Part shown: positions 1-64,000 of the stretch, piece after piece
Layout of the letters: every line of letters begins with the position of its first letter
Numbering within the stretch: position 1 is the first letter of the stretch
Origin: Macrostomum lignano
Taxonomy: Eukaryota
Assembly (NCBI GenBank): GCA_002269645.1
Contig: NIVC01002659.1
Span: 19,960 to 83,959 of the forward strand
Length of the DNA: 64,000 bases
Reading direction: 5' to 3'
Program-made: the position numbers and the translations under genes
The notes under the pieces: generated by a model
The model's input: only the letters and a program-made list of their open reading frames with translations
The model's database searches: none
What the model was told of the DNA's origin: nothing

Positions 1-440
1 CCTCCCAGATCCTCAGTTGCTGGGCCAGCCTCCCAGATCCTCAGTTGCTGGGCCAGCCCTCCAGATCCAGTTGCTGGGCCAGCCTCCCGATCCTCATCGC
101 TGGGCCAGCCTCCCAGATGCCAGTCGCTGCCGCTGGGCCAGCCTCCCAGATCTCCAGTTACTGGGCCAGCCTCCCAGCTCCTCAGTTGCTGGGCTACCCT
201 CCCAGATCCTTAGTTGCTGGGCCAGCCTCCAGATCTCCAGTTACTGGGCTACCTCCCAGATCCTTAGTTGCTGGGCCAGCCTCCCAGATCTCCAGTTACT
301 GGGCTACCCTCCCAGATCCTTAGTTGCTGGGCCAGCCTCCCAGATCCTCAGTTAGTGGGCCAGCCTCCCAGATCTCAGTGCTGGGCCAACCTCCCAGATC
401 CCAGTCACTGGCCAGCCTCCCAGATCCTCAGTTGCTAGAC
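1..440. repeat. 27-29-bp minisatellite (GCTGGGCCAGCCTCCCAGATCCTCAGTT)
   Basis: Direct tandem units; the array runs off the window start. Confidence 0.95.
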
Positions 441-1244
441 CCAATCATTCATTCAGTTATCATTCAGAATCCATTTGATGTAAAATATGCTAGCAAGTAA
501 ATCAAATTTGAATTTATACGGGCCACATGCGTATGCACTTTTATACTGTATGTATTGCCAGTCTGCGACCTAATAAATCAATAGTCTTCCTTGCTCGTTC
601 TGCAGCCTTCTCAGCCAGCCAGACCCTCCGCGGCAGCCATTTCGCACTTACTCAGTCGCAGGAACGCCTTCTTTTCCTTAAGATATAATTTTCTTCCCTT
701 TTCCTCCTCGAGTTTAAATCCCCAAATCCAATGTAGCCGTTTGCAAGAGAGTTTTCTAGTTTTCCAAGGTGACTTTTCGCTGCTTTAACTCGAGCATAGA
801 TCCAAATCAACACAGTGCATCTACTTGATGCGGCATTTCCATATTGGACGACCTTGAAGCTGAAATTCTCAATTCTCTCTCTCTCTTATTTTTCTTTGAA
901 TAAATGCCCCTGAGACTCCGGCAAGCCATGCGAAAACTGTTTGAATTGCTAGAGAGAGAGAGAGAGCCACCAGCCATTCATGCTATGAAACAGTTCCCAT
1001 TGCCCTCCTAGCAACATCGGTCATCTGTCAGATGTCTGAACTGTCAACCAATATAAAGCAGACGCGGGATCAAGCGCTGTTTCAAAAGTCTGAATATCTT
1101 CTATTCTTAAGCTTAAACGCTGCAAAGCATTTTTTATATTAGGCGTCAACTAAAGCAAATTTGATTTGATTTTGACTAACTGGTCCATAGCTTTTTACCA
1201 ATACATGCGTAAGATCTCGTTTTTAAAACTCGGTCCTGGTTGAG

Positions 1245-2085
1245 CCCACCTCTCCACTCAATCACCCCTTGCCTCTCCACTCAGTCATCGCTTGCCTCTT
1301 CACTCAATCACTCCTTACCTCTCCACTCAGTCATCCCTTGCCTCTCCACTCAGTCATCGCTTGCCTCTCCACTCAGTCATCGCTTGCCTCTCCACTCAGT
1401 CAACTCTTGCCTCTCCACTCAGTCATCGCTTGCCTCTCCACTCAGTCATCCCTTGCCTCTCCACTCAGTCATCGCTTGCCTCTTCACTCAATCACTCCTT
1501 ACCTCTCCACTCAATCACCCCTTGCCTCTCCACTCAGTCATCGCTTGCCTCTTCACTCAATCACTCCTTACCTCTCCACTCAGTCATCCCTTGCCTCTCC
1601 ACTCAGTCATCGCTTGCCTCTTCACTCAATCACTCCTTACCTCTCCACTCAATCACCCTTGCCTCTCCACTCAGTCATCGCTTGCCTCTTCACTCAATCA
1701 CTCCTTACCTCTCCACTCAGTCATCCCTTGCCTCTCCACTCAGTCATCGCTTGCCTCTCCACTCAGTCATCGCTTGCCTCTCCACTCAGTCAACTCTTGC
1801 CTCTCCACTCAGTCATCGCTTGCCTCTCCACTCAGTCATCCTTGCCTCTCCACTCAGTCATCGCTTGCCTCTCACTCAATCACTCCTTACCTCTCCACTC
1901 AGTCATCCCTTGCTTCTCCACTCAGTCATCGCTTGCCTCTCCACTCAGTCATCGCTTGCCTCTCCACTCAGTCATCGCTTGCCTCTCCACTCAGTCATCC
2001 CTTGCTTCTCCACTCAGTCATCCCTTGCTTCTCCACTCAGTCATCCCTTGCCTCTCCACTCAGTCATCCCTTGCTTCTCCGCTTA
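1245..2085. repeat. 23-bp minisatellite (GCCTCTCCACTCAGTCATCGCTT and variants)
   Basis: Tandem units; open in all three plus frames only because the unit lacks stops. Confidence 0.95.
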
Positions 2086-2175
2086 CTCAGTCAGTGCTTA
2101 AATCTATATCTTCTCTACTTCTAGCTCGTAATTTTATGTGTACTTTAACAACTTCAATTTTTTTCACAAAAACAG

Positions 2176-15332
<13,157 letters not shown>

Positions 15333-15467
15333 GACAGCTATTGGTACACTCCAGTGCTATATTTATGACAATTACTTCACCCATATTAATGCTTGTCAAT
15401 TTTATAATTATTTAGTAAAATGCTTTTATAATTGTAGACTAGTACTCTCTGTATTTAATTAATTATT

Positions 15468-15473
15468 AATAAA
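15468..15473 (+). promoter_or_regulatory. Candidate polyadenylation signal of the ELKS/ERC gene
   Basis: AATAAA about 135 nt after the TAA, in AT-rich sequence, so it could be chance. Confidence 0.35.
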
Positions 15474-17532
15474 TTATATTAGGATTCCTGATAATTACTG
15501 CAATAGTTGTTTCATTACCTCCAGCATAATTTAGTATAGTGTTATTTTTTGCATTTGTTTGCAGAGCTGTTGTTACACTACGAGCTACCTAACAGGTTCG
15601 AATCTAATAGAATTCCTAAAGCCCATTTCATCTGTTATTTTTTACTATTCTAATTTTCATCCATTTTTAATTCACTACCCGTTGTACACTACTGCCTCGT
15701 TCAACAATAGAAGTAGTATAGTTTAGAAGCTCATTGCAGTTAGTAGGAATGTTAAATAAACATACGAGACCTTCTTGCACACGTCTCAAAATCAAAGATC
15801 AAGGCTGTTTGGCCATTGCTTAACCTGTGTTAACAATTTCAGCTTAAGTTTTATGCATTCACCGCTCACTGAAGGACGACTTTCTTTATAAACTGACTTT
15901 TTGTACTTTAAAACATTTTTTGTTATATTTGCACTTTAAGCATTCGCTGAATTTTATTTTGTAGAGCCTTTTACTCAGTTTTTGAATTTTATCTGTAATT
16001 ATCTCAGTATGAATCAAATGCTAGAAATTGATTATGAACTCATGTTGCACAGACATTCGGCATAATAATCTATGCAAATACTACTCACAATAGACGCTTT
16101 TGTTAGGCCACTTTTTTCTAGTCACTGCATTCTAGTTTGTCATTTTCCTCGAATATTGCGCCTAAAAAGCATCGAATCTGATATTAGCGTTGCTTTATAT
16201 TAGCTATAATTACTATTGCATTACTTTGTTACCAACTCGCCTCTCTGTAGCTTCGTGTGCAATCCAAATATACATTTCGATATGCTATTACTGTTTTTGG
16301 TTATTACAAAAACTGCTTTTTGTGTTTTATAGAAATAATATAATCTGTAAGCTGCAGTTTTGGCTTAATTGAATTCGCTAAATGCCGAATATTCATTCAC
16401 CGTGGTGCCACTCACATATACTAGTATAACAGATGCTATTAGATTAACTAGATAGGCCAATCAGCACATTTGCGTGCAAGCTACTTTCAGTTCAGTAGCA
16501 ACTTAAATTGAAGCATTTTAATGTATTTTTAAAGGCAAGGCTTATTTATGGACTCTTCCCGCCAAGCTTAAACCCTCAAACTCCACACAGAACCTCTACC
16601 CCTGCCCCGATACCCAATTTTTATTACCTTCCTCGGTTGTTCCAGCTTAAATCTGCCAGGTACATTTTAGTGGCTAATGTACATTATGGTTGAACCAATT
16701 AGCAAGTTGTTTGCGTTGGGCTTCTGAACTTATCAAAGTGATCTCAGCTGCCTTTATTCTTATAAAATAGCCTATCTATTCTTCATGGCTACTGAACCGA
16801 AAGTAGAAAGCTGTTTTGCTAAGTATTTATGCCGGAGTTGCCCATCTAGTTATTCTAGTATCTGGGGGGCGTCTTTGTCTAAAATTTGCACTTTTGACCA
16901 TACGAGCTGGTCGTAGCTGGTTCGTAAGTTTTCTCAGAAACTCCGGGTGGGATGTCTCGGCATTACCGGCATGTCATTCAGACTTCAACGTTATGACCCG
17001 GTTTGAAAGCCAAATTGGGAAGATTTGAAAGTACAAGCCACACCTGGTGTGAGTGCGTGCGATCGTACGATATGGTTTGAAGGAAGCTGAGAAGACTGAA
17101 TGATGGCTTGCTTTAACTTGAGAACAACCACAATTTTACAACTGCCTTTTTTCAAATGCTATAACAGGCATATGAGCAGCTTCAATGCAAGCTAATGAGA
17201 CTTTCCAACGGTTTCAACTGAAGTGGCGCGGGCCCACTCTCAAAGTGCGAAGTACTCACTCTACCTGTCCACCTGGTAGAGTCCCCACAACTCAAACCAA
17301 AAGCCGGCTGCAGTACTTAGAACGTCTCAGCTCCAGTTTTTATAGAAACCTAAGCCTCTTCAATTTGCATAATTGAGCATTATACCTTGGAGGAGAACAA
17401 GTGAGCGCTAGCAACAATTTCCACGGCCATTCTAGTTTTCTGGCATGGGTGCTTGCGCATCGCCTCATCTGTAGCAGTTGTCTTGGCAGATTCATTGAGC
17501 CTTCCAGAAGATTGTGCGGGTCTAACGGGTCT

Positions 17533-18515
17533 ATGAAATTTGCTTGCGGAAGTTTGCTTGCGGCACTTTTGCTTGCGGAAATTTGCTTGCAGGAATTTCG
17601 CCTGCCGAAGTTTGCTTGCCGAGCTTTGCTTGCAGGAAATTTGCTTGCTGCACATAAGCTTGCCGAAGTTTGCTTTCAGGAACTTTGCTTGCCGAACTTT
17701 GCTTGCGAGAAGTTTGCTTGCCGAAGTTTGCCAGCCAAAGTTTTCTCGCGGAACCTTAAAGAACCTATTTTTGAGATCTTGTGTATTTCTAATTTTCATT
17801 TTCTAAGATTCGTGGAAGTCGCCTATAGTGTTATGATTTTGTATGAGGATATGGCGGGTTTGAAAAGCCCTAACGCAGAAATGGAATAAATAAGTTTTTT
17901 TACTGGGAATATATTTTCAACAAAAAATTGCACACAATTTCAAACAATACACATATTGAATGATTTAGGCAGCGAACTGTACAGAATAGATTTTTTGCAA
18001 ATGAATGTGCCACCAATGTGTGAATTGCTTCATATCATGACTCGTAAGGATACGCTCGGATACCCAAAGTTCGGCAGGCAAATTTCATGCAAGCAAACTT
18101 CGGCAAGCAAAGTTCGGCAAGCAAAGTTCGGCAAGAAAAGTTCGGCAAGCAAAGTTCGGAAAGCAAACTTCGACAAGCAAAATTCCTGCAAGCAAAGTTC
18201 GGCAAGCAAAATTCCTGCAAGCAAACTTCGACAAGCAAAATTCCTGCAAGCAAAGTTCGGCAAGCAAAATTCCTGCAAGCAAACTTCGACAAGCAAAATT
18301 CCTGCAAGCAAACTTCGGCAAGCAAAGTTCGGCAAGCAAAGTTCGGCAAGCAAAGTTCGGAAAGCAAACTTCGACAAGCAAAATTCCTGCAAGCAAAGTT
18401 CGGCAAGCAAAAATTCCTGCAAGCAAACTTCGACAAGCAAAATTCCTGCAAGCAAACTTCGGCAAGCAAAATTTCTGCAAGCAAAGTTCGGCAAGCAAAC
18501 TTCCCGCAAGCAACC
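17533..18515. mobile_element. Foldback-like element: two inverted arrays of a 14-bp unit around a 330-bp core
   Basis: TTTGCTTGCCGAAG-type units at about 17535-17730 and their complements CTTCGGCAAGCAAA at about 18065-18512. Confidence 0.6.
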
Positions 18516-19161
18516 GTCGTACTCCCGGTCTAACATAAGCCAGAAATGAGTTTCCTTCACATCATGCTCAATACACCGTGGGCCAGCTCTGGGGAATCAG
18601 CCAAAACAATGGACTGCCTTCTTTGCGATAGGAAAAGCTCTTCCAGTTAAGTCACGAAAAACCAGTGGCCATGGTTACGCAAGTTTTAGCCATTAATTAT
18701 TAGCTAAAACGCAGTCACTGTCTCAATCCTGCCAGGCTAGCTTGGGAACTCTATTCACCTGTCCGTTTCTACGTCCCCCTGTTGCATGCTGCGCTGTACA
18801 GGTGTGCATGTAGCCGTTGAGAATACGGAGTTAGCTAGTGCAGCAAGAAAATTCAGCTAGAAATTGCTTCTGTTAGTCAGACATGAAATTCTGAAATAAT
18901 TAACAAATCAACTATTTAGTACCTGGCTATTCTCTGCATTAAATGCAAGAGAACCGGTGCTTACGTTTACGCTCGTAACCAAAAATATTTTACTAATTAG
19001 CTCCCCATCATCGGCAGCTGGTTGTCAGGCAGCCAATCAGCTTGTCGAAGTTTGTTCTTCTAGCGTTACTTAAATCAAATGGAAGTAAGATGCTACGATT
19101 ACTTTTGGAAATTCTTTAAGCATTCTTTGCTTGAAAATATTACTTAAACATTTCTCTACAA

Positions 19162-22100
19162 ATGAATACTTCTGTCGATGACGAACAAAAGCAGCATGTC
19201 AATCAGAAAGATAGAGAAGAGCAAAGTAGGATACGAAACACTCTGATGGCATTCGCTGGCAATACGTCTGCTCACGGAATTGGCAAGCTCATCTCACCGC
19301 TCTGGTATGTCCAAGCTCTGTGGCTGGTGCTCATTATCGGCGCTGTGAGCGGCCTCGCCTACCACATGAGCACCATGGTGAGTAAGTACATGGAAGAGCC
19401 GGTGTCCACCTCGGTCACTCTTCGCGGCGTCGACTTTGTCTATCCCGGAGTCACCGTGTGCAACAAGAAGTTCCTCTCCGTCAGCGCCATGGCTGAAAAG
19501 GTCAACAGCAACTCGAGTTCGGGGCCACCATTCAGCGTTGCCAATCAGGTTTGGCAGTGGAAAGACAGTGCAGCAAAGTTTTTCATGAATCTCGAGAGAT
19601 TGTCAAGTCTTACAGAAAATTTTGGCCTATCGTATCTTAATAATATAAGCGGAGGTATTTCGCTCACCTCATCAACGTACCTAATGCAGTACGAAGACAA
19701 CAAAGACAACCTGGGCCCGCTGCTGTTTCGCGACAGTGAAGGCATCGGGAGTTTCGCCCAGTACAGTCTGCACCCTGAGAAGCTGCTCATCCGCTGTCGG
19801 TTCGGTCCCTACGCCTGCGACATCTCCGACTTTTCCGTTGTACAAATGCACGACAATCCGTACTGCATCACACTCAATCTTACAAGCATTCAGAAAAAAA
19901 ACAATATATTGAAAAATGAAATCAACTCTTACCAACTGCAACTGTACTACTACACAGACTCAAGTCACTTCTTTGAAAATAACTTGATTCCGCAAATGAA
20001 AACTGCATCAGATTTCTTATTCCGCATGGACAGCAACGGCGGGGCTGATCTGTACATCCACCAGCCTGGTGCGTATCCTGGAACTGGAAAAAAGATTGAA
20101 ATTCCCAATGGCAACCAGGCTGCGGTCAGCGTCAACTACCAAGAATTCGAATTTGTCAACATCGCCAAGCGAGAGTGTCTCTCTTCTTATCCAGCGGACT
20201 TCATAAACTACTGGCAGCGAACAGTGCTGGGCAAGTTAATCAATTTTTTTAACTCGTTAAAAGTTAAAAAGTTAATTTAATTGCTCCAAAAAAATTAACT
20301 GTAACTAGTTAATTATTTAACTTTTGCCCAAAATTTAACTTCTGAAAAGTTAAAAGTTAAAGTTAATAATTCCCTAACGGAAAAAGTGACATTTTCCCGG
20401 ACATGTGTTCGGCGTGTTTTTTTTAATTTCAGGTCGGCGCGGCGCGGCTGTGGCCAGGTCGCGGCGCCCTGGGGAGCTTGTCGGGGAATACTCCCCTGGG
20501 AATTAGACCGGGGACCCCGGGGAGAAAAAAAGCATTTTTAACTAAATTTTTGCCATTTAAATAAGAAAATTATTCACAGAAAGCTGATTGAAACTCTGTC
20601 TATGCTTTTTTACCGCAAAACTGCTTATTTCAATGTATTATTTCAAACACAACACACGTTTGAATGGGGGGGGGTTCATAAGACCGAAATTCACAACGCC
20701 GAAACACCATACTTCACAAGACCGAAACTTCATAAGACCAAAATTTCACATCGTAGAAAACTTTACAATAAGGATTGTATTGCATGCAGAATTTTTGGCG
20801 TTGTGAAATTTCGGTCTTATGAAATTAGCGACCCGTTTGAATGTTTTTTTCACTATGAGTCTTTCAATCAAGCAAATTGAACGTACGAGCGTAGAAACCC
20901 ATCAGGAAAAAGAAGCCTTACTGACTATTGTGTTGGTCTGCGTTGACGGCTTGACACATTTGACGCAGGCACAGCGCCATATCCTGCGTCAGTCACTGAC
21001 GCATAGGGGGGTATCATACAATAACAAAATACTCCGTATTAGACAGGACAAAATGGTGATTTATTTGTATCTGCAAGAAGTTAAAATTTCGATTATAAAA
21101 ACAGTCTCATTCATTAATTATCCTCCCACGAGTGCAGCTGCTGAGTATGCATTTTCCGCCTCCGGAGTCTGGACCCTTTCTGATAAAGGTGCGCGCACGA
21201 TTTGGTGATGCCACGTTGTCAAATACAGTTTTAAACAAACATTGCCTTAAGTTTTTACCCTTGCGCCTTGAACATGTAGTCCATCCAAAGCTTTAATCAA
21301 AGTTTAAAAAATGCCACTTAGTGACTTATAAAGATCTAAGTTATCCGCCGTTTTTTACTTATTTTTTTCCCCGGGGTCCCCGGGGAATGACAGTAAATTC
21401 CCCGGGTCCCCGATAAGAAAATTCCCCGGGGAATCGACATCCCTATGTACAACGATAACTTCTAGTAGTGCTTGGGTAGAATATCAATAGATAATAGTTG
21501 AAGATTCCAGAATCTTCCGGAATATTCAATACATTATAACTTGTAACTGAAATATATACATGTAATAGTAGTTTGTGACGCGTTAAATAATGCTTAGAAA
21601 GGCGAAGTTATTTTATGTATGTATTAATTTTACTTTTTAATGGCATACAAGCTATTGAAACCCGCGGATTTTGAACCCGGGGAACTCCATTTCCCGGAAT
21701 TATTAACTTTTGTCATTTAACTTTAACTTCAGAAAAAAATTAACGATTTTTGTTAACTAGTTAATACATAAAAAATTTAACGAAAATTTAACGATTTTTT
21801 TAAAAATTTAACTAGTTAATTAACTAGTTAAACAATTAACTAGTTAACGCCCAGCACTGGCAGCGAACAGCCTCTGGGTCGGACCAAAGTGTTGCATATT
21901 CCTACACGAACACAGACTGCTTCTTCAATGAGCTGCAGAACTTGATCTACAAGCAGTGCGGCTGTCTGTCTGACGACTATCCAGTGCCTAACAGTTTAAA
22001 GGCCGGTGGAGTACCCTTATGTCTCAATATAACCCAGGCATACATTACACTGAATGAAAACTCCACACAGACTCTAAATGTGTCCTCTGGTGTTAGCTTT

Positions 22101-22685
22101 CTCTATCAGATGGTTACGGCTGCTGCCAGCGGAAGTATCAGCATGGATATCCAGAGGACCCTCTACTACATCATAAGCCAGTTTACCTGTCTTCGCGTCG
22201 CTGTTACAGCTTATCAAGTCAAAGCCGCCGCCCTGTGCACAGAGCGATGTCATACATCTCAGTATTCGACTCAGACAAGCCTCTACACCTGGCCAAGCAT
22301 GAACCCCAGCCTGCTAGCTGAAGATCTGCAGAAGTGGCTCGAGTCGAACGTCTACTACCGAAATAATGAGATCGTTCTTAACCAGACGTTTATACGTGAG
22401 GTTAATCGCGGAATCTACGACATCCTCACGCAGATAATCAATCGAGGTGCGAGTATCGGCACAAAAAACTTTCTCTCGATCAAGCTGGGCGCAGCCGACC
22501 AGTCGGGCAAGAGCACCGTCACTGAGGAGTCGCTTTCGTACGGGGCCTTCGATCTGCTCAGCGACATCGGCGGAATTCTCGGACTCTACCTTGGCGTCTC
22601 GGTGCTGACGTTGTGCGAGGTGCTGGAGCTGGCGCTGGGCCTGATTTTCTTCGAAGGTTCGAGAGTCAGGGGCCGGCGTCGCGTT

Positions 22686-22726
<41 letters not shown>

Positions 22727-22802
22727 AATGAAGCAATCACAGTCTGCCATAATAGTGGTGCAGGGAATAGAATCAAGTAAGGATGAAAACACTTTCAAAT
22801 GA
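19162..22802 (+). CDS. DEG/ENaC (amiloride-sensitive/ASIC-like) channel subunit, copy 1, interrupted by a transposon at 20222-21859
   Basis: Joining 19162-20221 to 21868-22802 gives a 664-aa ORF with the N-terminal HG motif (FAGNTSAHG), TM1, post-TM1 YPGVTVCN, Cys-rich thumb (CFFNELQNLIYKQCGC) and TM2 (LLSDIGGILGLYLGVSVLTLCE). No other introns are seen. Confidence 0.9.
20470..21445. mobile_element. Degenerate second TIR element with CCCCGGGG-rich ends nested in the hAT
   Basis: The right end ...CCCCGGGGAATCGACATCCCTA (about 21423-21444) looks like an hAT terminus. Inverted CCGGGGACCCCGGGGA(G)AAAAAAA motifs lie near 20508-20531 and 21361-21385. The left terminus is degenerate. Confidence 0.5.
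20666..20834. mobile_element. MITE nested inside the hAT element
   Basis: Inverted repeat TTCATAAGACCGAAAT(T)TCACAACGCC at 20675-20700 and 20797-20823, flanked by the direct repeat (C)GTTTGAAT at 20657-20665 and 20834-20842 (8-9 bp TSD). Confidence 0.7.
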
Positions 22803-23764
22803 TTTAATGAGATCCCTACATCAAGGCAGTGTATGTTTTACTAATCGATTTGAATGCAACTGGTTAAGAAACAACTGCGACAGAAAGTATGCAATTAAAA
22901 AGCTTTATTACTTTTTTCTACTGAGATTTTGATGTCCATCCCATTATGACGGAAAGTTTTGTGAATTCTTTAAATAAATATATGATTAATCTGCTACTCT
23001 CTGTATATAAAGTACTATATATATCCTAGCTACTGTTGCGATACAATACTGATAATTTTCATTATATCTCAATAAGTATTTTACCCTTAAACTAAACAAT
23101 GATGCAATATTATAAGTAGCTAGCATCTTGCTTCTCTACAATTGTGTATGTATTCTAATACCCTTTCAATGAGTTTTTGTTTAGCTAAAGGCACTACACA
23201 CTTCTGCACTACACTGCACTAAACTAAACTACATAACGCAAATATATACGTTTACTATCGTAAAAAAGGCCTATGGTAAAATAACAAAAACTTGAGATGC
23301 CATGCAATATTTTTTGTAAAGAAACGAACTTCACGTGTCATTTATGCAATGTCCAAGCTTAATATCCAAGGAAATGTATAGCAACGTACTCTTCCTGTTC
23401 CTTTTTAATTTTTTTCCACTGCAAATTACACAAGCTAATCATTCTGTTTTTTCATGTATCATCTTATTTACTTTTCGTCTTTTCAAAAATCTTTTGACCA
23501 CCGAATTCAATCATGTATACCACTCTCAGATACAAATAACTTCAGACACTGCTTCATTGGAGCAGTTCAATGATTTTTGTTAACAAAAGCCACACAGCTG
23601 TAATTTATTTTTTATGCAGAAAGTAAGTAATAAAAACAATGCATAAATTTTCAAACTACCCGAATGCATTGTCACTCTCGTACATGATAAATTTCCAAGA
23701 GTTAAGAGACAAAGCAGTTGAAAGCATTGTAACTTTGTCCGTTTGACTTCGTTAGTTCCCAGCG

Positions 23765-24126
23765 TCACTCTTCGTCTTTCTGCATGACGATTATAACGTC
23801 GTTAAGTTTCTCACTCTGATCGTTGACATAGACTAAGCCGACGCGGTGGCTTTCAACTTTGTTGGACACTCGAGTCTGCCGGATCAGGTGAGACAGCCTG
23901 TAGTGCACATTCAAGGCTTGCAGGTGGTCTTGACGACCGCTCGGCCCCACCGGAATGTTGCCTGAAGAGAAAGAGGTGGCTTTACGTTGCAGCTTGACAG
24001 GATATTGATAGGAAATCAAGCTGGCTAACTGAAAATAATCAATAATATTCGCATGAGGGTCGTCGGCATCATCACCCAATGGGCCCACAACCATCGCTAA
24101 AGCAGTTCTGTCCATTCCGCTGACTC
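23765..24126 (-). other. Orphan exon-like segment (possible terminal coding exon)
   Basis: Acceptor TGTGTTCAG| followed by about 120 open codons ending KDEE*. No motif recognised and not linked to any gene model. Confidence 0.3.
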
Positions 24127-24189
24127 CTGAACACATACAAGCGCGCGAATGCTGTATGCAGGCGCGCACTCATACGCATGCTTACACAG

Positions 24190-24400
24190 ACTAGGGTATA
24201 CAGGCGGCCATGGATTTCTAGTCTTCAGGCATGTACACTCTCTGTGCCCTGGGAGTTTGCCCTTATGAATGTGAGTCGCACGACGACTTTCCGGTCAATT
24301 TTAGAGCACAAAAGCCCAAAATGAATGTGGCCGCGCACGGAGTAGAACGAGGGGGCGTATCTTGAGAGTCAGACGCGTGTACCGCTACGTTGCTCCGCTC
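24190..24400 (-). mobile_element. SINE family A copy with head and core
   Basis: Reverse complement resembles the 42523 head (GCGGTACACGCGTCTGACTC...TTTTGGGCTTTTGTGC) and the core CCCAGGGCACAGAGAGTGTACATGCCTGAAGACTAGAAA. Confidence 0.65.
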
Positions 24401-25081
24401 CCAATCAAACAATCAAAGCTACTAAGGTAGAAATCAAGCGACCACGTCGTCTCCTTTCTTTGAGACCAATTTGTGTATTGTCAAAGTTTCGGGCAAAGTT
24501 TTGAAACTTCTAACGTTTGATACTACTAAGAGCGTCTTTACAGTGTGTTTACTAAAATTGGACAGTCAATCCAATCAATTCCGTACGAAATAAAATGCAC
24601 TAGATGTGTAGCTACATACGTTTATTACAACGCTTTTTGTATAAAGTATTGATTGTGAGCCAACTGGCTTCGCTGTCTGGACACTTGGCGTGGCAGCTCT
24701 TCAACTAAGCATGTAAGAAGCTTCAATGCAATATTGACCATGCAAATTGCTTGTATGAGCCAGCTGGACTATCGATTAGCACTTAATAGAGTAAAGTAGC
24801 CGTTAAGATGAATGCGAATTAAAGTTACTGGCATACACTTTCTTAATAAGTGTCTACTACAGAAAAAGTAGATCCATAGAAATGAGAGGCTTGCAAACAC
24901 AGAAATTGTCGCTATCAAGCGTCTGCGCAACTCGCTCACCAGAAGCTGAGAGACAAATAAGACTGCAAAAACAACTCAGAACGGGACTCAAACACTGTAT
25001 AATCCATTTTCCCGTTCGACGCTCAAAACGTTTCGAGATTCGACCACAAATTCTTTAGTCACTTAGCTCCATCAAGCCAGC

Positions 25082-26663
25082 ATGCAAGTTGCGGACAGCG
25101 AAGAGGCAGGTCATGAATTGCAGGATAAGGCGGATAAAAAGCGTGTCCGAAACACTCTGATAGCATTCGCTGGCAATATATCTGCTCACGGAATTTGGCA
25201 AGCTCATCTCGCCGCTCTGGTATGTCCAAGCTTTGTGGCTGGTGCTCATTATCGGCGCTGTGAGCGGCCTCGCCTACCACATGAGCACCATGGTGAGTAA
25301 GTACATGAAAGAGCCGGTGTCCACCTCAGTCACTCTTCGCGGCGTCGACTTTGTCTATCCCGGAGTCACCGTGTGCAACAAGAAGTTCCTATCTGTCAGC
25401 GCCATGGCTCAGAAGGTTGACAGGATCACCAGTGGACCAATCAGACCGGCCGGTGCGAATGAAGGCGAGCAAACTTGGTCGTGGTCAACAAACTCCATGA
25501 AATTCTTCTTGGTGGACCAGACGGGAAGAGACAACTTAGAAAAACAAAGTTCCGAAGAGTTGCTAACATCGTCAACGTACCTCATGCGAAACGAAGAATT
25601 GAGAAATAATCTAGCTCCGTTGATGTTTCGCGACAGCGACGGCATCGGGAGTTTCGCCCAGTACAGTCTGCACCCTGAGAAGCTGCTCATCCGCTGTCGG
25701 TTCGGTCCTTACGCCTGCGACATCTCCGACTCTCCGACAAATGCACGACAATCCGTACTGCATCACACTCAATCTCCGTACAGCGTCCAGGATAAGAACG
25801 ATTTATCCAAGGGAGAAGTGAATTTATTTGGTCTCGAACTCTACTACTGCACGGATTCGAGCCAATTAAATTCTTTGCGCTTACTTCCCGAATTGAAATT
25901 TGCATCCGACGCCTTCTTCCGCATGAGCAGCAACGGCGGAGTGTCTCTCTTCTTATCCAGCGGACTTCATAAACTACTGGCAGCGAACAGCCTCTGGGTC
26001 GGACCAAAGTGTTGCATATTCCTACACGAACACAGACTGCTTCTTCAATGAGTTGCAAAACTTGATCTACAAGCAGTGCGGCTGTCTGTCTGACGACTAT
26101 CCAGTGCCTAACAGTTTAAAAAAGCATGGCGCTACTTCGTGCTTGAACATTACAGAAGCTTATATTTTGAGTAACAAGAACAAAACTGAAACACCAAATG
26201 CATCATCAACTGAAAATTTTATAGAGCAGTGAGTTGCGTCTGTAAAACCGCAAACGGCTACCACCGAAATAATGAGATTGTTCTCAACCAGACATTTATA
26301 CGCGAGGTTAATCGCGGAATCTACGATATCCTCACGCAGATAATCAATCGAGGTGCGAGTATCGGCACAAAAAACTTTCTCTCGATCAAGCTGGGCGCAG
26401 CCGACCAGTCGGGCAAGAGCACCGTCACTGAGGAGTCGCTTTCGTACGGGGCCTTCGATCTGCTCAGCGACATCGGCGGAATTCTCGGACTCTACCTTGG
26501 CGTCTCGGTGCTGACGCTGTGCGAGGTGCTAGAGCTGGCACTGGGCCTGATCTTCTTCTTCGTAGCTTCGATAGTCAGGGGCCGACGTCGCGTTCAGCAG
26601 CAGCAGCAGCGGCAACAACAACAACCTGGCATCATCGTTGTGAAACCAGCATCGCAACAGTAA
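25082..26663 (+). pseudogene. DEG/ENaC copy 2, probable pseudogene
   Basis: Paralog of copy 1 from ATG 25082 to TAA 26661-26663. It has a +1 T near 25195 (GGAATTTGGC vs GGAATTGGC), a frame-disrupting indel near 25731, a deletion of about 130 bp near 25940 and one of about 215 bp near 26230-26260 relative to copy 1. Single-base lesions could be consensus errors, but the large deletions argue for real decay. Confidence 0.8.
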
Positions 26664-26956
26664 CGCGCTGTGGATCTTGAGTCCGCCTAACCACAGATAC
26701 AAACTCATTTCAGCTAGCAAGCACTTTTTTCGTTGCTCGTACGAGTTGATTATTTTCTGTGCCGTATACACTCGTAATGCTTGTATTTCTGTCGGTGTCG
26801 AACCGTGTTTGTTTTCTTAAAGCAGTTGAATATAAGCAATGCCTTCGTTTTTATTGATACATATTTGATCTCAAGCAAATTTGAAATGGCAAAGCAATCG
26901 TTGAACGAGTTACCGCTGGTTTCTATATTCAGATTGTTTCTACACGACACCCTCTT

Positions 26957-27071
26957 GGCCAATTTTCGTGCACACAAGCCCCAAACGAATGGGGCCTTGC
27001 TCGGAATCAAAAGAGGGGTCATGGTGGCGCGAGAGTCAGGCGCGTTTACCGCTGAGAGCTGCTGTGCCCGC
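26957..27071 (-). mobile_element. SINE family A head
   Basis: Reverse complement CTCAGCGGTAAACGCGCCTGACTC...GCGCCACCA...TTTGGGGCTTGTGTGC matches 42541-42630. Confidence 0.72.
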
Positions 27072-27225
27072 TTGTTATGAGCACAGAAGTGCTATTCAAC
27101 CGATAGTGTCCAACCATATTGTCATGATAACCCGGTTCGCCGTTTGTTTCTTTTTTTCCATCGCTCTCAACTCAAAAAAAATTCTTGGACTGAAAAAACA
27201 CAAATAAACAAATTGTCAAACTCAC

Positions 27226-29084
27226 AATTGAGATTTCGTTTCACATAGGACACATCTGGCGGGATCTTGTCGCTGAGTAGAGTTTTTATTGTCATTGAAT
27301 GATGCGCCTCAACCTTCTGCACGTGCTGATTGAATTGTGCGACGAGGACTTCGTTTTTAATTGGCAGCATCGGTTTGAAGCGCCCGACCGTGTACACCGC
27401 GGACGATGCGTTCGACACCGAGAACCCGAACCCGCAGTAGCGCGTCTGCGGCCACACCAGCTGCAGGAAGTTCACTGTAGGAAGATATTTTAGTGATGCT
27501 GAGGCCTTCAGTTGAAGTATTTACCGTGTCCATTGGCAGAAACTTAGCTATTTCTCACTCAGATCCTCACTGTTCTCACTCAGATCCTCACTGTTCTCAC
27601 TCAGATACTCACTGTTCTCACTCAGATCCTTACTGTTCTCACTCAGATCCTCACTGTTCTCACTCAGATCGTCACTGTTCTCACTCAGATCCTCACTGTT
27701 CTCACTCAGATCCTCACTGTTCTCACTCAGATCCTCACTGTTCTCACTCAGATCCTTACTGTTCTCACTCAGATCGTCACTGTTCTCACTCAGATCCTCA
27801 CTGTTCTCACTCAGATCCTCACTGTTCTCACTCAGATCCTCACTGTTCTCACTCAGATCCTCACTGTTCTCACTCAGATCCTCACTGTTCTCACTCAGAT
27901 CGTCACTGTTCTCACTCAGATCCTCACTGCAACTAATCAGAACCCACGTTTCCCACTTCTATCTTTTTAAAAAGATGCAGTGATTGATTAAAAGCCAAAC
28001 TATAAGCAAACGACGGCTCACCTGGACGGCAAGATTTTTCAGCCCACTGGCTTCCTTTAAACTCGAGCGCTTCGTCGAACCAAGTGTCAATTACTGCGGA
28101 GCCTGCAACAGTAAACAGTATAAAAAATGCTTAATAATTTTACTGCCAACATAAACTAAATTATTGATGCTACGACAAAAAAATGTTTTAAATTTGGTTA
28201 TGTATATGCCCTATGCATGACAGTGTCCAAATATAAAAAAGTTCTGGTGTGTTAAGCTTGAATTTTTTTTCAGAAAACAAGTCACTTATACTTTTCGTCT
28301 GGCAGATAGCAACCAGGGGGAGCTCCTTCAACGGTGTCTGGAAAGATGTCCGGCAGTTGAGGCCTGCCCACTGTCGAGGCTTGATCAGCGAAACTCAAGA
28401 TATTCGCAACGGGGAGTCCATAGTCACCTGGTGCCTCTTGCTGAAGGTCCAGAAGCTGCGCCTGGGTGAAAGCCAGTGACCAACGAAGTCAGAGCCCATG
28501 CAGATACACGTGTTCGACGTGCTGATGAAATTTGGAGGCTTGGCAAGGCTGCACAGAGGCGCAGTGCTGATTGGTGCACAGGGGTGTACTGAATACACTG
28601 GCGCTTATGGGAAAAATCTGACCTTCTGGCGTAATCGTTGAATATCTCGACGGTGTAAACGGCTGGCGACTTGATTCTTGTTTGAGAAGGTGCGCAACAA
28701 AATGTTAGCGCTGGTTCTCAAGTTCCGGCGCAGAAAAAATGGTCAGGGGAATTCCCTCCTTTTGGTAGTTTGACGGGCAGAGATATGGCTTTGCAATCCT
28801 ACTGCTACCGATTTATTTATTATTTCATTACCACTAAACGATATGAACTTCTCGGAGAACAGGCGGCAGATGCACTCGCCAATGCCGAACTTGGTAGCCT
28901 CCAGGTCGGACTGCATGGCGTCCAGCGCGGCCAGGTTGTCCGCCCAGTCCTGCGCCCCGCTGTAGCTGCTCGCCACGTGCTCCGGCCGGATGATGAGGCT
29001 CAGGCGCAGCTTCAAAGGCGGTGCGCAGAACATGCGCCGGATTTCGTTCACCCGTTCTAAGCATTCTAGATTGAATTTTTCCAT
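27226..29084 (-). CDS. Divergent CAP/SCP (GAPR-1/GLIPR2-like) domain protein, 3' end unresolved
   Basis: Phase-consistent exons 29084-28832, 28102-28022, 27474-27226 give EKFNLECLERVNEIRRMFCAPPLKL...AQDWADNLAA...GIGECIC...SGSAVIDTWFDEA...PVNFLQLVWPQTRYCGFGFS...AVYTVGRFKP. This aligns by eye with GAPR-1 motifs (HNEYR..HGVPPLKL, GENLA, ADRWYSE, GHFTQMVW..T..MGVG, FVVARYFP). It ends either at the donor at 27225 or by reading on to the stop at 27167. Confidence 0.75.
27552..27930. repeat. 21-bp minisatellite (CACTGTTCTCACTCAGATCCT)
   Basis: About 18 units in CAP-gene intron 27475-28021. Confidence 0.97.
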
Positions 29085-29539
29085 TGTGCCGTCTGGCCGT
29101 GGGTTGCCGATCTAGACACCAAATGCGCAGAGATGCTCAAACACACTATCTATTTCATTCCGTTTTTATATTTTTGTTTATGGTCTTCTGGCAGCGTGCA
29201 AATGCTCATTTGGTTTCATTTTTAAAGCGACACATTTCATCTTTCTGATAAACTCAGTTTTTTATGTTTTAGTCTTGCAATTAGAAATTTATATCTCCTT
29301 GGATCTCCTGCGAGACAATTTCTTTCTCTTTACCGCAGCCCAAGAGCCACATGAGAGACGAGTTTACGCTAGCAGGGATCATTTGAAGGACGAGGTCCGG
29401 CGAAGTGGTGTTCCACGGTTCTTCAAGACAGCACTGTTCTGATGCGATCGACGGGATTCTCAAGCGATGACAGAGAAGTGTGGTGATAACTGGTGGAGAC
29501 TGTGATGGGAAGGCTGCCTTAAAGGGTACACTTACGAGG

Positions 29540-29610
29540 GCCAACGCCCCCAAGGCACAGAGAGTGTACATGCTTGATGATTAGAAAGTCAGGGCGGCTG
29601 TACACCCTTG
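29540..29610 (+). mobile_element. Isolated SINE core fragment
   Basis: CCCCCAAGGCACAGAGAGTGTACATGCTTGATGATTAGAAAGTCAGGGCGGCTGTACAC is shared with the SINE A and B bodies. Confidence 0.6.
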
Positions 29611-30003
29611 TGGGAGCCTGCGTACAGTATTGGCGCCAGGGTGCCCAATGCCCTCCCACAATTATCATTACCTTGATTATTATTAATATAATACGTAAAG
29701 CAGGCATATGTGCTGATTTTCCGTGGCAAGAAATAAACTTAAATCTATCGAGAATTGTTGTTGACAAAAGCGAAAGTTTCTGTGCATGGACAGTAAAGCA
29801 TGTGGATTTGTATTTTTTCTGGAAAAAGTTCTTCTGTGCTGTGATGAGAATTGATAATAGTAGTAATTCAACTTTAAGACAATTTTCGTTACACTTAAAG
29901 CCTGTAGCTCCTAGTCACACAGTACCAATCACTATGAAGGGAGGTTCTGGCTCAACAACACAAAATTAGTCAGCAATTATTGTCAGATTGTTTTTGTCGG
30001 CTG

Positions 30004-30401
30004 CTAGCGGTGCAGTCCGAAGCACGCCAGCGGATGGTAGATGCTCCAACAGTACCGCTCCCGGAATCTCTTCGTCATCACGCGCCATTTCTTCATGACG
30101 AGAGCGGCGCGCTGGCGGACTCCGACGACTAGCTGGTCTCTCGGGCTGTCATGCCCAGCTGTAGGCTGAGAATTAAGCGTTGGATATTTTATAGACAGAG
30201 CTCCACGTGCGTTTGAATGTATGCAAGTAAAGTGAATCTTTCGGGATGTCTGTCCAAGGACAACTGAAGTACGTAACTAAGTATATAACGTAACTTCAGT
30301 TGTCCTTGTGTCTGTCTCACCTGTATGTCGCCGGCATTTGGGGTCGACTCGGCGGTGGCGGTGGCAATCAGACACATCAGGCAGACCGGTAGGCTGCTCA
30401 T
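30004..30401 (-). CDS. Small putative secreted prepropeptide, 80 aa, 2 exons
   Basis: Exons 30401-30321 (donor GTGAGA) and 30165-30004 (acceptor TTCTCAG, stop TAG) give MSSLPVCLMCLIATATAESTPNAGDIQ|PTAGHDSPRDQLVVGVRQRAALVMKKWRVMTKRFRERYCWSIYHPLACFGLHR. It has a signal-peptide-like N-terminus and an upstream TATAAAA. An alternative acceptor 7 nt downstream would give only 36 aa. Confidence 0.55.
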
Positions 30402-30487
30402 TGAGACACTGAGATCTGGCTAGAGAAGGGAGAACCGATGAGTAATGTCGGCTGCTTGGACGAACTGGGCCTGTAAAAATCAGCTGC

Positions 30488-30494
30488 TTTTATA
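30488..30494 (-). promoter_or_regulatory. Candidate TATA box of the small peptide gene
   Basis: TATAAAA on the minus strand in GC-flanked context (GGTCTATAAAAGCAGC), about 90 nt upstream of ATG 30401. Confidence 0.45.
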
Positions 30495-30819
30495 GACCGC
30501 ATGAAGCAGGTGGTGGCGTCTTCAGTTCCAGAGCAATTGCGTGATTGGGCAAATTAGCGAAAATCGAGGCCATTTTTTAGATGCAACAGCTGACAGGTGG
30601 GATGAGACACAGAGCTAGAGAGAAATTACGGAGGCCCAAATTGCTGGTCCTAATTTTTGCAGTTTTCTGATAAAAAATTGCTTCTGAAATAATTGGTAGA
30701 AATTCATCTTGATTTTGTCGTATTCTACGTCTATTGCTACCCACTGTCGACAACAAGATGTGTGTCCTGGACGCTAATGCTGAAACGCTGCATTCCAGCT
30801 TCATCAGAAGCAGCTCCTG

Positions 30820-31850
30820 CACCACCGCTAGTGTTGCGGTGTCGCGCAGGTAGATCCGGTGGTGCCGGATGGTCGCTCTCCCGGTAGCCCTTAGGTAGCG
30901 GACGAGCTGGCAGAGATTCTCGGGCCTGAAAACGTCGGAGAGGTCCGGGTTTGGGTCGAGGTAGGTGAGCCTTTCCTGAGTAAAGGCGGGGCATTCACAG
31001 ATGAAGTGCTCCGCATTCTCGACACCGGAGAGGCAGAATGGGCATTCCTCACTGCGGATTTTTTCCTGGAGGTGGCGATGCCTGGCAAACAGCCATGACC
31101 CGAGAGAGCCATGGTCACCGCCCTGGAGTCCAAGCAGAGGGCCCTGCACAGGGCGGAGGAAGGACAGGGGACAGCCGCGCGGGATTGCCAGTAGTTATGG
31201 GGGTTTGTCCACATCTCCCTGTGCTTAGAAGCCACCCACTGGTTGATCTGAGTGGTGACAACGGCGGTGGGGGTGGGGGCCACGGGCAGGGGACCAGTAA
31301 AAGAACCGGTCGAGCCAGCCTTGGCCAGGCGATCAGCCAACTCGTTGCCGGGTTGGGCCGCGATTGCCCGGGGATCCACCTTAGGGACACCTTGTTGGAG
31401 GCGCCTAAGCGGTTGAGCTGCCCGATGCAGTCGAGGACTGTACGCGAGCAGGTGGTGGTGCGCTCAAGGGCGTGGATCGCCGCTTGACTGTCCGAGTGGA
31501 GGGTAATCTCCTTCCCTCAGACGCGCTGATTGTACAGCTCCATGGCGCAGGAGCTGATGGCGAGAACTTCGTTCTGGAAGACGGTGGAGCAGGTGCCGGT
31601 GTGCTGGGAGAAGGTCGCCACGGTTCTCCCTCCAGACACGATGCAGTAGCCGTAGGCCGTAGCCAGAGGCGGAGTTGATTTGGGACCCGTCAGTGAAGCA
31701 GTGGATTTCATGGGGTTTCCAGTTGTCTCTTGCTTCATGACGTGGTGGAATGCTGGTTTTGAATTTGAGCGGAGGGCAGAGCGTGGACGGGATTCCGTCC
31801 GAGAGGGTCAGCAGGCCTCTCGCTGTTTCCAGGTATCGCACGGCAACCCC
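30820..31850 (-). mobile_element. 5'-truncated, frameshifted LINE fragment (RNase H plus C-terminal CCHC), related to the element at 43270-48700
   Basis: Minus-strand pieces [41 protein letters not shown] and [19 protein letters not shown] parallel the ORF2 C-terminus at 47650-48480, in several frames. Confidence 0.88.
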
Positions 31851-31851
31851 C

Positions 31852-31961
31852 CGACCAATTTTCGTGCACACAGGCCCCAAATGAATGCGCTAGCGCACGG
31901 AATCGAACCTGGGGTCGTTTTGCATGGCGTGAGAGTGTTTACCATTGAGCTTCTCTGCCCC
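31852..31961 (-). mobile_element. SINE family A head abutting the LINE fragment
   Basis: Reverse complement GGGGCAGAGAAGCTCAATGGTAAAC...GGTTCGATTCCGTGCGCTAGCGCATTCATTTGGGGCCTGTGTGCACGAAAATTGG. Confidence 0.7.
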
Positions 31962-32363
31962 TGGACCAGCTGGAATGTCCCCTTTGAGCCATGGCATCTG
32001 TCCTGGGTTTCTAATCGGGCTATTACACTAATTGCTATAATTGTGCCCCTCGAAGCAATTTTACTGATGGCAACTCGAGGCCTCCCATTATTTTGCCACC
32101 TGAATTTTCCGAGAGGCATCTGGAAGAATTGCAAGACATTTTTTATGCTCTTGGAGAAAATTTGTTCTACACATTTTCTACGGAATTTTAGCATTTGAAA
32201 AACAATCATTTCACTGTTGGGACTTATGATTAACAAATAATAGCCGGTTTATTTTTGTGAACTGTATACTTTGAGAGTGAATTTACTGAGAAAAAACTCT
32301 TGTTTTAAAAAACCGAATATGCCATTGGTTTTTTGTTCAATCAGCTGCTCCAAAGCCGCGTTT

Positions 32364-35300
32364 TCAAAGCATCGACTTGGATTTCTCGATGCGAACGCTG
32401 CGGCTCAGGCAGAGCCAGAAGGTTGAGGCGATGAGAAAGGAGACTGCCGCAGCCCAGGACGGGATCAGCGACCAGCCCGCGCTCACGGTCCGGTAGGCTG
32501 AGCTGCAGTACTGCGGGTGGGCATGGCGCTCAGTCTGTCACCTAGTCTGTCACTCTGTGTCACCTAGTCCATCACTCTGTGTCACCTAGTCCATCACTCT
32601 GTGTCACCTACTCTGTCACTCTGTGTCACCTAGTCCGTCACTCTGTGTCACCTAGTCTGTCACTCTGTGTCACCTAGTCTGTCACTCTGTGTCATCTAGT
32701 CTGTCACTCTGTGTCACCTAGTCCATCACTCTGTGTCACCTAGTCCGTCACTCTGTGTCACCTAGTCTGTCACTCTGTGTCACCTAGTCTGTCACTCTGT
32801 GTCACCTAGTCCGTCACTCTGTGTCACCTAGTCTGTCACTCTGTGTCACCTAGTCTGTCACTCTGTGTCACCTAGTCTGTCACTCTGTGTCATCTAGTCT
32901 GTCACTCTGTGTCACCTAGTCTGTCACTCTGTGTCACCTAGTCTGTCACTCTGTGTCACCTAGTCTGTCACTCTGTGTCACCTAGTCTGTCACTCTGTGT
33001 CATCTAGTCTGTCACTCTGTGTCACCTAGTCCATCACTCTGTGTCACCTAGTCCGTCACTCTGTGTCACCTAGTCTGTCACTCTGTGTCACCTAGTCTGT
33101 CACTCTGTGTCACCTAGTCCGTCACTCTGTGTCACCTAGTCTGTCACTCTGTGTCACCTAGTCTGTCACTCTGTGTCACCTAGTCTGTCACTCTGTGTCA
33201 TCTAGTCTGTCACTCTGTGTCACCTAGTCTGTCACTCTGTGTCACCTAGTCTGTCACTCTGTGTCACCTAATCCATCACTCTGTGTCACCTAGTCCATCA
33301 CTCTGTGTCACCTAGTCTGTCACTCTGTGTCACCTATTCCGTCACTCTGTGTCACCTAGTCTGTCACTCTGTGTCACCTAGTCTGTCACTCTGTGTCACC
33401 TAGTCTGTCACTCTGTGTCATCTAGTCTGTCACTCTGTGTCACCTAGTCTGTCACTCTGTGTCACCTAGTCTGTCACTCTGTGTCACCTAATCCATCACT
33501 CTGTGTCACCTAGTCCATCACTCTGTGTCACCTAGTCTGTCACTCTGTGTCACCTATTCCGTCACTCTGTGTCACCTAGTCTGTCACTCTGTGTCACCTA
33601 GTCTGTCACTCTGTGTCACCTAGTCTGTCACTCTGTGTCACCTAGTCTGTCACTCTGTGTCATCTAGTCTGTCACTCTGTGTCACCTTCTCTGTCACTCT
33701 AACTTCTCTCCATTGTCCTTTGCCGCCAGACTTTGTCCCAGCTCGTGACAGCATTTTTCCTTCCAATCAGCAATAAAACTGTTTACCTCTTCAGGCGTCT
33801 TCACCAAGGAGTAACAAGTGCAGTCTGTGCACGTGCGGGGCTTTCTGGACATTCGAGATATTTTTTCGTGCTCGATAGAGTTGCCGAACAGGGCGAAAAT
33901 TCCTTGGGTGAACAAAAGGGACAAGTCAGACATATGCGGATTAAGAGACTGTAAACTAGACTAGCCTCAGTTACGAGTACCCTAGAAGGATTACCTTACC
34001 ACTTGATTGCCTCAACCACCTCACCGCCCCAACCACCTCACTGCCCCAACCACCTCACTGCCCCAACCACCTCACTGCCCCAACCACCTCACTGCCCCAA
34101 CCACCTCATTGCTCTAACTACCCACTGCCCCAACCACATCATTGCTCTAACTACCCACTGCCCCAAACACCTCATTGCTCTAACTACCCACTGCCCCAAC
34201 CACCTCATTGCTCTAACTACCCACTGCCCCAATCGCCTCATTGCTCTTACTACCCACTGCCCCAACCACCTCATTGCTCTAACTACCCACTGCCCCAACC
34301 ACCTCACTGCCCCAACCACCTCACTGCCCCAACCACCTCACTGCCCCAACCACCTCACTGCCCCAACCACCTCATTGCTCTAACTACCCACTGCCCCAAC
34401 CACATCATTGCTCTAACTACCCACTGCCCCAAACACCTCATTGCTCTAACTACCCACTGCCCCAACCACCTCATTGCTCTAACTACCCACTGCCCCAATC
34501 GCCTCATTGCTCTTACTACCCACTGCCCCAACCACCTCATTGCTCTAACTACCCACTGCCCCAACCACCTCACTGCCCCAACCACCTCACTGCCCCAACC
34601 ACCTCATTGCTCTAACTACCCACTGCCCCAACCACCCCACTGCCCCAACCACCCACTTCTTCAACCCCTGCATAACCCTAACTACCCATAACACAAGGAC
34701 CACCACAAATCCACCGTTTCAAGAGATCCACACCTCGCTCAAATAATCTTATCCACTTAACTACCTACTAACAGTAGGCACAAAAAGGAAAATCACACCA
34801 GCGGTGAGGTAGAGAACCCCGGTGACGGTGATGGAGGGCACAACTCGAGCTGCCACTCCGATTAAACCAGTAATTAGCGAGGCGAGAATGCAGAGCATGA
34901 CAACAATGCAGCAGGATATGGTGTTGTTCTGCATCTCTGCGGGTAGTTCCAGTGATTATAAACGTTTGATGGGCCCTTCGTACTTTAATAACCAAGCCCT
35001 TAATTAACTTATAAGCAATTCTTATATATGGGACTAATGATCCCAAATGGATCTGAGTGGGACTTATGATCCCAAATGGGTCTGAATGGGACTTGATCCA
35101 GAATTGAATTGAGTGGGGACTTATAAGACCTCTAGTAATGTCTAAAATCCCTATTATCGAGAATCTGGTAGCAATTTAATTCTTTTTTTCATAACGCAAT
35201 TTCTTGCGTTACTCTACGAGCAACCTGCAAAGGCGCTTTCTTTTATTTCTCAGATGTAGAACTAAGCTTCAACTCACTAAGCCATGTACCTGTTCCGTGA

Positions 35301-35629
35301 TATTTTATTAGGAAGCATTTCAAAGCATTTAATCTGAACCAATTTCCAAAATTTCCATTCAAAATTTTAAACTTTGGATTATATTCCACAAACTTTCCAT
35401 CGACCTACTCATAGTAGAAGAAGCAGCTAACAAACCCGCAATGCTCGATTTCTCACTCATAATCTGCGACTCTGGCTGGGTTCGCTCGGCCACCGGCTGT
35501 CCGGGCCCGGCTCTGAGGGCGCCGCCGTCCGGGATGTAGCTGAAGCAGGAGGCGTTGCGCATGGGACTGCTGGCCTGGCAGTAGGCTGAGTACAGGGCCT
35601 GGTTCTGCGGGTCTGGCGTGGGGATTGGG

Positions 35630-35683
<54 letters not shown>

Positions 35684-36111
35684 CTAACTAACTAACTAAC
35701 TAACTACTGTAAGGTTCCGCAGTCCTGCACAAGCTCACTGCTCGGATCCATCAGGTTGCACACGGACCAGAGTCCGCCTCGCAAGTCCAACAGGCAGGCC
35801 GCCTTCAAGGAGCTGTTGCCAACGGCCTTGGGCAGCAACACGGCACCCGCGATGCCACCAGTCGGTGTCAGGAGGCTCAGCGTCTCCCTCGAGCTGGCAT
35901 TGACTGCCGCAAAATTGAACGCGACGCTTTCCCAGGCGCCTGTGGTGACAGCGGCCAGGAACAGGGCGGTGCTGAAACCGCTCGCCAATGCCGCAGCCGC
36001 GGCCAGGGCGAAGCAGCTGCCGCGTTGGTAGCGGCGCTGCCGGCTCTTCTGAGCCGTCGTTGAAGACGCCGACACCGCGGCTGTCGCTGCTGTCGTTGTC
36101 GTTGTCGTCAT
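32364..36111 (-). CDS. Claudin/PMP22-superfamily tetraspan membrane protein, 5 exons
   Basis: Phase-consistent exons 36111(or ATG 36300)-35739, 35612-35457, 34936-34799, 33902-33787, 32510-32364 (TGA). TM1 then a GAW and a GGLWSVC loop signature, TM2/TM3 MQNNTISCCIVVMLCILASLITGLIG...VTGVLYLTAGIFALF, and AGWSLIPSW before TM4. Confidence 0.8.
32535..33700. repeat. 22-bp minisatellite (GTCACTCTGTGTCACCTAGTCT)
   Basis: About 52 units filling the last claudin-gene intron. Confidence 0.97.
34012..34660. repeat. Compound 17/33-bp C-rich minisatellite with a 266-bp higher-order duplication
   Basis: Units CCCCAACCACCTCACTG and CCCCAACCACCTCATTGCTCTAACTACCCACTG. Identical minus ORFs at 34089-34319 and 34355-34585 show the 266-bp period. 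Confidence 0.95.
35630..35707. repeat. (CTAA)n microsatellite
   Basis: Occupies most of the 126-bp claudin intron 35613-35738. Confidence 0.97.
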
Positions 36112-36372
36112 ACGGCCGCCCGGGCCTCCCCTGATGCTGACTAAGCTGCTGCTCAAGATGCTGTCCCTTCGGCTCACCGCGGCTGGGACAGCGACGGTTG
36201 CAGCGGCGGCTGTTGCTGCGGCAGCTACCGCCGATGTCGTTGTTTTAACTTGGCCGGCTCGGCCTCCGGTGCTCAATAAAACTGCTGCCTGCCGCCTCAT
36301 CACTTATTCAGCAAGCCCGGGGATAAGGCCGGCTGATCCGCCTTGGTCAATATGCTCCTGCCGATGTCGGTT

Positions 36373-36439
<67 letters not shown>

Positions 36440-36967
36440 CTCTTGCTCTGTCTCTCTATTTCTGCTCGCCAAGCCGTTTTCGGTTAGTGCCAGGCTTGTG
36501 CTTGAGCAGGGGGAGGAGAGGTTGCCGGGCAGAACCGTTTTGGATTATTTTGTCAGCGCTAGCAGGGGGATGAGGCTGCTTCAGGACTGGCTGGCAGAGG
36601 GCGGCCTGGCCTAAGCAGAAACTCTAATTGTGAGTGGTGGCAGGCCGGTTAGAAATTTGATAGACTGGACTGGGAGCTGTTGGAAGGATGCTGGTGAAGC
36701 GTTTGGTTGCTAACCAAATGCGTCTCACTTTTCTTTTCTTCTTTAGAGACTTCTCTTGAGGTTTCTGATTCACCTTCATTGTTAGCGAAGCCAGCAGTCT
36801 TTCACCCCAACTCAATTCCAGTTGCTTTTATCCAGTTCAGGAAGCTCAACTAGCTGCATCTGAACGGCATCAAAACCGCTTTACTGATCCCAGTAAAGTA
36901 CCTTACTCCACAGTTCACATTGCAGTCACTAGCAGAGCAGCCACTAGATCCCATCGGACTCCAACGC

Positions 36968-39900
36968 ACAGAGTGTAGGGTTTAGTGTCCAACCCTAAGA
37001 CACAGAGTGTAGGGTTTAGTGTCCAACCCTAAGACACAGAGTGTAGGGCTTAGTGTCCAACCCTAAGACTAAGAGTTTAGGGTTTAGTGTCCAGCCCTAA
37101 GACTAAGAGTGTAGGGTTTAGTGTCCAACCCTAAGACACAGAGTGTAGGTTTTAGTGTCCAACCCTAAGACTAAGAGTGTAGGGTTTAGTGTCTGACCCT
37201 AAGACTAAGAGTTTAGGGTTTAGTGTCCAACCCTAAGACTAAGAGTTTAGGGTTTAGTGTCCAGCCCTAAGACTAAGAGTGTAGGGTTTAGTGTCCAACC
37301 CTAAGACACAGAGTGTAGGTTTTAGTGTCCAACCCTAAGACTAAGAGTGTAGGGTTTAGTGTCTGACCCTAAGACTAAGAGTTTAGGGTTTAGTGTCCAA
37401 CCCTAAGACTAAGAGTGTAGGGTTTAGTGTCCAACCCTAAGACACAGTGTAGGGTTTAGTGTCCAACCCTAAGACACAGAGTGTAGGGTTTAGTGTCTGA
37501 CCCTAAGACTAACAGTGTAGGGTTTAGTGTCCAACCCTAAGACACAGAGTGTAGGGTTTAGTGTCCAACCCTAAGACTAAGAGTGTAGGGTTTAGTGTCC
37601 AACCCTAAGACACAGAGTGTAGGGTTTAGTGTCTGACCCTAAGACACAGAGTGTAGGGTTTAGTGTCTGACCCTAAGACACAGAGTTTAGGGTTTAGTGT
37701 CTGACCCTAAGACACAGAGTGTAGGGTTTAGTGTCCAACCCTAAGACTAAGAGTGTAGGGTTTAGTGTCCAACCCTAAGACACAGAGTGTAGGGTTTAGT
37801 GTCTGACCCTAAGACACAGAGTTTAGGGTTTAGTGTCTGACCCTAAGACACAGAGTGTAGGGTTTAGTGTCCAACCCTAAGACTAAGAGTGTAGGGTTTA
37901 GTGTCCAACCCTAAGACACAGAGTGTAGGGTTTAGTGTCTGACCCTAAGACACAGAGTTTAGGGTTTAGTGTCTGACCCTAAGACTAAGAGTGTAGGGTT
38001 TAGTTTCTGACCCTAAGACTAAGAGTGTAGGGTTTAGTGTCTGACCCTAAGACACAGAGTGTAGGGTTTAGTGTCCAACCCTAAGACTAAGAGTGTAGGG
38101 TTTAGTTTCTGACCCTAAGACTAAGAGTGTAGGGTTTAGTGTCCAACCCTAAGACACAGAGTGTAGGGTTTAGTGTCCAACCCTAAGACACAGAGTGTAG
38201 GGTTTAGTGTCCAACCCTAAGACTAAGAGTGTAGGGTTTAGTGTCCAACCCTAAGACACAGAGTGTAGGGTTTAGTGTCTGACCCTAAGACACAGTGTAG
38301 GGTTTAGTGTCTGACCCTAAGACTAAGAGTGTAGGGTTTAGTGTCCAACCCTAAGACACAGAGTGTAGGGTTTAGTGTCCAACCCTAAGACACAGAGTGT
38401 AGGGTTTAGTGTCTGACCCTAAGACTAAGAGTGTAGGGTTTAGTGTCCAACCCTAAGACTAAGAGTGTAGGGTTTAGTGTCCAACCCTAAGACTAAGAGT
38501 GTAGGGTTTAGTGTCCAACCCTAAGACACAGAGTGTAGGGTTTAGTGTCCAACCCTAAGACACAGAGTGTAGGGTTTAGTGTCCAACCCTAAGACACAGA
38601 GTGTAGGGTTTAGTGTCCAACCCTAAGACTAAGAGTGTAGGGTTTAGTGTCCAACCCTAAGACACAGTGTAGGGTTTAGTGTCCAACCCTAAGACACAGA
38701 GTGTAGGGTTTAGTGTCTGACCCTAAGACTAACAGTGTAGGGTTTAGTGTCCAACCCTAAGACACAGAGTGTAGGGTTTAGTGTCCAACCCTAAGACTAA
38801 GAGTGTAGGGTTTAGTGTCCAACCCTAAGACACAGAGTGTAGGGTTTAGTGTCTGACCCTAAGACACAGAGTGTAGGGTTTAGTGTCTGACCCTAAGACA
38901 CAGAGTTTAGGGTTTAGTGTCTGACCCTAAGACACAGAGTGTAGGGTTTAGTGTCCAACCCTAAGACTAAGAGTGTAGGGTTTAGTGTCCAACCCTAAGA
39001 CACAGAGTGTAGGGTTTAGTGTCTGACCCTAAGACACAGAGTTTAGGGTTTAGTGTCTGACCCTAAGACACAGAGTGTAGGGTTTAGTGTCCAACCCTAA
39101 GACTAAGAGTGTAGGGTTTAGTGTCCAACCCTAAGACACAGAGTGTAGGGTTTAGTGTCTGACCCTAAGACACAGAGTTTAGGGTTTAGTGTCTGACCCT
39201 AAGACTAAGAGTGTAGGGTTTAGTTTCTGACCCTAAGACTAAGAGTGTAGGGTTTAGTGTCTGACCCTAAGACACAGAGTGTAGGGTTTAGTGTCCAACC
39301 CTAAGACTAAGAGTGTAGGGTTTAGTTTCTGACCCTAAGACTAAGAGTGTAGGGTTTAGTGTCCAACCCTAAGACACAGAGTGTAGGGTTTAGTGTCCAA
39401 CCCTAAGACACAGAGTGTAGGGTTTAGTGTCCAACCCTAAGACTAAGAGTGTAGGGTTTAGTGTCCAACCCTAAGACACAGAGTGTAGGGTTTAGTGTCT
39501 GACCCTAAGACACAGTGTAGGGTTTAGTGTCTGACCCTAAGACACAGAGTGTAGGGTTTAGTGTCCAACCCTAAGACACAGAGTGTAGGGTTTAGTGTCC
39601 AACCCTAAGACACAGAGTGTAGGGTTTAGTGTCTGACCCTAAGACTAAGAGTGTAGGGTTTAGTGTCCAACCCTAAGACTAAGAGTGTAGGGTTTAGTGT
39701 CCAACCCTAAGACTAAGAGTGTAGGGTTTAGTGTCCAACCCTAAGACTAAGAGTGTAGGGTTTAGTGTCCAACCCTAAGACACAGAGTGTAGGGTTTAGT
39801 GTCCAACCCTAAGACACAGAGTGTAGGGTTTAGTGTCCAACCCTAAGACACAGAGTGTAGGGTTTAGTGTCTGACCCTAAGACACAGTGTAGGGTTTAGT

Positions 39901-40362
39901 GTCTGACCCTAAGACTAAGAGTGTAGGGTTTAGTGTCCAACCCTAAGACACAGAGTGTAGGGTTTAGTGTCCAACCCTAAGACACAGAGTGTAGGGTTTA
40001 GTGTCTGACCCTAAGACTAAGAGTGTAGGGTTTAGTGTCCAACCCTAAGACTAAGAGTGTAGGGTTTAGTGTCCAACCCTAAGACACAGAGTGTAGAGTT
40101 TAGTGTCCAACCCTAAGACACAGAGTGTAGGGTTTAGTTTCTGACCCTAAGACACAGAGTGTAGGGTTTAGTGTCTGACCCTAAGACACAGAGTGTAGGG
40201 TTTAGTGTCTGACCCTAAGACACAGAGTGTAGGGTTTAGTGTCCAACCCTAAGACACAGAGTGTAGGGTTTAGTGTCTGACCCTAAGACACAGAGTGTAG
40301 GGTTTAGTGTCCAACCCTAAGACTAAGAGTGTAGGGTTTAGTGTCCAACCCTAAGACTAAGA
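36968..40362. repeat. 34-bp satellite with inverted telomere-like motifs, about 100 units
   Basis: Unit GTGTAGGGTTTAGTGTCCAACCCTAAGACACAGA with CCAA/CTGA and CACA/CTAA variants. Confidence 0.98.
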
Positions 40363-41019
40363 TATTTTCAAATATTTTATCTAGCACCCAGCTCATCCGT
40401 AAAGCGCACTCTTCATGCACCTCTCCCCGGGGACACCATCGATGTGGGCGAGTCATCGATCAGATGCCTCAGTTTCTAGAAAAACAGTTTCTTCTCTTTC
40501 GCTCGATTTCTGTGCTGCCAGACCTTGGAGGAGGATCGGCGTGGGAAAAGCGGATCAGCTGCTGCCAGTCGCCATGGGATTTGGCGTCTCGGACTAATGC
40601 CAATGCGGAGGACATTTCTGGCTTAGTGTCAGGCAGATAAGGACATAAAAAATTTAGAACTAACGCTGCTGTCCGCCAGTCCCAATTATCCCTTGCTCCC
40701 ATTTTCAGTCCATCCGCCTGAAACGAGTCCAAATAGCAGAGAGATGAAAAAGAAAATCGCCTCGATTCTATCTGTGTTTGGATAGGCCTCAATTGATTGG
40801 AGTCTGGAAGCAAATTCGAATGCATTTAATGAGCCTTAGAGTCCGGCCCCGCCCCCAATGCTTGCAGCTGGCAAAGCTTTGTATTTGGTGGAGTATGGAA
40901 AAAACTCCATATCAGTGTCAGTATTCGGTACTAGCAATTTTACATTACGCTTCTTTTGTGCTTCATGACGCTTCTTTTCTTATTTTATCTTTTACATGAT
41001 GGCTCTTATAATTTACATG

Positions 41020-42215
41020 GTGTCTCTTTAGGTTTGACATGATGCTTCTTTTATGTTTGACATGATGCTTCTTTTATGATTAACAGAATGCTATTTTTAT
41101 GTTTGACATGATGCTTTTTAGGTTTGACATGATGCTTCTTTTATGTTTGACATGATGCTTTTTAGGTTTGACATGATGCTTCTTTTATGTTTGACATGAT
41201 GCTTCTTTTATGTTTGACATGATGCTTCTTTTATATTTGACATGATGTTTCTTTTATGATTGACAGAATGCTATTTTTATGTTTGACATGATGCTTTTTA
41301 GGTTTGACATGATGCTTCTTTTATGTTTGACAGAATGCTTTTTTTATGTTTGACATGATGCTTATTTTATGTTTGACATGATGCTTATTTTATGTTTGAC
41401 ATGATGCTTTGTTTATGTTTGACATGATGCTTTGTTCATGTTTGACAGAATGCTTCTTTTATGCTTGACATGACGCTGATTTTATGTTTGACATGATGGT
41501 TATTTTATGTTTGACATGATGGTTATTTTATGTTTGACATGATGGTTATTTTATGTTTGACATGATGGTTATTTTATGTTTGACATGATGGTTATTTTAT
41601 GTTTGACATGATGGGTATTTTATGTTTGACATGATGCTTCTTTTATATTTGACATGATGCTTCTTTTATGTTTGACATGACGCTGATTTTATGTTTGACA
41701 TGATGGTTATTTTATGTTTGACATGACGCTGATTTTATGTTTGACATGATGGTTATTTTATGTTTGACATGATGGTTATTTTATGTTTGACATGATGGTT
41801 ATTTTATGTTTGACATGATGGTTATTTTATGTTTGACATGATGGTTATTTTATGTTTGACATGATGGTTATTTTATGTTTGACATGATGGGTATTTTATG
41901 TTTGACATGACGCTGATTTTATGTTTGACATGATGGTTATTTTATGTTTGACATGATGGGTATTTTATGTTTGACATGACGCTGATTTTATGTTTGACAT
42001 GATGGTTATTTTATGTTTGACATGATGGTTATTTTATGTTTGACATGATGGTTATTTTATGTTTGACATGATGGGTATTTTATGTTTGACATGACGCTGA
42101 TTTTATGTTTGACATGATGGTTATTTTATGTTTGACATGATGGTTATTTTATGTTTGACATGATGCTTCTTTGATGTTTGACATGTTGCTTCTTTTATGT
42201 TTGACATGATGCTTT
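41020..42215. repeat. 22-bp AT-rich minisatellite (TTTTATGTTTGACATGATGGTTA / ...GCTTC)
   Basis: About 54 units, shifting from GCTTC to GGTTA variants along the array. Confidence 0.97.
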
Positions 42216-42522
42216 GTTTATGTTTTACATGCCGCGGCTTTTATGTTTCTATATCTGGCTGCACACTGGCTCCATATCAGTGTCAGTATTCGGCATTTGG
42301 CGACAAGTTCCCATCGCTTAATCCAGCAGAAAATTTAAATAAAGCTAGGATCGGGATTATCTACCAACATATTAATCATAAATGTTTGAATTGCTCTACT
42401 TTCAGTAGGCCGCGTGAGCATTTTTTCCTTAAAAGTACAATATTTAGAAAATTGAAAGCAGATAATTGGGAATGAGAGGTCATGAAAAATGTTATGGTTA
42501 ATTAAAAACTACAAACTAGACA

Positions 42523-42715
42523 GGAGGGCAGAGCAGCAAGCTCAGCGGTAAACGCGCCTGACTCGATCGCGCCACCACGGTCCCTGGTTCGACTCCGTGC
42601 TAGCTCACATTCCTTTGGGGCTTGTGTGCTCTAAAAACTGCCAGTCTGTAGAGTGTAAACTGCCAGAGTGTAAATGACTGATGATTAGAAAGTCAGGACC
42701 GCTGTACACGCTGTA
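42523..42715 (+). mobile_element. tRNA-derived SINE (family A)
   Basis: A-box-like AGCTCAGCGGTA and B box GGTTCGACTCC, then TTTGGGGCTTGTGTGC and the shared core ATGATTAGAAAGTCAGG..CGCTGTACAC. Confidence 0.75.
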
Positions 42716-43269
42716 CACTCGTATTTATGGATATATTCACTAAATCCTAAGGCGATATGTAGCGAAAAATAACTTAATAAAGGCACCGTTCCTGTAGAAA
42801 AATGAATAAGACTTCTTCTCAGTAAGCAAACTAAAGCCAAAAGAGGAGAGGCGGAGATGCTGACCCAAGCACTTCAGCCAACTTCTGCAAACAAGTGGCC
42901 ACCAGAGCAACTGCTCTCAGCCAGCAAGTCTAATAGTCTGAGTCACTCTGGACTTCTCATTGCGGGGGAACTGTTCCACTCCCAGTGTGCGGGCGCGGGA
43001 CACTGGGAGTAATAAGAAATTCGAGTGCCAGCAGCAGGCCGCACAATCTATATTCAGCATCAGAAGCTGTCTCTCTCTTCTCCTCTCTCTCCTTCTCCCT
43101 CTCTCTCACCCTTTGTCAGGCCTCGGGAAAGTCCCACCGTCAGTTCGCAGCCTGGCTGCCGCGCCGATAAATTGTTCGGCTAGATAGGAACAAAAATCGA
43201 TCGAGAAATTCAGGCAAAAGAACTGTCTGCTTTTTCTCTCGAAAGACTTTCTCCGCGATACTCGTGCAC

Positions 43270-46200
43270 CGTTGGGTCTGGGTCCTGCTCAAGCGGCACC
43301 CGGATCTCGACGCCAGTGGTCTTGTGTACCACAGCACGGTCCGCAAGGGCACGACCGGGGCCACAGTCATCCTCGGCCTGACGGGGGGATGGGCCAAGCG
43401 GCTACCGCACGGCACAAACCTCCACCTTGGTCTCCATCAACTGACCATCCTCCGCTGTGAGGAGGGCAGGGTGGAGACCAAGAAAGACGGGAAGCGCGCC
43501 GCTCCCGGAGCTGGGGCTCATGCCCCGCCGGCCAAGCGGCAGCAGCAACCCGATCCCGAGCCTAACAAGACTATTTCGCGCTGCTGAGTCCGCCTCGCGC
43601 GGACGTAGACCGCCCGCAGTAACCGGCGGTCCGGTCTAATCCAGCGCGCACTTGACGAAGCTCAGTCTCTGAGACTTCACCTCGAGCAGACTCGTGTCGC
43701 TCGCAAAGACACTGAAAGCCAGCCGAGGGAACTGGACGACGGCACGGCTCAGCCTTCCAACTGGTGGGATTACCACCAGGAGGACGCTGCCGGCCGAGCT
43801 CAGACTCCCGACGGCGGGGCGCAAGGCGAAGGCAGCAGCCGTACCCCAGTCGCTGGGGAGGAGGGCGGTGTAGCGCGGCTAGGTGACTCACCTGCCGTGG
43901 GCCCGTGTCCGCCTCCGCGCGGCTGGGGAGGCGGCTGAGCCTGAGCCAATGGAAATTGGCGACTCAACTCTCACCGATGAGGCTGAGAATGAGTTGCTTT
44001 TCTCCTCCCCTGGACAGTAGACATGACTGTCTCCCAGGGCATCCATTGCTTGCAGGTCAACCTGCAGCACAGCATTGCTGCTTCAGTCAACCTCTTGAAG
44101 CACACTGACCAATACGCGCCAGGGATTATCCTTATCAGGAACCTTGGACGCTTAGGGGCAGGCCCAACATGTCCCCACCGGCTACCAGTGTTTAACCGCT
44201 GGTACCCGGGAGGGAAACCTGGCACCAAGATCCTGCATCATGCTCAAGCGGCACCCGATCTCGACGCCAGTGGTCTTGTGTACCACAGCACGGTCCGCAA
44301 AGGGCACGACCGGGGCCACAGTCATCCTCGCCTGACGGAGGGATGGGCCAAGCGGCTACCGCACGGCACAAACCTCCACCTTGGTCTCCATCAACTGACC
44401 ATCCTCCGCTGTGAGGAGGGCAGGGTGGAGACCAAGAAAGACGGGAAGCGCGCCGCTCCCGGAGCTGGGGCTCATGCCCCGCCGAGTCCGCTCGGCGAGT
44501 ACCCGCCCTAACAACCGGCTATTCGCGGTCGGTGCTGAGTCCAGCCTCGCGCCCGCTTGACGAGACTTCTCGAGCTCACTCTGACGAGACTCTGAGCTGC
44601 ACGACCAGCCAGCCGGGGAGGACGACGGCGGCTCAGCGGGTGGGACCACCAGGCCGCTGCCCGCTGGGGAGGAGGGCGGTGTAGCGGGGCTAGGTGACTC
44701 ACCTGCCGTGGGCGCCGTGTCCGCCTCCGCGGCGGCTGGGGAGGCGGCTGAGCCTGAGCCAATGGAAATTGGCGACTCAACTCTCACCGATGAGGCTGAG
44801 AATGAGTTGCTTTTCTCCTCCCCTGGACAGTAGACATGACTGTCTCCCAGGGCATCCATTGCTTGCAGGTCAACCTGCAGCACAGCATTGCTGCTTCAGT
44901 CAACCTCTTGAAGCACACTGACCAATACGCGCCAGGGATTATCCTTATCCAGGAACCTTGGACGCTTAGGGGCAGGCCCCAACATGTCCCCACCGGCTAC
45001 CAGTGTTTAACCGCTGGTACCCGGGAGGGAAACCTGGCACCAAGATCCTGCATCATGGTGTCCAGTTCTATTAACGCATGGCTCAGATCAGACCTGTCCA
45101 CCAGGGACATCTGTGTCATCCAGTCTGAAGACATACTCCCTGGGAGGACTACCCTCATCGCCTCGGTTTACCTACCGGGCGACGGCGAGATGATCCCAGT
45201 AGAGCTTGTCACACTGGTCGAGCTCTGCTCCACCAGAAACTATGAGCTGCTCGTGGCAGGTGACATCAATGCCCACCACACCCACTGGGGCAGTTCTGAT
45301 ATAAACCAGAGAGGTGAAGACTTCCTGGCTTATATTGCTACTACAACCCTTGAGTTCTGTAACTCGGGTAGTACCCCTACCTTCAATAACGGACGCCGAT
45401 CGGAGGTGCTGGATGCCACCCTCGCCACGCCCAGGCTCTTCCGGAGCACTAGGGAGTGGTGGGTGCTTCCTGAGGCGTCCCTCTCCGATCACAAGTTCAT
45501 CTCTTTCACGCTGGCCAGCGCCCGTAACGCAGGCCAGCTTTACTGGAAACGAAATGCTAGGAATACTGACTGGACCGCCTTCAGGCTTGCCCTGGAGGAG
45601 ACCTATCGTTGCACTAGCACTCCAGTCTCCATCAACACCTGCGAAGAAGCAGACGAATTTGCGGCCGCACTTACGGACTCGCTCACTGCTGCCTTCGAAG
45701 CCTCATGCCCACTAAAGGCATACAAAGGCAAACAGTCGGCCCCATGGTGGAACCCGCAGCTTGGCGACCTCCGTCGCAGAGCCAAAAGGCTTCACCGCAG
45801 GGCCCAAAAAACTAAAAACCCGGCCGACCAAACCGCCTACCTGAACTCTATCCACGAGTTCAAGAGGCAGGTTAGGAACGCCAAAACCAACAAGTGGCGC
45901 GAATACTGTGAGGAACTTGAGGGCTACCGCCCCACCTCCAGAATCGTTAAAGCCCTCACCCTGGACAAAATGTCCAAACTCTCCTCAGTCAAGAGAGCCG
46001 ACGGCTCGCTCACTGAGAACCCAGGAGAAACACTGGAAGCGATGCTAACAGCGTTTTTCCCGAACGAGCCAGCCAGGCCGGACCCCCCTGATCACTCAGT
46101 GGGCGGACACGTACTGGCTGACTCAATCATCACGGAGGACCGCGTTACTAAAGCTGTCTCCTCCTTCAAACCCTTCAAATCCCCAGGACCGGACGGCGTT

Positions 46201-48700
46201 GTGCCAGCCTTCCTGCGGGAGGCGGTGAAATGCACCGGTTTCCTGCGGAACCTTTGCCGGCTTCTGAAAGCTTGCATTGTTCTCGGCTTTGTTCCGAAAC
46301 CCTGGACCGAGGCCAAGGTGGTCTTTATCCCCAAGCCTGGCCGACCGGACTACCGGTCCATTAAATCCTTCAGACCAATTAGCCTCACCTCCTCATTGGT
46401 GAAGCTGTTAGAGAGACTGGTGCTCTGGCGCCTCCTCTCTGTGGAACTGAAGAACAAGCCGCTCAGTGAGAACCAGCACGCCTTTCGGGCAGGCAGGTCC
46501 ACGGAGAGCGCGCTTCACGTTCTGGTTGACATGCTGGAGAAAGCCGTTCTTGGTAATGGCTACGCTCTCGCTGTCTTCCTCGACATTGTTGGAGCCTTTG
46601 ATAATGTCCTCTTTGAGGCTTTTGACAGAGCTCTACGTGCTAGAGGAACCCACTCGCACCTCACCCGGTGGATCATGTATATGATCAGCCACCGTACTGC
46701 CACCGCACATCTGTTGGGCCACCAACGGACGGTAACCGTCTGCAAAGGCAGCCCCCAGGGCGGTGTCCTCTCTCCAGTTCTCTGGAACATGGTCATCGAT
46801 GAGCTCCTCCAGGACAGCCATCTTGACCCCATCCTCAAGGTCGGTTACGCCGATGATGTCACAGCCGTGGCATCCGGACCGTCACCTGAAACCCTTAGAG
46901 ATCTTTTGCAAAACTTCATTCGCTCTGCTGAACGTTGGGCGGACAGGTGCGGCCTCAGGCTCTCCGAGACCAAAACTGTCGCGATCATGTTCACCAGCAG
47001 GGTAAACTGGCGTATTCGCCCACTAAAGCTTTACGGGGTGGAAATCCCATCCTGCAAGCAAACCAAGTGTCTCGGCGTTACGCTGGACCACCGGCTGAGC
47101 TGGTCCACCCACGTCCAGGCCAAAACCAAAAAAGCCCTCGCGATTCTTGCGCAGCTGCGCAGAGCCGTCGGCACCACCTGGGGCCTCACCCCAAAGCGGC
47201 TCTGGTGGATCTATACCGCAATGGTCCGACCGGCCGTTACTTACGCCGGCCTGGTCTGGACAAGCGCCTTGCAGATTAAAACCTGCCACGAAGCCCTCAA
47301 AAAGGTGCAGGGACGTGCGTGCCGCATGATCCTGAATGCCCCGCTCTCTGCTCCCTTTGACGGCCTCAACGCCTTTCTTTGCCTCCCGCCTCTGGACATC
47401 TTTGTCCGTCGCGAGGCTGCTAAAACCACCCGCCGGCTCATCGAGGCTGGCGCTAGCTTCAAGCCACAAAGAGCGATGGCGAAGCGCAAGCTCCTGCCGC
47501 ACTCTGACCTGTGCCTTAAAGTTCTGGAGGAGAGTGGGAGTGCGGCTGTCCTTTCGGACGCTGAGCCGCGCTCCCTCAATCTCTACCAACGCTTCAAGGT
47601 CACTATCCCCTCCAGGGAGAACGCCAACGACAGCTGGGCCCCTCAGGAGGTTCACTGCTTCACTGACGGATCCTCCAAAGACGGTTTATCCGGCTTTGGA
47701 GTCTGTATCCTTATCAACGGCCGCGTGATTGCTACTCACGCCCAACACACTGGCAGACTCTCCAGCGTCTTCCAGAATGAAGTCCTTGCCATCAGCTCCT
47801 GTGCAGCTGAGCTCCACTGCAAGGACTTCAAGGACAGAAGAATCTTCTTCCACTCTGACAGCCAGGCCGCTTTACAGGCCCTGTGTCACACCACTACGAA
47901 CTCCCGAACAGTCCGCGACTGTATCGGGCAGCTCAACAAGCTGGCTCGGAGGAACACCGTCCGGCTCACGTGGATCCCAGGACACGCCGGCTTCAAAGGT
48001 AACGAGCTCGCCGACTCCCTCGCTAAGGCGGGCTGTTCCGGCTCGCCCCTTGGCCCCGTGCCCCTGGCCCCCATCCCCGCCACAGTCATTAATCGTCAGA
48101 TTAACGACTGGGCGGACATCCTGCACTTGCGCAGATGGGATGGCATCTCCAACTGCCGCCAATCTCGTGCGGCAGTGCCCAATCCGTCCCTCAAGCTGCG
48201 GAGAATCCTTTTGAATCAAAATCGAAAAGATATCCGCGCTCTCACTATGACCTTCACAGGTCACGGTTGCTTTGCCAGGCACTGCTTCCTCCGATGTGTT
48301 CGCCGGAGTGAACTCTGCCCTTTCTGCAACCTCGAGAACGAAGACGCCAAGCACTTCGTCTGCTACTGCCCGGCCTTCAACCGAGACCGGCTCAACCACC
48401 TCGGGCCCAACCCGTCCCTGGACGACGTTTGCCGGCCCGAGAACATCCCACGGCTCATCCGGTTCCTCCGGGCCACCAAGCGAGCCTCCGTCTTCCCCAC
48501 CGAAGACAACGCTGCAGACAGGACCGGCAGACCTCCCTGACCGGCCCCGCGCCCTAGCCTTTGCGGGTCTTTCAGGGATTAGCGGAATGGGCGACGCTCG
48601 CCTCCCCGCTGCGTCTTCGGACCGCCCTGCAGCTAAGTCAAGTGGGTCTGAAGCTTTCACACCGCCGCAGCTTCACCGATGCCATACCTTTGCATATCCT
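43270..48700 (+). mobile_element. Non-LTR retrotransposon with RNase H (I group, probably LOA/Lian-like); ORF1 truncated and duplicated
   Basis: ORF1 remnant ends EPMEIGDSTLTDEAENELLFSSPGQ* (TAG 44831-44833), 2 nt before ORF2; a 3' UTR follows 48540. The clade call rests on domain architecture and FKPFKSPGPDG. Termini and TSD were not identified. Confidence 0.9.
44836..48540 (+). CDS. LINE ORF2: APE endonuclease, reverse transcriptase, RNase H, CCHC finger; 1234 aa, uninterrupted
   Basis: Endonuclease: IQEPW, AGDINAHH, SDH. RT: FRPISL, QHAFR, FLDIVGAFD, GSPQGGVLSP, YADD, CLGV. RNase H: FTDGS, NEVLAI, HSDSQ, WIPGHAGFKGNELADSLAK. Finger: CPFC...HFVCYC. Confidence 0.96.
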   Translation: MTVSQGIHCLQVNLQHSIAASVNLLKHTDQYAPGIILIQEPWTLRGRPQHVPTGYQCLTAGTREGNLAPRSCIMVSSSINAWLRSDLSTRDICVIQSEDILPGRTTLIASVYLPGDGEMIPVELVTLVELCSTRNYELLVAGDINAHHTHWGSSDINQRGEDFLAYIATTTLEFCNSGSTPTFNNGRRSEVLDATLATPRLFRSTREWWVLPEASLSDHKFISFTLASARNAGQLYWKRNARNTDWTAFRLALEETYRCTSTPVSINTCEEADEFAAALTDSLTAAFEASCPLKAYKGKQSAPWWNPQLGDLRRRAKRLHRRAQKTKNPADQTAYLNSIHEFKRQVRNAKTNKWREYCEELEGYRPTSRIVKALTLDKMSKLSSVKRADGSLTENPGETLEAMLTAFFPNEPARPDPPDHSVGGHVLADSIITEDRVTKAVSSFKPFKSPGPDGVVPAFLREAVKCTGFLRNLCRLLKACIVLGFVPKPWTEAKVVFIPKPGRPDYRSIKSFRPISLTSSLVKLLERLVLWRLLSVELKNKPLSENQHAFRAGRSTESALHVLVDMLEKAVLGNGYALAVFLDIVGAFDNVLFEAFDRALRARGTHSHLTRWIMYMISHRTATAHLLGHQRTVTVCKGSPQGGVLSPVLWNMVIDELLQDSHLDPILKVGYADDVTAVASGPSPETLRDLLQNFIRSAERWADRCGLRLSETKTVAIMFTSRVNWRIRPLKLYGVEIPSCKQTKCLGVTLDHRLSWSTHVQAKTKKALAILAQLRRAVGTTWGLTPKRLWWIYTAMVRPAVTYAGLVWTSALQIKTCHEALKKVQGRACRMILNAPLSAPFDGLNAFLCLPPLDIFVRREAAKTTRRLIEAGASFKPQRAMAKRKLLPHSDLCLKVLEESGSAAVLSDAEPRSLNLYQRFKVTIPSRENANDSWAPQEVHCFTDGSSKDGLSGFGVCILINGRVIATHAQHTGRLSSVFQNEVLAISSCAAELHCKDFKDRRIFFHSDSQAALQALCHTTTNSRTVRDCIGQLNKLARRNTVRLTWIPGHAGFKGNELADSLAKAGCSGSPLGPVPLAPIPATVINRQINDWADILHLRRWDGISNCRQSRAAVPNPSLKLRRILLNQNRKDIRALTMTFTGHGCFARHCFLRCVRRSELCPFCNLENEDAKHFVCYCPAFNRDRLNHLGPNPSLDDVCRPENIPRLIRFLRATKRASVFPTEDNAADRTGRPP

Positions 48701-49029
48701 CGACTCCTCCTTATCTTATCTTACCCATTATCACTCATCCTCCCCTCTCTCACTCATCCTCCCCTCTCTCACTCATCCTCCCCTCTCTCACCCATCCTCC
48801 CTCTCTCACTCATCCTCCCCTCTCTCTCAAGTAAAGACAAAGAATGTAAATCCAATGAAGCTTTTCAATAATAAATCATACGCTGATATGCATCCTGAAG
48901 TAATATTTATTTATAAAATAAAATAAAAATTTTATCATACACTAGTGTGTTCATCCATTAGGCAAGTCAGCCAGTTTTTTAAGTCCCTAAAATGGATTTA
49001 CGACAACTGACTGCCGAACTTAACCTTGG

Positions 49030-49290
49030 GGGGGGGGCTAAATTTGAATCTCGGCTTGGCTCTGCTCGTGCAATTAACGCCCTTGAGGCCCAACCCCCAA
49101 GGCACAGTGAAGTGTACATGCCTAACGATAAATAAAGTTAGGGCCGCTGTACACTCCTGTGTGAGTGTGTGCCTGCGCGTATGACTGCGTACGTATCCGC
49201 GTGCTTGTGTGCCTGCTCAGGGGAGTCGGCGGAATGGGCAGTAATGCCTCTCGCCGGTTGTGTGACAATTTCGCTTGAAGTGCGCCAGGG
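49030..49290 (+). mobile_element. Headless copy of SINE family B
   Basis: Matches 3565-3795 (GAATCTCG.CTTGGCTCTGCTCGT.CAATTAACGCC...GTGTACATGCCTAACGATAAATAAAGTTAGGGCCGCTGT...CTCAGGGAGTCGGCGGAATGGGCAGTAATGCCTCTCG). Confidence 0.8.
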
Positions 49291-49404
49291 TGCACACAGC
49301 CCCCTGGCTGTAATAAAAAAGATCTAGCCCTAGCCCTACCCTAGCCCTAACTCTAACCTAAGTGATCAGCAATCAAATTATTGGCAGCCAATCGACATGC
49401 TCGC

Positions 49405-51675
49405 CTAAACAATGGAGAACTTCTGCCTGAGCCTGCAGTGGGCGCAGCCGTCATCAAAATAGTCACCAATCAGCAATTCGTAATCCCCAGCCAGCGCAGA
49501 CATTGCGCTGCCATTCCACAGCTGCATGTCTTCAGGCAGGACGTGCATCCGCACTTGCTGCAGCCGGCCACCTCGTTGCCAAGCAATCAGCCGCATAGCA
49601 ACCAGCCAGACGCGCGGATTTCGTCCGATTCTGCTGCCCGGAGCCGGTCTCAAGTAGGCCTTGGCCGAATACAAGCAGCTGTACTCCGAGCTGCCCGGTA
49701 TGCTGGCCGAGAACGCCAGGTCCAAGGCGGCGCCGCGGGCCACTCGGACGGGGGCGGACAGTTCGGACAGTTGGACGCGACAGGCGGCGAAGGTGAGACC
49801 CTGGCCAAACCGGTACAGCGGCCGAGGCGCGGAGCCGACTGGCTCATCCAGAAATCGGTAGGTCATGTTCGCCAGGGTGTAGTTGGTGATGGAGCTGAGA
49901 GGCTGGTCGGGGGAGTACCAGGTGAACGGCAGGCTGGCGAACGGCGACATCTCGCCGGTCAACACGGCGGCGACGGCGACGCCGACCTCCTGGGCGGGGA
50001 AGCCGCACCAGAGAATGGCGCGGATCCCGGATCGGGGATCGGCCGCCAGCTGAATGTCCACCGGGCCGCCGGAGAAGATCAGCAGAACGGCTGGCGGCCA
50101 TCGGCCCGGCGACTCGGCCAGGCTGCGCACCAGACGGTCCTGGCCGCTCGGCAGGCTGAGGTTCCGCCTGTCCGTGTTCTCCGCCTCCACCAGCTGGCCG
50201 GTGCCCACCGCCACCAGCAGCAGGTCGCTCATCCGCGCCGCCTCCAGCAAGACGGACTCGTTGCGGCGTCGGCAGAGCACGCCGTCCAGGCAGTAGCGCC
50301 ACACGGTGACGACGGCACCGACTCTGGCAAGGCCGGACCGCAGCGGCACCTGGTACTGCGGCATCGGATCGGCTGCGTAGGACCCGTACATCAGCGTCAT
50401 GTTGTCGGCGAACGGCCCGATTAGGCCGACGCGTTTGCCATCAAGTCGGCCGACGCTAAGCGGCAGAAAATCGTCGGCATTCTTCAGCAGCACAAAGCTG
50501 GCCGCGGCCAGGCCGGCCGAGAGTCGGCGCTGCCCGTCCGTCTGGACGATGTCGGCCAGCCGCAGCCGGCTGTACGGATTCGAGTCGGCTGGATCGAACT
50601 CGCCCAGCCGCATGCGGGTGTAGAACAGCGGATAGGCCCGCCCGAGCAGCTGCTGCCGGGTGACCCGACCGGCGGCCACTGCCTCGTGCAGGTGCTCGAA
50701 AACGATGCAGGCCTGGTCGGGGCAGCCCGGCGGCGACAGCTCGAGGTTGACGCCAGCCTGAAGGGCGCCGACGGCCGCCTCGGACCGGTTGGCGAAGTAC
50801 TTGTGAAAGTCGACGGCAAACTCCAGCGCCCCCTCATCGCTGACCACGTAGCCGGTAAAGTTCCAGTCGCGGCGCAGCACGTCGGTGAGCAGGCGCTTGT
50901 TGGCGCAGGCGGGAACTCCGTTCACCGAGTTGTAGCTGCACATCACCGAGAAGCTGCCCGCCGACAGGCAACGTCGGAACTGCGGCAAGAACGACTGGCG
51001 GAGGTCCTGCTCCGGCACGATGGCGTTGAAGGACACCCGAGACACGGGGAAGTCTTCCGGGCCGCTGTACGCGGCGAAGTGCTTGCAGCCGGCGCCGGCT
51101 AGGGCAAACCGGTTGGCGGCCAGGTCGCCGCCTTGCAGGCCGCGCACAAAAGCGGCGGACAGGACGCCAGTCAGGTGCGGGTCCTCGCCGTACGTCTCTT
51201 GGTTGCGGCCCCAGTAGGGATGCCGCAGCAGGTTGATCACCGGAGCGAAGCAGGTCAGGCCGTGATGGTCGCTGTAGTTGCCGGCCTGCGAGTAATCGTT
51301 GTAGGACGCGCGCACTTCCAGCCCGGTGGCGCGGGCCATCGCCTCCACCAGCTCCGGGCTGAAGGTGGCCGCCAGGCCGATGGCCTGCGGAAACGAAGTG
51401 GCCGGGCCGGCCTCGCCGTGGCCGCTGAGGCACTCTGTGTTCCACTGGTAGGGCCGGATGCCCAGCCGTGGCACGGCCGGCGCTGGGCCGCCGTTTGTCC
51501 CTGCGCCGCCTTTGCTGAGCTGCTCGACAAGCTCGCTGTCCGTCAAACGGTTCAGCAGGTCGCGGACTCGAGCGTCCCAGGACAGCGTCGGATCCCAGAA
51601 GGGCAGCTCGGGGTGCCGAGCGGCGACAATGCTCAGGATGGGGAGGAGGAGCAGCCATAGCAGTCGCATTGCCAT
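49405..51675 (-). CDS. Secreted glycoside hydrolase family 3, beta-xylosidase/arabinofuranosidase-like, single exon, 756 aa
   Basis: Signal peptide MAMRLLWLLLLPILSIVAA (ATG 51675). GH3 motifs WNTECLSG, ATSFPQAIG, FAPVINLLRHPYWGRNQETYGEDP, CKHF, VMCSYNSVNGVPAC, GYVVSDEGA (nucleophile Asp) and EAENTDR. Confidence 0.93.
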   Translation of the reverse strand: MAMRLLWLLLLPILSIVAARHPELPFWDPTLSWDARVRDLLNRLTDSELVEQLSKGGAGTNGGPAPAVPRLGIRPYQWNTECLSGHGEAGPATSFPQAIGLAATFSPELVEAMARATGLEVRASYNDYSQAGNYSDHHGLTCFAPVINLLRHPYWGRNQETYGEDPHLTGVLSAAFVRGLQGGDLAANRFALAGAGCKHFAAYSGPEDFPVSRVSFNAIVPEQDLRQSFLPQFRRCLSAGSFSVMCSYNSVNGVPACANKRLLTDVLRRDWNFTGYVVSDEGALEFAVDFHKYFANRSEAAVGALQAGVNLELSPPGCPDQACIVFEHLHEAVAAGRVTRQQLLGRAYPLFYTRMRLGEFDPADSNPYSRLRLADIVQTDGQRRLSAGLAAASFVLLKNADDFLPLSVGRLDGKRVGLIGPFADNMTLMYGSYAADPMPQYQVPLRSGLARVGAVVTVWRYCLDGVLCRRRNESVLLEAARMSDLLLVAVGTGQLVEAENTDRRNLSLPSGQDRLVRSLAESPGRWPPAVLLIFSGGPVDIQLAADPRSGIRAILWCGFPAQEVGVAVAAVLTGEMSPFASLPFTWYSPDQPLSSITNYTLANMTYRFLDEPVGSAPRPLYRFGQGLTFAACRVQLSELSAPVRVARGAALDLAFSASIPGSSEYSCLYSAKAYLRPAPGSRIGRNPRVWLVAMRLIAWQRGGRLQQVRMHVLPEDMQLWNGSAMSALAGDYELLIGDYFDDGCAHCRLRQKFSIV

Positions 51676-52219
51676 ATCTCTGCTCCCGTGTCTAAATTGT
51701 GTTTTGCTAAACAAAACTCCTGAGCTCTGAACCAACTGTCGTCAATTTAACCCTAGTTGTGCCCAGGCCCGCCCTGATCCAGCATGAGCATCTGCAACTG
51801 CTGGTAAGCAAACTAAAGCGTTTCGTACTGAAAGCAAATAGGTAGATAAAGCTGGATAAGGTCTCTTTCCTTACCTCGCCTCTGCCTATCTCTCTTTCTC
51901 TGCCCCGGATTTTTCGATGCGTTTCTCTTTCTTAGAAATGCTACATGTCTGACTTTAGGCCGCTGGCTGTGTGTGACTGCGCGCGCGTGTCTGTGTGTAT
52001 TTTTGCAGTCAGGCCCCGCCCGCCCCTCCGTGTTCACACGCGCCCTTGTGGCCCCCTCCCAGCTGCCATCTTTGCAGCAAACGCGATTTGAAACTCGTGA
52101 TAAGGAAAGCTAATCCTTATCCGCTGCGCAACACTCCTTTCGCTATTCTATCTAGCCAAGGAGGCCCAGAGGCAGAAGCCCGGAGTAGAAAATCATACCA
52201 CCTTAAGCCTACATTTTTA

Positions 52220-53157
52220 TACAACTTTAGGCTGGACTGAAGTTCGTCCAGTTAGGGGGTTCATGTCTCCGACACTTCATATCTCCGACACTTCACATCT
52301 CCGACACTTCACATCTCCGACACTTCATATCTCCGACACTTTATATCTCCGACACTTCATATCTCCGACACTTTATATCTCCGATACTTCATATCTCCGA
52401 CACTTTATATCTCCGATACTTCATATCTCCGACACTTCATATCTCCGACACTTCATATCTCCGACACTTCACATCTCCGACACTTCATATCTCCGACACT
52501 TTATATCTCCGATACTTCATATCTCCGACACTTCACATCTCCGACACTTCATATCTCCGACAGTTCATATCTCCGACACTTCATATCTCCGACACTTCAT
52601 ATCTCCGACACTTCATATCTCCGACACTTCACATCTCCGACACTTCATATCTCCGACACTTCGATCTCCGACACTTCGATCTCCGACACTTCGATCTCCG
52701 ACACTTCATATCTCCGACACTTCATATCTCCGACACTTCATATCTCCGACACTTCATATCTCCGACACTTCATATCTCCGACACTTCATATCTCCGACAC
52801 TTCATATCTCCGACACTTCATATCTCCGACACTTCGATCTCCGACACTTCATATCTCCGACACTTCGATCTCCGACACTTCATATCTCCGACACTTCATA
52901 TCTCTGACACTTCAGATTTCCGACACTTCAGATTTCCGACACTTCATATCTCCGACACCTCAGATCTCCGACACTTCATATCTCTAACAATTTATAGGGT
53001 TAGGATGAACTGATTTGTCGGAGATATCATAGAATACGCAAAATCTGGCCCTGAAATAAGACCGAGTTCACATGGTTTGCTAGTTTGGTTCAGGCAACCG
53101 CAAAATTGCCGATATTTTGTGTTTATTTTGAAGAACTACAGTCGGCCTAAAATTGTA
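52220..53157. mobile_element. Degenerate TIR element enclosing a 16-bp minisatellite
   Basis: TACAACTTTAGGCTGGACTGAAGTTCGTC (52220-52248) vs the reverse complement of 53130-53157 (TACAATTTTAGGCCGACTGTAGTTCTTC). TSD not evident. Confidence 0.5.
52263..52985. repeat. 16-bp minisatellite (ATCTCCGACACTTCAT)
   Basis: Tandem units with 15-bp variants. Confidence 0.97.
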
Positions 53158-53584
53158 CGCTCGTATGCAAATGGGTGAGGGTTGATTTTAACTGTCCTTG
53201 ATGGAGCAATAGAAGCTGCTTGTGCGCGCCTGCCGTATTGAAGCCCACCTTCCATCATAGTGAGAGAGGGAGGGAGGGGGAGGGGACGGCCAACCCTGCC
53301 AAGTCAGTCAGTCATTCCCATCCCCTTGCTTCAATACTGAACTACGAATGTGCGAAATGCTTGGCAAGATGAAGGGGGGAGACTGCTTGAGGAAGCCGGT
53401 GTTGATTTAACCCAAATAACATGCTATGCAGTATGTTTTTTGACAGTTTCTATTAATTCTAGTTTGCAAAGCATAAATTTACGAATAGCATATGTTTAAT
53501 GGTGCGATGGATGGCAATGCATTGTGTTAAGGAGGCTTGTAGGTACTGCGACTATAGGTAATTGGTACTGGTTGTCAGTCATAG

Positions 53585-54462
53585 GTACTGGGTATTGGGT
53601 ACTGGGTATTGGGTATTGGGTACTGGGTGTTGGGCACTGGGTATTGGGTACTGGGTATTGGGTATTGGGTACTGGGTGTTGGGCACTGGGTATTGGGTAC
53701 TGGGTATTGGGTATTGGGTATTGGGTACTGGGTATTGGGTATTGGGTACTGGGTGTTGGGCACTGGGTATTGGGTACTGGGTATTGGGTATTGGGTACTG
53801 GGTGTTGGGCACTGGGTATTGGGTACTGGGTATTGGGTACTGGGTATTGGGTACTGGGTATTGGGTACTGGGTATCGGGTACTGGGTATTGGGTATTGGG
53901 TATTGGGTACTGGGTATTGGGTACTGGGTATTGGGTACTGGGTATTGGGTACTGGGTATTAGGTACTGGGTATTGGGTACTGGGTATTGGGTATTGGGTA
54001 TTGGGTACTGGGTATTGGGTACTGGGTATTGGGTACTGGGTATTGGGTACTGGGTATTGGGTACTGGGTATTGGGTACTGGGTATTGGGTACTGGGTATT
54101 GGGTACTGGGTATTGGGTACTGGGTATTGGGTACTGGGTATTGGGTATTGGGTATTGGGTACTGGGTATTGGGTACTGGGTATTGGGTACTGGGTATTGG
54201 GTACTGGGTATTGGGTACTGGGTATTGGGTACTGGGTATTGGGTACTGGGTATTGGGTACTGGGTATTGGGTACTGGGTATTGGGTACTGGGTATTGGGT
54301 ACTGGGTATTGGGTACTGGGTATTGGGTACTAGGTATTGGGTACTGGGTATTGGGTACTGGGTATTGGGTACTGGGTATTGGGTACTGGGTATTGGGTAC
54401 TGGGTATTGGGTACTGGGTATTGGGTACTGGGTATTGGGTACTGGGTATTGGGTACTGGGAT
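53585..54462. repeat. 7-bp G-rich repeat (GGGTATT/GGGTACT)n, G-quadruplex-prone
   Basis: About 125 GGG runs separated by 4 nt. Confidence 0.98.
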
Positions 54463-55147
54463 ACTACCCCAGAAAATTCTGGCACTCTTGAAAAAATAAG
54501 AAAAAATATTCAGCAAAAAATTCGCTGGACTGCACTCAGTTCAGCTCGATGCCCTGCCCTGTTTATGAATACGGTTCCTTGGCCACTGGCCAGGCACTCA
54601 GCTTCTGCGTCCTTCCTGTGTGCTCCATCCGCTACAGGCGGTCTCCCCTACCGACCCCATGGGGGATCTGTTCTCATAAAATTGGGGAGAATGACTGTGG
54701 GATGGGGGGCAGGTTATTTGCTGTAAGTCTGCTGCTGCCCGGCGGCTCCACTTCCTTCCTTCCTCTCTTTTTGCCTGGCGGCGCAATACAATTTCTTCTT
54801 CCCAATGGCCTCCTCATCTTGAGTAGAGATTCTGCCCCCCCCCGTATCCTTCGGACCGTCTTTTACCGGTCACGGAACACTGAGAGAGAGAGAGAGCGAC
54901 AGGCAATACAAAATGAAGACGGATGGCATGGGGCCATCGCAGCATGCAGTGCCCGATATTGGACCAATTGGCCACTCAAGCACGAATGCAGACAGAGATG
55001 GAGGCTCGGTCTGCTATTGACAGAAGATTGAGAACGAGTTTTCAGGAAATTAGTCACGCACTTTGGGCTCCATTCGACAGCTGGATCTCCGGGGCAGAGT
55101 TGTTTCTTTGCTGCAATCCCTGCATGCACATCAATACCCGAACCGAT

Positions 55148-55480
55148 CCCTACATCAGTCCCTACATCAGTCCCTACATCAGTCCCTACATCAGTCCCTA
55201 CATCAGTCCCTACATCATTCTACATCAGTCCCTACACCAATCCCTACATCAATCCCTGCATCAGTCCCTACATCAGTCCCTACATCAGTCCCTACATCAT
55301 TCTACATCAGTCCCTACACCAATCCCTACATCAATCCCTGCATCAATCCCTACATCAGTCCCTACATCAGTCCCTACATCAGTCCCTACATCAGTCCCTA
55401 CATCAGTCCCTACATCAGTCCCTACATCAGTCCCTACATCAGTCCCTACATCGGTGCCTACATCAGTCCCTACATCAGTC
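55148..55480. repeat. 12-bp minisatellite (CATCAGTCCCTA)
   Basis: Direct tandem units. Confidence 0.95.
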
Positions 55481-56193
55481 TTTACATCAACCCTTACAAT
55501 CGATCCTTGCATCAACTCCTGCATCAGTCCCTACACAAATCCTGCATCGATCTCACCATACCATACCAACAAACGTTAAGCTATAAAATGCATCTATTTG
55601 ACTGAAAAACCAGACAAAAAGTAAACAACATTCGTTTGCCGCGCATAAAAAATGGTTCGACAGTCCCTTACTCGAGCCGAAGCGATCAAGAACAGAACCT
55701 TTAACTGAAAACACGAACACATCCAATATATTATAGCAGTAGTTTATACAAAACAGCTGTGCCTTTGATTGTTGAACGTTGTGCCTAATTAAGCAGAGGA
55801 AGCTGACAGACGAACGGGACACAAGGACCACAAGAAGTTACTGCTCCATCAGGTTGTGACACTAGACAATGCATTACCAAGATAGAAAATCGACATTTTT
55901 AAGCACTCAATGGACGATTTCTTACCTTCTGGTATTACCACTAGCATATGCAGCTGGCATGTATTTGGTCCCAGCTGGCTTCATCAGTTTGTCTACTTAA
56001 ATTCAAGCAAAAAAGCCCCAATGAAGATGATAAATGCGCCAAAACTGGAGCGAAATGACCCTTTATCCTATTCCTATCTCTTTAATGCATTGATGCATTC
56101 TGCAAAATATCCGATCAAAGTAACACTCGCCAATGCGATATTGAGCTTCTTCTTCTAGTGGTCCTTGCTGGGACAAAGGGAAAAACTCAGCAT

Positions 56194-58054
56194 TTAACTG
56201 ATGGAGCAGCTGCCGGAGCTGCCGCTGTTGAAGCTCAGCCGGTAGATCTGACTGTTCCTCGCCACCAGCACCGAGCCGTCGGCTTCGGTGTCGAAGCACA
56301 GCGCTGTGACGCCCCAGTTGTCCGCGTGGCTGATCCGCTGGCACTCGGGCACCCAGCCCTGGCTGGCCATCCCGGGCACCCGCCGGGTCCAGTACAGGGC
56401 GTACAGCGAGCCCTCCTGGTTCGCCGAGTTCACCGCCAGCAGGCGCCCCTTGCCCAAGCTGAGCAGCTGGTTGGGCAGCAGGCGCTCGAATCTCCAAGCT
56501 GACGGCTTCAGCCAGCTGTTGACCCGGCCGCTTCCCTTGGGATCGTCGGATCGCATGGACAGCAGGAAGCCGCCGTCGGTGCCCCACTGGCCGGAGACCC
56601 AGGTCTCGTTCGAGTCCCAGCAGCAGGAGATCTGCAGCAACGGGTTGCAATCCAATGTCCCCAATTGTAGCCTAAACACACATATCACGATTTCCTAGAA
56701 AACTTAACTATGACTTTTTTACGTGTTTCTCTTGTGATGGGAGCTCGGACCAAGTGCCCCGACCCCCGTGACCCGATTCGAGGGCCGGTACGCCAGTGCA
56801 TTATTTATCAATCAACCGCATCTTCTGTCACAGGAGAATCGCCCGAGACAGACTATAACAAATATGACTGCTTTGCCAGCTCCAAATCCAGCTAATCCGA
56901 ATGATGTGGCTTTACTAATTCCACACAAGCGCGTACATACCAGCTATAACCTATAGATAAGCCAAAATATAGAATTTCCAACTCTTTTTCGAACTGGGGA
57001 TCAAATTTTCCTGTCTGGCAATTCGGTCGGGGCAAACCAAGGCGGGCTTAAAAATTTCTGCCACTGCGACAGGAACTCTTTGCCTTCGGAAAAAAGCAGA
57101 ACTGCAATGATCTGATTGATGATGTCTCTGCTTGAGTAATCCCGGGATCATTAGGGACATATGCTGGATTCGACAGGCCCCCGTCGGCCCGGGGAGGGGG
57201 ATCTCAGCAAAGGGATTAGAGGGATAGCTCCATTAGGATAACGAGCTCATTAGTGGGGAGAGAATGGAGAATGAAGAATCCATTGATAAGTGATAGCTTA
57301 GTCATTCAGAAGCTGCTATCCTACCCCTGCTCTCAACACATGATTGCCACACTGTACCTGTCTGGGAATTTTATCCCAATCGATATCCAAATGAAACAGA
57401 TGCCGCAGGTCTGCTGTCAGTTTCACAATCCTGCTGACTGCCTTCCTCTGTCCGGAGTAGCACAGGAACACGGAACCGGACTGATCAAAGTCGAATCCGT
57501 GCAGCTGACCGTCTCTGTACAGTTTCTTGTTGAGCACCTGCCCCATCAGACTGGCTGACAGCACGCAGCCGATCTGAGTCTCCGTGGCCTCCTGCACCAG
57601 ATCGGCCGTGGCGTACATCGTGTCCGGGCTGTGCAGCTTGATGTAGTTGATTCGCAGGTCGGTGAAGCCTCTTGCGCCGGCAGCGCAGGTCGCTGTAGTT
57701 TCGCTTAGCCGATGTGAATGAATAAATTGAGTAGCCGTCAGTCACCGCCAGGTGGCCGCCGATGGCCGTCATAGCGACAATTGGCGAGCGCAGCACCTGG
57801 CCGAGGTCGGCGGCGCAGCGGAGCTGCACGGGCAGCAGGAGGCTCTCCTCGAACACGAACAGCGGCTCGTCGTTGATGTCGCAGAAGCTGTTGAAGCAGC
57901 CGTCAGGGTTGCACATCGGCTCGACTGGGGTGCCGCCACCGCCGCCGACACCGCCGCAGACTCCGACGCCGCTGCCGCCGCCGTTGCTGCTGCCACCGTC
58001 GAAGGCAGCTGCGGAAGCTGCCGAATCATCGCCAAGCAGCAGGACTGGAGGCTC
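56194..58054 (-). CDS. Uncharacterised beta-propeller-like (NHL/WD-type) protein, partial, with a frameshift near 57678
   Basis: Coding-like GC-rich blocks 58054-57358 (donor GTACAG) and about 56670-56194 with repeated strand-turn motifs (HGFDFDQSGSVFLC; VTALCFDTEADGSVLVA). The frame switches between SDLRC and ARGFTDLRINY. The two blocks are not phase-compatible, so an exon is missing from my model. The fold call is tentative. Confidence 0.5.
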
Positions 58055-58195
58055 CTTGATGCGGGAAAACAGCTCAATAGGTGAACACAATGTGACCCCG
58101 CACTCACAGGCACACGCTCACTTGAGATCCACGGAGTACCTGGCTGTCTCACCGTTAGGCATGTGCACCTCACTGTGCCTTGAGCGTTACTGAAC

Positions 58196-58628
58196 CAGTA
58201 CTCAAGCAGTACTCAAGCAGTACTCAAGCAGTACTCAAGCAGTACTCAAGCAGTACTCAAGCAGTACTCAAGCAGTACTCAAGCAGTACTCAAGCAGTAC
58301 TCAAGCAGTACTCAAGCAGTACTCAAGCAGTACTCAAGCAGTACTCAAGCAGTACTCAAGCAGTACTCAAGCAGTACTCAAGCAGTACTCAAGCAGTACT
58401 CAAGCAGTACTCAAGCAGTACTCAAGCAGTACTCAAGCAGTACTCAAGCAGTACTCAAGCAGTACTCAAGCAGTACTCAAGCAGTACTCAAGCAGTACTC
58501 AAGCAGTACTCAAGCAGTACTCAAGCAGTACTCAAGCAGTACTCAAGCAGTACTCAAGCAGTACTCAAGCAGTACTCAAGCAGTACTCAAGCAGTACTCA
58601 AGCAGTACTCAAGCAGTACTCAAGCAGT
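58196..58628. repeat. Perfect 11-bp minisatellite (AGTACTCAAGC), about 39 units
   Basis: No variant unit seen. Confidence 0.98.
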
Positions 58629-60123
58629 TATCTAAGGTACTGCCATAATTCCAAGCAACGCTTTACTAATTAAAGCAGTTGAAAACAAAAATTATCAGAT
58701 CAGGCCGAAAAGACGCTGCCGCCTTCTTATCGCGGAATTTCAGTCGAATAATTGGGGGGGGGCGAAATTTCCCAAAGGCTTTTTGCTGGGGATTATTTTT
58801 CCCTGCTTTTTTCTCACTGCTCCGGTCTCCCCGGCTGCTTTGGTATTCAGCTCCAGCTTCCCCATCCATAGGATATAAGTCCTGGCTGAACCATGGGATC
58901 AGGAATAATTTTTCTCCTATTTTTACTAATTTTATCGCCGTTCTTTCTCCTACTCAGCGGAGTCCCCCGGCGACTCCCAGCACTGCCTCGGGTCGATAAT
59001 TCTTTCAGTAACGCGAAAGCACTCGAATTTCCTAATCAATTTGTCAACTGCCCTCGTTCTCCTCAATTCCAAAAACGATTATTCCTAACAGTTTCTTCCC
59101 ACGGCATGCCTCTGTCAGTTCGGAGATGGACACATGGACTGTCAATAGTGCCGCACAGCCTTGGCTATTTCCCAGAGAGTGCCCAGTCATGAGTAGTCAA
59201 GCTGATATCATGCAGTGCCGACTGTCTTTCTCTCTCTCCCTTCTCTGTCCTCATTTCCATTGCTAAAATCCCCGCTGCAACAGAGCTCAGCTGGGCTGCC
59301 AGCAAGTTATCAGAAGGCGAACGGGGGCTTAAAGAATGAGTCCGAAGCAATCAGCGAGTGAAGCTCCACTGGCGCTTTCTAAGATACTGGTCAACTCAAC
59401 TCAGGGGGGGGGGGTGGCCACTCTATATCTAGCATATCTATATTTATCACTTGAGAGTGACTCATATCCAATGACTCAGACCTTATTGAAATACTATTGA
59501 AGCAATGAACTGCTCAAGTTCTTCACTTCAACAGTTCACACACATTTCACACACATCACAATCACACAAACATCATACATCACACAGTCACATACATTTT
59601 ACTCACACATCACACGCATTTCACACATTTCAGACACATCACACACACATTTCACGCTTCCATTTATGCTACATGATATCTAGCACATCTATATTTATCC
59701 CTGATAGTGGTCCCTCCCCAATGACCGAGACTTTTATTAGAATATTGTTGAAGCAGTCACTAGATGAACACATGATTTCAGAACAGTTTTTCGAACCATC
59801 TAATACTTACCATGAGTCGTGTGAGTCTTCTTAGGCCAGTTAGTTGAATTATAATGTAGTCAGATCATTCCAGAAAATATATGGGCGGATACGAAACAGT
59901 TTGAGCTTATTTTTTAAGTTCGAACCTACAACTAGCCATAACTGTCAACCCGATGCGACCGCTTTGCCATCCAATTTATTAATACTGGGGGGGGGGGTGC
60001 GAATCCTGTGCTGGCGGAGGCTGGGCAGGGTGTCGCCAATGGGGAACTGAGAAGGGGAAACTGGGTAGGCATTCTGCGGGTGATGGCAAGACTGACTGGC
60101 AAATGGATTTGGCCAAAGGAAGG

Positions 60124-60590
<467 letters not shown>

Positions 60591-61621
60591 CATCTTCATT
60601 CTCAATCCTCCCTTTCTCCTAACCTAGCTGATCAAGGAAGTCACCGCGAACTCTGCCAACCCCCACCCCCCAGCCGCGGCACCTAAATGAGATTTCTGCC
60701 TGTCCGTCTGTCTGTATTTTCTCAGCCTGCCTTTACCTAGGTCCCAAAATTTGATGAGGACTGTTTAGGGTTAGAGGATTCTGGCAGTTGGCAGTGAGCC
60801 AACCGAACGCCTCGATAGGTCCCAGGCTCGACCTTTATTATGGACTGGGGGATTTTCTGAGAATCCAGGCTTGGGGACCTTATCAACTCTGGGACCTCAG
60901 AAACGGGCGTTCTTCAAGTTTCACTTCCAATTTGATCCCCTCCCTGTCCGGCTTGGGATCTCGGACCAGCATAAACTGGAATAATAAACGGATTCGGGAG
61001 ACGTAGAAAAATTTCTACCCCAAAATATTTTCTCCGCCATCCCCGTCCAGCTGACGCACTTTCGTCGCAGTGTCGAAAAAAGCAGGGCTAACCAATAATC
61101 CAAGAAAATGCCGGGTCTTCTGCAGCTTTCTATTTTCTAGAAGCTGTTGGAAGATTTTTTTGAAAAAAAGGAAACTTAGCGAATCGTTTAGATGGAAAAG
61201 GGGGGAGGCAGACGGCCGTCCCGGATCTAGAACACCCAGGCGATAAACGGTTGTCACCTAGGCTGCTTGCATTGTGTAAATCAATGTTTTCAAAGCATTC
61301 TGCTAAGTTTGAGCGCACTAAGGGGCTGCGACTGGGACGAGAGATGGAGACGGAAACCAACTGCATGATTTACAACCTGACACTTTCTTTTCAATTTGAT
61401 GCGACTGAAAAAGTGCAGAAAGAGAGATCAGATTGAGGGAGATAGAAGCAGACGAGAGCAGTAGTCGGAGAGGGTGAGGATGAGAAGGAGAGGGCAAGCG
61501 AAGGATAAGGAGAGGGTAAGGAGAGGGTAAGGAGAGGGTGAGGATAGGGTCAGGACTGAGAGGGGGAATAGGAAAAGGCGAGACGAGGCCGAAGACGATG
61601 GAAGAGGGACTGCATGTTCAA

Positions 61622-61770
61622 AGAGCGCAGGCTGCGGACACACGGATGGAGAGAGCACAGGCTGCGGACACACGGATGGAGAGAGCACAGGCTGCGGACA
61701 CACGGATGGAGAGAGCACAGGCTGCGGACACACGGATGGAGAGAGCACAGGCTGCGGACACAACACGGAT
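61622..61770. repeat. 30-bp minisatellite x5 (AGAGCACAGGCTGCGGACACACGGATGGAG)
   Basis: Direct tandem units. Confidence 0.93.
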
Positions 61771-62788
61771 GTAGAGAGAGGCGGAGGTGAAGGAGGCAGA
61801 GTATGAGAGAAGCCGCGATGGAAGCCCCGCATGAGTGCATAATTCCAATGCCATAAAAAGCACTTTTTATAGTATCGGCTTCCACTTTGCTTGCCTGTAT
61901 CAAATATTAGCTCGGATTTATGATATTCTATAGATCTTCAGCAGCCATAAAATGCAACTATAGGAGGACAATAAGCTCGATATTGGTATTATATCGTTCA
62001 CCGTTGCATTTGGACTAGGGAAAATGCATTAAAGAGAGGAAGGAAGAAGGATCCATTTACCCCAATGTAGCACGCTTGCCAGTCACCATTGGCAGTTTTC
62101 CTGAATCTAGGTCGATAAAACTGATAAAGCCTCAGTTTGAGCCTTTAAAAAATTGTACGTTCTGACACGAATTTAACTTCTAGGGGTTCTTAGTCGCTAC
62201 TAAAAGTAGTCTACTGAACAGCTCTTTTAATATAAAAAATGTTTGAAACTCTAGAAAGAGCAACAGGCATTAGACAGGACCGGTGTGACCAAAACCACCT
62301 AGATAGAATGAGTTGAGGGTTGAGAACTGAGTCTTGAGATGAAGCTGTGAGTAGAAAAAAATAGAATGACAGACACATGGCAAGAGAGAGAGAGAGAGCT
62401 GTTTGTGTTTAAAGTCGACTCCCCTAGAAGAGACGAGAAGAATTACTTGCTGGCAACTCTTGCCCTAAAAGCCTAGAAACACTCTGCTGAATGAAAGAAA
62501 ATGAAAAAGGCAGAGAGATAGCCAGGTTGAGAAGTATAGAAATTGAGTCTAGCCATCGCCTAACAGTAACGACTGCAGCTGTTTGTGGGCGCTGGTTGCC
62601 CTTAACACCGGAATATTCTGCCTTGCGCAAAGAATGAGACAGAAAGACAGGGAGAGAGAGAGAGTGAAGACAGGAACAGTAAAAAGACGAACGTCTCATC
62701 GAAACGCCCCGAGTTTTTATAGGAAGCCTCTCTACAATCTTTCTTCCGCAGGCGTTTTTCGCTAAAGCTTGGTACAGCACAGCACAGC

Positions 62789-62827
<39 letters not shown>

Positions 62828-62872
62828 CAGACAGAGACAAACAGACACAGACAGACAGACAGCCAGGCAGAG

Positions 62873-63517
62873 ATGCCAATGCCGCTAATACCCCAGCGCC
62901 CGGTTTACCCATCGGCAAGCCCGGCCGAGGCAATCCTGGCCGGCTATTTCGCCCAGGTGCGCTACCTGCTGCAGACTGGCGGTCGGGGAGCAGCGGACAC
63001 GCGGGAGCCGCTTGCAGGCGGCCGGACGCCTTTGATTCTGTGCTCGCTGGTCCGCGACCGCTGCTGGTCAGTCAGCCTGGCCCGCTTGCTGTTGGAGAAG
63101 GGCGCGAAAGTCGGACTGAAGGATCGCAGAGGAATGAACGCGCTGCACTACGCCTGCGCTCACGGTCGGGAGGAGCTGGCCGAGCTGTTCCTGCAGGCCA
63201 TCGACTATCGGGTTGACGCGGCCGATGGCTACAGGAATTCGGCGATGCACTACGCGGTCAGGGGAGGCCGCCTGCGGATTGTCGAAGCTCTCGCCAAGGT
63301 GCTGCAGCGGCTGCAGCTGCCCGTTAGTCCACCGAACCGAGAGGGCGTCACCCCGCTGATGCTGGCCTACATGGCTGATAAGATGGACATCGCGGCCAAG
63401 CTGCTGGAGGCCGGGGCCGACGCAGACGCGGTGGACGCCTTCGGTAAAGCGACGTCCGTCTATCGGAGAGAAGCTGAGGAGCGACTGCGCGATGCAGAGG
63501 AGGCGGCCGCCGCCAAG
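62873..63517 (+). CDS. Ankyrin-repeat protein (ANKRD34/63-like), first coding exon; gene continues past the window
   Basis: Ankyrin motifs GRTPLILC, LLLEKGAKVGLKDRRGMNALHYAC, RNSAMHYA and GVTPLMLA...LLEAGADADAVD; donor AAG|GTGAGT at 63517/63518. Confidence 0.88.
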
Positions 63518-63619
63518 GTGAGTTAAAGGAATTCCGCTGATGCCCGACCACGCACAGGTACATGGATACGTAAGCAAGCACGCGCTCACACAGGGTGTAC
63601 GTGTACAGCGGTACAGTGG

Positions 63620-64000
63620 TGAAGGGTCAGTAGGATAGGGTGAACGGTCAGTAGGATAGGGTGAACGGTCAGTAGGATAGGGTGAACGATCAGTAGGATA
63701 GGGTGAAGGGTCAGTAAGATAGGGTGAACGGTCAGTAGGATAGGGTGAACGGTCAGTAGGATAGGGTGAACGGTCAGTAGGATAGGGTGAACGGTCAGTA
63801 GGATAGGGTGAACGGTCAGTAGGATAGGGTGAACGGTCAGTAGGATAGGGTGAAGGGTCAGTAGGATAGGGTGAAGGATCAGTAAGATAGGGTGAAGGGT
63901 CAGTAGGATAGGGTGAACGGTCAGTAGGATAGGGTGAACGGTCAGTAGGATAGGGTGAAGGGTCAGTAGGATAGGGTGAAGGGTCAGTAGGATAGGGTGA
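63620..64000. repeat. 21-bp minisatellite (GGGTGAACGGTCAGTAGGATA)
   Basis: In the first intron of the ankyrin gene; runs off the window end. Confidence 0.96.

Follow-up and report, generated by a model that had tools for sequence, protein, structure and literature searches.

Whether a DNA transposon that lies in the coding exon of a channel gene breaks that gene or can be removed from its transcript as an intron is the question raised by this locus. In the window, by which we mean the whole 64,000-nt stretch of DNA that was analysed, an element interrupts a gene of the DEG/ENaC family, and an earlier note had proposed that this element is introner-like, with splice sites at its own ends through which it could be spliced out in frame. 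Our analysis points with good confidence to an ordinary, recent gene-breaking insertion, in which a non-autonomous hAT-like transposon would have moved by cut-and-paste into the only coding exon of a DEG/ENaC channel gene that is specific to its lineage, duplicating 8 bp of target DNA. The host gene and the element are laid out as follows.

19162-20221, plus strand: 5' part of the DEG/ENaC coding exon, reaching from codon 1 through codon 353 to one base of codon 354, its last 8 bases being copy 1 of the target-site duplication
20214-20221, no strand assigned: target-site duplication copy 1, GCAGCGAA, read directly
20222-21859, no strand assigned: hAT-like transposon, non-autonomous, 1638 bp, with 11-bp inverted ends, subterminal repeat arms and non-coding filler
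20222-20232, no strand assigned: left terminal inverted repeat, CAGTGCTGGGC, holding the proposed donor GT (20224-20225)
20233-20381, no strand assigned: left subterminal arm, AT-rich, with repeated TTAAC/GTTAA and TAACNNGTTA motifs
21700-21848, no strand assigned: right subterminal arm, with TAACTAGTTA repeats, the source of the TTAAC branch-point-like motifs and of competing TAG acceptors
21849-21859, no strand assigned: right terminal inverted repeat, GCCCAGCACTG, holding the proposed acceptor AG (21853-21854)
21860-21867, no strand assigned: target-site duplication copy 2, GCAGCGAA, holding the second proposed acceptor AG (21862-21863)
21868-22802, plus strand: 3' part of the DEG/ENaC coding exon, with the thumb-domain cysteines, TM2 with the GVS filter motif and a poly-Q tail

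Without the element and one duplication copy, the host reading frame runs from an ATG at 19162 to a stop codon at 22800-22802 and encodes 664 aa. This product matched the Pfam ASC family (PF00858) with an E-value of 8.9e-51 over positions 1-455 of the 455-position profile, and in an alignment of 24 sequences every invariant and near-invariant column was kept in the inserted gene copy. The features by which DEG/ENaC membership is judged, namely a full-length ASC match, two transmembrane segments, the HG motif, the ectodomain cysteines and the TM2 G-x-S, were all found. The gene further resembles known members (Pfam ASC and the FaNaC, ASIC and ENaC structures) in the sequence YPGVTVCN after TM1, in the conservation of the ectodomain cysteines and in a TM2 with GGILGLYLGVSVLT, which aligns to the FaNaC and ASIC structures, and it differs from them in being very divergent, in its poly-Q C-terminal tail and in its single coding exon. 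Searches with a word pre-filter, run with and without the poly-Q tail, had missed its relatives; an exhaustive search of representative sequences found 1064 of them among 1.84 billion representatives, the best being a Macrostomum lignano protein with 32% identity. The host gene was probably under purifying selection until recently.

The terminal inverted repeats of the element are complementary at 11 of 11 positions and the 8-bp target duplication is perfect on both flanks. TTAAC/GTTAA motifs reach a density of 75 per kb in the left terminal 160 nt (20222-20381) and 100 per kb in the right terminal 160 nt (21700-21859), against 1.4 per kb in the whole window. Copies of TAACNNGTTA were found at 20250 and 20302 in the left arm and at 21754, 21809, 21821 and 21837 in the right arm; of the seven copies that the window holds, six are no more than 110 nt from an end of the element, while 0.55 would be expected in the whole window. 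In Ac, subterminal repeats are transposase-binding sites. On the plus strand, each frame of the element holds 32-43 stop codons, which leaves it without coding capacity, and a 129-aa ORF inside it had neither a Pfam match nor homologs. The 8-bp duplication, the short inverted ends (about 10-25 bp) starting with C/TAG and the repeated short subterminal motifs in the outer 200 bp or so of each end, by which hAT elements are recognized, are all present. Since it combines an 8-bp duplication, 11-bp ends starting with CAG, clustered subterminal TAACNNGTTA and non-coding filler, the element matches a non-autonomous hAT transposon by architecture, and together with the Pfam ASC match this agrees with the earlier reading of the locus as a hAT-type insertion in a DEG/ENaC exon. 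The internal ORF (20819-21208, with a continuation in the +1 frame) had resembled the hAT C-terminal motif PTSAAAEYAFSASG by eye and was discarded as support for hAT membership; it had no Pfam match even at an E-value of 10, and against the PDB it gave only non-significant matches to GAPDH (E 1.3). Scanning the window for Rfam families and tRNAs gave no hits.

The empty site was found in a second gene copy, 5.7 kb downstream of the inserted gene.

25091-26623, plus strand: uninserted paralog (pseudogene), with the empty site at 25980-25987

Here AACTACTGGCAGCGAACAGCCTCTGGG (25972-25998) contains a single GCAGCGAA (25980-25987), which shows that the repeat flanking the element arose by target-site duplication and not by chance. 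The paralog is a mosaic of blocks with 94-99% and 50-77% identity, and it has decayed through in-frame stops, frameshifts and two large deletions. The earlier note had described a 1638-bp element with an 8-bp duplication in an otherwise intact 664-codon frame, beside a decayed paralog with the empty site; all of its coordinates hold in the sequence and both statements on the paralog were borne out. The block around the empty site is 182 bp long and 98.9% identical to the inserted copy (2 of 182 nt differ), so that few mutations would be expected since the insertion and the intact halves of the inserted gene are unsurprising. The open halves, which had been offered as a hint of function with the concession that a recent insertion explains them equally well, are thus expected for a young insertion and do not discriminate between the readings.

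The consequences for the transcript were then considered at the following positions.

20278-20280, plus strand: first in-frame stop on read-through, TAA, giving a truncated 372-aa product
20069-20074, plus strand: cryptic competing donor in the exon, CTG^GTGCGT (^ marks the splice boundary), 8.3 bits, the same hexamer as in the real donor at 10631
21713-21732, plus strand: highest-scoring acceptor-like site of the locus, within the element, TCATTTAACTTTAACTTCAG^AAA, 11.9 bits, with the first exon base at 21733

The transcript would either be read through, ending at 20278-20280 with a fragment that comprises TM1 and part of the ectodomain, or undergo aberrant splicing at cryptic sites of higher score; the insertion most likely inactivates this copy of the host gene. 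In the proposed alternative, the GT at 20224, which is in phase 0, would be spliced to one of two AGs; joined to the AG at 21853-21854 it gives a stop-free product of 669 aa (15 nt longer, adding HWQRT), and joined to the AG at 21862-21863 a stop-free product of 666 aa (6 nt longer, adding RT), exactly as had been worked out before. The element thus has a boundary GT/AG pair that changes the mRNA by a multiple of three, as an introner should (zero or a multiple of three). The TTAAC branch-point-like motifs reported upstream of the acceptors were also recovered, as five YTNAY motifs (four TTAAC and one TTAAT) within 62 nt. The insertion site falls in a loop between two family-invariant cysteines, and because this loop varies from 15 to 40 aa across 24 homologs, two or five additional residues would plausibly be tolerated. 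The end sequence of the element, CA^GTGCTGGGC ... GCCCAG^CACTG, carries both the GT and the AG; the footprint derived from it comprises 2 + 5 nt of the element and 8 nt of duplication, 15 nt in all, and a splice borne by the ends would therefore keep the frame wherever the element inserts and whichever way round it lies. The in-frame property of the proposed splice is not beyond chance, because 50 in-frame, stop-free GT..AG pairs exist between donors at 20000-20300 and acceptors at 21600-22000.

We scored the sites with local splice matrices, built from 10 donors of a neighbouring gene and 8 acceptors, of which the acceptor matrix was unstable under leave-one-out. The proposed donor, ACA^GTGCTG, scored -2.2 bits, compared with 6.4-10.0 bits for the ten real donors; it agrees with CAG^GTAAGT at 2 of 9 positions, which are the GT only, and ranks below the median of all the window's GT dinucleotides, at their 35th percentile. 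All ten real donors have G at +5. The proposed acceptors scored -0.6 bits (21853-21854) and 3.6 bits (21862-21863), compared with 4.3-13.9 bits for real acceptors. Stronger sites were found nearby: besides the exon donor at 20069, a second cryptic exon donor at 19378 (ATG^GTGAGT) scored 8.6 bits, and besides the acceptor at 21733, a second strong acceptor inside the element, with its first exon base at 20433, scored 9.7 bits. The stretch from the TTAAC motifs to the proposed CAG also holds two TAG acceptors that are out of frame, at 21828 and 21844. Pairing of the two element ends in RNA, over the full length of their arms, was predicted at -83.8 kcal/mol, against -29.2 ± 5.0 kcal/mol for shuffled sequences, and both proposed splice sites fall inside the predicted 11-bp terminal stem. 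The introner expectation that boundary sites equal those of host introns in quality was not borne out, and of the claims on splicing the weakness of the donor, already noted before, was confirmed, and neither credible splice sites at the ends nor an introner-like nature of the element found support.

No second copy of the element was found within the 64-kb window; one match to the end sequence, at position 376, belongs to a 28-bp minisatellite and was attributed to chance. When metagenome contigs were scanned with the end pattern, at least 119 loci were returned, nearly all of them chance matches of 16-17 nt, and the only true relatives were L031 (2528-3888) and L046 (1991-2430); two others, L098 and L055, were dismissed as chance matches. 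Both relatives have the same ends as the window element and 8-bp duplications, GCTGTACT in L031 (8 of 8 positions) and TTAATGGT/TTAATGAT in L046 (7 of 8), and L046 contains five copies of TAACNNGTTA. One of the two lies within a larger intron of a CwfJ-domain gene and the other in non-coding DNA; neither is a whole intron. Introners form multi-copy families whose members make up introns in many unrelated genes. Neither the element ORFs nor the relatives in metagenome contigs yielded an autonomous partner or a transposase, which in hAT elements has a BED finger, a DDE core and a hAT dimerisation domain at the C-terminus; one ORF of L031 matched zf-BED only below threshold (E 0.3; 11.6 bits, the cut-off being 20.6). 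A literature search on Macrostomum hAT elements returned nothing relevant. The hAT target consensus is weak, nTnnnnAn; among the three target sites, which are too few for statistics, GCAGCGAA has the A at position 7 and no T at position 2, that of L031 has neither base and that of L046 has only the T.

Taken together, we consider it very unlikely that the GT at 20224 is spliced to either AG to give a working channel with a nascent intron. The correct frame arithmetic, the 15-nt footprint that would suit any insertion of such an element, the variable loop, the YTNAY motifs and the retention of all invariant and near-invariant residues speak for such splicing, as do an element size of 1.6 kb within the intron range of the source genome (69-2862 nt) and precedents in Aureococcus introners (PMC9860276) and maize Ds (Giroux 1994, as cited in PMC3443670). 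Against it stand a donor worse than a typical random GT, acceptors whose scores fall short of real ones or reach only their lower edge, stronger competitors in both exon and element, the enclosure of both sites in the predicted stem, a length of 1638 bp that well exceeds the medians given for known introner families (30-654 nt; PMC9860276), and the copy evidence given above. The donor GT of the left end and the acceptor AGs of the right end and of the duplication are better read as probable by-products of CAGTGCTGGGC and of the target sequence than as evolved signals. The stronger version, that a hAT-type introner family is active in a bilaterian animal, probably a flatworm, and is seen here in the act of giving an intron to a channel gene that had none, is extremely unlikely. 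If in-frame removal were true, the locus would be a rare animal example, and a datable one, of a hAT element giving rise to an intron, and the family would be one whose end sequence guarantees an in-frame footprint. The phenomenon of a transposon as an intron is already known.

Aberrant splicing through the stronger cryptic sites is a possible, if doubtful, alternative fate of the transcript. The latent donor at 20069 or 19378 would be joined to the element acceptor at 20433 or 21733, part of the element would become exonic and the product would be frameshifted or truncated, with the same loss of function as in the gene-breaking insertion that we prefer. The donors (8.3-8.6 bits) and acceptors (9.7 and 11.9 bits) are within the range of real sites and the activation of latent sites by transposon insertion has precedent (PMC3443670), but the scores come from matrices built on few sites, the latent donors are idle in the uninterrupted gene, and that a downstream acceptor would activate them is conjecture. 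It is unlikely, to a somewhat greater degree, that the insertion is polymorphic, restricted to a haplotype or peculiar to the assembly, with an intact copy elsewhere in the organism, in which case the window would be uninformative on the function of the gene in the species. The insertion looks young, with perfect inverted ends and duplication, its flanks are intact with all conserved residues, and the closest homologs are from Macrostomum lignano, whose group has recently duplicated genomes; the window itself holds no evidence that bears on this reading, and the sole other copy there is a pseudogene. Read as a gene-breaking insertion, the locus is a textbook example, and a clean one, of a young DNA transposon with the empty site adjacent, in a fast-evolving tandem DEG/ENaC pair; it is not surprising, and its use lies in the annotation of the transposon family and in flagging the inserted gene copy as probably broken.

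Among known systems, Aureococcus introners leave 4 nt plus the 8-bp duplication, 12 nt in total, in the mRNA (PMC9860276, Fig. 2F; Gozashti et al. 2022). The window element resembles them in carrying both splice sites, in its 8-bp duplication and in a footprint that is a multiple of three (7 + 8 = 15 nt), and differs in that they are short, multi-copy and spliced in many genes while it is a single 1638-bp copy in the window with a non-consensus donor. The maize hAT element Ds made an intron de novo (Giroux 1994, as cited there in PMC3443670); as in the Ds cases described there, a hAT element sits in an exon with terminal or nearby sequences usable for near-precise splicing, but splicing was demonstrated for Ds, and the terminal donor of the window element is very weak. 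Ac/Ds elements have an 8-bp duplication, 11-bp ends starting with C/TAG and short repeats in the terminal ~200 bp, and their non-autonomous members, of ~1 kb or larger, contain unrelated filler DNA (PMC3260210). In duplication, ends, repeats and filler, the window element is like the Ds-l4 and Ds2 types of maize; it differs from Ac/Ds in its animal host, probably a flatworm, in its ends (CAGTGCTGGGC against C/TAGGGATGAAA) and in its subterminal motif (TAACNNGTTA against AAACGG).

The interrupted DEG/ENaC gene (copy 1, 19162-22802) and its uninserted paralog contained the following features.

20222-21859: element, 1638 bp, perfect 11-bp inverted ends
20214-21 and 21860-67: direct duplication GCAGCGAA, 8 bp, perfect
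~25091-26623: paralogous DEG/ENaC pseudogene, disrupted by in-frame stops, frameshifts and two deletions (~130 and ~270 bp)

The left junction (20200-20240) reads ...AACTACTG GCAGCGAA followed by the element start CAGTGCTGGGCAAGTTAA..., and the right junction (21840-21880) reads ...TTAACGCCCAGCACTG followed by GCAGCGAA CAGCCTCTGG.... The paralog carries AACTACTGGCAGCGAACAGCCTCTGGG at 25972-25998 with a single GCAGCGAA, surrounded by a 182-bp block of 98.9% identity to copy 1. This is a true empty site, and the 8-bp duplication was therefore made by the insertion. Ends, duplication, ORF and empty site were all as the earlier note had described them.

When the element and one copy of the duplication were removed, 19162-20221 joined 21868-22802 in a single 664-codon ORF that matched the Pfam ASC profile (amiloride-sensitive sodium channel, PF00858) over positions 1-455 of 455 (E 8.9e-51), with TM1 and TM2 regions alignable to FaNaC, ASIC and ENaC structures. 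All invariant and near-invariant columns of a 24-homolog alignment were retained in copy 1. Among 1.84 billion representative proteins, the nearest relatives were three Macrostomum lignano proteins with 28–32% identity, so that the probable source of the window is a free-living flatworm or some other lineage without close representatives among these proteins. Exact look-ups of predicted products gave no match to a transcript. The C-terminal end has a 13-glutamine tract coded by CAG/CAA (22688-22729), the paralog version of which is partly diverged.

Between 25091-26623 and 19162-22802, sharp-edged blocks of 94–99% nucleotide identity alternate with blocks of ~50–77%, a mosaic that suggests patchy gene conversion in an older paralog pair instead of the simple decay of a recently duplicated copy. 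Where identity is high, the differences are mainly synonymous (23 versus 11 non-synonymous), which shows purifying selection on the channel in the recent past; this fits a gene working until the insertion and is silent on the time afterwards. We rejected the argument that both halves being still open speaks for function: only 2 of 182 positions in the block at the insertion site differ from the paralog, and if the insertion does not predate the exchange with the paralog, a rough estimate gives ~10 substitutions over the 2-kb ORF, of which less than one would create a stop.

The element has no coding capacity (32–43 stops per + strand frame), and its one 129-aa ORF had neither a Pfam match nor homologs. 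Its duplication, ends, subterminal repeats and filler match the architecture of Ac/Ds non-autonomous hAT elements, which have an 8-bp duplication, 11-bp inverted ends from C/TAG, short repeats in the terminal ~200 bp and filler DNA (PMC3260210). Of the seven copies of the palindrome TAACNNGTTA in the window (0.55 expected window-wide), six are at most 110 nt from the element ends, and TTAAC/GTTAA reaches 75–100 per kb over the outermost 160 nt of the element versus 1.4 per kb window-wide. The filler includes a 150-bp foldback (20675-20826) with 17-nt perfect arms (TTCATAAGACCGAAATT) and, 832 bp apart, GC-rich inverted repeats containing CCCCGGGG (20508-20529 and 21362-21383); both could be nested miniature elements or pieces of the element's long inverted arms.

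No second copy was present within the 64-kb window. Relatives were sought by a pattern scan of metagenome contigs, where most loci were chance matches and two were genuine.

2528-3888: element at locus L031, 1361 bp, with 17 terminal bases (CAGTGCTGGGCGTTAAC) in common with the element and an 8-bp duplication GCTGTACT
1991-2430: element at locus L046, a 440-bp miniature, end match 10/11 bases, duplication TTAATGGT/TTAATGAT

The L031 copy lies inside a larger intron separating two exons of a CwfJ_C_1-domain gene, and its ORF had a sub-threshold match to a BED finger (E 0.3). Its subterminal repeats are unlike those of the element, whereas TAACNNGTTA is common to the element and L046, which has five such motifs, none outside the miniature, and is located in non-coding DNA. 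Both loci, in the unrelated metagenome contigs LFIK01012275.1 and Ga0209364_1008503, have CAGTGCTGGG[C/G] ends with 8-bp duplications, an end type that seems widespread among uncharacterised eukaryotes. No transposase was found, and hAT membership is therefore assigned by architecture alone.

The earlier note had proposed that the element may be introner-like, with ends that could be spliced out in frame, and its arithmetic was correct. With the ORF starting at 19162, a codon begins at 20224, which puts the GT at 20224-25 in phase 0; junction 20223^21855 adds HWQRT (669 aa) and 20223^21864 adds RT (666 aa), both stop-free. If the GT and AG carried by the ends were used, 2 + 5 element bases and the 8-bp duplication would stay behind, and this 15-nt remainder, as a multiple of three, is in frame wherever the element inserts, in either orientation given the perfect inversion of the 11-bp ends. 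The scheme matches the design of Aureococcus introners, where 4 nt and an 8-bp duplication (12 nt) add four amino acids (PMC9860276, Fig. 2F). Family-invariant cysteines C339 and C371 flank the insertion; the loop between them has 15–40 residues across 24 homologs, and 2–5 additional residues there would plausibly be tolerated. There are 50 in-frame, stop-free GT..AG pairs when donors from 20000-20300 are combined with acceptors from 21600-22000, so that one at the element ends is unremarkable.

Splice sites were scored against ten donors and eight acceptors of an ELKS/CAST-like gene (2138-13287), placed by ORF continuity.

20224: proposed donor, ACA^GTGCTG, -2.2 bits, 35th percentile of the window's + strand GTs
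21855: proposed acceptor, ...GCCCAG^CAC, -0.6 bits, 68th percentile of all AG
21864: proposed acceptor, ...TGGCAG^CGA, 3.6 bits, 91st percentile of all AG
20069: competing exon donor, CTG^GTGCGT, 8.3 bits
19378: competing exon donor, ATG^GTGAGT, 8.6 bits
20433: competing element acceptor, 9.7 bits
21733: competing element acceptor, 11.9 bits, the best of the locus

Real donors scored 6.4–10.0 bits (2.5–8.5 under leave-one-out) and real acceptors 4.3–13.9 bits, the acceptor matrix being indicative because it has eight sites only and is unstable under leave-one-out. All ten real donors (GTTTGT, GTGAGA three times, GTGAGC, GTAAGT twice, GTGCGT, GTTAGT and GTAAGC) have G at +5, and the two without A at +4 both follow CAG. 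The proposed donor agrees with CAG^GTAAGT at 2/9 positions, the GT itself only, and the pyrimidine tract is 53% for both proposed acceptors (41–76% in real ones). The competing sites are much better than the proposed ones. The stretch from the TTAAC motifs to the proposed CAG also holds two TAG acceptors, 21828 and 21844, in a frame different from that of the donor. The donor-like ATG^GTGAGTAAGT at 19378-19387 (8.6 and 7.0 bits), just past TM1 in the uninterrupted DEG/ENaC ORF, is probably a silent latent site because the ORF and Pfam match pass straight through. Predicted RNA pairing between the element arms was -83.8 kcal/mol versus -29.2 ± 5.0 in shuffled controls; both proposed sites would fall within the 11-bp terminal stem, which, we infer, would hinder U1 and U2AF access. 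Introns of the neighbouring ELKS/CAST-like gene span 69–2862 nt, and a 1.6-kb intron would therefore be of ordinary size.

Removal of transposons as introns is long established, with the maize hAT element Ds as the classic case (Giroux 1994, as cited in PMC3443670), and transposons may carry splice sites near their boundaries or activate latent ones (PMC3443670). Introners occur in many eukaryotes and take splice sites from the element, duplication or exon (PMC9860276, PMC11282704). The geometry that this locus has in common with such cases, together with the variable loop, favours in-frame removal via the element's ends, but the boundary sites are below host-intron quality and face stronger competitors, and 1638 bp exceeds the reported median lengths of introner families (30–654 nt; PMC9860276). 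Introners are also multi-copy intron-forming families, whereas the element is single within the window. We therefore consider such removal very improbable; the best explanation, with good confidence, is that a non-autonomous hAT-like transposon recently inserted into a DEG/ENaC gene and disrupted it. Of the earlier interpretation, the hAT-type insertion and the frame arithmetic are supported, but introner-like ends are not.

The first gene of the window is the ELKS/CAST-like (active-zone) gene on the + strand, identified by Pfam Cast matches, a multi-exon gene with introns packed with minisatellites (e.g. 18-mer, 22-mer, 21-mer and 30-mer), including an array at 12165-12928 that resembles a long ORF. 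Minisatellite arrays with 11–34-bp units are unusually dense in the window (e.g. 1-436, 1249-2080, 32536-33700, 36967-40357, 41027-42231, 52260-52984 and 53584-54460), the largest being a 34-mer repeated 100 times at 36967-40357. An intact 1234-aa LINE ORF with endonuclease, reverse transcriptase and RNase H domains (44836-48540, +) is potentially an active retrotransposon. Directly beside it, in an island of 60–68% GC (40–50% in the rest of the animal window), lies an intronless 776-aa beta-xylosidase-like ORF (49405-51735, -) with Pfam GH3 N and C domains, which in PDB and NCBIfam matches xylan 1,4-beta-xylosidases best and is a candidate for horizontal acquisition. At the right edge, an ankyrin-repeat ORF (62873-63526, +; Pfam Ank_2/Ank, E 1e-23) is followed by a 21-mer minisatellite.
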